Shown: positions 1 to 52,149 of the stretch, piece after piece
Numbering within the stretch: position 1 is the first letter of the stretch
Layout of the letters: every line of letters starts with the position of its first letter
Assembly (NCBI GenBank): GCA_964526945.1
Contig: CAZGNA010000002.1
Span: 1-52,149 of the forward strand
Source of the DNA: an uncultured bacterium
Lineage (GTDB): Bacteria > Sysuimicrobiota > Sysuimicrobiia > Sysuimicrobiales > Humicultoraceae
Length of the DNA stretch: 52,149 nucleotides
Reading direction: 5' to 3'
The notes under the pieces: generated by a model
Databases searched by the model: none
What the model was told of the DNA's origin: nothing
What the model saw: only the letters and a program-made list of their open reading frames with translations
Made by a program: the position numbers and the translations under genes

Positions 1-39
1 GCCACCCCCCACGCCATCCGGGACGGAGGCCCCAGCGGG

Positions 40-3000
40 CTAAGCCGGCATGCGCCGGCGCGCCAGGCGTTCCAGCAGCTGCGCCGCCTGGCGCGTTGCC
101 GCGGCCACGTTGTCCAGCTTGATGGCCTCGTAGCCGCGGATGCGGTCGGGCAGCTGGGCGATCTCCACCGCCACCGGGTACGTCTCCGGGCTCAACTGGG
201 CGAGCGCCTGCTCCAGCAGCTCGCGGTACCACGCGATCAACCGGCGCTCCTCGCGGCGCACCCGGGCGTACCCGAAGGGATCTAACGGCGTGCCCCGCAG
301 CCGTCGCATCGCCCGCAACAGCCGCAGGACGGGCAGCACCCAGGGTCCCAGCGCGAGCTTGCGCCGGAGCCCGAGGGCGCGCAGCAGCGGCGGGTGGAAG
401 TGGAACACGAGTCGCCGGGGGTGGGCGACGAGGCGGGCGATCTGCGCGCGGAACGCCGGCGCCAGGTACAGCCGGGCCACCTCGTACTCGTCCTTGTAGG
501 CCATCAGCTTGAAGAGGTGGAAGATGACGGCTCGGGTGAGGGCGGTCCCGCCCGGCCGCACGGCCTGCTCGCGGGCGGCCACGCGCAGGACGACGTCGAC
601 GTATTGCTCGGCGTACCGCGGGTGCTGGTAGTCGATCAACTCGGCGATGCGGATCGCGAGCATCCGGCGCGACTCGGGATCGAGGTGCGCGCAGCGGTCC
701 AGCAGCGCGGTGTAGGCGGCAGCGGCGGGCGTCGTGCGGCCGTTCCGGCCGCCCAGGCGCGCCAGCGCCGCAGCCCGCTCCTCCTCGTAGGTCCGCGCCG
801 GTGGCTCGACCAGGCGCCGCACGCGTGCAGGCTCCGCCACGAACAGCCGGCCGTAGCGGAACGCCTGCAGGTTCTGCTCGACCTGCACGCCGTTCAGGCG
901 AATCGCCGCCTCGATGCTCCGGGCGGAGAGCGGCACGAGGCCGGCCTGGTAGGCCACCCCGACGACGAAGAAGTTCGTCATCATGTAGTCTCCGAAGAGC
1001 GCCTCCGCGTAGCGGCGGCCTTCGACCAACACGTTGTCCGCGGCGCGCGTCACCTGCGCGATGGACTGCACCATGGCCTCGGCGTCGACCGCAAGCCAGA
1101 CGTTGCGGACCATCTCGCCGCTGGGCAGGAGCGTCGTGTTCAGGACTGCCACGGTCCGCGCGGGATCGCAGCGGTCCAGGTTGCTGGGCGTGGCAGCGCC
1201 CATCAGGTCCAGACCGAGGTAGAGGTCCGCCTTGCCGGCCCCGACCTTGCTGGCGGCGACGCGCTGCCCCGGGCGCGCGAGCACCAGACTGGACAGCACC
1301 GGGCCCCACTTCTGCGCGGCGCCGGTCTGGTCGTACCCGATGACGTGCAGGCCGTCCATCAACCCCGCGAACGAGAGGACGTTGTTGACGGTGATCACCC
1401 CGGTGCCCCCCACGCCGGGAATGTAGATGTGGTAGGGGCGCTCCAGGCCCACCTTGTGCACGGGCTCGGCGATCGCCTCGGCCTCCAGCACCGGTGGCGT
1501 GGGCCTGCGCAGGCCCTCGCCCGGCCGCGTCTCCACCGTCACGAACGACGGGCAGTCGCCTCCCAGGCAGCGGTAGTCCTGGTTGCACGACGACTGGTGG
1601 ACCTGCGTCTTGGGCCCGAACTCGGTGTCGACCTTCTGGAGCGACATGCAGTTGGTCAGGGCCCCGCAGTGCCCGCAGTTCTCGCAGACGGCCTCGTTGA
1701 TCACGACGAACCGGTGCGGAGCGGGCAGAAGGCCGCGCTTCTGCTGGCGGCGCCGCTCGTTGGCGCACATCTCGTCGTAGATCAGGACCGTGGTGCCCTT
1801 GGTCTCCGAGAGTGTCCGCAGCGCCTGGTCGAAGGCATCCACCGGGTAGACCCGGGTGATCGGTGAGAGGCCGGCCCGGCGGTAGGCGCGCGGGCGCTTG
1901 GTGACCAGGGCGATGGCGCGGACGCCTTCCCGGGCCAGGAGCTGGGTGAGCGCGGGAATCGACCGCTGGCCCACGGGCGCCTGGGCGCCCGTGTTGGCCA
2001 CGGCGCCGTTGTAGAGGATCTTATAGGTGATGTTGGCCCCCACCGCCGCCGCAAACCGGATGGCGAGGTAGCCAGAGTGGAACAGGGAACCGTCGCCCAT
2101 GTTCTGGACCATGTGGGGCCGGTCGGTGAAGGGCTGCAGGCCGATCCAGGGCGCGCCCTCGCCGCCGTACTGCGTCATGGCCTCTATGCGCCGGTGCGGT
2201 TGCTCGATGACCGACGCGAACGCATGACACCCGGGGCTCCCCCACGCGACCTGCCCGTCCAGCAGCTGCGTCGTGACGTTGTGGGGACAGCCCGAGCAGT
2301 AGTTGGGCGTGCGCGCCGGATGCGCGGCGTACCGACGCGTGCGGATCGCAGCAAGGGCGTCCAGCCGACGGCGAATCCCAGCATGGGCGGGCGCGTACCG
2401 GAGCAGCCGCGGGCCCAGGCGTTCGGCGATGAGGTCGCTGTCCATCCCGCCATGGATGGGGAACAGGGGCGCCCCGGTCTCGTCGAACTTGCCGACGATG
2501 GTCACCGGACCGGGGAGCCCGGCGAGCGCCTCCTTCACCTGCGCCTCGAGGAATCCGCGTTTCTCCTCGATGACGATGATCTCGCGCAGGCCGGCGGCGA
2601 ACGCCCGGATGCGCTCACCGTCGACCGGGTAGATCAGGCCCACCCGGAGGAGGCGGATGCCCCACCGCCGCAGCTCCTCTTCGTCCAGGCCCATGTCCAG
2701 GAGTGCCTGCCAGGTGTCGGCGTGGCTCTTACCGGCCGTGATGATCCCCACGCGGTCCTCAGGGCCCGTGACCTCGACCACGTCCAGTCGGTTGGCACGC
2801 GCGTAGGCACGGACGGCCAGGTGCCGCTCGTAGTAGAGGTGGCGCTCGATCTCGATGTTGCGTGTGCCAAAGAACGAGAAGTCCGCCACCTTCTGGTAGG
2901 GGCGTCCGTCGATCTCCAGCGTCGGGGTCACGATCGCCGGCCGTCCGGGGGCGAGCTCCACCGTCTCGCCCCCGTCGCACAGGGCTCCCACGAGCTTGAG

Positions 3001-3603
3001 CGCCACCCAGCAGCCGCTGTAGCGGGACATGGCAATGGCGTGCAGCCCCAGCTCCAGGAACTCCCGGACCGAGGCCGGGTAGAGGATGGGAATGCCGGCA
3101 CTGACCAGCGCGTAGTCGTCCTGGAATGGGAACGACGAGCTCTTGGCCTCGTGGTCCTCGCCCACCAGGAGGACCACAGCGCCGTGCTGGCTGGTGCCGG
3201 CGAAGTTCCCGTGCTTGATGGCGTCGCCGCTGCGGTCCAGGCCAGGGCCCTTCCCGTACCAGAGCGCGACGACGCCGTCGTATCGGGACGAGGGGTAGCG
3301 GTCGAGCATCTGGGTGCCCATGATCGCCGTGGCGGCGAGGTCCTCGTTGGCGGCCGGTACGTGCACGATGTCGTGCTCTGCCAGCAGGTGGCGGATGCGC
3401 TGCAGGGCGAGGTCGTAGCCGGCCAGAGGGGCGCCCGGGTAGCCGCTGATGAAGGTCCCGATGCGCAGGCCGGCGGCGCGATCGCGCCGGTGCTGGTCGA
3501 GGGGGAGGCGCACGAGCGCCTGGATGCCCCGCAGGTAGACCCTGCCTTCCTCGAGCAGATACCGGTCGTCCAGGGAGATCTCACGCGTGGTCTGCACCGG
3601 CAT
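40..3603 (-). CDS. indolepyruvate:ferredoxin oxidoreductase family protein (fused alpha/beta, ~1190 aa)
   Basis: 1193-aa ORF. It has the N-terminal 'ISLDDRYLLEEGRVYLRGIQALVRLPLDQ', a TPP-type 'GDGSLFHSG', a Cys cluster 'CENCGHCG...CPSF' and a long IorB-like C-terminal half. ATG at 3603 is preferred over GTG at 3621. Confidence 0.85.
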   Translation of the reverse strand: MPVQTTREISLDDRYLLEEGRVYLRGIQALVRLPLDQHRRDRAAGLRIGTFISGYPGAPLAGYDLALQRIRHLLAEHDIVHVPAANEDLAATAIMGTQMLDRYPSSRYDGVVALWYGKGPGLDRSGDAIKHGNFAGTSQHGAVVLLVGEDHEAKSSSFPFQDDYALVSAGIPILYPASVREFLELGLHAIAMSRYSGCWVALKLVGALCDGGETVELAPGRPAIVTPTLEIDGRPYQKVADFSFFGTRNIEIERHLYYERHLAVRAYARANRLDVVEVTGPEDRVGIITAGKSHADTWQALLDMGLDEEELRRWGIRLLRVGLIYPVDGERIRAFAAGLREIIVIEEKRGFLEAQVKEALAGLPGPVTIVGKFDETGAPLFPIHGGMDSDLIAERLGPRLLRYAPAHAGIRRRLDALAAIRTRRYAAHPARTPNYCSGCPHNVTTQLLDGQVAWGSPGCHAFASVIEQPHRRIEAMTQYGGEGAPWIGLQPFTDRPHMVQNMGDGSLFHSGYLAIRFAAAVGANITYKILYNGAVANTGAQAPVGQRSIPALTQLLAREGVRAIALVTKRPRAYRRAGLSPITRVYPVDAFDQALRTLSETKGTTVLIYDEMCANERRRQQKRGLLPAPHRFVVINEAVCENCGHCGALTNCMSLQKVDTEFGPKTQVHQSSCNQDYRCLGGDCPSFVTVETRPGEGLRRPTPPVLEAEAIAEPVHKVGLERPYHIYIPGVGGTGVITVNNVLSFAGLMDGLHVIGYDQTGAAQKWGPVLSSLVLARPGQRVAASKVGAGKADLYLGLDLMGAATPSNLDRCDPARTVAVLNTTLLPSGEMVRNVWLAVDAEAMVQSIAQVTRAADNVLVEGRRYAEALFGDYMMTNFFVVGVAYQAGLVPLSARSIEAAIRLNGVQVEQNLQAFRYGRLFVAEPARVRRLVEPPARTYEEERAAALARLGGRNGRTTPAAAAYTALLDRCAHLDPESRRMLAIRIAELIDYQHPRYAEQYVDVVLRVAAREQAVRPGGTALTRAVIFHLFKLMAYKDEYEVARLYLAPAFRAQIARLVAHPRRLVFHFHPPLLRALGLRRKLALGPWVLPVLRLLRAMRRLRGTPLDPFGYARVRREERRLIAWYRELLEQALAQLSPETYPVAVEIAQLPDRIRGYEAIKLDNVAAATRQAAQLLERLARRRMPA

Positions 3604-3781
3604 GGTCCGTCCCCCCACCACCGTTGGCGCGCCCGGCTGAGCGCTCCTGGCTCCTCTCGGCTTACGTCACGGCCCGCAGCTTTCCTTCCACCCGCGTGCG
3701 CCGACGGGGACGGGAGTGCCGCGCGCCGGCGCAGGCGTCGGAGGAGTCTCCCGGGGCCACGCGGAATCGAGAGCCCCAAGC

Positions 3782-4567
3782 ATGCGGCGCCCCCACATCG
3801 TCGTCCGCGACGTGGCCAAGACCTACCAGACGCCCTCGGGTCCGGTGCGCGCGGTCGAGGCGGTGTCGTTCGAGGTCTACGAGCAGGAGTTCCTGACGAT
3901 CCTGGGGCCGAGCGGATGCGGGAAGTCCACCGTGCTGGGCATGCTGGGCGGGCTGGTCCGGCCCGATGCCGGCACGATTCTCATCGACGGGGTCGCCACC
4001 AACGGACCCGACCCCCGGGCGGTGGCCATGGTGTTCCAGGACCCGGGGCTCTTTCCCTGGCGCACGGCACTCCACAACGTCTGCTTCGGCCCCGAGGTGC
4101 GGGGGGTGCCGCGCCACGCGCGGGAGGCGGAGGCGCGCCGGCTGCTGGAAGCGGTGGGGCTCAAGGGGTTCGAGCACAAGTATCCCCGCGAGCTATCCGG
4201 GGGTATGCGGCAGCGGGTGGCCATTGCGCGCGCGCTGGCGCTGGGGAGCCCGATCCTGCTCATGGACGAGCCGTTCGGAGCGCTGGACGAGCAGACGCGC
4301 CTGTTGATGGGGGAGTGGCTCGGCGAGATTCGCGCCCGGGCCCGGAAGACCATCGTCTTCGTCACCCACAGCATCCAGGAGGCGATCACGCTGTCGGACC
4401 GCATCGTGGTCATGACGGCCCGCCCGGGCCGCATCAAGGATGTGGTGCCGGTCGCCCTGCCGTTCCCCCGCGACCTGAGCGCGCCCGACGCCGTGGCGCT
4501 CCGCGCCCGGCTGTGGCACCAGATCCGGGAGGAGTCCATGCGGGCCATGACCGAGGGGCAGGGATGA
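3782..4567 (+). CDS. ABC transporter ATP-binding protein (NitT/TauT nitrate/sulfonate/taurine family)
   Basis: Walker A 'GPSGCGKST', signature 'LSGGMRQR', Walker B 'ILLMDEPF'. Internal ATG 3782 (MRRPHIVVRDV) fits family length. The stop overlaps the next start (ATGA at 4564). Confidence 0.9.
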   Translation: MRRPHIVVRDVAKTYQTPSGPVRAVEAVSFEVYEQEFLTILGPSGCGKSTVLGMLGGLVRPDAGTILIDGVATNGPDPRAVAMVFQDPGLFPWRTALHNVCFGPEVRGVPRHAREAEARRLLEAVGLKGFEHKYPRELSGGMRQRVAIARALALGSPILLMDEPFGALDEQTRLLMGEWLGEIRARARKTIVFVTHSIQEAITLSDRIVVMTARPGRIKDVVPVALPFPRDLSAPDAVALRARLWHQIREESMRAMTEGQG

Positions 4568-5310
4568 GGCTCCTGCTGTGGCGGGCGGCGTTCCTGGCAG
4601 CGGCCCTGGGGACCTGGGAACTGATCGCCCGGCCCCTGAACCCGGTGCTGTACGTGGCGCCGTCTGCCCTGCCCGGTGCCGTGGTACGGCTGCTCTCGCA
4701 GCCCGACCTGCCACCGTTGCTCGAGCACCTGGGCATCACCCTGCGCACCATCGCCGCCGCCTACGCGCTGGCGGTGGCCGTGGGCCTGACGCTGGGCTTC
4801 CTGATGGGCTTCTGGCCGCTGCTGGCGCGGGCGTACGAGCCGATCCTCGCAGGGCTGTATGCGGTGCCCAGCGTGGTCTGGTATCCGTCGCTGATGTTGC
4901 TGTTCGGGCTGGGGCCCGCCTCCAAGGTGGCGTTCGGCTTCCTGCTGGGGTTCTTCCCCGTGGTGCTGGCTGTGCTGGCCGGCATGCAGCAGACCGACCG
5001 CCACCTGGTCACGGTGGCCCGGTCGATGGGCGCCAGCCCGTGGGTGATCTACTGGAAGGTCATGCTGCCGGCCATGGCGGGCACGCTGGCCAGCGGCCTC
5101 CGGTCGGGGCTGGCGTTGTGCACCGTGGGGGTGCTCGCGGGAGAACTGCTGGGATCCCGCGCCGGCATCGGCTTTCTGATCAACCACGTCTACAACCTGC
5201 TGCGGACGCCAGAGTACGTGGCCCTCGCAGTCCTCATGGCGGCGGTGGTCGTGGTCATCGACGTGGCGGCGGGGCGCATCGAAGCCCGGGCGAAACAATG
5301 GAGCGGGTGA
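4564..5310 (+). CDS. ABC transporter permease (NitT/TauT family)
   Basis: Only the last 248 codons of ORF 2077..5310 look real. They are hydrophobic multi-TM with the conserved loop 'ARSMGASPWVIYWKVMLPAMAG'. ATG 4564 overlaps the upstream stop. Confidence 0.85.
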   Translation: MRLLLWRAAFLAAALGTWELIARPLNPVLYVAPSALPGAVVRLLSQPDLPPLLEHLGITLRTIAAAYALAVAVGLTLGFLMGFWPLLARAYEPILAGLYAVPSVVWYPSLMLLFGLGPASKVAFGFLLGFFPVVLAVLAGMQQTDRHLVTVARSMGASPWVIYWKVMLPAMAGTLASGLRSGLALCTVGVLAGELLGSRAGIGFLINHVYNLLRTPEYVALAVLMAAVVVVIDVAAGRIEARAKQWSG

Positions 5311-6041
5311 CGGTGCGCGTGCTGCAGGGCGCCACGCTGGCCGCCATCGGTCTCGTCTGGGAAGCGGCCAGCCGCCGCGGCGTGCTGGACCCGCTGTTCG
5401 TCCCGCCGCCGAGCGCCGTGGCGGCGGCGCTGGGGCCCGTCGCCGCGCTGGCGCTGCCCCGGCTGGGCGAGACCCTGCTGAAGACCCTGGGTGGCTACCT
5501 GCTGGCCGTGGTGTGCGGTGTGGGCCTGGGCCTGGTGGTGGGGTCGACGCGCACGCCGCGCGAGGTCGTCATGCCCTACGTCATGGCGCTCTACAGCCTC
5601 CCCAAGATCCTGCTCGTGCCATGGATCGTCCTCATCCTGGGCGTCCGCCCGCAGGCGGCTGTGATCGGCGGCGCGCTCTTCGCGTTCTTCCCCATCATGG
5701 TGCAGGTGGTGGGCGCCGTCCGCGACGTGGAGGCGATCCTGCTCACCGTGGCCCGGTCCATGGGCGCCACGCGGTGGCAACTCTACGGCAAGGTGATCGT
5801 CCCGGCGGCGCTCCCGGCGATCCTGGCCAGCCTGCGCGTGGGCGCCGTCTTCGCCTTCGTGGGCGTGCTGTTGACGGAGATGTTCGCGGGGATCCGCGGC
5901 ATGGGCTTTCTCATGCAGCAGCTGGCCCTGGCGTTCAACGCGCCGCAGCTGTTTGCCGCCACGGCCATCATCTCCGTGTTCTCCGTGGCGGCGGTGTTGT
6001 GGCTCGAACACTGGAACCGCCGTCTGGGGGCGTGGCGGTGA
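5298..6041 (+). CDS. ABC transporter permease (second subunit, NitT/TauT family)
   Basis: Tail of ORF 4578..6041, a paralog of the previous permease ('ARSMGATRWQLYGKVIVPAALP'). ATG 5298 overlaps the previous gene by 13 nt. Confidence 0.85.
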   Translation: MERVTVRVLQGATLAAIGLVWEAASRRGVLDPLFVPPPSAVAAALGPVAALALPRLGETLLKTLGGYLLAVVCGVGLGLVVGSTRTPREVVMPYVMALYSLPKILLVPWIVLILGVRPQAAVIGGALFAFFPIMVQVVGAVRDVEAILLTVARSMGATRWQLYGKVIVPAALPAILASLRVGAVFAFVGVLLTEMFAGIRGMGFLMQQLALAFNAPQLFAATAIISVFSVAAVLWLEHWNRRLGAWR

Positions 6042-6068
6042 CGCCAATCGCATCGAGGGGGTGGAGCG

Positions 6069-7061
6069 ATGAGCATGTGGACACGACGAGGGTTCCTCGG
6101 GCGGGTGGGGACCGCGCTGGCGGCGGCCGCGGCCGCACCGTGGCTGCGCATCGGCGTCGCCTGGAGCCAGCAGGCCGTCCCCTTCAAGCTCGGCCCGGTG
6201 GTGTTGGGCGATCTCGCGATCATGGCTCCTGTCCTCGTGGGGGTGGAGAAGGGGTTCTTCCGTGAGGCGGGCATCGCGCCCGAGGTGATCACCTTCACCG
6301 GCGGCCCGCCGCTCCTGCGCGGCGTGCTGGCGGGGACCGTCGACCTCGGGCTCACGGGCGCCACCGATGCGCTGGTGTTCCGGGCGCAGGGGGCACCGAT
6401 CCGGGCCGTGGCCGTGATCACCGAGAAGAACCACTTCACCCTCATCGCCGCGCCGGGGATCGCCCGCGTGGCGGACCTCAAGGGGAAGGCCATCGGTGTG
6501 ACGGCGGTGGGGGCGACCACCTGGGTGTTCGCCCGGATGCTGGCCAAGCAGCAGGGGTGGGATCCGGTGCGCGACGTGCGCATCGTGGGCCTCGGCGGCC
6601 TGGATGCGCAGATGGCGGCGTTGCGGCGCGGGGAGATCCAGGCGTTCATCTTCGGCGACGCCGGGGCCCTGGCCGAGCACCTGGGGGTGGGGAAGATCCT
6701 CCTGCGCCTTGACGAGGTCACGCCGAAGTGGATCAGCGAGCTCGCCTACACCACCAGCGACGTGATCCGCAAGCGGAAGGACGACCTGCGCAAGCTCCTG
6801 CAAGGGTACTTCAGGGCCCAGCGGTTCTGTCGCGACAACCCCGACGAGACGATCCGGATTGCGGCCAAGGGCATCGGGTGGCCGGAGCCGGCTACCCGGC
6901 GCGCCTACGAGAACACGCGCCCGCTGTGGTCGATCGACGGCCGTTTCGACCTCGAGGCGCTGAAGTTCATGCAGGAGACGCTGCTGGAGCTCGGCGTGCT
7001 GACGGTGCGCTGGCCGCTGTCGGATCACTACACCGCGGAGTTCGTGCCGGTCAAGGTCTGA
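6069..7061 (+). CDS. ABC transporter substrate-binding protein (NMT1/THI5-like) with twin-arginine signal
   Basis: 330-aa ORF with N-terminal 'TRRGFLGRVGTALAAAAAAPW' (Tat-type signal). The periplasmic binding-protein-like body follows the two permeases. Confidence 0.8.
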   Translation: MSMWTRRGFLGRVGTALAAAAAAPWLRIGVAWSQQAVPFKLGPVVLGDLAIMAPVLVGVEKGFFREAGIAPEVITFTGGPPLLRGVLAGTVDLGLTGATDALVFRAQGAPIRAVAVITEKNHFTLIAAPGIARVADLKGKAIGVTAVGATTWVFARMLAKQQGWDPVRDVRIVGLGGLDAQMAALRRGEIQAFIFGDAGALAEHLGVGKILLRLDEVTPKWISELAYTTSDVIRKRKDDLRKLLQGYFRAQRFCRDNPDETIRIAAKGIGWPEPATRRAYENTRPLWSIDGRFDLEALKFMQETLLELGVLTVRWPLSDHYTAEFVPVKV

Positions 7062-7066
7062 GCGCC

Positions 7067-7909
7067 ATGCCGTTCCTCGAGGTCGAGCCCGGGGTCCGCC
7101 TCTACTACGAGGCGTTCGGAGCGGGCCACCCCGTGGTGTTCGTACACGGCGGGGCCATGAGCCACGAGATGTGGGAACAGCAGGTCTACGCGCTGGCCGA
7201 CCGCTACCGCACGGTGGCGTACGACCTCCGGGGCCATGGACAGAGCGACAAGCCGGCGGCGGGCCACACCATCGCGCGGTTCGTGGACGACCTCGCGGCC
7301 CTGGTGGAGGCCCTCGAGCTGCAGGGCTGCACGCTGGTCTGTCACGGTATCGGCGGGTACGTGGGCGTGCAGTTCGCGGTGCAGGCGCCCCGGCTGGCCC
7401 GCCTGGTGCTGGTCAGCACGGGTACCCGCCTGGTGGGCGACGCGGAGGAGGTCGGGTTTGCACCCACGCTGTGGGCCGACTACGTGCAGGGGATGGCGGT
7501 CAACAAGGTGGAGGCGTCGGCCAGGCTGCTGGAGACCTTCTTCCACCGGGATCCGGGGGAGGCCACGCGCCATGCGCTGCTGGCTGTCATGCTCCAGTGG
7601 CCGGCCTACGCCATGAAGCTGCTGGCGCGCGACCTGGAGACCGTGAACCTCGACGCAATGTTGCCGGCAGTGAGGGTGCCCACGCTGGTGCTGCATGGCG
7701 TGCACGATCGCAAGCAACGCTACGGCGGTGCACTGGCGCTGGCCCGCCGCATCCCCGGCGCGCGCCTGGTGCCCTTCCACGACAGCGGGCACAACCCGCA
7801 GCTGGAGGAGGCAGAACGGTTCAACCGGGTGCTGGTGGAGTTCATCGAGGAGACGACCAGGGCCGGGAGGCCGATCGCCGGCCTCCCGGCCGCCCCACCG
7901 GCGAGCTGA
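7067..7909 (+). CDS. alpha/beta-fold hydrolase family protein (nucleophile elbow reads HGIGG, not HSxGG)
   Basis: Tail of ORF 6728..7909. Motifs: 'VVFVHGGAMSHEMW', 'YDLRGHGQSD', elbow 'LVCHGIGGYVG', late 'LHGVHDR' and 'DSGHNPQLE'. Confidence 0.8.
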   Translation: MPFLEVEPGVRLYYEAFGAGHPVVFVHGGAMSHEMWEQQVYALADRYRTVAYDLRGHGQSDKPAAGHTIARFVDDLAALVEALELQGCTLVCHGIGGYVGVQFAVQAPRLARLVLVSTGTRLVGDAEEVGFAPTLWADYVQGMAVNKVEASARLLETFFHRDPGEATRHALLAVMLQWPAYAMKLLARDLETVNLDAMLPAVRVPTLVLHGVHDRKQRYGGALALARRIPGARLVPFHDSGHNPQLEEAERFNRVLVEFIEETTRAGRPIAGLPAAPPAS

Positions 7910-7921
7910 CCGAGCCGACGC

Positions 7922-8815
7922 CTAGCGCCGCGGCACCAGGGCGAGCGGACGCACCGGGCTGCCGGTGCCCCCCTCGACCTTCATCGGCAAGACCACGAGC
8001 ACGGCTCCCGTGGCGGGCAACCGGTCGAGGTTGAACAGCGACGTCAGGCCGTACTTGCCGGCTCCGTGCATGATGGCGTGGTTGGGAAACGGCGGGTTCT
8101 CCTTGAACGCCTGCCCGGCATCGGTGCCGATGGTCTCCACGCCGACGCCCACGATGTCCCGTTCCGTGACCAGGAAGCGCGCGCCGGAGGCTCCCATCCC
8201 CGGCGTGTGCGGTCCGTCCGGTCCGACGTTGAAGTAGGCTTTGGGGTCCGCGTACTTCTTGGACCAGCCAGTGCGCAGCAGGACCCATGCGCCCTTGGGG
8301 ATGCGTCCCCAGCGGCGCTCCCAGGTCAGCAGCGTCTCCCTGGTGACGACGAAGTCGGGGTTGGCCGCAGCTTCCCGCGTGATGTCGACGACGGCGATGG
8401 GACCGACCAGGGTGCGGGGGTCGAGTCGGTGAAGGCAGGGCTTGTCCTTGCCGGTGACCCAGTGACACGGCGCGTCGAAGTGCGTGCCGACGTGCTCGCC
8501 GACCTCGTACCAGTACCAGGTCCAGGCCGGTCCCTTCTCGTCGAAGGCCGAGATCACGTGCTTCTTGAACCCCGGCGTATTGGCAAACGGCGGCGGCAGC
8601 TGGATGACCGGCGTACTCTCCTTCAACGTCCCGCCCAACTCCACGACGTCGATGCGGCCGTCGCTCAGGGCCGCCAGCAACTCGCCCAGCACGGCCCCGC
8701 CCCGCGCCCTGCGGGCGGCATCCGCCGCCGACACGGCGCTCACCGCAACCAGCGCGGTGGCCAGCATACCGGCCACCCACACTCCCAGCGCCATCCTCCT
8801 CGTGTGTCTGCGCAT
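7922..8815 (-). CDS. cyclase family protein (kynurenine-formamidase-like fold), secreted or membrane-anchored
   Basis: Tail of ORF 7922..9472 starting at MRRHTRRMALGVWVAGMLATALVAVSA (signal-like). It carries the 'HVGTHFDAPCHW' metal motif typical of the putative-cyclase family. Confidence 0.75.
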   Translation of the reverse strand: MRRHTRRMALGVWVAGMLATALVAVSAVSAADAARRARGGAVLGELLAALSDGRIDVVELGGTLKESTPVIQLPPPFANTPGFKKHVISAFDEKGPAWTWYWYEVGEHVGTHFDAPCHWVTGKDKPCLHRLDPRTLVGPIAVVDITREAAANPDFVVTRETLLTWERRWGRIPKGAWVLLRTGWSKKYADPKAYFNVGPDGPHTPGMGASGARFLVTERDIVGVGVETIGTDAGQAFKENPPFPNHAIMHGAGKYGLTSLFNLDRLPATGAVLVVLPMKVEGGTGSPVRPLALVPRR

Positions 8816-9014
8816 CGTCGCACCCCCCCTTGTGCGGGACGCTATTCGCCCACGGCGGGCCGGCTCCTGTGCGCGAGCGCCGGGTCGGACCGCAGGGCAC
8901 TGGCTGCCGCCGCGCCGTCTGGCGCCCGTGTAGCCGGCGCAGCGCCCCGATGCTAGACTGAAACCGACAGCGTGGTGCGATGGTTCGTCACCGGCCCGCG
9001 CCAGGAGGCAGCGC

Positions 9015-10127
9015 ATGTTCGGTCGCCAGTCCGGTCCCACCCGGGAGCAGGTGCTCGAGGCCCTGCGCGACGTGCAGGACCCCGAGCTGCACAAGAGCAT
9101 CGTCGAGCTCGACATGGTGCGGGAGGTGGCCGTCCGCGACGGCGTGGTGCGGGTCGAGGCCCTGCTGACCATCAGCGGCTGTCCGCTCCGGGAGACGATC
9201 GTCGACGCCATCCGCGATCGCGTGCGCGGCCTGCCGGGAGTGCGGGACGTCGAGGTGCACCTGGGGGTCATGACGCAGGAGCAGCGGCAGGCCCTGATCG
9301 CCCGGCTGCACGGGGGGGCAGGCGCCGGGCAGCGCCGGTCGTCGTTCCTGACGCCGGAAGCCCCCACCCGCGTCGTGGCCGTGGCCAGCGGCAAGGGCGG
9401 GGTCGGCAAGTCGACGATCACCGTGAACCTGGCCGTGGCGCTGGCCGACGCCGGCCGCGTCGTGGGCATCATCGATGCCGACGTCTACGGCTTCTCCATC
9501 CCGCGCATGCTGGGGGTCGCGGGCAGGCCCACCGCCATCGACCAGATGCTGATCCCGCTGGAGCGGGACGGCATCCGCGTCATGTCCATCGGCTTCCTGC
9601 TGCCCGGCGAGGACGAAGCGGTGATCTGGCGCGGGCCGATGCTGCACAAGGCGCTGGTCACGTTCATCCAGGAAGTGCACTGGGGCGACGACCTGGAGTA
9701 CCTGTTCATCGACCTGCCGCCGGGCACGGGCGACGTGTCGCTGTCGATCGCCCAGACCCTGCCCCAGGCCGCGATGCTGATCGTCACGACCCCGCAGCCG
9801 GCCGCGGCCAGCGTGGCGATGCGGGCCGCGAAGATGGCCGAGAAGGTCAACATGGACGTGGTGGGCGTCATCGAGAACATGGCGGGCTTCGTCCCGGCGC
9901 CGGGGGCCGCGCCCATCGACGTCTTCGGCCGCGGTGGGGGCCTGCGTCTGGCCGAGCAGCTGGGTGTGCCGCTGCTCGGCGAGATCCCCCTGGACGTGGC
10001 GGTGCGCGAGGGCGGCGACATCGGCGCACCGGTGGTGCGCAGCCGGCCCGATAGTCCGGCCGCGCAGGCGCTGCGCGAGGCCGCCCGGCGGCTGGCCGAC
10101 CGGCTGCCCGTGGCCACCCGCGCGTAG
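9015..10127 (+). CDS. mrp: Mrp/NBP35/ApbC-type Fe-S cluster carrier ATPase with N-terminal DUF59/MIP18 domain
   Basis: AGGAGG sits 6 nt upstream of the ATG. N-terminal 'VQDPELHKSIVELDMV', deviant Walker A 'ASGKGGVGKST', C-terminal 'ENMAGF'. Confidence 0.9.
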   Translation: MFGRQSGPTREQVLEALRDVQDPELHKSIVELDMVREVAVRDGVVRVEALLTISGCPLRETIVDAIRDRVRGLPGVRDVEVHLGVMTQEQRQALIARLHGGAGAGQRRSSFLTPEAPTRVVAVASGKGGVGKSTITVNLAVALADAGRVVGIIDADVYGFSIPRMLGVAGRPTAIDQMLIPLERDGIRVMSIGFLLPGEDEAVIWRGPMLHKALVTFIQEVHWGDDLEYLFIDLPPGTGDVSLSIAQTLPQAAMLIVTTPQPAAASVAMRAAKMAEKVNMDVVGVIENMAGFVPAPGAAPIDVFGRGGGLRLAEQLGVPLLGEIPLDVAVREGGDIGAPVVRSRPDSPAAQALREAARRLADRLPVATRA

Positions 10128-10162
10128 CGCCGTCCGGCGAGCCGCAGGAGGGGTGCACGGCG

Positions 10163-11659
10163 ATGCTGGAGGTGCTGGCGGTACCGCAGGGGCGCAACTA
10201 CATCGCCGGCCAGTGGGTCGACCCGGTCGGCGAGCGCATGCTGACCTCCGTGAATCCCGCCACGGGCGAGGTGCTGGGGGTGGCGCCCGACTCGACCGTT
10301 GCTGACGTGGACCGCGCGGTCGAGGCGGCCGCCGACGCCTGGCCGCGGTGGCGCGCGACCCCGGCGCCGCGCCGGGCCGAGATCCTCTTCCGGGCGGCCG
10401 AGCTGCTGGTGCGGCACAAGGAGGAGCTCGCGCGGCTGGCCACCCGCGAGATGGGCAAGATCCTGACCGAGACGCGCGGCGACGTGCAGGAAGCCATCGA
10501 CATGACCTACTTCATCGCCGGCGAGGGGCGGCGCCTGCACGGCTACACCACGCCCAGCGAGATGCCGCGCAAGGCCGCGTACTGCGTCCGCCAGCCGCTG
10601 GGCGTCGTGGGCGTGATCACGCCGTGGAACTTCCCGGTGGCGATCCCGTCGTGGAAGATCGTCCCCGCGCTGGTCTGTGGCAACACGGTGGTGTTCAAGC
10701 CGGCACCCGAGACCCCGTTGACGGCCGCAGCCTTCGTCGCGCTGCTGACAGAGGCCGGCCTGCCTCCAGGCGTCCTCAACCTGGTCACCGGGGGCGACGA
10801 GACCGGCGCGGCGCTGGTGGACCACCCGGGCATCGCCCTGATCTCCTTCACCGGCTCCACCGAGGTAGGGCTGCAGGTGGCGGCCCGCTGCCAGGCGCGC
10901 GGCGTGCGGGTCTCGCTGGAGATGGGCGGCAAGAACGCGGCGATCGTCCTCGACGACGCCGATCTCGAGCTGGCGGCCGACGCCCTGACCTGGAGCGCGT
11001 TCGGCACCACCGGCCAGCGGTGCACGGCCTGCAGCCGGATCGTCGTGACGCCGCGGGCGCACCGCGAGGTCGTCGAGCGCCTGGCGGATCGGGCCCGGCG
11101 CCTGCGCCTGGGCGATGGGCTGGACCCCCAGACCGACATGGGGCCCCTGGTGAGCGCCCGGCAGCGCGAGCGCGTGGAGACCTACGTGGAGATCGGGCGG
11201 CGCGAGGGGGCGACCGTCGTGCTGGGGGGCGAGCGGCCACACCTGCCCGGCCTGGAGCGGGGGTTCTTCTACGCGCCGACGATCCTGGACGATGTGGCCC
11301 CCGGCATGCGGGTCGCCCAGGAGGAGATCTTCGGCCCGGTGGTGGGCGTCATCGACGCCGCCAGCCTGGACGAGGCCATCGAGATCGTCAACGGCGTGCG
11401 CTACGGCCTGTCGGCGTCGATCTTCACCCGCGACGTCTTCGCCGCGATGCGCGCGGTGGAGGAGATCCGCACCGGCATCGTCTACGTCAACCACGGCACG
11501 ACGGGCGCCGAGGTGCACCTGCCCTTCGGCGGCACCCGGGCCACCGGCAACGGCCACCGGGAGGGCGGCCTGCAGGTGCTCGATGTGTTCACCGAGTGGA
11601 AGAGCGTGTACATCGACTACAGCGGCCGCCTGCAGCGCGCGCAGATCGACCGCGACTAG
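10163..11659 (+). CDS. NAD(P)-dependent aldehyde dehydrogenase family protein
   Basis: Motifs 'ITPWNFP', 'VVFKPAPETP', 'LEMGGKNA', catalytic-Cys block 'GQRCTACSR' and 'EEIFGPV'. AGGAGGGG RBS. Confidence 0.9.
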   Translation: MLEVLAVPQGRNYIAGQWVDPVGERMLTSVNPATGEVLGVAPDSTVADVDRAVEAAADAWPRWRATPAPRRAEILFRAAELLVRHKEELARLATREMGKILTETRGDVQEAIDMTYFIAGEGRRLHGYTTPSEMPRKAAYCVRQPLGVVGVITPWNFPVAIPSWKIVPALVCGNTVVFKPAPETPLTAAAFVALLTEAGLPPGVLNLVTGGDETGAALVDHPGIALISFTGSTEVGLQVAARCQARGVRVSLEMGGKNAAIVLDDADLELAADALTWSAFGTTGQRCTACSRIVVTPRAHREVVERLADRARRLRLGDGLDPQTDMGPLVSARQRERVETYVEIGRREGATVVLGGERPHLPGLERGFFYAPTILDDVAPGMRVAQEEIFGPVVGVIDAASLDEAIEIVNGVRYGLSASIFTRDVFAAMRAVEEIRTGIVYVNHGTTGAEVHLPFGGTRATGNGHREGGLQVLDVFTEWKSVYIDYSGRLQRAQIDRD

Positions 11660-12547
11660 GTGCGCGTCCTGATCGTGCAGTGGTGGCGGGCATGGTGGGA
11701 GCGTGCGCAGGGACGCCCGCGGGCGCGGCTGGTGCGCGGTGTGGCGACCGGTGTCGCGGTCCTGCTGGCCTGCGCCGGCGTCGCGTCCCCGCCGGGGACG
11801 CCTCGTGTGCACGCAGCGCCGGCGCCCGCCGTGCAGCTTGCGGCGGGCGAGATCACCCTCGACGCCGCCACCGGGGAAGGGGAGGCTGCAGGGGGCGTGC
11901 GCCTCACCGACGGTCGCACCACCGCGGTGGCCGCGCGGGCGCGGCTCGCCCGCCGCACCGGCCTCGCGGTGCTGAGCGGCGGGGCGCGGGTGGTGGCGCC
12001 CCAGGGCACGCTGGTCGCCCGGGAGATCACGGTGGCCTTCACGCGCCAGACGATCACCCGGATCGTGGCCCGCGGCGACGCCACCCTGGACGCCCAGGAC
12101 CTGCGGCTCCAGGCGCCCGGGATCACCATCGTCCCGGCGCGCGAGGAGGTGACGGCGGACGGCGGTGTCGCGCTGGTCGTCGGGCCCGACGTCACCGCCA
12201 CCGGGCAGCGCTTCGTCTATCGGCGCACCGCGGGCGAGATGGTCCTGGAGGGGGACGCCCGGGTGGTCACCCGCGACGGCAGCGTCAGTGGCACGCGGAT
12301 CGAGGCGGACCGCCGGGTGCGCCGCGCGCGCGTCAGGGGTCCGGTGCGCGCGGTCTGGGGTCAGCTCGCGGTCGAGAGCCAGACGGCCCTGCTCGATCAC
12401 CAGGCGCAGGTGGCGGTCTTCACCGGTCAGGTGCGCGCGGCTGACCCCCACCGCCGGCTGACGACCGAGCGGCTCGTCGTCTGGTACACGCACCGTCGCC
12501 TGCTGGCCGAAGGGCCCACCCACATCGTGGTGGAGCCCGCCCCCTGA
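11660..12547 (+). CDS. OstA/LptA-like periplasmic beta-jellyroll protein (LPS-transport bridge-like)
   Basis: GTG start directly abuts the upstream TAG. There is a signal/anchor-like 'VATGVAVLLACAGVASP'. It is followed by repeated 'A..I.....G...A.G.V....' strand patterns typical of OstA_N domains. Confidence 0.5.
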   Translation: MRVLIVQWWRAWWERAQGRPRARLVRGVATGVAVLLACAGVASPPGTPRVHAAPAPAVQLAAGEITLDAATGEGEAAGGVRLTDGRTTAVAARARLARRTGLAVLSGGARVVAPQGTLVAREITVAFTRQTITRIVARGDATLDAQDLRLQAPGITIVPAREEVTADGGVALVVGPDVTATGQRFVYRRTAGEMVLEGDARVVTRDGSVSGTRIEADRRVRRARVRGPVRAVWGQLAVESQTALLDHQAQVAVFTGQVRAADPHRRLTTERLVVWYTHRRLLAEGPTHIVVEPAP

Positions 12548-12583
12548 CCGGCGGCACGAGACGGTGAGGAGGAGGCGACCGAG

Positions 12584-13492
12584 ATGGTGATCGAGCGCGT
12601 GCGGCGTCCCGTGCTGGACGAGCTGCCGCTGGCGCAGGGCAAGCGCGCGCGGCTGTACCGGCTCCTGTACGCCCACGGGCCGGGCCGCGGCACGATGCTG
12701 GTGCTGCCCGTGGACCAGGGACTGGAGCACGGCCCGGGCGACTTCCTGCCCAACCCGCCCAGCGAGCGCCCCGAGTTCCAGATCCGGCTCGCGCTGGAGG
12801 GTGGCTACTCGGCGATCGTCTTCCACTACGGCATCGCGGCCCGCGCCCTGGCGCCGTTCGCCGGCCGCATCCCGCTCATCCTGAAACTCAACGGGAAGAC
12901 CAACATCCCGCCGGAGGACCGGCCGCTGTCGGGGCTGACCGGCAGCGTGGAGGACGCGGTGCGGCTGGGCGCCGACGCGGTGGGCTACACGCTGTACGTG
13001 GGCTCGCCGCGCCAGGACGAGGACATCGCCCAGCTGACCCGCGTGCGGCAGGCGTGCGACCGCTACGGGATGCCGCTGGTGGTGTGGGCCTATCCGCGGG
13101 GCGAGGCGATCGAGCGCAAGGGCGGCCGCGACAGCCTCTACGCCGTGGACTACGCGGCGCGGGTGGCGGTGGAGCTGGGCGCCGACGTGGTCAAGCTGAA
13201 CCCGCCGGTCCTGGAGCCCCGGCGCGAGGGCCTGCCCAAGGCCTACGCCGAGCTGAGCCTGGATCCCCGGGCCGCGGTGGAGAAGGTGGTGCGCACTGCG
13301 GGGACCGCGTTCGTGCTGTTCTCGGGCGGCCAGCGCCTCGACGACGCCGACCTGCTGGCCCGCGCGCGGCTGGTCATGGAGGCCGGCGCCACCGGCCTGA
13401 TCTTCGGCCGCAACCTGTGGCAGCGCCCCCTGGCCGAGGCGCTGCGCCTGACCGCACAGATCCGCGAGATCATGCTGGCGACCGCCCAGTGA
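12584..13492 (+). CDS. class I aldolase of the DhnA/FbaB (DeoC/LacD) family
   Basis: GAGGAGGAGG RBS. Motifs 'LPVDQGLEHGP', 'IPLILKLNGKTN', 'GADAVGYTLYVGS' and 'ADVVKLN' resemble FbaB-type fructose-bisphosphate aldolase and ADH-synthase relatives. Confidence 0.75.
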   Translation: MVIERVRRPVLDELPLAQGKRARLYRLLYAHGPGRGTMLVLPVDQGLEHGPGDFLPNPPSERPEFQIRLALEGGYSAIVFHYGIAARALAPFAGRIPLILKLNGKTNIPPEDRPLSGLTGSVEDAVRLGADAVGYTLYVGSPRQDEDIAQLTRVRQACDRYGMPLVVWAYPRGEAIERKGGRDSLYAVDYAARVAVELGADVVKLNPPVLEPRREGLPKAYAELSLDPRAAVEKVVRTAGTAFVLFSGGQRLDDADLLARARLVMEAGATGLIFGRNLWQRPLAEALRLTAQIREIMLATAQ

Positions 13493-14625
13493 CGGCCTCG
13501 GGTTCCCCACACACCGCGACGAGAGGTGGGCCGCCGCCCTGGCTGGCGCCCCTGCAGGCGCTGGTCACCAACCCGCTCCCCGCGCCCCGGGCCCCGGGCC
13601 TGGCGGGCCTGATCGGCGACCACCCCTCGACGTACGCCCGCAGCCCGCGCATGTGGATGCGGGCGTTTGCGCTGCTGGGCATCGACGCGGTCTACCTGCC
13701 GCTGGACGTGCCGGCGCAGGCGCTGGCGGCCGTCCTCGACCTCGTGCGGCGCACCGACGGCGCCCTGGGCGTCAACGTCACGGTGCCCTACAAGGAAACG
13801 GTGATCCCCCTGCTGGACGCGCTCGATCCCCAGGCTGCTCGCATCGGCGCCGTGAACACCATCACGCGCACCCGTGACGGCCGGTTGCTGGGCGCCAACA
13901 CCGATGCTGCCGGCCTGCTGGAAGCCCTGCTGCACCCCGGCGATGGGCCACCGCTCGTCGACCGGCTGGAGGGGTGCACCGTGTTGCTGATCGGCGCGGG
14001 CGGCGCCGCGCGCGCGGCGGCATTTGCGCTCGCCCCGCACCTGCGCGGCGGGCGGCTGCTGATCACCAACCGCGACATGGCGCGGGCCGACGCGCTGGCC
14101 GCAGCGGTGCGCGCGGCCGGCGGCACGGCCGAGGCCGTCGACGACGCCGCCCTCGACCACGTGCTCCCGGGGGTGCAGCTGGTGATCAACGCGTCGGTGC
14201 GGGGCCAGGCCGGCATCGTGCCCCGGGCCGGCGGGTGGACGCTCCTGGAGCCCTACTCGGCCCTGGCGCCCGCCTCGCCCCCGGTGCTGCCGGCAGGGGA
14301 CGCGACCACGTTCGCGGCGGCGTTCCTGGCGCAGGCGGCCGCCGACATCGCGGCGAACCACGAACGCTCGCAGGCGCGCATGCGGCTGCTGCCGCCCGGC
14401 GCGGTCGTCTACGACATGATCTACGCGCCGCAGGAGACCACCACGATGCGTCACGCCCGCGCAGCCGGGTTGCGCACCGCCGGCGGCCGGTGGATGAACA
14501 TCGCGCAGGCGGTCTGCGCCTGCCTCGATCACGTCTGTCGGGAGGCGCTGGCGGCCCGGGGCATCGCGCCGGCGGCCGTCCGCCCGGCCGTCGCCGCCGC
14601 CATGGCCGACGCCTGGGGAGCGTGA
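13489..14625 (+). CDS. aroE: shikimate dehydrogenase-like protein (AroE family) with ~40-aa N-terminal extension
   Basis: Tail of ORF 13054..14625. Motifs: 'GLIGDHPSTYARSPRMW', 'NVTVPYKE', 'AVNTI', 'GANTDAAG', 'IGAGGAARAAAFAL'. GTG 13489 overlaps the aldolase stop (GTGA). The start is uncertain. Confidence 0.7.
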   Translation: MTASGSPHTATRGGPPPWLAPLQALVTNPLPAPRAPGLAGLIGDHPSTYARSPRMWMRAFALLGIDAVYLPLDVPAQALAAVLDLVRRTDGALGVNVTVPYKETVIPLLDALDPQAARIGAVNTITRTRDGRLLGANTDAAGLLEALLHPGDGPPLVDRLEGCTVLLIGAGGAARAAAFALAPHLRGGRLLITNRDMARADALAAAVRAAGGTAEAVDDAALDHVLPGVQLVINASVRGQAGIVPRAGGWTLLEPYSALAPASPPVLPAGDATTFAAAFLAQAAADIAANHERSQARMRLLPPGAVVYDMIYAPQETTTMRHARAAGLRTAGGRWMNIAQAVCACLDHVCREALAARGIAPAAVRPAVAAAMADAWGA

Positions 14626-14629
14626 GCCG

Positions 14630-15673
14630 ATGCGCGCCGTGCGCATGCATCAGCACGGAGGGCCGGAGGTCCTGGTCTACGAGGACGCCCCCGACCCGCG
14701 CCCGGGCCCCCTGGAGGTGCGCGTGCGGGTGCGGGCCGTGGCCCTGAACCACATCGACCTCTGGGTGCGGCGCGGGCTGCCGCGCCTGCGCCTGCAGTTC
14801 CCCCACATCCTCGGCGCCGACATCGCCGGCGTGGTGGACGCCGTCGGCGAGGGCGTCGAGGGCGTCGCGGTCGGCGATGCGGTGGTGCTCGCGCCCGGGG
14901 TCTCCTGCGGGCAGTGCCGGTGGTGCATCGCCGGCGACGACACGCTGTGTCCGCAGTTCTCGATCTTCGGCGAGCACATCCCCGGCGGCTACGCCGAGTT
15001 CGTGGTGGCCCCACGGGTGAACGTCCTGCCCAAGCCCGCCCGCCTCGACTTCGCCCGCGCGGCGGCCGTCCCGCTGGTCTTCCTCACCGCCTGGAACATG
15101 CTGGTGACCCACGCGCGGCTGCGCAGCGGGGAGACCGTGTTGATCTGGGGTGCCGGCAGCGGCGTGGGGAGCGCGGCGATCCAGATCGCCCGCCTGCACC
15201 ATGCGCGCGTCATCGCCACGGCCGGCGCCGACTGGAAGCTGGAGCGGGCGCGCGCCCTGGGCGCCGAGGCGGTCATCAACCACACCACCGAGAACGTCTA
15301 CGACGCGGTGCGGCGGCTGACCGACCGCCGCGGCGTGGACGTGGTGTTCGACCACGTGGGCGCCGCCAGCTGGGACGTCAGCCTCCGTGTCCTCGCCCGC
15401 GGTGGCCGGCTGGTGACCTGCGGGGCCACCACGGGCGCCCAGGCGCCCACCGACATCCGGTACATCTTCGGCCGCCAGCTCAGCATCTTCGGTACCTGGG
15501 TGGGTGCCAAGCGCGAGCTCCTCGACGTCATGGCCCACGTCGAGGCGGGACGCCTGGAGCCGGTGGTGCACGCGGTGCTGCCGCTGCGCGAGGCCCGCGC
15601 CGCCCACGAGATGCTGGAGCGGCGCGAGCAGTTCGGCAAGGTCGTGCTGGTGGTGGCGGAGGAGGGCGCCTGA
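14630..15673 (+). CDS. zinc-type alcohol dehydrogenase / quinone oxidoreductase (MDR superfamily)
   Basis: 347-aa ORF with 'GADIAGVV', a structural-zinc-like 'CGQCRWCIAGDDTLC' and the Rossmann motif 'GAGSGVGSAAIQIA'. Confidence 0.85.
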   Translation: MRAVRMHQHGGPEVLVYEDAPDPRPGPLEVRVRVRAVALNHIDLWVRRGLPRLRLQFPHILGADIAGVVDAVGEGVEGVAVGDAVVLAPGVSCGQCRWCIAGDDTLCPQFSIFGEHIPGGYAEFVVAPRVNVLPKPARLDFARAAAVPLVFLTAWNMLVTHARLRSGETVLIWGAGSGVGSAAIQIARLHHARVIATAGADWKLERARALGAEAVINHTTENVYDAVRRLTDRRGVDVVFDHVGAASWDVSLRVLARGGRLVTCGATTGAQAPTDIRYIFGRQLSIFGTWVGAKRELLDVMAHVEAGRLEPVVHAVLPLREARAAHEMLERREQFGKVVLVVAEEGA

Positions 15674-15743
15674 GGACGCGCCGCCCGATCCCGCCACAGC
15701 GGGAGGCGGTGCGGGCGTGTCGTAGGGAGGTGGGCGCGCCCAG

Positions 15744-16505
15744 CTAAAGCGAGGGGTCGTGAGGCGCGCCCGGAGCCGGAGGGGGTGGCGCTTGGTCCTC
15801 CTGGCCGATCCACTGCGCGCCGGTGGCCCAGACCTCTTTCTTCCAGATGGGCACCGTCTGCTTGAGGGTGTCGATGGCGAACCGACCGGCCTCGAACGCC
15901 TCACGGCGGTGGGGCGCAGCCGCCGCGATCGCGACGCTGATCTCGCCGACGGCCAGCGTGCCGACGCGGTGCACCATCGCCACGCGGGCGCCAAAGCGCC
16001 TGGCGGCTTCGACGGCGATCCGCTGCATCTCGGCGCGGGCCAGCGTCTCGTACGCTTCGTACTCGAGCCGCTGGACCTGCCGGCCACGCGAGTGCTCGCG
16101 GACCGTGCCCAGGAAGAGGACCACGGCGCCGGCATCGCGGTGCGACACCACCTCCAGGAGCGGGTCGAGGCGGATCGGGGTGGCGACGAGGTCGACGTGG
16201 ACCACGGCCGCCAGTGCCGCGTCGCTGTCGGCAGATGGAGACCGGGCGGGCGGCTCGTCGGCGCCACCGCTCACCGGTGCCAGCAGCGCCACCTGATCGC
16301 CGGCGGCCAGCGGGTGCTCCGGCGGCTGCACGACGTCGTTGACGGCGACGGCGGCGGGTGTCGGCAGCCCGTCGAGCCCGGGATGGGCCTGCCGCAACAG
16401 CGTCCACACGTCGCCGGCGGTGGCGCCGTCGGGCACCTCGAGCACGAGCGCCGGCGTGCCGACGGCCTCGCGGTAGGCGGCGAAGAGACGGACGGTGATC
16501 CGCAT
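15744..16505 (-). CDS. fused MoaD-MoaE molybdopterin synthase (small + large subunit in one chain)
   Basis: Tail of ORF 15744..16817 from MRITVRLFAAYRE. The MoaD/ThiS-like half ends 'LLAPVSGG', then a linker. The MoaE-like half has 'FLGTVREHSRG', 'LEYEAY' and 'PIWKKE'. Confidence 0.8.
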   Translation of the reverse strand: MRITVRLFAAYREAVGTPALVLEVPDGATAGDVWTLLRQAHPGLDGLPTPAAVAVNDVVQPPEHPLAAGDQVALLAPVSGGADEPPARSPSADSDAALAAVVHVDLVATPIRLDPLLEVVSHRDAGAVVLFLGTVREHSRGRQVQRLEYEAYETLARAEMQRIAVEAARRFGARVAMVHRVGTLAVGEISVAIAAAAPHRREAFEAGRFAIDTLKQTVPIWKKEVWATGAQWIGQEDQAPPPPAPGAPHDPSL

Positions 16506-16569
16506 GGACGGGATGGTGTTTCGGGCGCATCGTAGCACGGGCACCTGGCCCTGTAAAGGAACGACGGGC

Positions 16570-17448
16570 GTGCGCCGCCGAGGCGCCGGCACGCCACGCA
16601 GGCGCCCCGGGATAGGGCTCCGGACCGTCGGGCTGCGCTGCGGGGTCGCAGCGGTGGTCGTCGCGCTGGTCTGTCTGGCCTGGCCGGTGCGGCCGGCGCA
16701 GGCCGCGCTGATCAGCGAAGCCCAGGAAGTCCGGATCGGGCGCCAGGCAGCGGCCGAGCTCGAGCAGCAGTATCCCCCAAGCCCCGATACCGCGCTGCGC
16801 GCCCGCGTCACCGCCATCGGGGAACGGATCGCCGCGCGCTCGGCGCGGCCCGGCCTGCCCTACACGTTCAAGGTACTGCGGGTCCGCGAGGTGAACGCCA
16901 TCTCGCTCCCCGGCGGCTTCATCTACGCCACCGAGGGCCTGGTGCGGTTCGTGGAGTCCGACGACGAGCTGGCCTTCGTGCTGGGCCACGAGATCGGACA
17001 CGTAGCGGCGCGTCACCACGTCCAGCTGCTGGAGCGGCATTTCTTCCTGGCGCTGGTGGCCCAGCTATTGTTCGGCGGCGACCCCAGCGCGGCCCAGGTG
17101 GCCGCCATCGTGCGCTTCTTCGTGCAGCGGGGGTTCTCGCGCGAGTTCGAGTTCGAGGCCGACCGCCTGGCCGTCGCCTACACCCACCGCGCCGGATTCG
17201 ACGCATCGGCGGGCCTTGCGTTCATGCGCCGGCTCCGGGCCGCCGAGGGCCGCGACCCCAGCCAGTTCGAGGTGTTGTTCCGCACGCACCCCGGCCTGAC
17301 CGACCGCATCGAGCGCGTGCGGCGGGAGCTACGCCAGCTCGGCTACGAGGTGGGAGCCGACCGGCGCCTGCGCCGGAGCCTGAGCCGGCCGCCCGCAGAC
17401 CGCCCGGGGACACCCCGCGCGTGGGTGGGGGACCGGGCGGCCGCGTGA
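16570..17448 (+). CDS. M48-family zinc metalloprotease (secreted or periplasmic)
   Basis: 'HEIGHVAARHH' HExxH motif and 'EFEADRLA'. GTG 16570 has AAAGGA 9 nt upstream and gives a signal-like N-terminus. The ORF is open from 16495, and ATG 16504/16513 are alternatives. Confidence 0.75.
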   Translation: MRRRGAGTPRRRPGIGLRTVGLRCGVAAVVVALVCLAWPVRPAQAALISEAQEVRIGRQAAAELEQQYPPSPDTALRARVTAIGERIAARSARPGLPYTFKVLRVREVNAISLPGGFIYATEGLVRFVESDDELAFVLGHEIGHVAARHHVQLLERHFFLALVAQLLFGGDPSAAQVAAIVRFFVQRGFSREFEFEADRLAVAYTHRAGFDASAGLAFMRRLRAAEGRDPSQFEVLFRTHPGLTDRIERVRRELRQLGYEVGADRRLRRSLSRPPADRPGTPRAWVGDRAAA

Positions 17449-18353
17449 TCCGGATCGCCGACCCCTATGCGGGTCCCGGGCAGTGGTGTCGTGCCCAGCT
17501 CCACTGCCACACCCACCGCTCCGACGGCCGTCGCTCGCCAGCGGACCTGGCGCGGCGCTACCGCGATGCGGGCTACACCTTCGTCGTCTTCACCGATCAC
17601 GACCGCATCACGCGCTGCGACGACCTCAACGACACCACGTTCCTGGCGCTGCCGGGCGTGGAGGAGACCGTCACGTGGGGCATGCGACCCCTGGGACCGC
17701 ACCTGGGCCGGCTCCTCGTCGAGGACGTGATCGGCGCCGGCCCGCCGGAGGAACGCATCCGGCACACGCTGGCCTGTGGCGGGGTGCCCAGTCTGCACCA
17801 TCCCTCGTGGACGGGCAACTTCTGGACCGGTGCCTGGACGGCGCAGGTGCTGGCGCGATTGCCGACGCCCTTCCTCGTGGAGATCTGGAACCCGCACTCC
17901 CACCCCGAGGAAGACCTCCGGCGCTGGCTGTACGCCGTGCGCGCGCACGGGCCAGGCGTCATCGTGGCCGCCAGCGCGGGCGACGACTGCCACGTCGACG
18001 CGCAGTTCGACCGCGCCTGGGTGGTGGTCAAGGTGGATGCGGTGACCCCGGCCGCCCTGCGCCGGGCGCTGCTGGGTGGGGCGTGCTACGCCTCCACCGG
18101 GGTGACCGCGACGTTCGGCGTCGAGGGCCCCGCGATCGTCGCCCGCGCAGAGGCCGACGAGGTGCTCGTGTTCGATGCCGCCGGGCGGCTCCGCCGCCGC
18201 CTGGGCTCAGGCGGCGGCACGTACCTGCCCGAGGGCGACGAGGGGTTCGTGCGGCTGGAGTGCCGCGCCGGCGTGCGCCGGGCCTGGAGCCAGGTGTTCT
18301 GGATCACCTCCGCGGAGGGAGGGGCTGACCGTGCAGCACCGCCAGTGAGCTAG
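17445..18353 (+). CDS. PHP-domain metal-dependent phosphoesterase-like protein
   Basis: 'HCHTHRSDG' and 'VVFTDHD' motifs. GTG 17445 overlaps the upstream stop (GTGA). The ORF is open from 17421. Confidence 0.65.
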   Translation: MIRIADPYAGPGQWCRAQLHCHTHRSDGRRSPADLARRYRDAGYTFVVFTDHDRITRCDDLNDTTFLALPGVEETVTWGMRPLGPHLGRLLVEDVIGAGPPEERIRHTLACGGVPSLHHPSWTGNFWTGAWTAQVLARLPTPFLVEIWNPHSHPEEDLRRWLYAVRAHGPGVIVAASAGDDCHVDAQFDRAWVVVKVDAVTPAALRRALLGGACYASTGVTATFGVEGPAIVARAEADEVLVFDAAGRLRRRLGSGGGTYLPEGDEGFVRLECRAGVRRAWSQVFWITSAEGGADRAAPPVS

Positions 18354-18425
18354 CCGGCCTCGACCCTGGAGGGCGGCGCCGCGCGGTGTGCCTCCCCGGG
18401 CGTCCCCTCGGGGAGGGGAGGCGTC

Positions 18426-19916
18426 ATGGCGAGAGAGGAACCTGCCGGTTCCCAGGGAAGAGGACACCGAGGAGGACACGAGGTGAGCACCACCCCCGCG
18501 GCCGCTGCGCGCGCGGAAGACGAGGCTGCAGCCTACGAGGCGTTCCTCGCCGCATACCCGGAGTACGCCGACACGCACCTGCTCGACGACCTGCGGGCCA
18601 GCGAGTACGCGCGGCTGGACGCTGTCGGGCACGTCTACCTCGACTACACCGGCGCGAGCCTCTACGCCGCCTCGCAGGTGACCGAGCACCACGCGCTGCT
18701 GCGCCGGCGCGTGCTGGGCAATCCCCATTCGCAGAACCCCCCCTCGGCCGAGGCCACCGCGCTGGTGGAGGAGGCCCGGCGGGCGGTGTTGCGCTTCTTC
18801 AACGCCTCGCCCGAGGAGTACGTGGCGATCTTCACGCCCAACGCCACGGGCGCCCTCAAACTGGTCGGCGAAGCCTATCCCTTCGGCCCCGCGGGCCGCT
18901 ACCTGCTGACCTTCGACAACCACAACTCGGTGAACGGCATCCGCGAGTTCGCGCGCGCCCGCGGCGCGACGGTGACCTACGTGCCCCTGGTGCTCCCCGA
19001 CATGGGCGTCGACGAGGCACATCTCGACGCGCAGCTGCGGGCGGGGCCGGGCACCGCCGGCTTGTTCGCCTATCCCGCGCAGTCCAACTTCTCGGGCGTG
19101 CAGCACGCGCTGGCGTGGATCGACCGGGCGCACCACTACGGGTGGGACGTGCTGCTGGACGCCGCCGCGTTCGTGCCCACCAACCGGCTCGACCTCGGCC
19201 GGTGGAAGCCCGACTTCGTGGCGCTGTCGTTCTACAAAATGTTCGGGTACCCCACGGGGGTCGGGTGCCTGCTGGCGCGGCGCGCGGCGCTGGCGCGCCT
19301 GCGCCGTCCCTGGTTCGCCGGCGGGACGATCACCGTCGCCTCGGTCCAGGGCGACCGGCACTACCTGGCAGAGGGCGAGGCGGCCTTCGAGGACGGCACC
19401 CCGGACTTCCTGGCGATTCCCGCGGTGCCCATCGGGCTGCGGCACCTCGAGCGCATCGGCCTCGAGCGTCTGCACACGCGCCTGCGCTGCCTGACCGGAT
19501 GGCTGCTCGACCAGCTGCAGGCGCTCCGGCATCGGTCCGGTGCGCCGGTGGTGCGGATCTACGGCCCCACGACCACGGTCGGCCGGGGCGCCACGGTCAC
19601 CATGAACTTCTACGACGCCCGCGGGCGGTTCGTCGACCACCGCGCGGTCGAGCAGGAGGCCGCCGCGGCGGCGATCGCGCTGCGCACGGGCTGTTTCTGC
19701 AACCCCGGGGGCGGCGAGGTGGCCCTGGGCCTGGACCGCACCGAGCTCGTCGCCTGCTTCAGTCGGCCGACCGACCGGTTGACCATGGAGGACTTCCGGC
19801 GGTGCATCGATGGCAAGAGCAGCGGCGCCGTGCGCGTGTCGCTGGGGATCGCCAGCACCTTCGCCGACGTCTACCGGTTCGTGGCGTTCGCGCGCGGGTT
19901 CGTCGACCGGGGCTGA
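18426..19916 (+). CDS. class V aminotransferase / molybdenum-cofactor-sulfurase-like NifS domain protein (no MOSC domain)
   Basis: 'LDYTGASL', 'GNPHS', PLP-Lys block 'SFYKMFGYPTGVGCLL' and 'CFCNPGG' match the N-terminal domain of Moco sulfurases. GTG 18483 with GAGGAGGA upstream is an alternative start. Confidence 0.75.
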   Translation: MAREEPAGSQGRGHRGGHEVSTTPAAAARAEDEAAAYEAFLAAYPEYADTHLLDDLRASEYARLDAVGHVYLDYTGASLYAASQVTEHHALLRRRVLGNPHSQNPPSAEATALVEEARRAVLRFFNASPEEYVAIFTPNATGALKLVGEAYPFGPAGRYLLTFDNHNSVNGIREFARARGATVTYVPLVLPDMGVDEAHLDAQLRAGPGTAGLFAYPAQSNFSGVQHALAWIDRAHHYGWDVLLDAAAFVPTNRLDLGRWKPDFVALSFYKMFGYPTGVGCLLARRAALARLRRPWFAGGTITVASVQGDRHYLAEGEAAFEDGTPDFLAIPAVPIGLRHLERIGLERLHTRLRCLTGWLLDQLQALRHRSGAPVVRIYGPTTTVGRGATVTMNFYDARGRFVDHRAVEQEAAAAAIALRTGCFCNPGGGEVALGLDRTELVACFSRPTDRLTMEDFRRCIDGKSSGAVRVSLGIASTFADVYRFVAFARGFVDRG

Positions 19917-20176
19917 GGGCGGCGGCACCCGGCGCTCCTCCAGGCGCGAGTCGAACAGCGTCGGTAGGGACACGCGGGACCGGAGCCCGTCGGCGTCGGC
20001 GAGGGCGAAGAGGACCGGCCGCCACCCCTCGCGCAGCGTGATCTCGGGGGCCACATCCGCGCCCGCCGGGGCGCAGGGTGAACCTGCTGGTGGCCGTGCG
20101 CCCCCAGCTCGCGGCGCGGGCCGGCACCCTGCCCGCGACGGTGCTGTCCTTCCGCAGTGGCATCCTGCTGCGCGAC

Positions 20177-20202
20177 CTGCTGCCGCGGCCTGCTGCCGCG
20201 GC
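20177..20202. repeat. perfect 13-bp tandem duplication (CTGCTGCCGCGGC x2)
   Basis: Read directly: 20177-20189 and 20190-20202 are identical and adjacent. They lie in the 384-bp gap between convergent genes. Confidence 0.95.
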
Positions 20203-20300
20203 TCGAGGCGTTCCGGCAGCAGGGCAGCCCGGCGGGGCCTGCGCAGGGACGTGCGGATGATCCCGCAGGGGGAGCGGTGGGCCGGCGCAGACGCCCCGCG

Positions 20301-21428
20301 TCACGAGGCCTTCCTGCCCGGACCCTCGCGGGCCATCTCTGCCAGCGCCGCGGCGATGCGCGCCGCCGCGCCGGGCGGTCCCATCAGGGCGCGGCCCGCA
20401 GCCCCGCGGCGTGCGCGTTCGGCCGGCGCGCGCAGCAGGCGCACCGCGGCGGCGGCAGCCTCCCGCCACGTGCGTGTCGCGATCAGCGCGTCGCCCAGCA
20501 ACCGCGCCTGGGCCGCCAGGAACGCCGGCGAGAACTGCGGCCCGCGGCTGGGGAAGGCCACCACGGGCCGCCCCAGGCCCGCGGCCTGCTCGTGCGCGGT
20601 GCCGGCGAAGCCCATCACCAGCGCGGCCCGCGCCACCGCGTCGGCGAAGGCAGTCGTCACGTGGATCGCCGGCGCGTCAGGCAGCCGTGCGCGCACCGCG
20701 TCTTCGGCGACCGTCGGCGCGAAGACCAGGAGAAACCGGACCTCCGGCACCGCCGCCGCCACGGCGCGTGCGGCCTGCGCCAGCACCGCGGCGTTGTCCG
20801 GCGCGTCGTGGCGGCTGCCCGGCAACAACGCCACCACCGGCGCGTCCGGTGGCACCGGGAACGTCGCGCCGCGGGGCCGGACCAGGTCCATCATCACGTT
20901 GCCCAGGCAGTCGGCGGGCACACCCAGCTGCCGCAGGGCTGCTGCGGTCTCATGGTCGCGGGCGAAGACGCGCGCCGCGACCCGCCGCAGCCCCACCCTG
21001 GCCAGGAAGCCGAAGGGCGCAATGCGCACCGAGTCGGCCGTGGAGACAAAGGCCACGCGCGGGGCGGCGGTGCTGGCCATCCACAGGCAGTAGGTGTCGC
21101 CGACGGCCACCACCAGGTCGGCGTGCCCGTACCAGCGGGCCAGCGTGGCCCGCTGGGCGACCCACAGGCCGATCACGCCGGCACGCAGGTCCGCGCCCAG
21201 CCCCCGCCACCCGGCCCGAAACGCGAACCCGGCGCTGGGCAGCGTGCGACGCGGGTCCAGCAGCGGCACCTCCGGGGGGTACGCGCCGGTCCCCACCAGC
21301 GGGTAGGCGGTGATCTCGGCGCCAGGCAGGTGCCGGATGATCTCCGCCGCGATCAGGTCCTCGGCGTAGCCGTTGCTGACGAAGAGCACCCGCACCGCCG
21401 GGTTACTCCGCATCGCGGCCTGGGTCAC
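20301..21428 (-). CDS. lipid-A-disaccharide synthase-related protein (LpxB-related, TIGR03492-like)
   Basis: 375-aa ORF. N-terminal 'VLFVSNGYAEDLIAAEI' and a C-terminal GT-B-like 'GFAGTAHEQAAGLGRPVV'. GTG 21428 overlaps the upstream stop (GTGA). Confidence 0.6.
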   Translation of the reverse strand: MTQAAMRSNPAVRVLFVSNGYAEDLIAAEIIRHLPGAEITAYPLVGTGAYPPEVPLLDPRRTLPSAGFAFRAGWRGLGADLRAGVIGLWVAQRATLARWYGHADLVVAVGDTYCLWMASTAAPRVAFVSTADSVRIAPFGFLARVGLRRVAARVFARDHETAAALRQLGVPADCLGNVMMDLVRPRGATFPVPPDAPVVALLPGSRHDAPDNAAVLAQAARAVAAAVPEVRFLLVFAPTVAEDAVRARLPDAPAIHVTTAFADAVARAALVMGFAGTAHEQAAGLGRPVVAFPSRGPQFSPAFLAAQARLLGDALIATRTWREAAAAAVRLLRAPAERARRGAAGRALMGPPGAAARIAAALAEMAREGPGRKAS

Positions 21429-22549
21429 TCCACGTCATCACCGGAAGACGCCGCCTGGCGCAGCGCCGCGAACACACCCTCGTAGTACCCCCGCCACAGC
21501 AGGTGGTTGTAGCACTCGTTGAGGATCAGCCATCGCTGGTGGCGCTCGGCCCACGGCCGAACGCGCTCGACCAGGGCCGCCACCGGGCGCGTGCGAAAGA
21601 CCAGCCACTTCAACGGGAGCAGCGCCGGGTGCAGCTCCAGGTGGAACGCCAGCCACGCCGGGCCGCCGTGCTTGCGCCACAGGTAGACGGCTGCGCGGCC
21701 ATTCTGGCGCTGGCGGGCGGCGGCCGCCTCGATGGTCAACGGGTGGGAGTGGACGCCCACCAGCTCCGGATCGAAGACGAGGCGCCCGCCGGCGCGGCAG
21801 AAGCGCAGCGCGTAGTCCACGTCCTCGAACCCATACCCCCGGAAGCGCTCGTCGAAACCTCCGGCCGCTTGGTGGCCGGCGCGGGTGACCGACAGGTGGC
21901 GGCCGACGACGCGCAGCGGTGACAGGCCCCGCACCGACGACAGGCGCCGTACCGACGACAGCCCGCGGACTTGCAACAGGCGACGGCCCCGCCGGCCGAG
22001 GTGCCACCTGCCCGGCCCGTGGCGCGACAGGCTGCGCCCCTGGGTCGGCGGGATTAGCCCGTCCGCCGGCTCTCCCCGGCGGTCAGGCACCCGGTGGCTC
22101 GTGCGGCCAAACGGCGTGGCCAGCGTTGCGGCGTCGGGAACGGTGCGACCCTGCACCGCCAGCAGCGCGCGGCTGTCGGTGTGGTGCGCCAGGTGCCGGC
22201 GCACGAGGTTCGGGGCGGCGAGCACGTCGGCGTCGAGGAACAGGAGCACCTCGCCGCGTGCCGCTGCCGCGCCGGCGTTGCGCGCGGCGGCGAGCCCGCG
22301 GTGGGGCTGCGTCACCAGCCGCACGCGGGCCGGCCCGGCATGCGCGGCCGCAATGGCCGCGCTGTCGTCGGTCGAGCCGTCGTCGACGACTACCACCTCG
22401 AACGTGTCAGGGGGAACGTCCTGGGCATCCAGCGCGGCCAGCACGTGGGGCAACGTCGCGCGGGCGTTGCGGCAGGGCACGACGACCGAGAGACGCGCCG
22501 GCGGGCGAGGCACGTCAGCCAGCGACGGTGTCGTCGGACGCGGCGTCAC
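21425..22549 (-). CDS. family 2 glycosyltransferase (paralog 3 of 3) with internal repeat insertion
   Basis: 'LSVVVPCRN', 'VVVDDGSTD', 'LFLDADV', 'GYGFEDVD' and a C-terminal 'NHLLWRGYYEGVF' shared with the 23537..24598 paralog. There is no ATG; the start is GTG 22549 or GTG 22513. Confidence 0.8.
   Translation of the reverse strand: MTPRPTTPSLADVPRPPARLSVVVPCRNARATLPHVLAALDAQDVPPDTFEVVVVDDGSTDDSAAIAAAHAGPARVRLVTQPHRGLAAARNAGAAAARGEVLLFLDADVLAAPNLVRRHLAHHTDSRALLAVQGRTVPDAATLATPFGRTSHRVPDRRGEPADGLIPPTQGRSLSRHGPGRWHLGRRGRRLLQVRGLSSVRRLSSVRGLSPLRVVGRHLSVTRAGHQAAGGFDERFRGYGFEDVDYALRFCRAGGRLVFDPELVGVHSHPLTIEAAAARQRQNGRAAVYLWRKHGGPAWLAFHLELHPALLPLKWLVFRTRPVAALVERVRPWAERHQRWLILNECYNHLLWRGYYEGVFAALRQAASSGDDVE
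21921..21974. repeat. in-frame 18-bp tandem triplication inside the GT2 gene
   Basis: gacaggccccgcaccgac / gacaggcgccgtaccgac / gacagcccgcggacttgc. These are translated on the minus strand as VRGLSS-VRRLSS-VRGLSP. Confidence 0.85.
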
Positions 22550-23540
22550 CGGCGCCAGCAGGCGCTGCGCGCCGATACCGGTCCAGCGCGCGCAGGTAGT
22601 GCCGGTTGAGCGCGCCCCGCGCGACCAGGAACGCCAGCGTCGCCAGCCCGCGCCCCCGCAGCCAGCGCGCCAGGCGCAGGGCGTCGTCGGCCGGCAAAAG
22701 CCCGCCCGCAGCCATCGCAAAGTGCACCGCCCGCTGCACCGGCGTGTCCTGGACCAGCAGCCGCGTCCGCCAGCCCGGGTGCTTGCGCAGCAGGTAGACG
22801 GCGGTGCGCGCGCGCTCCTCTTCGCGCGCCAGCGCGGCTGCCAGGGTCTCGGGCAGGGGCGGCGGCTGCACGTGGAAGGCCACCGCCTCGGGGGCGAACA
22901 CCCGGGGAAGCCCCAACGCCCGCAGGCGCAGCCCCAGGTCGACGTCCTCCCACCCGTAGGCGCGGAAGCCCTCGTCGAAGAGCCCGGCGTCGAACACCGC
23001 CTGCCGGGGCACCGACGCGTTGGCCGTGTCGAGGAACGCCGGCGACGAGCGAACCACCGGAAGCCGCGCGGGCACCTCGGGACGCGGCACGAACACCACC
23101 GGCCCGCGGCCCACCACGGGCCGGTGCGCGGTCCGGTGCAGGGCGAGGTGACGCGCCAGGAAGTCGGGCCGGACCAGCACGTCGCTGTCGATGAACACCG
23201 CCAGCGGCGCCCGCGCGGCCCGGAGCGCGGCGTTGCGGGCGGCGGCCCGGCCCCGGTTGGTCGCCAGACGCACCACCCGCAGGGGCAGGCGCGCCGCGGC
23301 CGCAGCCAGCACCGCGGGCGTGGCGTCGGTCGAGCCGTCGTCGGCCACCACCACCTCGAACGCCGCGCGCGGCAGCGTCTGCGCCGCGAGGCAGTCCAGC
23401 GCTGCGGCCAGCAGCGGGGCGTGGTTGTAGGTCGGGATGACGACGCTCAGCAGCGGCGTGCCCGTGGACGGGATGGCCTCCCACGGCGTGCCGGTCTCGC
23501 CCAAAGCCGCCTCGCGTGGCGACGTGGCCGAACACCTCAT
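22515..23540 (-). CDS. family 2 glycosyltransferase (paralog 2 of 3)
   Basis: 'LSVVIPTYN', 'VVVADDGSTD', 'VFIDSDV', 'AYGWEDVD'. ATG 23540 overlaps the upstream stop (ATGA). Confidence 0.85.
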   Translation of the reverse strand: MRCSATSPREAALGETGTPWEAIPSTGTPLLSVVIPTYNHAPLLAAALDCLAAQTLPRAAFEVVVADDGSTDATPAVLAAAAARLPLRVVRLATNRGRAAARNAALRAARAPLAVFIDSDVLVRPDFLARHLALHRTAHRPVVGRGPVVFVPRPEVPARLPVVRSSPAFLDTANASVPRQAVFDAGLFDEGFRAYGWEDVDLGLRLRALGLPRVFAPEAVAFHVQPPPLPETLAAALAREEERARTAVYLLRKHPGWRTRLLVQDTPVQRAVHFAMAAGGLLPADDALRLARWLRGRGLATLAFLVARGALNRHYLRALDRYRRAAPAGAGDAASDDTVAG

Positions 23541-24598
23541 CGGACGTCCTGCGGCGTCATGGGGCGCGGCCTCGGGCGCATCGAGGCGTCCCGTCCTTCC
23601 CCGGGTCCCGCCGCAGGCGCCGGTCGCCGCCACGCGCCGAACACGCCCTCGTAGTACGCGCGCCACAGCAGGTGGTTGTAGACCTCGCCCGCGACCGCCA
23701 GCAAGCCCAGGCGTTCTGCCAGCCGCAGCACCGGCAGCAGCGGGGCCGTGAGCAGCCCGCTGCGGTAGACCAGCCACTTGACCGGGAGCAGCACCGGCAG
23801 GATCTCCAGGAACAGCCCCACCCGCCACGACCGCCCGTGCTTGCGCCAGAAGTACACGGCCCCGTCCCCGGCCTGGCGCATCTTCTCGCACAGCTCGGCC
23901 AGCGTCTGCACGTGATGATGGTAGGCGAGCGCTGTGGGCTCGTAGCGCAGCACGACCCCGTCGCGGACCAGGCGGTAGGCCAGCTCGATATCCTCCCAGC
24001 CGTAGCCGCGAAACGCCTCGTCGAAGCCGCCGGCGCGATGGAACGCCGCGGCGTCGACGGAGAAGTTGCGGGTGACGACGTGGTAGGGCGAGAGGCCCTC
24101 GCGGCGGCGCCGGGTGGTATCGAGCGCCACGCGGTGGGTGGCGCGCATGAAGAAGGTCACCAGGCTCGCCGGGTCGGTGGCCAGCCGTCCCTGCACGCCC
24201 AGGCCCGGGCGCCCGGCGTGGTGCGCCAGGTGCGCGGACACCAGCCCGGGCGTCGCCAGGATGTCGGCGTCGAGGAACAGCAGCACGCGGCCCCGGGCCT
24301 CCCGGGCGCCGCAGTTGCGCGCGGCAGCCCGACCGCGGGGTGGCTGGCGGACGACGCGCACGGGCGCTGGCCCCGCCATCGCCTCGAGGGAATCGCACGA
24401 GCCGTCCGTCGAGCCGTCGTCGACGACCACGACCTCGAAGGTCCCCGGCGCAGCCTCCTGGGCCTGCAGCGCCCGCACCGCGCGGTGCAGCGTGGCCCCG
24501 GCGTTGCGGGCCGGGATGACCACCGACAGCCGTGGCGCAGCCGGCGCAGGGACAGGATCCGGGGCGGTCTGCGTGACCTGCAGGGCGGGGCGCGCCAT
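23537..24598 (-). CDS. family 2 glycosyltransferase (paralog 1 of 3)
   Basis: 'LSVVIPARN', 'VVVDDGSTD', 'LFLDADI', 'GYGWEDIE', C-terminal 'NHLLWRAYYEGVF'. The ATG at 24598 lies 2 nt after the MsbA-like stop. Confidence 0.85.
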   Translation of the reverse strand: MARPALQVTQTAPDPVPAPAAPRLSVVIPARNAGATLHRAVRALQAQEAAPGTFEVVVVDDGSTDGSCDSLEAMAGPAPVRVVRQPPRGRAAARNCGAREARGRVLLFLDADILATPGLVSAHLAHHAGRPGLGVQGRLATDPASLVTFFMRATHRVALDTTRRRREGLSPYHVVTRNFSVDAAAFHRAGGFDEAFRGYGWEDIELAYRLVRDGVVLRYEPTALAYHHHVQTLAELCEKMRQAGDGAVYFWRKHGRSWRVGLFLEILPVLLPVKWLVYRSGLLTAPLLPVLRLAERLGLLAVAGEVYNHLLWRAYYEGVFGAWRRPAPAAGPGEGRDASMRPRPRPMTPQDVR

Positions 24599-24600
24599 GG

Positions 24601-26391
24601 CTACGGCTGGGGCACGACCGCACGCTCCACAGCCGCGAGGTCCAGCATCTGCAGGCGGAGCAGTCGCGCGTAGATGCCGTCGCGCGCCATCAGCTCGTCG
24701 TGCCGGCCTTCTTCGACCACGGTGCCCTGGTCGAGCACCACGATCCGGTCTGCGGTGCGCACCGTCGAGAGGCGATGGGCGATGATGAAGGTCGTGCGGC
24801 CCCGGGCGATGCGCTCCATCGCCTCCTGGATCAGCGCCTCCGATTCGCTGTCCAGCGCCGACGTGGCCTCGTCGAGGATCAGCAGGCGCGGGTCGTTCAG
24901 CAGCGCCCGGGCGATGGCCAGGCGCTGGCGCTGGCCCCCCGACAGCTGCAGCCCGTCGTCGCCCAGCGGCGTCTCGTAGCCCTGCGGCAGGGCCATGATG
25001 AAGTCGTGGGCGTTGGCCGCCCGCGCCGCCGCGGTCACCTCGTCCAGGGTGGCGTCGGGGCGGGCGTAGGCGATGTTGTCGCGCACGGTCCCCCGGAAGA
25101 GCACCGTCTCCTGCGGTACCAGCCCGATCTGGCGGCGCAACGACCGCACTTTCACCCGGCGGAGATCGTGGCCGTCGATCTCCACGGTGCCCGTGGTGGG
25201 ATCGTAGAAGCGCGCCAGCAGGTTGACCAGCGTGGTCTTGCCGGCCCCGCTCGTCCCCACCAGCGCCACGCGTTCCCCGGGCCGCGCCTCCAGCGACACG
25301 TCGCGCAACACCCACTGCCCGGGCTCGTAGGCGAAGGAGACCCGGTGGAACCGCACGTGGCCGACGATGGGCGGCAGCGCCACCGCCCCGGGGGCGTCGC
25401 CGGGCGCTTCCGGTTCCTCCAGCAACGTCCGCACGCGCGCGAACGCGCCCAGGGCCTGGCGCAGGCCGGCGTAGTGGCGGACCAGCGCCTGCGCCGGCTC
25501 GATGGCCAGCGCCACGTAGGCCAGGAACGCCACCAGCGCGCCGGCCGTCAGGTGGCCTGCTGTGACCCGCTGCCCGCCGACCCACAGCACGATCAGCGCG
25601 CCAAACGCGGTGAGGAAGCTGGTCACCGGGACCTGGATGGCGATCATCCGGGCGATCTTGAGGTTGGCGCGGAACGCCCGCTCGTTCACCTGGCGGAAGC
25701 GACCGATCTCGCGGTCCTCGCTGGCGAAGGCCCGGATGATGCGGGCGCCGACGAACGCCTCCCGGATCAGCCCGGCCAGGCCCGCCACGTGCTCCTGCGC
25801 CCGGGTGGCCGTGCCCTGGATCTCGCGGCCAAACGCCCGGGCCAGCAGCAGCACCGCGGGAATGATCAGGGCGATCACCGCCGCCAGCTGCCAGTCGATC
25901 CACAGGAGCATCGTCACGATGCCCCCCAGCATGAGCGCCGTGCTCGCCGCGTCCACCACGCCGCCCAGCAGCTCCGTCTGCACCAGCTGCGTGTCCTGCA
26001 GGCTGCGGGCGATGGCGTCGCCCGACTGCCACGCGGCGAACCGCGCCAGCGACCACCGCTGGATGCGCGCGAACAGGTCCTGGCGCAGGTCGGCGGTGAT
26101 GCGGTGGCTCATGTAGTACGTGGCATAGAGCTGGACGAACAGCGCCACGCTACGGACCCCGAACAGGCCCAGCATCACCAGCGCCGCGCGGTTGAGCACC
26201 GCGAAGTCGCGCGTGGCGATCAGCCGGTCGATGAGGCCGCCGGCGTAGCTCGGGGCGACCAGGTTCGCGGCGGTCACGAGCACCATGGCCACGAGCGCCG
26301 TGACCAGATGCCCCAGGTAGGTGCGCACGTACCCGGCCAGGTACGCAAGCTCGCTGGCGCCTGCCGTGCCCGCGCCGCGGTGTGCGCTCAC
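24601..26391 (-). CDS. msbA: MsbA-like ABC exporter (fused TMD-NBD lipid/glycolipid flippase type)
   Basis: 596 aa. Six-TM N-terminal half, Walker A 'GTSGAGKTT', 'LSGGQRQRLAIARA', 'ILILDEATSALD'. GGAGGA RBS before GTG 26391. Confidence 0.8.
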   Translation of the reverse strand: MSAHRGAGTAGASELAYLAGYVRTYLGHLVTALVAMVLVTAANLVAPSYAGGLIDRLIATRDFAVLNRAALVMLGLFGVRSVALFVQLYATYYMSHRITADLRQDLFARIQRWSLARFAAWQSGDAIARSLQDTQLVQTELLGGVVDAASTALMLGGIVTMLLWIDWQLAAVIALIIPAVLLLARAFGREIQGTATRAQEHVAGLAGLIREAFVGARIIRAFASEDREIGRFRQVNERAFRANLKIARMIAIQVPVTSFLTAFGALIVLWVGGQRVTAGHLTAGALVAFLAYVALAIEPAQALVRHYAGLRQALGAFARVRTLLEEPEAPGDAPGAVALPPIVGHVRFHRVSFAYEPGQWVLRDVSLEARPGERVALVGTSGAGKTTLVNLLARFYDPTTGTVEIDGHDLRRVKVRSLRRQIGLVPQETVLFRGTVRDNIAYARPDATLDEVTAAARAANAHDFIMALPQGYETPLGDDGLQLSGGQRQRLAIARALLNDPRLLILDEATSALDSESEALIQEAMERIARGRTTFIIAHRLSTVRTADRIVVLDQGTVVEEGRHDELMARDGIYARLLRLQMLDLAAVERAVVPQP

Positions 26392-26413
26392 CGTGTCCTC
26401 CGCCTGCGGGTCG

Positions 26414-27616
26414 TCACGCCGTCCCCCACACCGGCCGCAGGGTCTCCACGATCCGACGCGACGCCCCCGCCTGTGCCGGGATCACCGTCAGGGCCTCGGC
26501 CAGCGCCTGCCGTGCCGCCGGATTGCGCAGCAGGCCGGCCGCCTCGGCGGCGACCTCGGCTGGCGTCACCGCGCCGACCAGCTCGGGCATGATGCGTCGG
26601 CGCGCCCACATGTTGGGCAGCGCCACGTAGGGCGCGCGGCGCAGGTACTGCCGGGCCAGGAAGAGCTTCAACGCCGGGCCCACGCCCGGGATGCGGCTGA
26701 GCCACTCGATGACGCCCTCGGCGGGAATCTGCACCGAGAACGTCGTGGGGAGCACGACGATGCTGGGGATGCGGAGCAGCGCCAGCTCCAGCGTGTTCGT
26801 CCCCGGCAAGGTCAGCACCAGGGCGGCGCCCGCGATGGCCGCCCAGCCCCCGTCGTCGACGCGCACGCCGGCGGCATCCAGCCCCGGGCGGTACCGTGCG
26901 ACCAGCGCGTCGCGGACCGCGGGCGAGACGAAGGGCGAGACGACGATCACCGGCTCCACGTCCGGCACCTGCGCGCGCAACGTGGCCGCGGTCTCCACCC
27001 AGAACGGGAAGAACGCCGAGAAGACCGTGTCCCGGCTGCCCGCCAGGAACGCCACGCGCAGGCCAGACGCCCGCACCGCCGCCAGGCGGCCTCGCACGGC
27101 CTCCAGGGCGTCGCGGCGGGGGTCGCCGGTGATGGTGACCTTGGCCGCGGGCACGCCCCGGCGGCGCAGACGGTCGGCAATGGCCTCGGTGGGCACGAAG
27201 ATCCGCTCGTAGGCCCGGTGCTGGCGCGCGATGTGCGCCCGCTCCACGAACGCGAACGCCCGGGCGCGCCACCGCCGCGCCAGGCGCCGCGAGTACCAGA
27301 AGTCGCCGCCCACGTGCAGCACCGCGACCCGATCTGCAGGCCGCCAGTCGTGCAGCCCCAGGCCCAGGCGCAGCGTGGCCCGCGGGTCGAGCACGCGGTC
27401 GAACACGCCCGCGGCCGCGGCGGCCGCTGCCTCCTGCCCGCTGGCGAACTGGCACGGCGGCAGGCACAGGTGCACGGCCAGCGCGCGTCCAACCGCCTGG
27501 GCCCAGCGCCGCGCCTCGGCGGCGATCGGCACGGCCCAGCCGGCCACCTCGCCGGGACCGTTGCCCACGATCACCAGCGCGTGATGCGCCCCATTTTCTG
27601 ACGTGTTCTCTTTCAT
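26414..27616 (-). CDS. lpxB: lipid-A-disaccharide synthase-like glycosyltransferase (LpxB/GT19-like)
   Basis: 400 aa. 'LPGTNTLELALLRIPSIVV' and 'VALPNMWARRRIMPELVG' resemble the LpxB C-terminal nucleotide-sugar site. It is the first gene of the minus-strand operon. Confidence 0.65.
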   Translation of the reverse strand: MKENTSENGAHHALVIVGNGPGEVAGWAVPIAAEARRWAQAVGRALAVHLCLPPCQFASGQEAAAAAAAGVFDRVLDPRATLRLGLGLHDWRPADRVAVLHVGGDFWYSRRLARRWRARAFAFVERAHIARQHRAYERIFVPTEAIADRLRRRGVPAAKVTITGDPRRDALEAVRGRLAAVRASGLRVAFLAGSRDTVFSAFFPFWVETAATLRAQVPDVEPVIVVSPFVSPAVRDALVARYRPGLDAAGVRVDDGGWAAIAGAALVLTLPGTNTLELALLRIPSIVVLPTTFSVQIPAEGVIEWLSRIPGVGPALKLFLARQYLRRAPYVALPNMWARRRIMPELVGAVTPAEVAAEAAGLLRNPAARQALAEALTVIPAQAGASRRIVETLRPVWGTA

Positions 27617-27811
27617 ACTCCTCGGCTCATACTGCCCAGCTCATACTGCCCGGCTCATACTGCCCAGCTCATACTGCCCGGTTCATGCTCCCCGGCTCAT
27701 CTTCCCGGCCCATCTCCTTGGCTCGTCTCCTTGGCTCATCTCCTCGTCTGACACTCCTCGCCTCCTCGCTCGTGCTCCTCGGCTCATATTCCTCGCCTCG
27801 TCTTCCTCACG
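27611..27811 (-). repeat. degenerate 13-14-nt tandem repeat array (~14 units) forming overlapping mini-ORFs in the lpxB-like leader
   Basis: Four perfect copies of GCTCATACTGCCC[A/G] lie at 27625-27680. They are flanked by diverged copies such as GTTCATGCTCCCCG, GCTCATCTTCCCG, GCCCATCTCCTTG, GCTCGTCTCCTTG and GCTCATCTCCTCG. The sense strand reads (SD-like purine box)+ATGAGC. Confidence 0.95.
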
Positions 27812-27833
27812 CAACATGTCTTGCCAAGATTCC

Positions 27834-28673
27834 TCATGCTTCCACCTGGTATTCCTTCGCCTCATGCCCCTCCGGTCGCCCGTCCGCGGGCTGTGCGCCC
27901 GTGCGCTGGAAGCGGGCAAGGCGCCCGGCCCGTGCCACGGTCGCACGCTGCGTCTCCGTCTTTAGTGTCCGATCAGCCGGTCGCACCAGTGCGCCACGAA
28001 CTCCGCATCCTCCAGCGCCAGGGCGGCGTCGCGTTCCGCGTAGAGGTCCTGGGGCGCCCTCGCAGTGGTCTCGTCGCCGTAGAAGTCCGTTCGCGCTCGC
28101 GGGCCAGGCGACGATTGGGCCTCGGCCATCTCGTGGTTGGTCACAGCTCAAAGATCTCCCCGGCCGAAAGTCGGGCTTGAGGTCCCAATACCATGCCCGG
28201 CCCCTGCGTACGCGGCGGGCCCCCAACGCCGCCAGGCGCTCCCGCAGCCGCCCGAGGATCGTGGCAAAGAAGCCGTCACGGTCGTACAGCAGGTCCCCGT
28301 CCTCCACCATGTCGAGGTAGAGCAGGGTGATCCGCTGCGCCTCCTCTGGCGTCTTGAGGATGGGGCGGACGTCGGTCACGATCCCCTCGCGGCGCAAGCG
28401 CACCCGCTCGGGCTCGAGGCGCGCATCGGCCGCCTGGAGCACGTCGTGGCGGACCAGCTGGGAGGGCGGCAGCCCTTCGACCACGAGTAGCAGGTCGATG
28501 TCGGACACCGGACCTGCCTCTCCCCTGTCCCCCGATCCGAAGAGGACTGCCGAGACCAACGCCGGCCCCGCACTCTCCTGGAGGGCAGCCACGTACAGCC
28601 TGGCCAGATCGCGGAGCCGCTGCGCGAGCTCCGGCCCGTGAGGGCGGGTCACCGCGTGCATCGGTCTTACCAT
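27834..28673 (-). CDS. minimal nucleotidyltransferase (MNT, Pol-beta superfamily); the last ~100 codons look like frameshift read-through
   Basis: 'LFGSGDRGEAGPVSDIDLLLVV' NTase motif. The sequence after 'WYWDLKPDFRPG' becomes R/G/P-rich junk. Shifting one base at the C4 run 28158-28161 gives '...PGEIFEL*' with a stop at 28141-28143. Confidence 0.7.
   Translation of the reverse strand: MVRPMHAVTRPHGPELAQRLRDLARLYVAALQESAGPALVSAVLFGSGDRGEAGPVSDIDLLLVVEGLPPSQLVRHDVLQAADARLEPERVRLRREGIVTDVRPILKTPEEAQRITLLYLDMVEDGDLLYDRDGFFATILGRLRERLAALGARRVRRGRAWYWDLKPDFRPGRSLSCDQPRDGRGPIVAWPASANGLLRRRDHCEGAPGPLRGTRRRPGAGGCGVRGALVRPADRTLKTETQRATVARAGRLARFQRTGAQPADGRPEGHEAKEYQVEA
27962..28144 (-). pseudogene. 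HEPN-domain remnant (C-terminal third only), partner of the upstream MNT
   Basis: 60-aa ORF. Its tail 'APQDLYAERDAALALEDAEFVAHWCDRLI' resembles the last helix pair of HEPN proteins, but the Rx4-6H region is absent. GTG 28144 would overlap the corrected-frame MNT stop (GTGA). Confidence 0.35.
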
Positions 28674-28874
28674 ATCATACCCGGGTGTGGATACCCGTAC
28701 TTCGTCTGCCGATGCCCGCACCCGCGTGACGGTACCAGCGACCCGCGCGCCGAACGCTCCCGCAAGAGTGCGCCGGTGGCAGGAACGACCCTCAGGCGCC
28801 CGAATACCGCGAGAAGATCGCGTACAGCCCGCACCTGGGGACCACGGGACTGCGACCGCTCGGAGAGGTGTGGT

Positions 28875-30389
28875 GTGCGGTGGAGCCTGTTGCTGGCGCT
28901 CGGGCTGCTCCTGGTCGTCGCCGGCCGCGCCAGCGCCCAACCGATCCCGATCACCGTGGAGGCCGACGTCATCACCTATGACGCCGTCCAGCAGGTCGTC
29001 ACCGCACAGGGCAACGTTCGGACCACGTTCCGCCGCTACCGGCTGACCGCCGACGCCGCCCGCATGGACCTGCGGACCGGGGTGGTCACCGCGCGCGGCC
29101 GCGTTTTGCTGGTCGACGGCGAGGGCCGGCAGCTGCGGGGCGCGGCGTTGACGTACAACAGCCGCACCGACCAGGGCGTCCTCGAGCCCGTCGAGGGGCA
29201 CTTCGAGCAGCGGGTGTACCTGCGCGGGCAGCGGCTGGAGGCGACGCCGGCCCTGCTGGTGGCGCACGAGGCGACGGTGACCCCCTGCGACCCTGCGCAG
29301 CCGCTCTTCCGCGTGGTCGCCCGCCGCATCGAGATCGTCCCCGATCGCGAGGTCGTCGCGCACGACGCCAGCCTCTACCTGGGCACCCGGCGCCTGGTGA
29401 CGCTGCCCCGGTACGAGATCTCGCTGCAGCCTCCGGAGGTGCGCACGCAGTTCCCGGGCTTCGGCGCCAGCGCCGTCGAGGGACTCTGGGCCGACTACCG
29501 GTTCCCGCTCCGGGTCGGCGCCGCCCGCGGGCGCGTCCACCTGCGGGTCGGCACGCTTACGGGCCTGGCGGGCCTGGCCACGCTCACCTACGACGGGCCC
29601 CGCTACACCGCGTCGTTTCGCGTCGGCCGCACCCAGACCGTCGACGACCGCCCGAGCTTCGATGCGTTGCAGTACGATGTGGCCGAGGCGCAGGTGGCCA
29701 CCGCCAGCGCGCGCCTGGCGGGCCTGCCGCTGTCGTGGACCGCCACGGTGGCCGGCGGCTGGTACCGGGAGCTTGCCACCGGCACCGCCACGACGCGCCT
29801 CGACGGCCAGCTGCGTCTGGCCACCGACGTCTTCCCGCTGGGCGAGCGGCTGACCGTTGCCGCCTTTGCGGGCATCCGGGGTTCCGCCTACGGCACCGGC
29901 GCGGTGCGGACCGTCGCCTCGTACGGGGCGACGCTGACCTACCGCCTCGACCGGTTCACGACCGCGACCCTGGGTTACGGCCGCGACGTGGTGCGCGGCG
30001 CCACGCCGCTCCAGATCGACGTCGTAGACCCCGCCGACACCCTCAGCGTGCGCCTGACCCGCGTGGTGCCCGACCGCTACCGCGTCGCCGCCGGCATCGC
30101 CTGGAACGCCGCGCTGGCCGAGACCAAGTACAGCGCGTCGATCGGCGTGGTCGTCGCGCCCCGGTGGGAGCTGGGCCTGGCCGCCGTGTACAACACGCGG
30201 CTGGCCGCCTTCGAGGACATCGACTACACTGTCCGGTGGGTCTGCGACTGCGTGGACGTGGTGGTCGGTTACCGCCAGATGCGCCGGCAGGTCGTGCTCG
30301 AGGTCGGACTGTTCGGCCTGCCGCCGCGGGGCGATCCGTTCGTGCCCCGGACGCCGCTGCCCATGCGCACCTTCGAGCCCCAGCCATGA
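28875..30389 (+). CDS. LptD/OstA-like outer-membrane protein (short, ~504 aa)
   Basis: GGAGAGG RBS before GTG 28875. Signal 'VRWSLLLALGLLLVVAGRASAQP', then an OstA_N-like 'ITVEADVITYDAVQQVVTAQGNVRTTFRRYRLTADAARMD'. The long C-terminal region has alternating beta-strand patterns. Confidence 0.6.
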   Translation: MRWSLLLALGLLLVVAGRASAQPIPITVEADVITYDAVQQVVTAQGNVRTTFRRYRLTADAARMDLRTGVVTARGRVLLVDGEGRQLRGAALTYNSRTDQGVLEPVEGHFEQRVYLRGQRLEATPALLVAHEATVTPCDPAQPLFRVVARRIEIVPDREVVAHDASLYLGTRRLVTLPRYEISLQPPEVRTQFPGFGASAVEGLWADYRFPLRVGAARGRVHLRVGTLTGLAGLATLTYDGPRYTASFRVGRTQTVDDRPSFDALQYDVAEAQVATASARLAGLPLSWTATVAGGWYRELATGTATTRLDGQLRLATDVFPLGERLTVAAFAGIRGSAYGTGAVRTVASYGATLTYRLDRFTTATLGYGRDVVRGATPLQIDVVDPADTLSVRLTRVVPDRYRVAAGIAWNAALAETKYSASIGVVVAPRWELGLAAVYNTRLAAFEDIDYTVRWVCDCVDVVVGYRQMRRQVVLEVGLFGLPPRGDPFVPRTPLPMRTFEPQP

Positions 30390-30497
30390 CTGGTGGAGGC
30401 CACCCGGCGCGCCGTCAGTCAGTATCGCGGCTGGTATCGCCGCAGCGGCGGGTGCCGCCAGCGATGACTGGTGGAGGCCACCCGTCGCGCCGCAGTG
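30380..30497. repeat. ~40-bp direct repeat, two copies 78 bp apart, the first spanning the lptD-like stop codon
   Basis: ATGACTGGTGGAGGCCACCCG[G/T]CGCGCCG occurs at 30386-30414 and 30464-30492, with similar flanks (CCAGC[C/G] before, CAGT after). Confidence 0.9.
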
Positions 30498-30572
30498 CCG
30501 TGATGGTGTGCCGTCGCCCGAGGCGATTCGGGCCGCCGGGCGCGGAGGGAGGACCGTGCTGAGGACGTGGCC

Positions 30573-31943
30573 ATGAGCATCGCCGCCCAGATCTTTCGCG
30601 AGTACGACATCCGAGGGGTCGTGGGCACCGAGCTGTCCCCCGAGGTCGCCCGACGCATCGCGCGCGCCTACGCCGCCGAGCGCGGCCTGGCCGGACAGGC
30701 GGTCGTGCTGGGCCGCGACAACCGCACCCACTCGCCCGCGCTGGCCGCCGCCGTGGCCGAGGGCCTGGCCGCCTCCGGCTGTCGGGTGCTCGACCTCGGC
30801 ACCGTGATCACGCCCACGTTCTACTTCGCCCGCGTGCACTGGGAGGTCGACGGCGGGGTCATGGTCACCGCCAGCCACAATCCCCCCGAGTTCAACGGCT
30901 TCAAGCTGGCCGGCGGGTTCGGCACGTTGTACGGCGATCAAATCCAGGCCATCCGGCGGCGGGCCGTGCAGGGACCGTTCGTCGACGGCGCCGGCACCGT
31001 GGAGCCGCGCGACGCGACCGGGCCCTACCGGGCGATGCTGCGCGAGCGCATCCGCCTGGGCCCGCGCCGGGTGAAGGTCGTGCTCGACTGCGGCAACGGG
31101 ACGGCCAGCCTGGTGGCCCCGCAGGTCTTCGCCGACTGGGGCGTCGAGCTCGTCCCGCTCTACTGCGACTCCGACCCACGCTTTCCCCACCACCATCCCG
31201 ACCCCGTCGAGCCCCACAACCTGGCCGACCTCATCGCCGCCGTGCGCCGCGAGCGCGCGGACGTCGGCATCGGCCTCGACGGCGACGGCGACCGCATCGG
31301 CGTCGTGGACGACCAGGGGCAGATCGTCTGGGGCGACCGCCTCATGGTGCTCTACTGGCGCGAGATCATGCCCCGCTACCCCGGCGCGCAGGTCATCGTC
31401 GAGGTGAAGTGCTCGCAGGCCCTGGTGGAGGAGGTCCAGCGGCTGGGCGGGCAGCCGTTCTTCTACCGCACTGGGCACTCGCTCATCAAGGCCAAGATGC
31501 GCGAGATCGGCGCGGTCTTCACCGGCGAGATGTCGGGCCACATGTTCTTCGCCGACGAGTACTACGGCTACGACGACGCCGTCTACGCCGCCGGCCGCCT
31601 GCTGCGCATCCTCTCCCACACCGACCGGCCCCTGTCGGCGCTCCTTGCCGACGTGCCCCAGTACCCGGTCACCCCCGAGGTGCGCGTCGCCTGTCCCGAC
31701 GACCGGAAGTTCGCCGTGGTGGCGGCGCTCGTCGAGCAGTTCAAGCGTGACCACCAGGTGATCGACGTCGACGGCGCCCGGGTGCTGTTCCCCGACGGGT
31801 GGGGGCTCGTGCGGGCCAGCAACACCCAGCCGGTGCTGGTGCTGCGGGCCGAGGCGACCACCGAGGCGGGGCTGGCGCGGATCAAAGCGGCCATCGCGGA
31901 GGCGTTGCGGCGCTTCCCGGAGGTGGGGCAGCCGCGGTGGTGA
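30573..31943 (+). CDS. phosphomannomutase/phosphoglucomutase (alpha-D-phosphohexomutase family)
   Basis: 'IFREYDIRG', active-site 'TASHNPPEFNGFK', Mg site 'GLDGDGDR', 'GEMSGH'. GAGGA lies 7 nt before ATG 30573, and GTG 30567 is also in frame. Confidence 0.9.
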   Translation: MSIAAQIFREYDIRGVVGTELSPEVARRIARAYAAERGLAGQAVVLGRDNRTHSPALAAAVAEGLAASGCRVLDLGTVITPTFYFARVHWEVDGGVMVTASHNPPEFNGFKLAGGFGTLYGDQIQAIRRRAVQGPFVDGAGTVEPRDATGPYRAMLRERIRLGPRRVKVVLDCGNGTASLVAPQVFADWGVELVPLYCDSDPRFPHHHPDPVEPHNLADLIAAVRRERADVGIGLDGDGDRIGVVDDQGQIVWGDRLMVLYWREIMPRYPGAQVIVEVKCSQALVEEVQRLGGQPFFYRTGHSLIKAKMREIGAVFTGEMSGHMFFADEYYGYDDAVYAAGRLLRILSHTDRPLSALLADVPQYPVTPEVRVACPDDRKFAVVAALVEQFKRDHQVIDVDGARVLFPDGWGLVRASNTQPVLVLRAEATTEAGLARIKAAIAEALRRFPEVGQPRW

Positions 31944-32214
31944 GCGGCTAGTCGACGGTGGGCGCGCGGCAGTCCGAGCCGGCGACCGGGCGGGCTGCCC
32001 GTCGTCCGCCGTTACGCGGCGCGGAGCACGATGGCACAGACCACACGCGGCCCTGTGGCATCTGCTACCCGCGTCGTCGACTGGGAATGCCGCGTAATAC
32101 TGGCAGGAGATGCTCGATGTCGGTCCGGTGCGGTCATGCGACGCATCCCGTCCGCATCGGAGGGAGAGGGTCCGTTCTCTGTTTGCGGTGCAGTCCGCGT
32201 TTCGTGGGAAGCGC

Positions 32215-32243
32215 TTGAAGGAAAGTGGGTAGTCTCGTAGTAA
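32215..32243 (+). promoter_or_regulatory. candidate sigma70-type promoter of the glycan operon (TTGAAG-N17-TAGTAA)
   Basis: Hexamers at 32215-32220 and 32238-32243 with 17-nt spacing. They sit in the lower-GC 370-bp gap upstream of the first island gene. Pattern match only. Confidence 0.25.
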
Positions 32244-32316
32244 GAAGGGCGCTGGTGGAAGAGTCACAGCGATGCGGCCGCTCTTGGTTCGTGCCATTGA
32301 CGTGGTAGCGAGGTGA

Positions 32317-33486
32317 GCGGCGATAGCCACGACGCCCCACATTTCCGTCATTATTCCCGCGTATAATGAGGCGCTCGGCCTCCCCGTAGTCCTGCGACGG
32401 CTCTTCGCCGCCATCGATGGGCAGACCGAGGTAATCGTCGTCGACGACGGGTCTCGCGACAACACCGTGACCGTGGCACGGGAGTTCCCCTGCCGGGTAA
32501 TCACCCACGAGACCAATCGCGGCAAGGGGGCGGCGATCCGGACTGGGCTGCAGGTGGCTCGTGGCCGTTCGGTGATCATCATCGATGCGGACGATACCTA
32601 TCCCGCCGAGGTCGTGGCTCAGATCGCCGAGCTGCTGAACACCTACGACATGGTGGTGACGTCCAGAATCCATCGCGGGCACATCCCCTGGCTCAACCGT
32701 ATTGGGAACATGTTCTTTCGAGTGCTGATCCGAACCTTCTACGGCTTTTCCGGCCGGGATCCGTTGACGGGGTTGTACGGCATCCGGCGGGTGTGCCTTG
32801 AGCAGATGGATCTGAGCGCCGAGGGGTTCGACGTAGAGGCGGAGATCGCCGTCAAAGCTGCCCGGATGGGTCTGTCGATCTGTGATCTCCCCATCGCCTA
32901 TGGGCCGCGTCTGGGAGTAGCCAAGCTGCGCCCGCTTCACGACGGCCGGGCCATCTTCCGCACCGTCGTTCGACTGATGGCCCTCTACAATCCCACCCTT
33001 GCCTTCACGTGGCCGGGGGTCGGGCTGATGCTGGCTGGGATGGCTATCATCGTGGTGCGGTTGTGGGTAGGAGGGTTGGCCGCCGGGCTGCGGATGGGGC
33101 CGCACTCTGTGGTGCTGGGCGCCATGATGGTCCTCGCCGGACACCAGGCCGCGGCACTCGGGGCGCTGGTGCAGATCTATGCCACCCTCCACCGGTTCGC
33201 TCCGGAAACGGTCCTGACGAGGATCGTGCGCTGGCCCCACATTGGCAAGCTCATGGGGCTGGCAGGGCTGGGAGCGACTGGCCTGGGGCTCGGGCTGGGT
33301 GCGGACCTGTTTCGCGGGTGGGTCGCCGCCGGGCGCGGCGCGTTCCTCCAGACCGAAATGGCCGCCCTGTCGTCACTGTTGGTGGTGCTGGGTATCCAGC
33401 TGGTGTTCACGACGATCTGCTTCTCCGTGTTCCTCGGGGAACTCTCCCGCCGCAGCCGGGTGGCGCGGGACGTCACCGAGCAGTGA
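32317..33486 (+). CDS. GT2 polyprenyl-phosphate glycosyltransferase (Dpm1/GtrB/ArnC-like) with C-terminal TM segments; no canonical start in frame
   Basis: The frame is open from 32317 and encodes 'ISVIIPAYNE...VIVVDDGSRD...IIIDADDTYP', then 4 hydrophobic helices. The first ATG/GTG in frame is 32467, downstream of the AYNE and DDGS motifs. A GTG at 32313 lies in the adjacent frame. Confidence 0.8.
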   Translation, partial: AAIATTPHISVIIPAYNEALGLPVVLRRLFAAIDGQTEVIVVDDGSRDNTVTVAREFPCRVITHETNRGKGAAIRTGLQVARGRSVIIIDADDTYPAEVVAQIAELLNTYDMVVTSRIHRGHIPWLNRIGNMFFRVLIRTFYGFSGRDPLTGLYGIRRVCLEQMDLSAEGFDVEAEIAVKAARMGLSICDLPIAYGPRLGVAKLRPLHDGRAIFRTVVRLMALYNPTLAFTWPGVGLMLAGMAIIVVRLWVGGLAAGLRMGPHSVVLGAMMVLAGHQAAALGALVQIYATLHRFAPETVLTRIVRWPHIGKLMGLAGLGATGLGLGLGADLFRGWVAAGRGAFLQTEMAALSSLLVVLGIQLVFTTICFSVFLGELSRRSRVARDVTEQ

Positions 33487-33496
33487 CCATCACACG

Positions 33497-34498
33497 ATGG
33501 TACGGGTGTCGGTGGTCGTGGTGACGTACAATGCGCGGTCGCATATCGACGAGTGCCTGCGTTCGCTGGAGCGTCAGACCTTTCGCGACGTGGAAGTTAT
33601 CCTGGTGGACAACGGATCCTCCGACGGCACGGTGGACTACGTGCGGGTGAGGTATCCCTCCGTCCGGTGCGTCCGGGCAGACCGTAACGTGGGCTATGCT
33701 GGTGGCATCAACTTGGGCGTGCGCAGCTGCCGGGGGGAGTTCGTCGCCGTGCTGAACCCGGACACGTCGGTGGAGCCCACCTGGCTGGAGCGCCTGGTGG
33801 AGGTCGTGACGCGACATCCCGAGGTCGGCGCGGTGACGTCACGCCTGGTACTGTACCACGATCGCACCCGGCTGAACGCTCTGGGCATCCGCATTCATGT
33901 GACGGGCCTCGCGTTCAACGAAGGCCTGGGCCGTCCCAATCTCGCGGGGCGGTGCGCGCCCTTCGCGGTCAGTGGCGTCCACGGGGGCGCATTTCTGGTC
34001 AGGAAGACAATCCTCGACCAGATCGGTGGTCTCAATGAAGATACCTTCATGTACTACGAAGAGGTGGATCTCTCGTGGATGTTGCATCTCTTGGGATGGC
34101 AGATCTGGTGCGTGCCCGACTCGGTCGTCTACCACAAATACACTCTGAAGATGTCCCCGGAGAAGTTTTTCTGGCTGGAGCGCAACCGGCTCGCGCTGCT
34201 GTGGGTTGTCCTCGAGCCGGTCACGGCCCTGCGGCTGGGCGCGTCCCTGTTGGTGACCGAAGCCTTCACCTGGGGCTACGCGCTGCTGCGCGGGCGGGAA
34301 TTCGTGAGCGCGAAGGGGCGCGCGTGGCGCTGGGTGGTTCGGCAGCGAGCCCGGCTGGCTGATCGGCGCCGGCGGGTCCAGGCCATGCGCCGGGTGCCGG
34401 ACCGCGAGATCCTGCCGCGGCTGTCGCGAGCCTACGCGTGGGATCAGCTGCCGAGCCTCCTGCGCGCACCGGTGCACGTGCGCCGGCCGACTGCATGA
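33497..34498 (+). CDS. family 2 glycosyltransferase (rhamnosyl/WbbL-like)
   Basis: 'VSVVVVTYNA', 'ILVDNGSSDG', 'NVGYAGGIN', 'LNPDT', 'MYYEEVDLSW'. Confidence 0.85.
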   Translation: MVRVSVVVVTYNARSHIDECLRSLERQTFRDVEVILVDNGSSDGTVDYVRVRYPSVRCVRADRNVGYAGGINLGVRSCRGEFVAVLNPDTSVEPTWLERLVEVVTRHPEVGAVTSRLVLYHDRTRLNALGIRIHVTGLAFNEGLGRPNLAGRCAPFAVSGVHGGAFLVRKTILDQIGGLNEDTFMYYEEVDLSWMLHLLGWQIWCVPDSVVYHKYTLKMSPEKFFWLERNRLALLWVVLEPVTALRLGASLLVTEAFTWGYALLRGREFVSAKGRAWRWVVRQRARLADRRRRVQAMRRVPDREILPRLSRAYAWDQLPSLLRAPVHVRRPTA

Positions 34499-34935
34499 AG
34501 CTCTGCCTGGTCGCTTCGCACGGCGGGCACATGACCGAGCTGCTCGCGCTGCAGGACGCGTTTCGTGAGCACGAGGTGTTCTACTGTTCGTACGTCAGCC
34601 CCGTGGATCGTGGACTGCAGCCCCTGTACACCTTTCCGAACCTGACCGAGCGCCCGTGGCACCTGGTGCCCGTGCTGGTCCGGGTATTCCGGCTGCTGCG
34701 GACGGAACGGCCGGATGTGATCGTGAGCACGGGGGCTGAGATCGCGATCCCGTTCTGCCTGCTTGGTCGGCTGCTGGGCGTCCGCGTCGTCTTCATCGAG
34801 AGCGTCTGCCGCGTACGCACGCCGTCCGTGACCGGCCGGCTGCTCTACTACCTGAGCGACGCGTTTTTCGTCCAGTGGCCGTCGCTGTTGCGACGGTACG
34901 GACCGAAAGCTCGGTTCGTCGGCGGCTTGCTGTGA
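34495..34935 (+). CDS. Alg14-like glycosyltransferase membrane-anchoring subunit (PssD/Cps14F type)
   Basis: 'CLVASHGGHMTELLAL', 'ERPDVIVSTGAEIAIPF' and 'FIESVCRVRTPSVTGRL' closely follow the bacterial Alg14-like pattern. ATGA overlap with the upstream stop. Confidence 0.85.
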   Translation: MKLCLVASHGGHMTELLALQDAFREHEVFYCSYVSPVDRGLQPLYTFPNLTERPWHLVPVLVRVFRLLRTERPDVIVSTGAEIAIPFCLLGRLLGVRVVFIESVCRVRTPSVTGRLLYYLSDAFFVQWPSLLRRYGPKARFVGGLL

Positions 34936-35426
34936 TTTTTGCGACCGTCGGCACACACCATCAGCCGTTCGATCGGTTGGTGCACGCGGTCGACCGGGTG
35001 GCCCGCGAGACTGACGAGGCCGTGGTGGTCCAAGCCGGCTGCAGCACCGTACGGCCTCAACGCGCGCAGGCCTTTGCCTATGCACCGCTGGCGGAAATCG
35101 AGGCGTACATGCGCGCCGCGCGCGTCGTCGTGGCGCACGCCGGCGCCGGCACGTTGATGACGGCCCTTCGGGTCGCGCGCGCGCTCGTCGTCATGCCACG
35201 GCGTCGGCAGTACGGCGAACACGTCGACGATCACCAGCTGGAGCTCGCCGACGCGCTGGCGCAGCGTGGTCTGGCGATCGTGGTCCACGACGCGGAATCG
35301 CTCGCGCCAGCCATCGAGCAGGCCCCGGCGCTGGTGCCAGGGACGGCGGGGCAGGCGCCAGCGCTGGTGGAGGCCCTCCGTCAGGTCCTGCGCGACCTGG
35401 ACGCGGGTCGCCGGCGCAGGCGATGA
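34932..35426 (+). CDS. Alg13-like glycosyltransferase catalytic subunit (GT28 C-terminal domain, PssE/Cps14G type)
   Basis: 'IFATVGTHHQPFDRL', 'VVAHAGAGTLMTAL', 'HVDDHQLELADAL'. GTGA overlap with the Alg14-like stop. Confidence 0.85.
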   Translation: MIFATVGTHHQPFDRLVHAVDRVARETDEAVVVQAGCSTVRPQRAQAFAYAPLAEIEAYMRAARVVVAHAGAGTLMTALRVARALVVMPRRRQYGEHVDDHQLELADALAQRGLAIVVHDAESLAPAIEQAPALVPGTAGQAPALVEALRQVLRDLDAGRRRRR

Positions 35427-36577
35427 GGATTGCCCTCATCACGTCGACGCCGCAGCCGCCTCAGGAAGGCATCGGCTACTACACGTACCATCTGGCCCGC
35501 GAGCTTCAGCGGCGAGGCCATGCGGTCACGCTTTTCACGCGTGGGACGTGGAGGCGGGTGACGGTGGACACCATCGACGGTGTGTCGGTGGTGCGCGTGC
35601 CATTCGCGCCGGTCTATCCCGTGCATGTGCACCTTCATGAACTGGTGTTCAATCGCATCTTCCGACCGCGGGAGGCGGCGTACGATCTCGTCCACCAGCA
35701 CACGCCGCTGCCCCCAGTCCTCCGCACCCGCTTGCCGGTGGTGCTGACCGTGCACACGCCGATGTTGGAAGACGCGCGTCACGCCGAGATAGCGGGCTGG
35801 CTGGGACTGGCGATCAAGCTGCAGGCGCCGCTCAGCGCGCGGATCGAGCGCCGGCTGCTCCAGCGGGCCGACGTGATTACGGCCGTGGCGACGTCGGTGG
35901 CCCACGAGCTGGCCGAGTACGGCGTGCGTCCCGACGCGGTGCGCGTGGTGGGCAACGGCGTGGACGTCGATGTCTTCGTGCCGCGACGCGGCCCGGCGCG
36001 GCCTGGCGGCATCCTCTACGTGGGTCGGCTTGCACACCGGAAAGGCTTGTTCGAGTTGCTGGAGGCCGTCTCGCGCCTCAGGCGGCGACGACCGCACGTG
36101 CGGCTGGCGATCGTGGGGGGCGGCCCGTTGGGACCGGCGCTGCGGCGGCGGGTAAAAGCGCTCGAGATCGGCGACGCCGTCGACTTCACGGGCCCGGTGA
36201 GCTACTGGGAGCGCCGCGCGCTGATGGGCTGGTTCCATTGGGCAGAGGTCTACGTGCAACCGTCGCGCTACGAAGGCCTCAGTACCACGGTCCTGGAGGC
36301 AATGGCCTGCGCACTGCCCGTCGTGGCCACTGCGGTCAGTGGCCATCTGGACGTGGTCCGGGATGGGGAGAACGGGCTCCTCGTCCCCCCACGAGATCCC
36401 GACCGGCTGGCGGCGGCGATCGAGAGGGTTCTGGACGATCCTGCACTCCGGGCGCGCCTTGGAGGGTTGGCCCGGCAGACCGTGGAGGCATGGTATACCT
36501 GGCGGCACGTCGCTGAGCGCCTGGAGGCCTGCTACGATCAGGCGTCGCGTCTCCGCCGCGGGAGGGGCATGTCGTGA
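35423..36577 (+). CDS. GT4-family (GT-B) glycosyltransferase
   Basis: 384 aa. 'GIGYYTYHLARELQRRGHAV' and the C-terminal 'EGLSTTVLEAMACALPVVATAVSG...ENG' (EX7E-like). ATGA overlap. Confidence 0.85.
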   Translation: MRIALITSTPQPPQEGIGYYTYHLARELQRRGHAVTLFTRGTWRRVTVDTIDGVSVVRVPFAPVYPVHVHLHELVFNRIFRPREAAYDLVHQHTPLPPVLRTRLPVVLTVHTPMLEDARHAEIAGWLGLAIKLQAPLSARIERRLLQRADVITAVATSVAHELAEYGVRPDAVRVVGNGVDVDVFVPRRGPARPGGILYVGRLAHRKGLFELLEAVSRLRRRRPHVRLAIVGGGPLGPALRRRVKALEIGDAVDFTGPVSYWERRALMGWFHWAEVYVQPSRYEGLSTTVLEAMACALPVVATAVSGHLDVVRDGENGLLVPPRDPDRLAAAIERVLDDPALRARLGGLARQTVEAWYTWRHVAERLEACYDQASRLRRGRGMS

Positions 36578-37719
36578 GGGTTGCGGTCGTCGTCCCTGGC
36601 CTCCGCGCGGAAACCACGAGCTTGCAGCCTTGGCGCTACATGCTGGAGGCAAGCCGCGGGTTGCGCGCCGCCGGATGCGACGTGGTCATTGTGTCCGACG
36701 GTTCTGGGTCCGCACCCGTCGCCACGGAGGCGCCGGTGCATGTCGTGCCGATGCTCCGGCGCCTGGACGGTTCTCACGCTCACGCCCTGTGGGCGGCAGT
36801 CGCGCCCGATCTCGTGGTATGGAACGTGGGGATCTCCAATGGCCTCTACCTGCGCTTCGAGCGCGTACCGGTGCCCGTGGTCCCGGTGTGGACCAGTCCC
36901 TTCTACGGCCTGCACGACCTCCTGCGGCTAGGGCCCAGATGCTGGCTGCGAGGCGGTCTGGCCTGGGCCACGCATTTCCCGGGCGCCGTCGCCCCACGTC
37001 TCTTGGCGCGGCGGCTCCTGGACGCGCCGAACGTACGGACGGTGGTCACCCTCTCCCACAGCACGGCCGTCGCCCTGCGCACCCTGGGCGCCGCGCGCCA
37101 GGAGGTGGCGGTGATTCTGCCGGGCATCGATGCACCGTGGTTCGCCGTGCGCTGCGCTGGGATACCGCCCCAGCCTCACGAGGTCGTGTTCTTCGGGAGC
37201 GCAGATGCTATACGCGGGTTGGACACGCTCGTACGGGCCGTGCAGGTACTGCGGCGCCGGGGACTCGACCTCCGGGCCACCCTGTACGTTCGCCGTCCGC
37301 CCCCGTCCGCCGGTGGCCAGCGACGCCCACGCGCCAGGGAAGTCGCCTCCGCCATTCGCCGGATCGATGGCTGGCTGGCGCCCGAGGAGCTGGCTGCGGC
37401 CGTTGCGCGTGCCGGGATCGTGGCGCTCCCCTTTGCCCTAGTCCCATCGGACGTGCCGCTGGCCGTCCTTGAGGCCATGGCCACCGGTCGTCCAGTGGTC
37501 TCGACCTGCGTGGACGGCATTCCGGACCTCCTCGGCGAGGGCCGAGGGTACCTGGTGCGGCCGGGTGATGCGGGCGAGCTAGCGCGAGCCCTGGCACGTG
37601 CCGCGAGGGATCCGTCGGACGCCCGGCGCCGGGGTGAGGCGGCCGCGTCGTGGGCCCAGGACAAGACCTGGGACGCCATGCGGGCCCGGTTTGCTGCGAC
37701 GGTACTGGCCGCCACGTGA
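36574..37719 (+). CDS. GT4-family (GT-B) glycosyltransferase
   Basis: 381 aa with a C-terminal 'LAVLEAMATGRPVVSTCVDGIPDLL' GT-B motif. GTGA overlap. Confidence 0.75.
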   Translation: MRVAVVVPGLRAETTSLQPWRYMLEASRGLRAAGCDVVIVSDGSGSAPVATEAPVHVVPMLRRLDGSHAHALWAAVAPDLVVWNVGISNGLYLRFERVPVPVVPVWTSPFYGLHDLLRLGPRCWLRGGLAWATHFPGAVAPRLLARRLLDAPNVRTVVTLSHSTAVALRTLGAARQEVAVILPGIDAPWFAVRCAGIPPQPHEVVFFGSADAIRGLDTLVRAVQVLRRRGLDLRATLYVRRPPPSAGGQRRPRAREVASAIRRIDGWLAPEELAAAVARAGIVALPFALVPSDVPLAVLEAMATGRPVVSTCVDGIPDLLGEGRGYLVRPGDAGELARALARAARDPSDARRRGEAAASWAQDKTWDAMRARFAATVLAAT

Positions 37720-38363
37720 ACACCTTCGGCCGACTCGTGTGCCTCTCCGGTGTGGACGGCGTCGGGAAGACGACCCACGCGCGGCTTTTGGTCGCTGCGC
37801 TGCGGGCGTCGGGCCGGCCAGCGCGGTACGAGTGGCTGCGTTTCAGCCACTACACCTCACTCGGGATCCTGGCCCTGGCGCGCGTGGTCGGCTTGACGCG
37901 TTACCGCACGGTCGGCGGCGTGCGCTATGCCTCGTGGGAGTTTCACCGTAGCCGCGCGGTCGCCGCACTGTTCCCGTGGACGGTGTGGGTCGACACCGCG
38001 CTCCGCTATGCGCTCGCGGTCCATCCCCGCCTCCGGCGGGCGGAGTGGGTGGTCGTGGATCGCTTCGTCCCGGACATCCTGGTGGACCTGATGCTGGCGG
38101 TGGGCCGATGCGACCTCCATCGCGCCCCTGTGGGGCGGGCCTTCGCCCGGTTGATTCCCCCCGGCGCCCGGCTGGTGCTCCTTGATGCCGACGAAGCCGT
38201 CCTCCGGGCCCGGCGGCCGGATGTCGCGCACGACCCCATGCTGGGGGTGCGGCGGCAGCTCTACCTGACGCTGGCCCAGGCGACAGGAGTTCCCGTGGTG
38301 AGGGCTAACACAGGGATAGAGGACGTCCAGGCTCGCCTTCGGGCCCTGGTCTTGGCTCCATGA
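37716..38363 (+). CDS. thymidylate-kinase-like P-loop protein with ~70-aa insert
   Basis: Tail of ORF 37650..38363. P-loop 'LSGVDGVGKTTHARLL' (Tmk pattern GxDGxGKTT), and 'VVDRFVPD' at the Tmk DR position. GTGA overlap upstream and ATGA overlap downstream. Confidence 0.55.
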   Translation: MNTFGRLVCLSGVDGVGKTTHARLLVAALRASGRPARYEWLRFSHYTSLGILALARVVGLTRYRTVGGVRYASWEFHRSRAVAALFPWTVWVDTALRYALAVHPRLRRAEWVVVDRFVPDILVDLMLAVGRCDLHRAPVGRAFARLIPPGARLVLLDADEAVLRARRPDVAHDPMLGVRRQLYLTLAQATGVPVVRANTGIEDVQARLRALVLAP

Positions 38364-39025
38364 CCACCAGCGGCCGCTACGCCGTCTCAGATGCCAGGGT
38401 GCTCCAGCCGCTCCTGCGGCACCCGCTGGGCGCGCTCTTGGTTCACTGGGTGGTCCAGGGAATGCTGCAGATGGACAGGACGGAGCGGACCTTCAAGCTT
38501 GGTCTAGATGTATGCGGAGGGCTTCTCGGCGCGCTGCTCCTGCAGCGCTGGTTTGGGTGGCCGCTTGCTGGGCTGACGGGCTGGCTCGTGGCCCACACGC
38601 TCAACATGGTGTGCAACGGGCATGTCTTCGTGGTGCTGAAACACTTTGGGAGCATGCAGCATGACCGGGAGCGGATCCGGCGCTACCTAGCGGGGGTGGA
38701 GGCGCGGGTGCGCCGGGAACCAAGCGTGCGGTATGCTGCCCTCTTTGGCAGCATTGCGCGCGGGGAGTGGCAACCTACTTCCGACATCGACGTGCGCTTG
38801 GTGCGGCGGTCCGGGATGTGGGCGGGCCTGCGCGCCTGCGGGTTTGCACTGGCCGAGCGGACGCGGGCCACGTGGGGGCGCATTGCCGTCGATGTGTACG
38901 TGCTGGACGGCCCGGCGGCGCTGGCGACGCTACGGCGAGATGAGCCCGCAGTGGTGCTCCACGATCCCGAGGGGCTGTCGCGAGACTTGGATCGCCCATG
39001 GACCACGCTGGCGGCGGTCCTGTGA
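38360..39025 (+). CDS. membrane-anchored Pol-beta-superfamily nucleotidyltransferase
   Basis: The N-terminal ~100 aa hold hydrophobic segments ('LGLDVCGGLLGALLLQRWFGWPLAGLTGWLVAHTL'). They are followed by 'ALFGSIARGEWQPTSDIDVRLV' and 'DVYVLD'. Confidence 0.6.
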   Translation: MTTSGRYAVSDARVLQPLLRHPLGALLVHWVVQGMLQMDRTERTFKLGLDVCGGLLGALLLQRWFGWPLAGLTGWLVAHTLNMVCNGHVFVVLKHFGSMQHDRERIRRYLAGVEARVRREPSVRYAALFGSIARGEWQPTSDIDVRLVRRSGMWAGLRACGFALAERTRATWGRIAVDVYVLDGPAALATLRRDEPAVVLHDPEGLSRDLDRPWTTLAAVL

Positions 39026-39888
39026 CGGGGGAGGTTCCGCCGACGGTGCGCTGGGGACGACCGGAAACGGTCGAGCCGGATACGGTCATCCGCGCCAAGC
39101 GTGCCGTCCTCGAGCGCCTGTTTCGCGACGAGATTGGCGTCCCCGATCCGATGGGCCGGGTCGACGCGTACTTGGCGTGTAACCCGGCTCCGCTGCTGAT
39201 TGGGCGGTTGGTGCACCGGGTGCCGATCGCGGGGCGCGATCTGCTGGACGTCGGCTGTGGCTTCGGGGAGTTCCTGGTGGAGGCTGGCCGCGCGGGCGCG
39301 CGGGTGGTCGGCATCGACATCAGCGCCGATGCCGTCGCCATTGCCCGGGACTCCCTGCGCGTTCACGGCATCAGGGGGCGGGTGGTCTGCGCCGCGGGCG
39401 AGGCGCTCCCGTTTCCCGACGCGTCGTTCGATGTCGTAGTGTCCAACTATGTCCTCGAGCACGTGCGCTCCCCTGAACGCGTGCTCCGAGAGATCGTGCG
39501 GGTCCTGCGGCCGCGCGGTCAGGCCGTGCTGAACCTGCCCAACAACGTGTTCCCCTGGGAGGGGCACTACAACCTCGTCTGGCCGCCGATGCTGCCCAAG
39601 GTCCTGGGACGCTGGTACGTCCGCCTCCGGGGCATGAACCCCGAGTACCTGGAACGCCTCCACTACATCACCCGCCGGCGTGTGCTTCGGACGCTAGAGG
39701 CGCTTCCCGTACGCGTCGTCGCCGACCTCCTCCTGGATTGCTTCGAGACGCCCGGGCTTGTGCGCCAAGGATGGCGTCGGTGGGCCGTCCGCATGATCCG
39801 CAGCGCGCACCTGCACGTCGTGGCGAGTCGGCTCGCGCCGGATATCTCGCTCTTGATTGAACGGACGGCATCACAGGGGCACCGATGA
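39022..39888 (+). CDS. class I SAM-dependent methyltransferase
   Basis: 'LLDVGCGFGEF' motif I, 'FDVVVSNYVLEHV', 'LRPRGQAVL'. GTG 39022 gives a GTGA overlap, and ATG 38998 is also in frame. Confidence 0.8.
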   Translation: MTGEVPPTVRWGRPETVEPDTVIRAKRAVLERLFRDEIGVPDPMGRVDAYLACNPAPLLIGRLVHRVPIAGRDLLDVGCGFGEFLVEAGRAGARVVGIDISADAVAIARDSLRVHGIRGRVVCAAGEALPFPDASFDVVVSNYVLEHVRSPERVLREIVRVLRPRGQAVLNLPNNVFPWEGHYNLVWPPMLPKVLGRWYVRLRGMNPEYLERLHYITRRRVLRTLEALPVRVVADLLLDCFETPGLVRQGWRRWAVRMIRSAHLHVVASRLAPDISLLIERTASQGHR

Positions 39889-40811
39889 ACGTTGGCGTGA
39901 TCGGCGGGTCGGGCTTTGTGGGTCGGCACGTCGTGGATCTGTTGATGCGGGCCGGGCACGAGGTTACGGTGTTCGACATCATGCGGCCTCCGCGGGACGA
40001 CGTGCGGCATGTTTACGTCGACATCACGGACAGCACCCAGACCGCGGTGGCCCTGGCAGGACCGTATGACGTCGTCTACATGCTCGCCGCCATGGCTGAC
40101 GTGAACGATGTCTACCGCAATCCCGTGGAAGCCGGCGCCGTCAACGTCATGGGTGTGGCCAACGTGCTGGAAGCCTGTCGGCGGCATGGGATTCCTCGAC
40201 TGATCCTCGCCAGCACCATCTGGGTATACGATGCGGCGACCATGACTGACGTCGACGAGACGACGCCAGTGCATCCCGATCGGGTTTCCCACGTCTACAC
40301 GGCAACGAAGTTGGCTGCCGAGATGTACTGCGCCGCCTACGCACGGCTGTTCGGCGTTGCGTACACGATCCTCCGCTACGGCATCCCCTACGGGCCTGGC
40401 GCGCGGGATGAGACGGTCCTGGCGACGTTCGTGCGGCGGGCCCTCCAGGGGCTCCCGCTGGTCGTCCACGGGGACGGGCAGCAATTCCGTCACTTCGTCT
40501 ACGTGGAGGATCTCGCCGCGGGCAACGTGGCGGCCTTGCAGGAGGCTGCGGTCAACCAGACCTTCAACCTCGCCGGCGATCGTGCCGTGACGGTTCGGGA
40601 AGTGGCTGAGACGGTCTGCCGTCTCGTGGCCGGCGTGCAGATCCAGTATCAGGCCTCGCGGCTAGGCGATTCGCCGGGCAAACGGGTCTCGTCGCGTCGC
40701 GCCGCCGAGGTCCTCGGATGGAAGCCCCGGGTCGCGTTCGAGGAGGGCGTCCGGTACTACCTTCGCTGGCTGGAGAGCCGCAGGAAGGAGAACCGTGGTA
40801 CGGGGCGATAG
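39885..40811 (+). CDS. NAD-dependent epimerase/dehydratase (extended SDR)
   Basis: 'VIGGSGFVGRHVV' Rossmann motif and 'YTATKLAAE' (YxxxK). ATGA overlap. Confidence 0.85.
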   Translation: MNVGVIGGSGFVGRHVVDLLMRAGHEVTVFDIMRPPRDDVRHVYVDITDSTQTAVALAGPYDVVYMLAAMADVNDVYRNPVEAGAVNVMGVANVLEACRRHGIPRLILASTIWVYDAATMTDVDETTPVHPDRVSHVYTATKLAAEMYCAAYARLFGVAYTILRYGIPYGPGARDETVLATFVRRALQGLPLVVHGDGQQFRHFVYVEDLAAGNVAALQEAAVNQTFNLAGDRAVTVREVAETVCRLVAGVQIQYQASRLGDSPGKRVSSRRAAEVLGWKPRVAFEEGVRYYLRWLESRRKENRGTGR

Positions 40812-42018
40812 AGGGTGTCGGGACGGAGACGGGGCCCTGTCGCCACCGGTGGTCATCGTCCACCCGTACGACCCGTCACGTCCGGCCGAGGGTGGCGATA
40901 TCCGGTACACCATGGACTTCCTACGTTTCTACCGGCGCCACGGTGTGCCCGTGACGGTGGTCGGCGTGCTGCGGCCAGGAGGCACGCCGCCCGCCGACGG
41001 CGGGTTTATTCCGATCCACCACACGTACGCGTGGCTCGCCTTCGGCCTCAAGCTGCTCGCGCGCCTGCCGTTTCTGCCGTTACCGCCGAACGCTGTGCTC
41101 CAAACCCACCAGCCCCTCTTTATGTTTCCCGTGGTGCTGGCTGACTGGCGGCGCCCCAAGCTGTGCACCTTGGGGGCGGCTCGCCTCCACATGGCACGGC
41201 AGCGATGGCCCCGATGGTATCCGGTGATCGCAATGGTCTACGGTTGGCTGGAGCGACTCATGATCCGCCGAGTGGATCGGTTCGTCGCCGTGAGCTCGCA
41301 CATCGCGGACGATTACCTGCGCCGGTACCCTCAGCTCGCCCGGAAGCTCACCATCATCCCCGTTGGGGTGGACACCGACCTGTTCGCGCCCCAACCCGGG
41401 GACCGGGGACGATTCGGCTTGCCGCCCGACGCGCGCGTCGTGACGTTCGTCGGGCGGATTGAGCGCGTCAAGCGCGTCGATTTCCTGCTGGACGCCTTTG
41501 CCCGGGTCGTCCAGGAAATTCCGCAGGCTCACCTGCTGGTCGTGGGCCGAGGCACCGATGAAGACCGTGTACGGGCCTTGCAGGCCAAGCGACGGATTCC
41601 CCATGTCTACTTTCTGGGCGAGCACCCACCCGCCGAAATCCCACGCGTGCTCGCCGTTACCGATGTCCTTGCCGTGTGCTCTGAATCAGAAGGCGGACCG
41701 GCGGTCATCCGTGAGGCGCTCGCGTGCGGCGTCCCTGTCGTCAGCACCGATGTGGGGGACGCGCGCGAGGTGCTCAGCGATCCAGCGGTGGGCGTCGTGG
41801 TGGAGGGCGGAGTGGAGGAGTTCGCGCGGACCCTGACCCGGGCGCTAGCCGGAGAGCTCAGGTTCGACCGCGCCCGGTGCCGGGAGGTCGCCCAGCGGTA
41901 CTCGTTCGAGGCGACTGGCCAACGCTATCTCGAGATGCTGCGCGAGCTCGCCGGCGGCTGGCGATCTTCCCCGCCCGTGTGGCGCGGCCTGTGCGGGCGG
42001 CGCCCGGTGCGACCATGA
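40795..42018 (+). CDS. GT4-family (GT-B) glycosyltransferase
   Basis: AGGAAGGAG RBS. 'VTFVGRIERVKRVD' and 'SESEGGPAVIREALACGVPVVSTDVGD' (EX7E-like). Confidence 0.8.
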   Translation: MVRGDRGCRDGDGALSPPVVIVHPYDPSRPAEGGDIRYTMDFLRFYRRHGVPVTVVGVLRPGGTPPADGGFIPIHHTYAWLAFGLKLLARLPFLPLPPNAVLQTHQPLFMFPVVLADWRRPKLCTLGAARLHMARQRWPRWYPVIAMVYGWLERLMIRRVDRFVAVSSHIADDYLRRYPQLARKLTIIPVGVDTDLFAPQPGDRGRFGLPPDARVVTFVGRIERVKRVDFLLDAFARVVQEIPQAHLLVVGRGTDEDRVRALQAKRRIPHVYFLGEHPPAEIPRVLAVTDVLAVCSESEGGPAVIREALACGVPVVSTDVGDAREVLSDPAVGVVVEGGVEEFARTLTRALAGELRFDRARCREVAQRYSFEATGQRYLEMLRELAGGWRSSPPVWRGLCGRRPVRP

Positions 42019-42881
42019 GGTGGCCGACCTCGCCGGCCTTCGGCGACCTGCTGGGGCTCTGGGTCTGCGCGGGCATGTGTCTCGCGCTGCTCTCCCTCGT
42101 CGATCTCCCCGCGGTCCGGATGTTGCTGAGCCTCCCGCTGTTGCTCGTCTTTCCGGGGTACGCCGTCGTCGCCGCGCTGTTCGTTCGCGGTGACGAGGTC
42201 CGTATGCTTGACCGGGCCATCCTGGCGGTGGGGCTCAGTCTGGCCGTGACTCCGGTTGCAGGGCTGCTCGTGCTCTGGCGCGGCGGTGCGATGGACCGGG
42301 TGTCGACGCTGGCCGGCGTCGGCGCCGTGATGATGGGGGGAACGCTGGTCGCGGCGATCCGCCGCCGACGTGCGGGAGTGAGTCGCGTGACCGACTGCAC
42401 GCCCACGGGCGAGACCCGGGTGCGCTGGCCTGCAACCATGGGGCCGGCGACCGGGATCGCGGTCGCGACCCTGCTGCTCGGCCTCGGGCTGTGGGCCACC
42501 CAGTCGGCGCAGACGCGTCGGACCGAGGCCTACACCGAGTTCTATGTGCGGCCCCCCACGAGCCAAGTGCTCGACGGGTTCCCGCTGCCCGTGACGCGAG
42601 CGGCGGGTGAGGTGGTCGTGGGAGTCGCCAACCGTGAGGGACGTCCCATGCGGTACACGGTGCACGTCCGGCTGGACGGTGAGGTCGTGGTGCGGTTGAC
42701 CGGGATCGCGCTCGACTCTGAGCAGACCTGGGAACGGCGCGTGCGGGTGCCCCTGGCCCGGCCCCCGGGCCTTGTGCAGGCGGTCGTGCAACTGTACACG
42801 ACCGAGACCGGCGCACCGTACCGGGAGGCCAATGTGTGGTTCGCGGTGCGCGCCCCTGAAGGGATTGGAGGCCTGCGGTGA
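42015..42881 (+). CDS. DUF1616-like membrane protein (family otherwise typical of Archaea)
   Basis: 'LSLPLLLVFPGYAVVAALF...LDRAILAVGLSLAVTPVAGLL', then 'YTEFYV...GEVVVGVANREGRPMRYTVHVRLDGE'. These follow the DUF1616 N-terminal TM and C-terminal beta-sandwich patterns as I recall them. ATGA overlap. Confidence 0.65.
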   Translation: MRWPTSPAFGDLLGLWVCAGMCLALLSLVDLPAVRMLLSLPLLLVFPGYAVVAALFVRGDEVRMLDRAILAVGLSLAVTPVAGLLVLWRGGAMDRVSTLAGVGAVMMGGTLVAAIRRRRAGVSRVTDCTPTGETRVRWPATMGPATGIAVATLLLGLGLWATQSAQTRRTEAYTEFYVRPPTSQVLDGFPLPVTRAAGEVVVGVANREGRPMRYTVHVRLDGEVVVRLTGIALDSEQTWERRVRVPLARPPGLVQAVVQLYTTETGAPYREANVWFAVRAPEGIGGLR

Positions 42882-44659
42882 GTGCTGGGGGTGCGATGGC
42901 CCGCACGGTGGCGGTGTTCGCCGTGCTGTATGCGGCGACGGCCGGCTACCTTGTGGCCTTCCGCGCCGGGGCGGCAACGTCCGCCGTGCCGTTGTGGTTG
43001 CTGGTTGTCGCGCCCCTCGCGTGCTTGGCGCTGACCCTGCACCGGGTCAGGACGCTGCATGACCTGGAGGCCAGCGCGTGGTGCGCAGCCGCCGTGCCGC
43101 AGATCCTGGCCCTCGTGCTCGCGGTGCGGGTGGCTCTGCAACCGGCCGGCCCGGTCCTGCCGGGTCTCGATCCGTACACCGAGTACGCGGCCGCATTCCG
43201 TATCAGCCTGCGCGGGTGGCCCCTTCCCGAGGTCGCCTTCGCCTCGCAGGCCGCGTTCCCGCTGGTCCACGTCCTGGCTCTCATGACCTCAACACTCACA
43301 GGTGCCGATCTGTTCACCGTGGTGAAGTGGCTGCCGTCTGTGTACACCCTGGCGTCCATCCTGCTGATCTTCGGCATGGCACTGCGGTTCGGCTGGCATC
43401 CGTTCGTGGCCCTCTACGCCGCATTTGCTGTGGCGTTCACGTACATGTTCTTCTTCTTCCACGCGTTGTTCATTCGTGAGGGCCTCGCGTACGTGCTAGG
43501 CTTGGGCCTTGTGTACGCCGTCGCCGCAGCCAGGACGGGCCCCGCGCCCTGGCGGCTCGTCGCGGCAATGTTTGGTGCATCGATGATCCTTGCCCATCAC
43601 CTGGGCCCGGTGTTGTTCGGCGGCTTCCTCGTGTGCTGGCTGGTGCTGGAAGTTGCGCTGTCGTGGCGGGACCAGGTGCGACGGGCAGCAGGGCGGTCGT
43701 GGCTCGTGTGGAGTGGCGTGCTGGTGGTCGGGCTTGCGGTGGCGCAGCAGCTCTACTGGGCCCAGGTCGCCGCAGCCCCCCGCAGGAGCATAGCACCGGT
43801 CTTGAGCACGGTCGAGAAAGGCGCATCGCCGGAGGTCGGATCGCCCGCAGTGGCGGGCGGTGTGCCAGCGGTCTGGGGGCTGCTGGAACGGATCGTGGGG
43901 AAGCGCGCGCTCCCGTTGCTTTTCGATGCCCGCACACGGGCGCTGCTCTTGGGCCAGGTGCTGGCGGCCACGGTCGGGGGCCTTATGGTCCTGGCGGGCG
44001 TGGTGAGATTTCGGGAACTCCGGACGCCGGTCTTCTTCGCCTGTATCCTGTGGACCACCGGAATGGGCGTCCTCAGCCTCTTGACCCTGACCGGCCGCGT
44101 GCTGCCTTATGAGTCGGTCGCGCTGGCCTCACGTTTCGAAACCCTCGGGTTCTTGGCCCTGATGCTCGTGATAGCGCAGGTGGGAGTGCGACTCCGGTCC
44201 GGGTGGGTGGTCATTGCATTCGCCGGACTGTGGGCTCTGCTGAATCTCTACCGGGCTGCCCCGTACGTTGCAGCCAGCGTGCGGTCTCCAAAGACGCCGG
44301 CGGAGTTGGCGTCGCAGTACGTCGTGCGGCCGTCCGAGGTAGCTGCGACCCGGTGGGTGCCGGCCGGAGCCACGCTGGGGCTGGACTACTGGCTGCAGGA
44401 CGTCTTTAGGGCCTACCAGGCGCTCGAAGCTCGTCGGCCATACGTGTACCGGGGGGCGTACCTTCGAGAGATATTCGAGGGCAACCGCGAGGCTGCCGGC
44501 TATCTACGTCGTCGTCGGATTGCCTACCTTGTCGTTGGAGCTCGTGGATGCCTGGCACTCGGCGAAGTCCGCTGCACGGCGCTGCAACACGACCCGACCC
44601 TGTCCAGGTTTTACGACAACGGCAACGTGCGGATCTATGCCGTGCGACCCTCCCCCTAG
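42878..44659 (+). CDS. 593-aa polytopic membrane protein, GT-C-fold glycosyltransferase/polymerase candidate
   Basis: About 12 or more hydrophobic helices, an early loop 'GLDPYTEYAAAFR' and a soluble C-terminal ~120 aa. GTGA overlap with the DUF1616 gene. I recognised no WWDxG motif. Confidence 0.45.
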   Translation: MSAGGAMARTVAVFAVLYAATAGYLVAFRAGAATSAVPLWLLVVAPLACLALTLHRVRTLHDLEASAWCAAAVPQILALVLAVRVALQPAGPVLPGLDPYTEYAAAFRISLRGWPLPEVAFASQAAFPLVHVLALMTSTLTGADLFTVVKWLPSVYTLASILLIFGMALRFGWHPFVALYAAFAVAFTYMFFFFHALFIREGLAYVLGLGLVYAVAAARTGPAPWRLVAAMFGASMILAHHLGPVLFGGFLVCWLVLEVALSWRDQVRRAAGRSWLVWSGVLVVGLAVAQQLYWAQVAAAPRRSIAPVLSTVEKGASPEVGSPAVAGGVPAVWGLLERIVGKRALPLLFDARTRALLLGQVLAATVGGLMVLAGVVRFRELRTPVFFACILWTTGMGVLSLLTLTGRVLPYESVALASRFETLGFLALMLVIAQVGVRLRSGWVVIAFAGLWALLNLYRAAPYVAASVRSPKTPAELASQYVVRPSEVAATRWVPAGATLGLDYWLQDVFRAYQALEARRPYVYRGAYLREIFEGNREAAGYLRRRRIAYLVVGARGCLALGEVRCTALQHDPTLSRFYDNGNVRIYAVRPSP

Positions 44660-44670
44660 GAGCAGATACG

Positions 44671-45789
44671 ATGCGCATTCCGGCCGCTCGCATCATCGTG
44701 CCCGAGGAAGACGAGCGATGGGTCCTGGAGCAGATACGCCAGGTGCTCAGGAGCGGCCGGTTGACCCTGGGAACCTACACGCAGCAGTTTGAGGAAGCCT
44801 GCGCCGCAGCCCACGGCGTGCGGCACGCGGTGGCTGTCAGCAGCGGGACGGCCGCGTTGGAGATTGTGCTCCGCGCGCTGGGGGCTGCCGGGGGCGAGGT
44901 CGTGGTGCCGGCCAACACGTTCTTCGCCACGGCGGCCGCGGTCCTTCACGCTGGTGCGCGCGTGCGGTTCGCCGACGTCGATCCGGCCACGTTCGCTCTG
45001 TCGTGGCAGACGATCGAACCGCAACTGCGCCCGCAGACCCGGGGCGTGGTCGTGGTGCACATCGGCGGCCTGATGTCGCCCGAGCTGCCAGAGATCGTAC
45101 GCGCCTGCGCGGCGCGGGGCCTGTGGGTGGTGGAGGACGCAGCCCATGCGCACGGCTGTACGCTCATGGGAAGACCAGCGGGGAGCTTCGGGGTGGCCGC
45201 CGCGCTGTCGTTCTATCCCACCAAGGTAGTTACCGCGGGCGAGGGCGGCATGGTCCTCACCAACGACGCAGAGTTAGCCGCCGAGGCACGAGTCTATCGG
45301 GATCAGGGCAAGCAGGGGTTCGAGACCAACGTACACGTGCGGCTGGGGAGCAACTGGCGCCTGAGCGAGATGCATGCGATCCTGGGGCTGTCCCAGCTCC
45401 GGCGGCTGGCGACGTTCGTTCGGCAGCGCCGGACGGTGGCGGGCTGGTACGACGACCTGCTGCATGGGCACCGGGAGCTCCACCCCGTGTCGCCGGCCGC
45501 CGGGGTGGAGAGCAACTACTACAAGTACATTGTGATGCTCCCCAACGGCGTGGATCGGACGGCCCTGAAGCGCCGACTGCGCGAGGAGTACGGGGTCAGC
45601 CTGAGTGGCGAGGTCTACGAGGTGCCGCTCCACCAGCAGCCGATATTCGCACCGTTCGCCCAGGGCCCGCTCCCGGCCGCGGAACGGATCTGCCAGCGGC
45701 ACATCTGCTTGCCGATCTATCCGACGATGACACGAGACGAGGCGTCCTACGTCGTCAGGAGCCTCGTGGCGGCTCTCTGCCGCACCTGA
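44671..45789 (+). CDS. DegT/DnrJ/EryC1/StrS-family sugar aminotransferase
   Basis: AGGAG lies 8 nt upstream. 'AVSSGTAALE', 'VEDAAHAHG' and 'SFYPTKVVTAGEGGM' (PLP Lys). Confidence 0.9.
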   Translation: MRIPAARIIVPEEDERWVLEQIRQVLRSGRLTLGTYTQQFEEACAAAHGVRHAVAVSSGTAALEIVLRALGAAGGEVVVPANTFFATAAAVLHAGARVRFADVDPATFALSWQTIEPQLRPQTRGVVVVHIGGLMSPELPEIVRACAARGLWVVEDAAHAHGCTLMGRPAGSFGVAAALSFYPTKVVTAGEGGMVLTNDAELAAEARVYRDQGKQGFETNVHVRLGSNWRLSEMHAILGLSQLRRLATFVRQRRTVAGWYDDLLHGHRELHPVSPAAGVESNYYKYIVMLPNGVDRTALKRRLREEYGVSLSGEVYEVPLHQQPIFAPFAQGPLPAAERICQRHICLPIYPTMTRDEASYVVRSLVAALCRT

Positions 45790-45795
45790 AGGGCT

Positions 45796-46548
45796 GTGGC
45801 GGCCAGCGCGGATTTCGCTGGGCGCTTGCGCCGGTTCGGTCGGAGCCTGGTGGGGCTGATCAGTGTTCACCGTGGCTACCTGCGACGGGATATGCGGCGG
45901 TTCGCTGCCCTGGTGGGCCGGTGCGACCTGGCGCTGGACGTCGGCGCCGGGACGAGTCCGTACGCGCGCCTGTTTCACACGAAGCGGCTGGTCCGCCTCG
46001 ACATCACGCCGCGCGAGTCCGTCATTTGCGCGGATTGTCAGCGGCTGCCTCTCAGATCGGGCATCGCCGATCTCATTCTCTGCACCGAGGTGCTGGAGCA
46101 CGTGCGCGACATGCGCGCGGCGCTCGACGAGATGGCGCGGGTGGTGAAGCCGGGGGGCTACCTCGTGGTGTCGATGCCGTTCCTTTGGGGGCGCCATGAG
46201 GCGACCGACGTGCGCCGGCTCACCGAGCCTGCGCTTGTCGAGCGACTGCGCCACCACGGGTTCGAGCCGCTGGAACTGCGGCGCCGGGGCGGCATCTTCT
46301 GCGCCATTGCCGGGCTTCTGACCCAGGTACCCAATCAGTTGTTCGGGCCGTTCGACGGACCTGGCGGTCTGCCGCGCATGGTCGCCGCGGCGGTCCTCTA
46401 CGCCGCCATCGCGCCGGTGGTGTGGCTCCTCGTGGCGGTCGATCCCCTCGATCGGCGGCAGGACTTCACCCTGGGGTACAGCGTGCTCGCCCGCCGCAGG
46501 CCCGCTCCAGGTGCCGTGCAGAGCACGCTGTCGGCCGGCCGCTCCTGA
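45796..46548 (+). CDS. class I SAM-dependent methyltransferase with hydrophobic C-terminal tail
   Basis: 'ALDVGAGTSPY', 'ADLILCTEVLEHV', 'VKPGGYLVVS'. C-terminal 'VAAAVLYAAIAPVVWLLVAV'. Confidence 0.75.
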   Translation: MAASADFAGRLRRFGRSLVGLISVHRGYLRRDMRRFAALVGRCDLALDVGAGTSPYARLFHTKRLVRLDITPRESVICADCQRLPLRSGIADLILCTEVLEHVRDMRAALDEMARVVKPGGYLVVSMPFLWGRHEATDVRRLTEPALVERLRHHGFEPLELRRRGGIFCAIAGLLTQVPNQLFGPFDGPGGLPRMVAAAVLYAAIAPVVWLLVAVDPLDRRQDFTLGYSVLARRRPAPGAVQSTLSAGRS

Positions 46549-46556
46549 GGGCGTGC

Positions 46557-47870
46557 ATGGCCCGGGCCACGCACGCGGCGCTGGGGGCCGTCCTCCGCCT
46601 GCCACTCTATCGCCAGGCCACCCTGCTGGTGGTCAACACCGCGATGGTCTCTGCCGGTGGCCTTCTGTTCTGGTGGCTCGCAGCGCGGGTCAGCGCGCCC
46701 GGGCAAGTCGGGCTGGCGGCGGCCATGATCTCGTCGATGACGTTCCTGGTGACGCTGGCCAATCTCGGGATGGGGGCCGGGTTGATCCGGTTTCTGCCGT
46801 TGCAGGCTGATGGCGGCGCGTCCCTGATCGAGTCGATGGCCGCCACGGCCGTGCTGGTCGCGGTCGCGGCATCGGGGATTTTCGCCGCAGGGCTGGGGAT
46901 CTGGGCGCCCGCCCTCAGCGAGCTCCGGGAAACGCGCGGAGGCGTCGCGGTCTTCGTTGCCGGTACGACCCTTGCGACGGCGGCCACGCTTTTGGACAGC
47001 GCGTTGGTGGGGACGCGCGCGGCCCAGTACGTGGTCGTCAAGAACGGCGTGGCCTTGCTGGGACGAATCGTGTTCGTGCCCTTGCTGGCCGCCTTCGGCG
47101 CTGTGGGGCTCTTCACAGCCGTGGCGCTGGGGTTCGCCGCGGCCTTTGCCACCGCGTATTTTCTTCTCCTCCCCCGGGTCGTTGGCGTGCGGCTCCACCC
47201 TGTGCGGATTCGCAGGACGACGCTCGCGCGCGTACTGCCCTACTCGGCGAGCAACCTGCTCTCCGATCTCGTCGTGATCGCTCCGTCCGTGTACCTCCCG
47301 CTCCTGGTGCTGCACCGCTCAGGGGCGGAGGCGACGGGCTACTTCTACGTGGCCTGGCAGGCTGCGGGGGCGCTGTCCATCGTTCCGGGGGCGTTTGCGC
47401 TGTCGCTGTTCACCGAGGCTGCGCACGCCGAGTCCACCATGCTGGCCCACCTGCGCCGGGCCGTGGTGGGAACCGGGGCGCCCCTGGGGCTGGCAGTGGC
47501 GGTGGTGTGGTTGGCCGGTGGGTCGATCCTTGCGGTGTTCGGCAGGGCCTATGCGGAAGGCGGCACCGTACTGTTGCGGCTGTTCGCACTCGCCACCATT
47601 CCGGCGGCGGCCTGCTCTCTTGCATACTCGATTCTGCGGGTCCGACACCTCATGGCCTGGGTGGTTGGCGGCCAGGCGGCGTGTGCGTTGCTGGTGCTGG
47701 TGGGGGCCTGGAGCCTGACGGTCCGCCTTGGACTGGCGGGGGTCGGGTGGGCGTGGCTGGCCGCCAACACCATTGTGGCCGGCGTGGTCACCCCGGTGGC
47801 GCTCCGTCGGTCCCACGCCCCGGCGACGACCTCCACCGCCCGTCATCCCGCCGACGGTGGGCGGGGGTGA
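46557..47870 (+). CDS. Wzx-like polysaccharide flippase (MOP superfamily)
   Basis: Tail of ORF 46422..47870. It is about 437 aa and almost entirely hydrophobic, with ~12 TM helices, as in oligosaccharide flippases. Confidence 0.65.
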   Translation: MARATHAALGAVLRLPLYRQATLLVVNTAMVSAGGLLFWWLAARVSAPGQVGLAAAMISSMTFLVTLANLGMGAGLIRFLPLQADGGASLIESMAATAVLVAVAASGIFAAGLGIWAPALSELRETRGGVAVFVAGTTLATAATLLDSALVGTRAAQYVVVKNGVALLGRIVFVPLLAAFGAVGLFTAVALGFAAAFATAYFLLLPRVVGVRLHPVRIRRTTLARVLPYSASNLLSDLVVIAPSVYLPLLVLHRSGAEATGYFYVAWQAAGALSIVPGAFALSLFTEAAHAESTMLAHLRRAVVGTGAPLGLAVAVVWLAGGSILAVFGRAYAEGGTVLLRLFALATIPAAACSLAYSILRVRHLMAWVVGGQAACALLVLVGAWSLTVRLGLAGVGWAWLAANTIVAGVVTPVALRRSHAPATTSTARHPADGGRG

Positions 47871-47873
47871 GCC

Positions 47874-48566
47874 GTGGACCGGCCGGACCTCCAGCAGAGG
47901 ATGAAGGACTACTACGAAGAGTGGTGGGAGAACCCGGCGGACATCCGGGCAGTCATCTTCGACAGGCTGAATCGCTACGTACGGCAGCGCATTCCAGACG
48001 GCCGCGGCCGGCGGGCGCTCGATCTGGGCTCGGGCAAGGGCACGATCGTACGCTTTCTGGTGGAGCGAGGGTACGAGGTCACCGCCGTGGAGGTCAACGA
48101 GGCGCTCGCGGTCCGTCTGCGCCAGCGGTTTCCAGCGGTCCGGGTGGTGACCGCGGACGTCCGGGCCCTCGATCTGACGCCAGGGTTCGACCTGATCACC
48201 TGCATCGAACTTGTGCAGAATCTGCCGCCGGGCGACGTGCGGCTGCTGCTGACGCGACTGCGGGCACTGGGCGGCCGGTTGCTGATCAACGTGTCCAACC
48301 CCAGGTCCTTCCACGGCGCGTGGGTGCGGTTGCGAGGGTTCAAAGCGCCATTCGTGTGGATGTATACGCCCCGGGCCCTTCACGGGTATCTGCGCGCGGC
48401 CGGCTTCTGCGTGACGCACGTCCGCGGGATCGGGCTGGTCACACCGATCAGCTTGTACCCGGGGTTCCGGGGCGTGCTCGTGCCGCCGGTCGTCGCGCGG
48501 CTACTCGAACCGGCGGATCGGCTCGCCCCCAGCCTGTGCCACCTCTATTACGTGGAAGCGGAGTGA
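47874..48566 (+). CDS. class I SAM-dependent methyltransferase
   Basis: 'ALDLGSGKGT' motif I and 'FDLITCIELVQNL'. It is the last gene of the plus-strand operon and overlaps the convergent gene by 19 nt. Confidence 0.8.
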   Translation: MDRPDLQQRMKDYYEEWWENPADIRAVIFDRLNRYVRQRIPDGRGRRALDLGSGKGTIVRFLVERGYEVTAVEVNEALAVRLRQRFPAVRVVTADVRALDLTPGFDLITCIELVQNLPPGDVRLLLTRLRALGGRLLINVSNPRSFHGAWVRLRGFKAPFVWMYTPRALHGYLRAAGFCVTHVRGIGLVTPISLYPGFRGVLVPPVVARLLEPADRLAPSLCHLYYVEAE

Positions 48567-49801
48567 GGGGGTTCCGGCAGTTTGCGGTACCCCAGCAGCG
48601 CTAGTACGAGCCACAACGCGACAGCCATGTAGAAGAACGTCAAGATGTGCTCGCGCAGGTCGTTGACCAACATCGCGACCATGGCGGCGACGGCGCTCAG
48701 CCGTACGTCGGGATCGACGGAACGGCTCGCCCAGCCGTGCCGCAGGCCGGTCGCCAGGAGCCACAGAAAGGACACGAGCCCTGTCAGGCCCAGTTCCGCG
48801 GCGACGCTCAGGAAGATATTGTGAGGCAGCGGGTCGGCGCCCGTGATGGGAACGGTCGTGGGATCCTGATAGCGGTGTACGACCTTCGGGTAAGCACCCG
48901 GGCCGACCCCCACAAGGGGGTGATCGAGAAACACGGCGGTGGCCAGGCTCCAGATGATCAGACGGTCGCGGTTCCCTTCCGCGCTGAGCGTGAAGCGCAG
49001 CATGGAACGCCACAGGCCGACCGTGCCGGGCTCTGACTGTCGCACGAACTGCTCGATCCGCGTACGAAACGGTGGCGTAGGCGCGACCGAGAGCACGAGG
49101 GCGACGAGGATGGCTATCGTCCCCGCGATCGGCCCCCGCAGGCGGGGAGTTGTCAGTGCGAGGACCAGCAGACCAGCGGTCCACCCCGCGGCCGCGGCAC
49201 GACTCAGCGTGGCCGTCAGCCCAAGTCCTGAGAGCAACAGCAAGAGAACGAGCGTCCGCGGCCGGCCGGCCCATCCGGCGACCCCGAGGAGTGAGCCGAC
49301 CATGAGGCCGAATCCCAACCTGTTGGCTTCGATGTGGGGAAGGAAGGCTCGGGGCGCCTGCTGGCTGAAGGCGTACCAGAACCCAGCCAGCGATGCCACG
49401 CCGGCGCCCAAGCCGAAGGCCCGCGCCAGCATCCTTGCCGTGGTCGGCCGCACGTTCAGGAGCCACAGGGTGGAACCTGTAAACAGGATGGTACCCCCGA
49501 TGGCCAGCACCGCGGATGGGATGGCGACGGACCGGACTTCCGAGGTGAGCGTCGACAACACAATCGCGGCCAGGAACGCCAGCACGGGCCTCGTCAACGG
49601 CCCCAGCGCGATCCGAGGGCGGCGGAGGCGTACGAGGTCGAGCACGACGACCGCCAGCAGTACCGGCGCCATGACAGACGCCGCGCCGAGCGGTGTGGAG
49701 AACGCGGTGAGCGCCAGCACCCAGCGGAGGTCGCGGTGCTCCCTCGCGGCCGGTGGCCCTGGGCGGGCGGTCGGCGGATCGGCTGCCACGCCGTTCAGCA
49801 C
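48548..49801 (-). CDS. O-antigen ligase/polymerase-like membrane protein (Wzy_C domain)
   Basis: Tail of ORF 48548..50458. Multi-TM, with 'TLSRAAAAGW' and 'PHNIFLSVAAELGLTGL' typical of WaaL/Wzy/PglL-type proteins. The start is GTG 49801 or 49789. Confidence 0.7.
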   Translation of the reverse strand: MLNGVAADPPTARPGPPAAREHRDLRWVLALTAFSTPLGAASVMAPVLLAVVVLDLVRLRRPRIALGPLTRPVLAFLAAIVLSTLTSEVRSVAIPSAVLAIGGTILFTGSTLWLLNVRPTTARMLARAFGLGAGVASLAGFWYAFSQQAPRAFLPHIEANRLGFGLMVGSLLGVAGWAGRPRTLVLLLLLSGLGLTATLSRAAAAGWTAGLLVLALTTPRLRGPIAGTIAILVALVLSVAPTPPFRTRIEQFVRQSEPGTVGLWRSMLRFTLSAEGNRDRLIIWSLATAVFLDHPLVGVGPGAYPKVVHRYQDPTTVPITGADPLPHNIFLSVAAELGLTGLVSFLWLLATGLRHGWASRSVDPDVRLSAVAAMVAMLVNDLREHILTFFYMAVALWLVLALLGYRKLPEPPHSAST

Positions 49802-50247
49802 CGACTTACCCGCCACAGGGCGAGGGCCGCACCTGCGGCGACAGACACCTGGGCCGCGATGCCCGAGCGCAGGTGTGCCCGCGGCACCGTGTGGTGGGGC
49901 GCGGCCGCGTGGAGGGGCGAGATGTCCAGGATGTGTCGAAGAGGCACGTCGATCAGGTCCGGGAGCAGGGCCCCGATCACACCGAGCCCGATGGCCCTCG
50001 GCCGCGCTGCCGGGCAGCGTGCCGCCAGCCACAGCAGGAAGGTCCCACCGACGATCGCCTCGAGCACGGCCTCGATCAAGGCGACTCGGCGCACGCTGGC
50101 AGAGCGACCATCGAAGGTCTCCGCCTCGGTGTGTGGCACGGCGTCCAGCAGGTAGTGGCTGACCAGACCGCCGCCCCACCCCAGGAGCGGTGTGGGAGCT
50201 ACCTGGCCGATCAGGGCTCCGGTCAGCATGTGCGCCAGCGGATGCAT
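49795..50247 (-). CDS. DUF457/YdjM-like membrane-bound metal-dependent hydrolase
   Basis: 150-aa ORF with 'MHPLAHMLTGALIG' and 'HYLLDAVPH' His motifs and hydrophobic helices. Confidence 0.55.
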   Translation of the reverse strand: MHPLAHMLTGALIGQVAPTPLLGWGGGLVSHYLLDAVPHTEAETFDGRSASVRRVALIEAVLEAIVGGTFLLWLAARCPAARPRAIGLGVIGALLPDLIDVPLRHILDISPLHAAAPHHTVPRAHLRSGIAAQVSVAAGAALALWRVSRC

Positions 50248-50348
50248 CGGGATCGCTCCACGGGTCCGACCTCTGAGTTCTTGCCCGTTCTCGCGACGCT
50301 CTTTGGTGAAAGGATGCCAGAGGCTTGGAGCGAAGTGAAGAGGCAGCC

Positions 50349-51326
50349 ATGAAAGCCATCATCCCCGTCGCCGGCGTCGGGCGCCGCCTGCGCCCCCACA
50401 CCCACACGCAGCCCAAGGCCCTCATGCACGTGGCGGGCCGGCCGATCCTCGGGCACATCCTGGACGAGCTGGTGGCCGCGGGGATCGACGAGGTCGTGCT
50501 GGTCGTCGGCCACCTGGGCGAGAAGATCGCCGAGTTCGTGCGCAGCCGCTACCGGCTGCGCGTCCACTTCGTGGAGCAGAAGGAACCGCTGGGCAACGGC
50601 CACGCCATCTACGTGGCGCGCGAGCACCTCGACGGCGACGGGGTGTTGATCGTCATGGGCGACACGGTGCTCAAGACCGACCTGCCCCAGGTCCTGGCCC
50701 TGGCGGAGTCGGCCATCGGCGTGCAGGAGGTGCTGGACCCCCGTCGGTTCGGCGTCGTCGAGGTGACCGATGGCCGCGTGCGCCGGCTGGTGGAGAAGCC
50801 CGAGCATCCCCCCAGCCACCTGGCCATCGTCGGGGTCTACCTCATCCGCCACCCGCGGTTGCTGGCCGAGTGCCTGGAGCGCCTCGTCGGGGAAGGCCGC
50901 ATGGTCAACGGCGAGTACTGGCTGGCGGACGCCCTGCAGATGATGGTCGACGCGGGCGAGGTGATGCGCACGTTCCCCATCTCGGGATGGTACGACTGTG
51001 GGACGCCGGAAGCCGTGCTGGTCGCCAACCGTGAACTGCTGGCCGCGGAAGGCATCACCTCGCCCGTGCCGGCGGGGTCGGTGGTCATCCCGCCCTCCTA
51101 CGTGGACCCCACCGCGCAGATCGAAGGCTCGGTGATCGGCCCCTTCACGTCCATCGCCGAGGGCGCCCGGGTGGTGCGCTCGGTCGTGCGCGACAGCATC
51201 GTGAACGCCGCCGCCTCCCTCGACGGCGTGCTCCTGGAGCGGTCGATCATCGGGGAGAACGCCTCGGTCGTCGGCCGGGCGGCGCGGATCAACCTGGGCG
51301 ATTCGTCGGCGATCGAGCTGGGGTAG
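50349..51326 (+). CDS. sugar-1-phosphate nucleotidyltransferase with C-terminal left-handed beta-helix (long RmlA/GlmU-N type)
   Basis: 'MKAIIPVAGVGRRLRPHTHTQPKALMHVAGRPIL' NTP_transferase signature and 'EKPEHPPSHLAIVGVY'. The C-terminus has hexapeptide-like repeats. Confidence 0.85.
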   Translation: MKAIIPVAGVGRRLRPHTHTQPKALMHVAGRPILGHILDELVAAGIDEVVLVVGHLGEKIAEFVRSRYRLRVHFVEQKEPLGNGHAIYVAREHLDGDGVLIVMGDTVLKTDLPQVLALAESAIGVQEVLDPRRFGVVEVTDGRVRRLVEKPEHPPSHLAIVGVYLIRHPRLLAECLERLVGEGRMVNGEYWLADALQMMVDAGEVMRTFPISGWYDCGTPEAVLVANRELLAAEGITSPVPAGSVVIPPSYVDPTAQIEGSVIGPFTSIAEGARVVRSVVRDSIVNAAASLDGVLLERSIIGENASVVGRAARINLGDSSAIELG

Positions 51327-51511
51327 TCCTCGTCGTTGGCTGGTGCGCCTGAGGGTGGGCCGACCGAGTGCAACGCCGAATGCCCAGGAACGTCTCTGTC
51401 GCTGCCGGTGGTGCGCCGGTGACGCGGTGAAGCACCCCGACGAGATCGAGCCGCAATAGTCTCCGTCGGTGCGCGTCCCGCGCTCCGGCGGGGTCATGAG
51501 GCGACGAGAAC

Positions 51512-51543
51512 ATCCAGGGATCCAGGGATCCAGGGATCCAGGG
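51512..51543. repeat. octanucleotide SSR (ATCCAGGG)x4, creating three GGATCC palindromes
   Basis: Read directly: c-ATCCAGGG-ATCCAGGG-ATCCAGGG-ATCCAGGG-ataatt, in the 302-bp intergenic region upstream of the last gene. Confidence 0.95.
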
Positions 51544-51596
51544 ATAATTCGCACTCTAATGGGGCAGTATTCTCAGTGGAGAGCAGCCTAAACCGA

Positions 51597-51614
51597 CGCG
51601 CACTCCGGTGCGCG
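51597..51614 (+). promoter_or_regulatory. perfect hairpin (7-bp stem CGCGCAC/GTGCGCG, loop TCCG) just 5' of the RBS of the last gene
   Basis: Read directly. AAGGAG at 51617-51622 and GTG at 51629 follow immediately. Confidence 0.5.
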
Positions 51615-51628
51615 CGAAGGAGACGCCG

Positions 51629-52149
51629 GTGCCGCGCTACCTCGTGACCGGCGGCGCGGGCTTCATCGGGGCGCACCTCGTGCGCGCCCTGGTGGAGCGT
51701 GACCAGCCGGTCCGGGTCCTGGACAACTTCTCGACGGGGACGTCCGCCAACCTGGCGCACGTCCTGAGCCAGCCCGTGCCCCAGCTGACGCCGGGCGACT
51801 GCGTGCGCGTGGGCCCGGTGGAGGTCCTCCACGGCGACGTGCGCGACCTGGAGGTCTGCCGGCGGGCGTGCGCCGGCGTGGAGGTGGTCTTCCACCAGGC
51901 GGCGATGCGCTCGGTGCCGCGTTCGGTGGACGATCCGCAGGGCGCCCACGCGCACAACGCCACGGGCACCCTGCACGTGCTGCTGGCGGCCGCGCAGGCC
52001 GGCGTGCGCCGGGTCGTCTACGCCTCGTCGTCGTCGGTCTACGGCGACACGCCCGCCCTGCCGAAGGTCGAGACGATGCCGCCCCAGCCGCTCTCGCCGT
52101 ATGCCGTCTCGAAGCTCGCTGGCGAGCAGTACATGCGCGTCTTCGCGCA
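51629..52149 (+). CDS. NAD-dependent nucleotide-sugar epimerase/dehydratase (WbpP/TviC/Gne-like), 3'-truncated by the window edge
   Basis: Not in the ORF track because there is no stop. GTG 51629 follows AAGGAG. Translation begins 'VPRYLVTGGAGFIGAHLVRALV...VFHQAAMRSVPRS...YASSSSVYGD...SPYAVSKLAGE' (GxxGxxG and YxxxK). Confidence 0.85.
   Translation, partial: MPRYLVTGGAGFIGAHLVRALVERDQPVRVLDNFSTGTSANLAHVLSQPVPQLTPGDCVRVGPVEVLHGDVRDLEVCRRACAGVEVVFHQAAMRSVPRSVDDPQGAHAHNATGTLHVLLAAAQAGVRRVVYASSSSVYGDTPALPKVETMPPQPLSPYAVSKLAGEQYMRVFA

What the first reader, a model, noticed from the sequence alone, without database searches (positions are those of the whole stretch)
27613..27811. Tandem 13-14-nt repeat array that builds a six-step relay of overlapping 5-codon mini-ORFs ending on the lpxB-like start codon
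Seen directly: plus strand 27611-27811 is about 14 head-to-tail copies of GCTCATACTGCCC[A/G]. Four are perfect 14-nt copies (27625-27680), followed by diverged 13-, 14- and 21-nt copies. The period is not a multiple of 3. Local GC is about 55% in a window of 70% or more.

On the minus strand (sense for the operon) each unit is a purine-rich SD-like box plus ATGAGC, for example CGAGGAG(T)ATGAGC, CAAGGAGATGGGC and [C/T]GGGCAGTATGAGC. Because the period is 14, each ATG opens an 18-nt ORF whose TGA overlaps the next ATG (ATGA):
- 27700-27683 MSRGA*
- 27686-27669 MNRAV*
- 27672-27655 MSWAV*
- 27658-27641 MSRAV*
- 27644-27627 MSWAV*
- 27630-27613 MSRGV*

The last TGA overlaps the ATG (27616) of the 400-aa LpxB-like gene. 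That gene's own GAGGAG box is only 1 nt from the ATG, too close for a normal SD.

Inference: this is either a termination-reinitiation relay or translational gate for the envelope-glycolipid operon, or a slippage-prone VNTR that varies leader length. I am not aware of a described leader with this architecture.
Basis: partly seen in the sequence, partly recalled or inferred. Interest (0 to 1): 0.8.

Follow-up and report, generated by a model that had tools for sequence, protein, structure and literature searches.

The report
Start-site-derived tandem repeat before lpxB-like gene
A short stretch holding a gene's ribosome-binding box and start codon has been copied head-to-tail about a dozen times in front of an envelope-sugar gene in two related hot-spring bacteria; the chain of tiny overlapping reading frames is real, but it follows automatically from the repeat's length and resembles known repeat elements in mycobacteria.

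Summary
A 13-14-nt tandem array lies at 27613-27811, and all six 5-codon mini-ORFs, their coordinates and the final ATGA on the lpxB-like start are exact.

The array is the proximal part of a ~255-nt purine-rich minisatellite (27617-27872, sense = minus strand). It fills the spacer between a decaying MNT-HEPN toxin-antitoxin cassette and an LpxB-like glycosyltransferase gene.

**Comparison with relatives**
- A sister genome (L023, 96% aa identity) has an orthologous array with different units (13-nt GAGGRGATGGGYC) and unit-sized indels.
- Relatives at 84-90% identity have 13-74-nt spacers with one copy of the motif.
- So this is a lineage-specific VNTR, apparently built by tandem duplication of the gene's own initiation region.

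**The relay**
- It is arithmetic. Every unit carries ATGA and the period is not a multiple of 3, so each frame closes on an ATGA.
- All 76 simulated whole-unit deletions or duplications in the window keep it.
- About 28% of shuffled leaders are equally free of overrunning uORFs.
- There is no sign of constraint: the proximal array diverges faster than four-fold sites.

The closest precedents are MIRU-VNTRs (-4 coupling) and TAACTGA heptamer repeats. Function as a relay is untested. Moderate interest.

The parts
26414..27616 (-). LpxB-like glycosyltransferase gene (400 aa). First gene of an lpxB-like / MsbA-like ABC exporter / GT2 / GT2 run.
   Evidence: Pfam LpxB 3.4e-08. TIGR00215 scores 49.5 bits, well below its 190-bit cut-off, so it is 'LpxB-like' and not an equivalog. 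GC3 is 0.93. The N-terminus is conserved in relatives.
27610..27623 (-). Terminal unit, which is the authentic initiation region: GAGGAG-T-ATGAAAG. ATG at 27616-27614; overlapping TGA at 27615-27613.
   Evidence: The SD-like box scores -8.2 kcal/mol with a gap of 0-1 nt. Reference starts in the clade have gaps of 2-4 nt.
27624..27679 (-). Four 14-nt units GGGCAGTATGAGC[C/T], which are two perfect 28-mers. This is the youngest expansion and is specific to the window genome.
   Evidence: These units are absent from L023.
27680..27732 (-). One 14-nt unit (GGGGAGCATGAACC) and three 13-nt units (GGGAAGATGAGCC, AAGGAGATGGGCC, AAGGAGACGAGCC).
   Evidence: They are alignable to the L023 13-nt units at 77% identity.
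27733..27794 (-). Older, degenerate units (34 + 14 + 14 nt), including GAGGAATATGAGCC and GAGGAGCACGAGCG.
   Evidence: Orthologous in L023, with a 16-nt indel.
27795..27872 (-). Distal purine-rich part with ATGs at 27865, 27837 and 27817. Its 5' edge (GGAGGGGCATGAGGCGAAGG) aligns to the single initiation region of array-less relatives.
   Evidence: It is 92-94% identical to L023.
27613..27700 (-). Six 5-codon mini-ORFs joined by ATGA overlaps, ending on the lpxB-like ATG.
27683..27837 (-). Two longer uORFs: 27837-27784 (17 aa) and 27787-27683 (34 aa). They link by ATGA to each other, to the stop of the frameshifted MNT ORF (TGA 27836-27834) and to the mini-ORF chain.
27873..27961 (-). Non-repetitive spacer after the HEPN stop codon. 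Its first ~47 nt after the stop are shared with array-less relatives; the rest (~27873-27914) aligns only to L023.
27962..28144 (-). HEPN-toxin remnant: 60 aa against 138 aa in relatives, an internal deletion of about 78 residues.
28145..28661 (-). MNT-type nucleotidyltransferase (antitoxin-like) gene. It is frameshifted at a 4-G run (28161-28158; 5 G in L023), so the frame as read runs on to 27834.
28668..28681 (-). GGTATGATATGGTA, a -10-like motif 7 nt upstream of the MNT ATG. It is the inferred promoter of the whole run.
   Evidence: The motif is kept in every cassette-bearing relative, and in L022 where the cassette itself is deleted. The sigma-70 consensus scan found nothing in 27400-28800, so this is inference only.

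Best explanation
The array is a young, lineage-specific minisatellite (VNTR). It arose by repeated tandem duplication (replication slippage or unequal exchange) of the lpxB-like gene's own translation-initiation region: a purine SD box, ATG(A) and a few following bases, in 13-14-nt units. The newest and most uniform copies lie next to the gene and the older, decayed copies lie distally.

Every unit inherited ATGA, and the unit length is not a multiple of three. As a result every reading frame is closed within three units or fewer by a TGA that sits inside an ATGA, and the last such TGA overlaps the authentic start. The mini-ORF relay is therefore a by-product of how the array was built.

The likely consequence (inferred) is that the array is translationally self-insulating. 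It can grow, shrink and mutate without creating an N-terminal extension. It also avoids an out-of-frame ORF across the gene, whose +2 frame has no stop in 1203 nt. If the array is transcribed from the MNT promoter as part of the operon mRNA (inferred), ribosomes that start anywhere in it can be handed on by -4 termination-reinitiation to the real ATG. That would buffer expression against the spacer expansion, and would explain why the array is tolerated. I regard it as tolerated and near-neutral, not as a dedicated regulatory gate.
For: **Present only in one young lineage**
- The array is real and unique within the window.
- An orthologous array sits at the same site in L023, a 3.15-Mb contig. 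An independent Logan assembly, L024, is identical across the array region, which rules out an assembly artefact.
- The two carriers differ by unit-sized indels and by unit type: 14-nt GGGCAGTATGAGCY in the window against 13-nt GAGGRGATGGGYC in L023.
- The array is absent in relatives at 89-90% aa identity (L010, L021, L025, L026; 72-74-nt spacer) and at 84% (L015-L020, 13-nt spacer; L022). It is also absent in nine more distant genomes (TRF on all loci then held, L001-L024; L026).

**Derived from the initiation region**
- The terminal unit is the initiation region itself.
- The single-copy motif of array-less relatives (GAGGGAGATGGAC) matches the unit consensus.
- MAFFT aligns that motif to the distal edge of the array.

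**No sign of constraint**
- Identity between window and L023 is 77-79% in the proximal array and 92-94% in the distal leader. Four-fold sites of the flanking genes are 84-91% identical.
- uORF peptides and SD strength or spacing are not conserved.
- No RNA structure is conserved: z = -2.0 in the window and -0.2 in L023.
- There is no Rfam match.

**Relay is robust without selection**
- In the window, 76 of 76 whole-unit deletions or duplications stay clean. In L023 the figure is 62 of 68.
- 92-95% of random 1-20-nt indels stay clean.
- 28-30% of dinucleotide shuffles are clean by chance.

**Expansion-prone neighbourhood**
- L023 has a 15-nt x 5.8 array and L010 a 20-nt x 4.1 array in the adjacent intergenic region.
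- The upstream TA cassette is decaying in several lineages.
Against: - No transcript, ribosome or read-level data exist, so neutrality is inferred only from a two-genome comparison.
- Both carriers keep an unbroken ATGA path to the authentic start. Both keep 14-nt spacing in the last two units, which is what an adaptive relay would also predict. Those two units are orthologous, so this counts as one observation.
- The authentic start in the window lacks a well-spaced SD. The gene may therefore really depend on reinitiation from the last mini-ORF.
- The array has persisted through about 10% synonymous divergence.
Confidence: 0.6

Rival explanations
1. Adaptive translational relay or gate. The array was selected so that ribosomes initiate on upstream SD-ATG units and are passed by serial termination-reinitiation to a start codon that cannot recruit ribosomes well on its own. 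This would set or gate expression of the envelope-glycolipid operon.
For: - There is an unbroken chain of ATGA overlaps ending on the true start in both carriers. In the window it extends back to the stop of the upstream ORF.
- The window's main ATG has its SD box 0-1 nt away, against 2-4 nt at reference starts.
- The -4 overlap is the classical coupling geometry (PMC12548453).
- The sense strand is G-rich and C-poor, which makes it a poor Rho loading site.
Against: - The chain follows automatically from the unit sequence and period, and is robust to indels.
- Leaders free of overrunning uORFs are common by chance.
- The window's youngest units have almost no SD (-3 to -4 kcal/mol). In L023 the boxes lie 0 or 11-12 nt from the ATGs.
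- Close relatives express the same gene from 13-74-nt spacers, some with ordinary SDs.
- The array diverges faster than synonymous sites.
Confidence: 0.17
2. Contingency locus or expression rheostat. Slippage changes the unit number at high frequency within populations. Each added reinitiation step, or change of leader length, alters lpxB-like operon output and produces heritable variation in the envelope.
For: - Copy number and unit type differ between two genomes that are 96% identical in the protein.
- Two perfect 28-mers indicate very recent expansion.
- The downstream genes are surface-glycolipid genes, the usual class for phase-variable loci.
- Tandem repeats between promoter and start codon that affect expression are known in Moraxella (cited in PMC4679880).
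Against: - Whole-unit gains and losses do not change the frame or the final junction, so there is no on/off switch.
- There is no within-population data.
- Units of 13-14 nt with only 4-5 uniform copies slip much less than homopolymer or tetranucleotide tracts (general knowledge).
- Similar arrays occur in neighbouring non-leader DNA of relatives, which points to a general mutational tendency.
Confidence: 0.1
3. Array of binding sites. Either the repeated GGA/AGGAG motifs in the RNA titrate or recruit an RNA-binding protein (CsrA-, S1- or Csp-like), or the DNA direct repeats bind a regulator.
For: - The leader holds many GGA-containing purine boxes.
- Post-transcriptional regulators have been proposed for TAACTGA repeats next to start codons (PMC4679880).
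Against: - The window's youngest units replaced GAGGAG by GGGCAG, so the motif is not kept.
- No conserved hairpins present the GGA motifs.
- There is no Rfam sRNA match.
- The unit occurs at one locus only in 52 kb.
- The array is absent from close relatives.
Confidence: 0.05
4. Assembly or sequencing artefact.
For: - The window comes from a metagenome-assembled genome.
- The neighbouring MNT frameshift lies in a G run and could itself be a sequencing error.
Against: - An orthologous array is present in a second genome, and an independent assembly of it (L024) is identical to L023 across the array region.
- The units show graded divergence, as expected from real evolution.
- The perfect stretch is only 56 nt, shorter than a read.
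Confidence: 0.02

Closest known systems
MIRU-VNTR (mycobacterial interspersed repetitive units; Supply et al. 1997, as summarised in PMC12548453 and PMC3184786)
   Same: - Tandem units lie between co-oriented genes.
- Each unit carries a small ORF whose ends overlap the neighbouring ORFs, with -4 (ATGA-type) coupling to the downstream start.
- Copy number varies between strains.
- The proposed effect is that the insertion or expansion has minimal impact on downstream gene expression.
   Different: - MIRU units are 40-100 bp, are dispersed at about 40-50 loci, and look mobile or MITE-like, with target duplications.
- Here the units are 13-14 nt and occur at a single locus in the 52 kb.
- They derive from the gene's own initiation region and have no sequence similarity to MIRUs.
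- The host phylum is different (CSP1-3/Sysuimicrobiota, labelled Armatimonadota at NCBI).
Intergenic TAACTGA heptamer direct repeats of Beggiatoaceae, Cyanobacteria and Bacteroidetes (PMC4679880)
   Same: - Direct repeats lie immediately upstream of start codons.
- The period is not a multiple of 3.
- Stop codons occur in all three frames.
- Strain differences come in whole-unit increments.
- Function is unproven.
   Different: - TAACTGA repeats are genome-wide (169 sets in one genome).
- They have no start codon and no SD character, so they cannot form mini-ORFs or a reinitiation chain.
Translational coupling by termination-reinitiation at overlapping stop/start codons (ATGA, -4), reviewed in PMC12548453
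   Same: Each junction in the array, including the last one onto the lpxB-like gene, has the canonical -4 overlap.
   Different: - Known cases couple two real genes, or one leader ORF and a gene.
- A serial chain of 6-8 junctions made of repeat units has not, to my knowledge, been tested.
- Coupling here is not demonstrated.
Simple-sequence contingency loci of host-adapted bacteria (for example repeats between promoter and start codon in Moraxella uspA1/uspA2, cited in PMC4679880)
   Same: A repeat tract lies in the leader of a surface-structure gene, and its copy number is variable.
   Different: - The units are much longer.
- Unit changes do not shift the gene's frame or the promoter spacing in any way that can be shown here.
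- The organism is a free-living hot-spring bacterium.

Membership tests
MIRU-VNTR | Unit length about 40-100 bp with MIRU consensus sequence | tested here: not met
   Units are 12-14 nt. MIRU homology is not possible at this length.
MIRU-VNTR | Dispersed at many loci in the genome | tested here: not met
   The unit occurs at one locus only in 52 kb. The rest of the genome could not be searched.
MIRU-VNTR | Unit ORFs overlap the start or stop of flanking ORFs (-4 coupling to the downstream gene) | tested here: met
   There are ATGA overlaps at every junction and onto ATG 27616. The same holds in L023.
MIRU-VNTR | Copy number varies between strains | tested here: met
   Window and L023 differ by indels of 8, 16 and about 30 nt and by unit composition. 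This rests on only two genomes.
Termination-reinitiation coupling | Stop of the upstream ORF overlaps or abuts the start of the downstream ORF on one mRNA | tested here: inconclusive
   The overlaps are shown. A shared mRNA is only inferred from the conserved MNT-promoter motif and the 13-nt spacer in L015. No terminator is predicted on the sense strand.
Termination-reinitiation coupling | Downstream translation depends on upstream translation | not testable with these tools
   This needs reporters, Ribo-seq or toeprinting.
Phase-variable contingency locus | A change in repeat number switches the reading frame or promoter spacing on or off | tested here: not met
   All 76 whole-unit deletions and duplications in the window leave the main ORF and its ATGA junction intact. 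Promoter spacing is not testable because the TSS is unknown.
Regulatory leader peptide / attenuator uORF | Conserved leader peptide or conserved alternative RNA structures | tested here: not met
   Peptides differ between the carriers (MSWAV/MSRAV against MGRGD.../MSGGA). Frame-shifting indels separate them. Fold z-scores are -2.0 and -0.2 with no shared structure.
Known RNA families (Rfam 15) | Covariance-model match at or above the gathering score | tested here: not met
   The window gives no match at gathering score. The only sub-threshold hit is a chance ffh-sRNA match at E = 0.5 on the other strand, inside the CDS.
LpxB (lipid-A-disaccharide synthase) for the downstream gene | Score above the TIGR00215 equivalog cut-off | tested here: not met
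   It scores 49.5 bits against a 190-bit cut-off, and only about 100 residues match. It is 'LpxB-like', not a demonstrated LpxB.

The most novel reading that the evidence does not exclude
The array is an evolvable 'ribosome funnel'. It is a self-templated minisatellite of initiation sites that captures ribosomes in any frame and delivers them by 6-8 serial -4 reinitiation steps to a start codon lacking a usable SD. Unit number and unit SD strength would then act as a heritable rheostat for an envelope-glycolipid operon. In the window it would also couple the operon to translation of the upstream (frameshifted) MNT ORF across 345 nt.
Probability: 0.15. Interest if true: 0.65.

Novelty: new variant of a known kind. 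Interest (0 to 1): 0.35.

Why it matters
If the reading is right, this is a clean natural example of how a tandem repeat can expand at a translation start without harming the gene. Units that carry ATGA and have a length that is not a multiple of three close every frame and always end on a start codon. MIRUs are thought to exploit the same logic, but here it arises from the gene's own initiation region in an uncultivated phylum.

It also gives a testable design rule for serial reinitiation. One could measure how much translation survives 1, 3 or 6 consecutive -4 junctions. The locus is also a candidate VNTR marker for strain typing of these hot-spring bacteria.

If the array is merely neutral, the practical lesson is for annotation. 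Striking uORF relays can be arithmetic by-products of repeats.

Tried and rejected
- **Exact-protein look-ups.** I searched for other assemblies of the window's own strain so that I could count units. Nothing was on record for the LpxB-like protein or the ABC protein, whether starting with V or M.
- **Known RNA families.** Rfam gave nothing at gathering score and nothing meaningful at a permissive E-value.
- **Plasmid collection.** A blastn search found no match.
- **Promoter and terminator scan.** The sigma-70 scan of 27400-28800 found no promoter-like site. The only terminator-like hit was on the plus strand inside the CDS. The TSS therefore remains inferred.
- **Conserved leader RNA structure.** Rejected: z = -2.0 in the window, -0.2 in L023, and the folds differ.
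- **Small protein across the array.** The 87-aa ORF 27683-27946 and the 60-aa uORF from 27865 were rejected. Indels of 8, 1 and 16 nt against L023 shift the frame, the period is not a multiple of 3, and the peptides are not conserved.
- **N-terminal extension of the LpxB-like protein.** Rejected: there is an in-frame TGA at 27643-27641.
- **Significance test for 'no uORF overruns the start'.** Not significant: 28-30% of shuffled leaders behave the same way.
- **Units as copies of the TATAAT promoter.** I considered that the units (TATGAG) might be decayed copies of the TATAAT promoter seen 18-20 nt upstream of the gene in distant relatives. I did not pursue this. The -7 T is missing, and the array-less sister clade has no TATAAT there.
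Full report
**1. The observation**

The plus strand 27613-27811 does carry a tandem array.
- TRF reports 27613-27743 at period 14, 9.6 copies, 83% matches. The same stretch also scores as period 28, 3.6 copies, 86%.
- TRF also reports a 13-nt array at 27694-27744 and degenerate 14-nt rows up to 27808.
- This is by far the highest-scoring repeat in the 52-kb window. The exact 13-mer occurs only here, four times.
- Read on the minus (sense) strand, the region splits into units of 13 or 14 nt. Each is a purine box followed by ATG(A)GCC-like bases.
The last TGA overlaps ATG 27616.

Two corrections apply.
- GC of the stretch is 60.8%, against 71.5% for the window.
- The four perfect units carry GGGCAG, which has little anti-SD complementarity.

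The repetitive, purine-rich tract in fact extends to about 27872.

**2. Gene context**

The array lies in a 345-nt gap on the minus strand.
- Downstream are a 400-aa LpxB-like glycosyltransferase, an MsbA-like ABC exporter and two GT2 genes. The LpxB-like protein hits Pfam LpxB weakly and scores far below the TIGR00215 cut-off.
- Upstream is an MNT-type nucleotidyltransferase plus HEPN pair, a toxin-antitoxin-like cassette.
- Beyond that, divergently transcribed, are an LptD-like gene and glmM.
- The '1582-aa ORF' on the minus strand is mostly a high-GC artefact. Only its last part is real, and that part is the MNT gene.

In the window the cassette is decaying.
- MNT has a G run one base shorter than in L023 (4 G against 5), which shifts the frame so that it runs on to TGA 27836-27834.
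- HEPN has lost about 78 internal residues.

**3. Source and relatives**

The closest genomes are metagenome-assembled genomes labelled Armatimonadota, including several 'Candidatus Fervidifonticultor' species. That genus is placed in candidate phylum CSP1-3/Sysuimicrobiota, from hot springs (PMC11604079).

| Relative | aa identity to window LpxB-like | Spacer before the gene | Array? |
|---|---|---|---|
| L023 (3.15-Mb contig, GCA_031459855.1) and L024 (independent Logan assembly, identical over the array region) | 96% | 335 nt, same site | Orthologous array |
| L010, L021, L025, L026 | 89-90% | 72-74 nt, single GAGGGAG-ATGGAC | None |
| L015-L020 | 84% | 13 nt, ordinary SD (GGAGGGTACATG) | None |
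| L022 | 84% | Cassette lost; has GGAGGCGGTATG | None |
| L001-L009 | 57-69% | No cassette; TTGCGG-N17/18-TATAAT motif 18-20 nt before the ATG | None |

The L023 array differs from the window's.
- Its proximal units are mostly 13-nt GAGGRGATGGGYC, with single 12- and 14-nt units. It has none of the window's GGGCAGTATGAGCY units.
- The alignment shows indels of 8, 16 and about 30 nt.

TRF on the 24 loci then held (L001-L024, 151 kb) found comparable arrays only in L023/L024, plus two unrelated ones noted in section 9. L026's upstream region was checked separately.

**4. Origin of the units (inference from sequence)**

- The terminal unit is the gene's own initiation region: GAGGAGTATGAAAG in the window and GAGGAGCATGAAAG in L023.
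- The unit consensus resembles the single-copy motif of the array-less sister clade.
- MAFFT places that single-copy motif opposite the distal edge of the array, GGAGGGGCATGAGGCG.
- Uniform copies sit next to the gene and decayed ones sit distally.

This pattern is what repeated tandem duplication of the SD-ATG segment would produce.

**5. Why the relay exists**

Each unit carries ATGA, so a TGA lies one base after each ATG.
- With a 14-nt period, an ORF opened at one ATG meets the next unit's TGA in frame after five codons.
- With a 13-nt period, it meets the TGA two units on.
- Only periods divisible by three would escape this.

The counts agree.
- Ten of the 11 TGAs in the window's last 255 leader nucleotides, and 5 of 5 in L023's last 250, are inside ATGA. 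There are almost no other stops.
- In both genomes, every ATG-, GTG- or TTG-initiated ORF in the spacer ends at or before the ATGA of the true start.
- In the window the chain has eight consecutive ATGA junctions: MNT (frameshifted) stop 27836-27834, then ATGs at 27837, 27787, 27686, 27672, 27658, 27644, 27630 and finally 27616.

The property is robust without any fine tuning.
- All 76 simulated deletions or duplications of one to four whole units in the window keep it. In L023 the figure is 62 of 68.
- 92-95% of random 1-20-nt deletions or tandem duplications keep it.
- 28-30% of dinucleotide shuffles of the leader are also free of overrunning uORFs.

The cost of the alternative is high. The +2 frame of the gene has no stop in 1203 nt, so a misplaced ATG would open a 400-codon overlapping ORF. 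This gives a simple survivorship filter for which expansions persist.

**6. Evidence on constraint**

| Region compared (window against L023) | Identity |
|---|---|
| Four-fold degenerate sites, lpxB-like | 89% |
| Four-fold degenerate sites, ABC exporter | 91% |
| Four-fold degenerate sites, MNT | 84% |
| Distal leader | 92-94% |
| Proximal array | 77-79%, plus indels |

- The distal leader changes at roughly the neutral rate, and the array turns over faster than that.
- SD strength and spacing at the array ATGs are not conserved.
  - In the window's young units the pairing is weak.
  - In L023 the boxes are strong but sit 0 or 11-12 nt from the ATG.
  - Reference starts in the clade have gaps of 2-4 nt.
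- There is no conserved RNA fold and no Rfam family.

**7. Is the array transcribed? (inference)**

- No promoter or sense-strand terminator is predicted in the spacer.
- All cassette-bearing relatives keep GGTATG[G/A]TA(TGGTA) just upstream of the MNT start. L022 keeps it even though the cassette has been deleted.
- In L015 the lpxB-like ATG follows the HEPN stop by only 13 nt.

Together these suggest that the lpxB-like run is transcribed from the MNT promoter. The array would then be intercistronic RNA. This is not shown.

**8. Comparison with known systems**

- **MIRU-VNTRs** are the closest analogue. They are tandem intergenic units whose internal ORF is coupled at -4 to the downstream gene. 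This is thought to let the element sit at a start codon with little effect on expression (PMC12548453, citing Supply 1997; PMC3184786). The present array shares the logic but fails the family's defining features of unit size, dispersal and sequence.
- **TAACTGA heptamer repeats** are a second analogue. They lie upstream of start codons, have stops in all frames and show whole-unit strain differences (PMC4679880). They lack start codons.
- Classical -4 coupling describes each junction here but has not been demonstrated for this array.

I therefore class this as a new variant of a known kind.

**9. Verdict**

The VNTR reading is supported. The relay is a real but automatic property of the sequence. 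A dedicated regulatory role is possible but unsupported (about 0.15-0.25 across the relay and rheostat readings). Interest is moderate (0.35).

Things noticed in passing are listed separately. They include a perfect 8-nt x 4 repeat abutting a promoter-like stretch at 51512-51545 and other young arrays in the neighbouring intergenic region of relatives.

Noticed in passing
window 51512-51545 (+): A perfect 8-nt x 4.2 tandem repeat, ATCCAGGG, directly abuts an A+T-rich, promoter-like stretch (GGGATAATTCGCACTCTAATGGGG). It lies about 85 nt upstream of a GTG start at 51629 for an NAD-epimerase-like gene (VPRYLVTGGAGFIG) with an ordinary SD. It could be a repeat that alters promoter spacing.
   Followed up: no
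window 27962-28661 (-): The MNT-HEPN (type VII TA-like) cassette is decaying. MNT is frameshifted at a 4-G run (28161-28158; 5 G in L023), so the ORF runs on to 27834. HEPN has lost about 78 internal residues (60 aa against 138 aa). Independent deletions are seen in L026, and L022 has lost the cassette entirely.
   Followed up: partly
L023 1450-1538; L010 1893-1974: Other young tandem arrays (15-nt x 5.8 and 20-nt x 4.1) lie in the divergent LptD-like/MNT intergenic region of relatives. They are absent from the window's equivalent region (28662-28875). This suggests a general tendency to short tandem duplication in non-coding DNA of this clade.
   Followed up: partly
L001-L009, about 20-45 nt upstream of the lpxB-like ATG: A conserved TTGCGG-N17/18-TATAAT motif lies only 18-20 nt before the start codon, with no SD. 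This suggests very short-leader transcripts for this gene in cassette-free relatives.
   Followed up: no
window 26414-27616 (-), frame +2: The +2 frame of the lpxB-like CDS has no stop codon over all 1203 nt. This is a typical high-GC shadow ORF, and it corresponds to the many long overlapping ORFs listed for this window.
   Followed up: yes
window 28668-28681 (-) and equivalents in L010, L015, L022, L023, L025, L026: A GGTATG[G/A]TA(TGGTA) motif upstream of the MNT start is retained in all cassette-bearing relatives, and in L022 after loss of the cassette. It is a candidate -10 element driving the lpxB-like operon.
   Followed up: partly
window 20164-20202 (+): A 13-nt x 3.1 repeat (CCTGCTGCCGCGG, 92% matches) lies in what looks like a convergent intergenic region between genes ending near 19916 (+) and 20301 (-).
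   Followed up: no

Follow-up and report, generated by a model that had tools for sequence, protein, structure and literature searches.

The kinase-like protein A and the nucleotidyltransferase protein B, encoded side by side in the window (the whole analysed stretch of DNA, 52,149 nucleotides long), are a gene pair that is conserved across phyla, often fused and located beside a family-4 glycosyltransferase (GT4) in surface-glycan clusters of both bacteria and archaea. No description of this pair was found in publications or among Pfam and NCBIfam families. We infer that A and B probably equip a lipid-bound sugar chain with a phosphate-linked group or activate such a group on it. The sequence-only reading of this DNA, which had arrived at a kinase and nucleotidyltransferase step on a glycan or its lipid carrier, was partly supported as a whole; such a step is still the best reading, with its chemistry kept presumptive.

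Genomic context and composition of the module

The surroundings of A and B are an operon for lipid-linked glycan assembly, which contains a GT2 resembling AglJ and dolichyl-phosphate-hexose transferases, PssD/PssE, three GT4s, DUF1616 and Wzy_C. A Wzx/Wzy-type locus had been suggested before; the Pfam scan of the window located a Wzy_C gene (48548-50458, minus strand) but recognised no Wzx there, Polysacc_synt flippases being present in related loci. The overlaps noticed earlier at 37716, 38360 and 39022 were traced to particular codons (features are collected in Table 1). The GTG that starts A (37716-37718) overlaps the stop codon TGA (37717-37719) of the GT4 gene upstream, while 4-nt start/stop overlaps connect A, B and C: ATG 38360 of B with TGA 38361-38363 of A, and GTG 39022 of C with TGA 39023-39025 of B. 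An ATG at 39885 overlapping the TGA at 39886-39888 forms the junction of C with the next gene, an epimerase. That A and B might be chance reading frames of a 70% GC genome was ruled out by their homologues and confident folds.

Table 1. Positions of the genes, domains and motifs of the module in the window
Feature	Position	Strand	Basis
GT4_2, family-4 (GT-B) glycosyltransferase	36574..37719	+	PF13692 and PF00534 matches
A, 215-aa soluble P-loop kinase, thymidylate-kinase fold, family-specific acceptor region	37716..38363	+	AF2 model, fold matches
Walker A / P-loop GVDGVGKTT, A residues 12-20	37749..37775	+	motif location
Family-specific segment, A residues 34-99	37815..38012	+	no alignment to Tmk
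DRF motif and acidic helix after it (D115 R116 F117 ... D120 ... D124)	38058..38087	+	Tmk alignment
Lid arginines RRPD (R166-D169) of A	38211..38222	+	aligns with Tmk lid
B, 221-aa, N-terminal helical/hairpin domain and minimal nucleotidyltransferase	38360..39025	+	AF2 model, homologues
Polar motif 1 of B, H29 W30 .. Q33 ... D39. T41 E42 .. F45 K46	38444..38497	+	conservation
Hydrophobic helical hairpin, B about residues 47-85	38498..38614	+	AF2 helices and hydrophobicity
Polar motif 2 of B, A78 H79 T L N82 ... N86 ...... L93 K94	38591..38641	+	conservation
Minimal MNT/ANT-type, Pol-beta superfamily nucleotidyltransferase domain, B about 117-216	38708..39007	+	PF01909, PF18765, fold
B catalytic residues G130 S131, D142 x D144	38747-38791	+	conservation
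B catalytic residues D178/D183	38891-38908	+	conservation
C, class-I SAM methyltransferase	39022..39888	+	PF08241, E = 2.8e-28

Protein C is indeed the SAM methyltransferase that had been predicted, but the trio of A, B and methyltransferase proposed at that time turned out to be wrong. Only in the window and in a single close relative (L001-L003) does C come directly after B; in L010 a methyltransferase-like ORF lies between GT4 and A, and in other loci a methyltransferase is found elsewhere or is absent. C is a lineage-specific neighbour, translationally coupled here and standing outside the conserved module. Because of recurrent pairing and natural fusions, the conserved trio is GT4_2, A and B, and most related loci have an orthologous GT4 immediately upstream of A. 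In nine Chloroflexota loci a polytopic membrane protein of ~600 aa comes after B.

Co-occurrence and natural fusions of A and B

Among 32 A-seeded genome loci, B adjoins, neighbours or is fused to A in 23, which span Chloroflexota, Omnitrophota and the archaeon Geoglobus, and in 21 of these 23 it is adjacent, overlapping or fused. A was registered upstream of B in all six B-seeded loci, and the pair was present in all three further distant loci, of which one belongs to a Bacteroidetes MAG and another encodes an A protein that is also recorded in a Cloacimonetes MAG. B is not near A in five of the 28 loci with strong A matches (L015, L016, L024, L031 and L032), so that A is apparently able to work without B nearby. 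The best 149 representatives include 19 A-B fusions and 12 GT4-A fusions (for example, P0078 and P0101). A GT4-B fusion is encoded in L033 (6047-7957), in one protein of L014 a C-terminal domain of GT4 type comes after B, and in P0090 and P0131 the fused A-B is joined to the polytopic membrane protein of ~600 aa. The functional link between A and B is strong. Co-occurrence, which the sequence-only reading had named as a check, was thus observed: the pair is widespread outside the window genome, even as fused polypeptides.

Protein A retains the thymidylate-kinase machinery with another acceptor region

Searches yielded 366 representative homologues of A (E <= 1e-10). Its AF2 model (pLDDT 95.5) predicts with high confidence a thymidylate-kinase (Tmk) fold with P-loop, DRF and lid arginine, and all 50 of the PDB matches listed in the fold search were thymidylate kinases (Foldseek E = 4e-8, TM about 0.6-0.66). 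The two motifs picked out earlier, GVDGVGKTT and DRF, were found in their places, the latter at residues 115-117, aligned with DRF/DRY in the Tmk of Aquifex and Thermus. In 60 family members G12, D14, G15, G17 and K18 of the P-loop are invariant, as are D115, R116, D120 and D124, while R166 and D169 of the lid are nearly invariant. Judging by the P-loop, D115-R116, lid R166 and the fold, A looks catalytically competent. The arginine of the DR pair kept in A fits a phosphate-monoester or a nucleotide acceptor equally well.

With Tmk the profile of A can be aligned only over residues 5-33 and about 100-210. In between, at residues ~34-99, the NMP-binding (dTMP-binding) segment of Tmk is replaced, ~65 residues standing in for ~40, and A as a whole is only about 20 residues longer than thymidylate kinase. 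The AF2 model places in this segment a beta-hairpin at 61-74 and a long helix from 80 to 107; in the same 60 members W40, G59 and D93 never vary, and R42, S48, P50, R56, T61, F76 and P87 are nearly invariant. The hydrophobic insert of ~70 aa described by the sequence-only reading is therefore a distinct segment, as was claimed, but a replacement rather than an insert, and transmembrane-grade hydrophobicity was not found in it. Some homologues of A have a hydrophobic extension of their own, two helices at the N-terminus. Since the dTMP site is replaced by a new Asp/Arg/Trp-rich pocket, A would phosphorylate an acceptor other than dTMP. A bona fide dTMP kinase was rejected as an identity for A, both curated models having failed (25.7 on PF02223 with a cut-off of 27 and 23.8 on TIGR00041 with a cut-off of 83) and the dTMP-binding segment being replaced.

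Protein B combines a helical hairpin with a minimal nucleotidyltransferase

For B 58 full-length homologues were collected and a confident AF2 model was obtained (pLDDT 93.8). The minimal nucleotidyltransferase core assigned to it before agrees with the PF01909 score (27.2 bits, above the cut-off of 21), an additional match to PF18765, the fold and the catalytic residues. Residues 130-145 (GSIARGEWQPTSDIDV) and 178-183 (DVYVLD) carry the GS...DxD...D pattern, in which G130, D142, D144, D178 and D183 are invariant and S131 near-invariant (n = 44 sequences). With this two-metal motif intact and an MNT/ANT fold, B also looks catalytically competent. Its fold matches were 8xeh_E, 8xeo, 7bxo, 2rff, ANT(4'), LinB and HalB, and its nearest structural relatives (MntA, ANT(4') and LinB) transfer NMP onto hydroxyl groups. 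A chemical precedent for B is given by ANT(4') and LinB, which nucleotidylate sugar hydroxyls.

The N-terminus of B, taken previously for a hydrophobic region of ~100 aa, is helical over residues 13-119 but hydrophobic only at ~47-85, with polar motifs on both flanks. Motif 1 (HW..Q...D.TE..FK) directly precedes the hairpin; in 44 sequences its W30, Q33 and E42 do not vary and H29, D39, T41, F45 and K46 reach at least 90% conservation, and the motif is retained in Bacteroidota-type homologues too. Motif 2 (AHTLN...N......LK) sits at the hairpin exit, with H79 invariant and A78, N82, N86, L93 and K94 conserved at the same level of at least 90% (n = 44). The hairpin helices span residues 40-61 and 67-85 of the AF2 model. 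In the family the hairpin sequence varies while hydrophobicity stays (KD19 1.3-1.7); B of the window has KD19 <= 1.26, which is borderline for a transmembrane segment, and a few members show weak matches to transmembrane-domain Pfam families. Based on these properties, membrane insertion of the hairpin is probable. The N-terminal helical domain of ~115 residues gave no match in PDB or Pfam.

MNT antitoxins, which AMPylate protein tyrosine, are the closest structural matches of B, and A and B may be imagined as a regulatory pair, with B AMPylating a protein (for example, GT4 or a different assembly component) in the way that MntA modifies HepT, and A serving as an NTPase/kinase switch for chain length or flux, so that the glycan itself stays unmodified. 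Fusions to GT4 would suit a regulator too. Yet no HEPN or other toxin partner of B was found and its score on the MntA model is 26.5 with a cut-off of 60, while the complete kinase lid of A and its elaborate, conserved acceptor pocket do not look like those of a simple switch, and the membrane-interface motifs of B are left unexplained, which makes such regulation very improbable. It is hardly credible at all that A is a housekeeping dTMP kinase and B an orphan nucleotidyltransferase of toxin-antitoxin type, brought into the operon by chance. Even if database names of some A-family members ('dTMP kinase' or 'thymidylate kinase') and the best PDB matches of A speak for this, A remains below both curated thresholds with its dTMP-binding segment replaced, the toxin partner is absent, and the gene order, together with fusions of A and B to each other and to GT4, repeats in other phyla and in Geoglobus. 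B is thus no toxin-antitoxin antitoxin, LicD enzyme or known sugar-modifying nucleotidyltransferase. Profile and structure searches, from which the sequence-only reading expected assignment to well-known enzymes if it was mistaken, gave no such identity for either protein.

Proposed function of the module

The proposal below starts from direct observations, namely gene structure, folds, intact catalytic motifs, loss of the Tmk acceptor site, synteny and fusions. With confidence somewhat short of even, we favour the reading in which GT4_2, A and B are a membrane enzyme unit that would phosphorylate and then nucleotidylate a polyprenyl-linked glycan. They would form a single membrane-associated unit at the cytoplasmic face, and its substrate would be a glycan intermediate, presumably linked to polyprenyl phosphate, made by the GT2, PssD/E-type and GT4 transferases encoded nearby. 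A membrane-bound substrate is suggested because of the hairpin and polar motifs of B, the hydrophobic extensions of A and the fusions with polytopic proteins. A would act as an ATP-dependent kinase retaining the phosphoryl-transfer machinery of thymidylate kinase, and its acceptor is most likely a hydroxyl (or phosphate) of the sugar newly added by GT4. The helical hairpin would anchor B at the membrane, so that the conserved polar residues at the hairpin ends adjoin the nucleotidyltransferase site, where a presumed NTP would be used to nucleotidylate the group phosphorylated by A. A nucleotide- or phosphodiester-linked substituent may then remain, or, more probably, the phosphate would be activated as an NDP-ester and passed to a further acceptor. 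The putative overall order is kinase, nucleotidyltransferase and phosphotransfer, with a final substituent that C may tailor further in the window genome. Against this reading, no phosphotransferase to use the NDP-activated glycan was identified, unless it is GT4 or the polytopic membrane protein, and surface glycans capped by a nucleotide are, to our knowledge, undescribed. The loci with A but no B nearby, the borderline hydrophobicity of the window hairpin and the other acceptors that the DR arginine would fit weigh against it as well.

The combination of kinase, nucleotidyltransferase and glycosyltransferase is also that of classical three-step sugar incorporation. A would then make X-phosphate from a free sugar or polyol, B with NTP would convert it to NDP-X and GT4 would transfer X (or X-phosphate), which amounts to a channel of salvage-type kinase, pyrophosphorylase and transferase with unusual folds. 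Every pairwise fusion of GT4, A and B exists, as substrate channelling would predict, and the Asp/Arg/Trp-rich pocket of A seems typical for carbohydrate binding. 6-Phosphofructo-2-kinase, with an NMP-kinase-like P-loop domain phosphorylating an anomeric hydroxyl, counts in the same direction. We regard such supply of a donor as rather unlikely, however, since in a soluble pathway the conserved hairpin in the membrane and its polar interfacial motifs would be superfluous, as would the transmembrane-extended A variants and the fusion with the polytopic membrane protein. The loci have no conserved source of a free precursor, and we know of no Pol-beta/MNT-fold enzyme that acts as an NDP-sugar pyrophosphorylase.

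B may instead target the phosphate group of the carrier or anchor lipid, either as an NDP-lipid synthase similar to Tam41 or as a LicD-like phosphotransferase that transfers to polyprenyl phosphate the sugar-1-phosphate of an NDP-sugar, in which case it would represent a novel type of initiating phosphoglycosyl transferase; the role of A would be that of a lipid kinase or of an NMP kinase clearing released NMP. Small monotopic polyprenyl-phosphate enzymes do resemble B in their size of about 200 aa, membrane hairpin and cytoplasmic catalytic domain, basic and polar residues are conserved at the predicted interface of B, and Tam41 shows that the NTase fold can nucleotidylate a lipid phosphate. 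The Tmk arginine binding the acceptor phosphate is kept in A, and a canonical initiating phosphoglycosyl transferase (PF02397/PF00953) is absent both from the Chloroflexota loci with listed Pfam-annotated genes and among the scanned window proteins. Nevertheless, the conserved block already has an AglJ/DPM1-like GT2 able to start on polyprenyl phosphate, a Bac_transf gene is present in the Bacteroidetes-MAG locus (L039), and the pair goes with one specific GT4 and not with the step that opens the pathway. Some loci keep the remaining block without B, and the replaced NMP-binding segment of A is unexpected in an NMP kinase. Lipid priming or activation is, in our estimation, unlikely.

Comparison with known systems

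Tmk (PF02223/TIGR00041) shares with A the fold, the GxDGxGK[ST]T P-loop with its Asp, DR[FY] after strand 3, the arginine-bearing lid and the C-terminal helices, but A has a segment bearing a beta-hairpin and its own invariant residues in place of the dTMP-binding one, scores below the cut-offs, is always found in glycan clusters and occurs in fusions to GT4 or nucleotidyltransferase. MNT/MntA, ANT(4') and LinB have the same minimal Pol-beta-type core with GS...DxD...D as B, and sugar nucleotidylation by ANT and Lnu enzymes makes such chemistry plausible for it. Unlike MNT/ANT enzymes, B lacks a HEPN partner and a C-terminal helical substrate domain and has instead the N-terminal hairpin domain with two strongly conserved polar motifs.

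The scheme of LicA/LicC/LicD (kinase, nucleotidyl activation and phosphodiester transfer onto a glycan) is similar to that proposed for A and B, whereas LicA and LicC have folds other than those of this kinase and nucleotidyltransferase, and only two enzymes with GT4 are conserved here. Kuchta et al. 2009 reportedly classed LicD and fukutin among NTase-fold proteins; B showed no likeness to them by sequence (PF04991 absent) or among fold matches. Mitochondrial CDP-diacylglycerol synthase Tam41 is a membrane-associated NTase-fold enzyme performing CTP-dependent nucleotidylation of a lipid-bound phosphate (PMC7018664). Unlike B, it has a winged-helix domain and binds membranes through a C-terminal region, it belongs to another pathway and context, and no similarity between the two was detected. 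In WbdD, the chain terminator of E. coli O9a, a kinase and a methyltransferase work with GT4 mannosyltransferases on a lipid-linked glycan. Its kinase has a protein-kinase fold, it includes no nucleotidyltransferase, and the methyltransferase of the window is not conserved with A and B; what the two systems have in common is a kinase (with methyltransferase) coupled to GT4 enzymes.

Linkage of glycosyltransferase, kinase and nucleotidyltransferase genes

Adjacency of three genes, encoding a family-4 glycosyltransferase (GT4), a 215-aa P-loop kinase with the thymidylate kinase (Tmk) fold (protein A) and a 221-aa protein combining a hydrophobic hairpin with a minimal nucleotidyltransferase (NTase; protein B), is conserved across distant taxa, and the same components also occur as fusions. 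In the window these genes and the methyltransferase gene C are joined, just as the sequence-only reading had described, by start/stop overlaps (GTGA at 37716, ATGA at 38360, GTGA at 39022). The first GT4 gene is coupled to the second and the second to A in the same manner, and one more ATGA at 39885 leads from C into the gene of an NAD-dependent epimerase. At a GC-content of approximately 70% long spurious ORFs are common in the window; A, B and C are nevertheless real genes. Many antisense or alternative-frame ORFs of up to 1582 aa overlap annotated-looking genes (one is given in the table), and they probably are artefacts of 70–75% GC rather than genes.

An exhaustive search with A in a library of 1.8 billion proteins yielded 1047 representatives at E <= 1e-3 (366 at E <= 1e-10). 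Among the best 149 of them, used for the census of fusions, A was joined to B in 19 proteins and GT4 to A in 12, the A-B fusions including those continued by a polysaccharide deacetylase (P0166) or by a polytopic membrane protein (P0090, P0131). P0077, P0096 and P0098 are further natural A-B fusions. A GT4-B fusion followed by A was registered in locus L033 and a B-GT4 fusion in locus L014. Scanning of one genome per GTDB species for A, with a 5-sequence alignment as query, gave 32 loci, mostly from Chloroflexota (Anaerolineales, Chloroflexia, Roseiflexaceae, Caldilineaceae), the remaining ones belonging to Geoglobus, Methanobacteriota, Bathyarchaeota, Omnitrophota, a deltaproteobacterium and an acidobacterium. 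HMM searches detected B in 23 of these 32 loci, adjacent to A, overlapping it or fused with it in 21 of the 23; five loci with a strong A had no B within 8 kb, and the ORFs of 227–229 aa downstream of A in L015 and L016 are not its homologues. A lies a short way upstream of B in all six loci found with B as a seed. Distant members of the A family led to three further loci, all containing B with its full set of motifs (142 bits): L039 from a Bacteroidetes MAG, L041 on a 4.6-Mb contig, both with the order DUF354 - GT4 - A - B - GT, and the metagenome contig L040 with the order GT4 - A - Hexapep - DUF354 - B - GT, the A protein of which has been recorded from a Cloacimonetes MAG too. Members of the A family were found in Asgard and Thermoproteota MAGs as well. 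Complete MAGs with the pair include CP070764.1, CP070639.1 and OY969916.1. GT4 lies directly 5′ of A in most loci with the pair, and the order GT2 - GT2 - Alg14-like - Alg13-like - GT4 - GT4 - A - B is recurrent, Geoglobus included.

Coupling of A and B to GT4 and to membrane elements looks obligate, both physically and functionally. Against these counts, the assumption that A and B are housekeeping genes brought into the operon by coincidence is scarcely credible. The same linkage would also be expected if the two proteins formed a channel supplying GT4 with an NDP-X donor, which we regard as an unlikely alternative.

The locus itself is dedicated to lipid-linked glycan assembly and has an archaeal flavour. 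Its first GT2 is similar to AglJ and to dolichyl-phosphate hexose transferases, and PssD/PssE (Cps14F/G) is the family of the Alg14/Alg13-like pair. Downstream there are the epimerase, a third GT4, a DUF1616 protein, a membrane protein of 593 aa, a DegT aminotransferase, two further methyltransferases and a Wzy_C protein. Neither tRNA genes nor Rfam features were found in the window. A common gene order in the Geoglobus block and in Chloroflexota suggests that the whole block moved between domains.

Several peculiarities of the locus should be mentioned separately. The first GT2 gene contains an in-frame TGA, preceded by a good ATG (32272) and followed, from about 32335, by the conserved GT-A N-terminus (ISVIIPAYNE); the next ATG, GTG or TTG appears only at 32467, already within the domain. 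The cause may be a non-canonical start or a sequencing error, or else the gene may be a pseudogene or undergo read-through. The 593-aa membrane protein has no match in Pfam or NCBIfam. Its Geoglobus counterpart shows a weak match to PMT_2 (GT-C), which makes the DUF1616 and 593-aa proteins a candidate pair of extracytoplasmic GT-C-type transferases. Elsewhere, a local duplication in L044 comprises A, then a 297-aa ORF (a copy of B fused to a C-terminal fragment of A) and then a second B, and in L009 and L014 a gene of a LuxR-type response regulator directly follows A, B being at least 3 kb downstream in both.

Coordinates of the features in the window and in related genome loci (L)
Sequence	Feature	Position	Strand
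Window	ORF of the overlapping kind	27834-32582	-
Window	Start region of the first GT2 gene	32272-32470	
Window	In-frame TGA of the first GT2 gene	32314-32316	
Window	Block GT2, Alg14-like, Alg13-like, GT4, GT4, A, B, GT4, membrane protein	33242-44659	
Window	First GT4	35423-36577	
Window	Second GT4	36574-37719	+
Window	A, Tmk-fold kinase	37716-38363	+
Window	B, hairpin and minimal NTase	38360-39025	+
Window	C, SAM methyltransferase	39022-39888	+
Window	DUF1616 protein	41724-42881	
Window	593-aa membrane protein	42878-44659	
L007 (Geoglobus sp. UBA235)	Block of the same gene order	3753-12047	
L007	Counterpart of the 593-aa protein	10419-12047	
L001/L002	Gap between A and B	6288-7239	
L003	Gap between A and B	10102-11053	
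L004	~600-aa membrane protein	8636-10405	
L009	~600-aa membrane protein	12894-14873	
L011, L012, L013, L021, L022, L026, L034	~600-aa membrane protein		
L009	LuxR-type response regulator	8714-9460	
L014	LuxR-type response regulator	8634-9311	
L041	Sulfotransferase	9316-10044	
L044	Sulfotransferase	8512-9399	
L044	Local duplication	4479-6615	

Protein A as a derivative of thymidylate kinase

Sequence searches with A detect the P-loop alone: the PF02223 match covers 23 residues and its 25.7 bits fall short of the 27 required, and TIGR00041 gives 23.8 with a cut-off of 83.25. The AlphaFold2 model based on a 60-sequence alignment is confident (pLDDT 95.5, pTM 0.90), and thymidylate kinases occupy all 50 positions among the PDB fold matches listed for it (E = 4e-8, TM 0.6–0.66). 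The profile of the family aligns with Tmk at residues 5–33, including the P-loop and helix 1, and at residues ~100–210, which comprise strand 3 (its DRF corresponding to DRY/DRF of Tmk) as well as the lid and the C-terminal helices. Residues 34–99, the counterpart of the dTMP-binding part, do not align with Tmk in this comparison, and this part is built as a helix, a β-hairpin (61–74) and a long helix (80–107). The insert of about 70 aa noticed in the sequence-only reading is better understood as an exchanged acceptor module, by which the protein gains some 20 residues net.

All motifs quoted for A and B in that reading were found. Three Tmk motifs are present in A and conserved over its family: the P-loop GxxGxGK[ST] (G12–T20), DR[YFH] (D115-R116-F117) and the lid arginine R166. 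Across 60 members G12, D14, G15, G17, K18, W40, G59, D93, D115, R116, D120 and D124 are invariant, and R42, R56, F76, P87, R166 and D169 nearly so. Since these motifs are conserved and residues 34–99 do not align, A keeps the phosphoryl-transfer machinery of Tmk and combines it with a new acceptor pocket in which Asp, Arg and aromatic residues abound. It is best described as a descendant of thymidylate kinase, presumably Tmk-like in its working, which fails the family tests for full length and for the dTMP site. A bona fide dTMP kinase was rejected because both curated cut-offs are missed, the acceptor segment is replaced, and neither the context nor the fusions fit.

No segment of A itself has transmembrane-grade hydrophobicity. 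An N-terminal extension of ~95 residues with two hydrophobic helices was observed in A-family proteins P0100, P0105, P0115, P0147, P0174 and P0200; such two-helix extensions are present in at least nine of the best 149 representatives and are predicted to give these kinases their own membrane anchor.

Protein B and its putative membrane hairpin

At least 58 full-length homologues of B were found (32–58% identity), and its structural model is also confident (pLDDT 93.8). Residues ~117–216 form a minimal NTase with best fold matches to MNT/MntA antitoxins (8xeh_E, 8xeo, 7bxo), Sulfolobus 2rff, ANT(4′), LinB and HalB. PF01909 passes its cut-off (27.2 with 21 required), and the signature hG[GS]...DxD...third carboxylate is complete, G130, D142, D144, D178 and D183 being invariant and S131 conserved in at least 90% of members. 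For the helical residues 13–119 there is no match in PDB or Pfam. Helices 40–61 and 67–85 make a variable hydrophobic hairpin (hydropathy measure KD19 of 1.3–1.7 in the family, up to 1.26 in the window protein) with a strongly conserved polar motif on either side, H29-W30..Q33...D39.T41-E42..F45-K46 and A78-H79-T-L-N82...N86......L93-K94. Since natural fusions place B right behind A or GT4 domains, which are cytoplasmic, its N-terminus and NTase domain should both be cytoplasmic, and if the hairpin enters the membrane, as we infer, both polar motifs would lie where the membrane meets the cytoplasm, adjoining the NTase site. With such an arrangement the pair might also serve lipid priming or activation, for instance as a non-canonical phosphoglycosyl transferase with A acting as an NMP or lipid kinase, which appears improbable.

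B belongs to the Pol-beta minimal NTase superfamily but to none of the MntA, ANT/KNT and LicD families. An MntA-type antitoxin was rejected by the score of NF047752 (26.5, cut-off 60), by its neighbours, namely a kinase and a methyltransferase, and by the absence of HEPN; for toxin–antitoxin antitoxins or defence systems PADLOC and NCBIfam gave motif-level matches only, again with HEPN absent. A regulatory AMPylation pair is very unlikely. LicD/fukutin was discarded on both Pfam and fold: PF04991 gave nothing on B of the window at E <= 0.1, it is absent among the 25 families shown for 44 B members scanned at E <= 1, and LicD does not occur among the 50 listed fold matches. With ANT(4′), KNTase and LinB only the NTase core aligns (~55–130 columns, TM 0.2–0.36); these enzymes have a C-terminal helical substrate-binding domain, whereas B stops after the core and carries its extra domain at the N-terminus.

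Variable neighbours of the pair

The sequence-only reading counted a methyltransferase as the third member of the module. C is indeed a generic class-I SAM methyltransferase (PF08241, 2.8e-28), but such a gene comes after B in just the window and a single close relative (L001–L003), being absent or differently placed elsewhere, and it was excluded from the module on synteny. In that relative (GCA_030157145.1) some 950 bp lie between A and B. On one contig this gap includes an 83-aa piece of a methyltransferase, which points to local rearrangement. Genes of hexapeptide acyltransferases lie directly 3′ of A or B in L005, L006, L031 and L040, and sulfotransferase genes stand beside the pair in L041 and L044. 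Local PAPS synthesis for such sulfotransferases, with A as an APS-kinase-like and B as an adenylyl-transferring enzyme, was considered and rejected: they occur in 2 of ~45 loci only, and A resembles Tmk far better than APS kinase.

A polytopic membrane protein of ~600 aa was observed 3′ of B in nine Chloroflexota loci, and it is the partner fused to A-B in P0090 and P0131. Its conserved C-terminal soluble domain of ~170 aa has invariant motifs such as YQP, WxHQVN and YDNGG; nothing in Pfam or PDB exceeded the threshold for this family, the best being DUF6541 with 18 bits (cut-off 29). It is not detectable in the window, where the 593-aa membrane protein was tried as a homologue and showed no recognisable homology.

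Possible function of the module

The A and B families have no Pfam, NCBIfam or PADLOC model beyond generic motifs, and the literature searched contained no description of the pair. Their named members, all from metagenome-assembled genomes, are called only “hypothetical”, “predicted nucleotidyltransferase” or “dTMP kinase”, and no cultured carrier of the pair was identified. The last label appears wrong for members of A and would amount to systematic mis-annotation.

We consider the module to be a kinase-plus-nucleotidyltransferase system for glycan tailoring or activation, made of new families and hard-wired to GT4. In the model that we tentatively prefer, at somewhat less than an even chance, the unit of GT4, A and B acts at the cytoplasmic face of the membrane on a polyprenyl-linked intermediate. 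Both proteins appear catalytically intact by their motifs, with the acceptor site of Tmk lost in A. A would phosphorylate the intermediate with ATP, and B might then use an NTP to nucleotidylate the group so phosphorylated, this order of reactions being also presumptive. The outcome would be a phosphate- or nucleotide-linked substituent, or a phosphate activated for phosphodiester formation, and C could add an optional tailoring step. A bolder and rather doubtful proposal is that B founds a new enzyme class, small NTase-fold proteins with a membrane hairpin that act directly on polyprenyl-phosphate-linked substrates. B would perhaps be a non-canonical transferase, either initiating or forming phosphodiesters, with LicD/Tam41-type chemistry at the membrane, or else it would place a transient NDP-ester on lipid-linked glycan, and A would be the Tmk-derived kinase dedicated to it. 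In that case a widespread unrecognised step of archaeal-type lipid-linked glycan assembly would be common to Chloroflexota, Bacteroidota and Archaea.

By their overlapping stop/start codons and repeated independent fusions GT4, A and B are among the tightest-linked gene sets of these glycan clusters, ranging over Chloroflexota, Omnitrophota, a Bacteroidetes MAG, a Cloacimonetes-linked contig and Archaea. Solving their chemistry would supply a missing step of lipid-linked oligosaccharide assembly in poorly studied phyla, could account for phosphate-linked features of their envelopes and would mend the mis-annotation; natural fusions offer handy single-polypeptide targets for biochemical and structural work.

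As to known systems, the Lic pathway follows the logic of kinase, nucleotidyltransferase and phosphotransferase. The ANT and Lnu relatives of B provide a precedent for nucleotidylation of sugar hydroxyls, and Tam41 is an example of a membrane-associated NTase-fold enzyme working on a lipid phosphate (PMC7018664).
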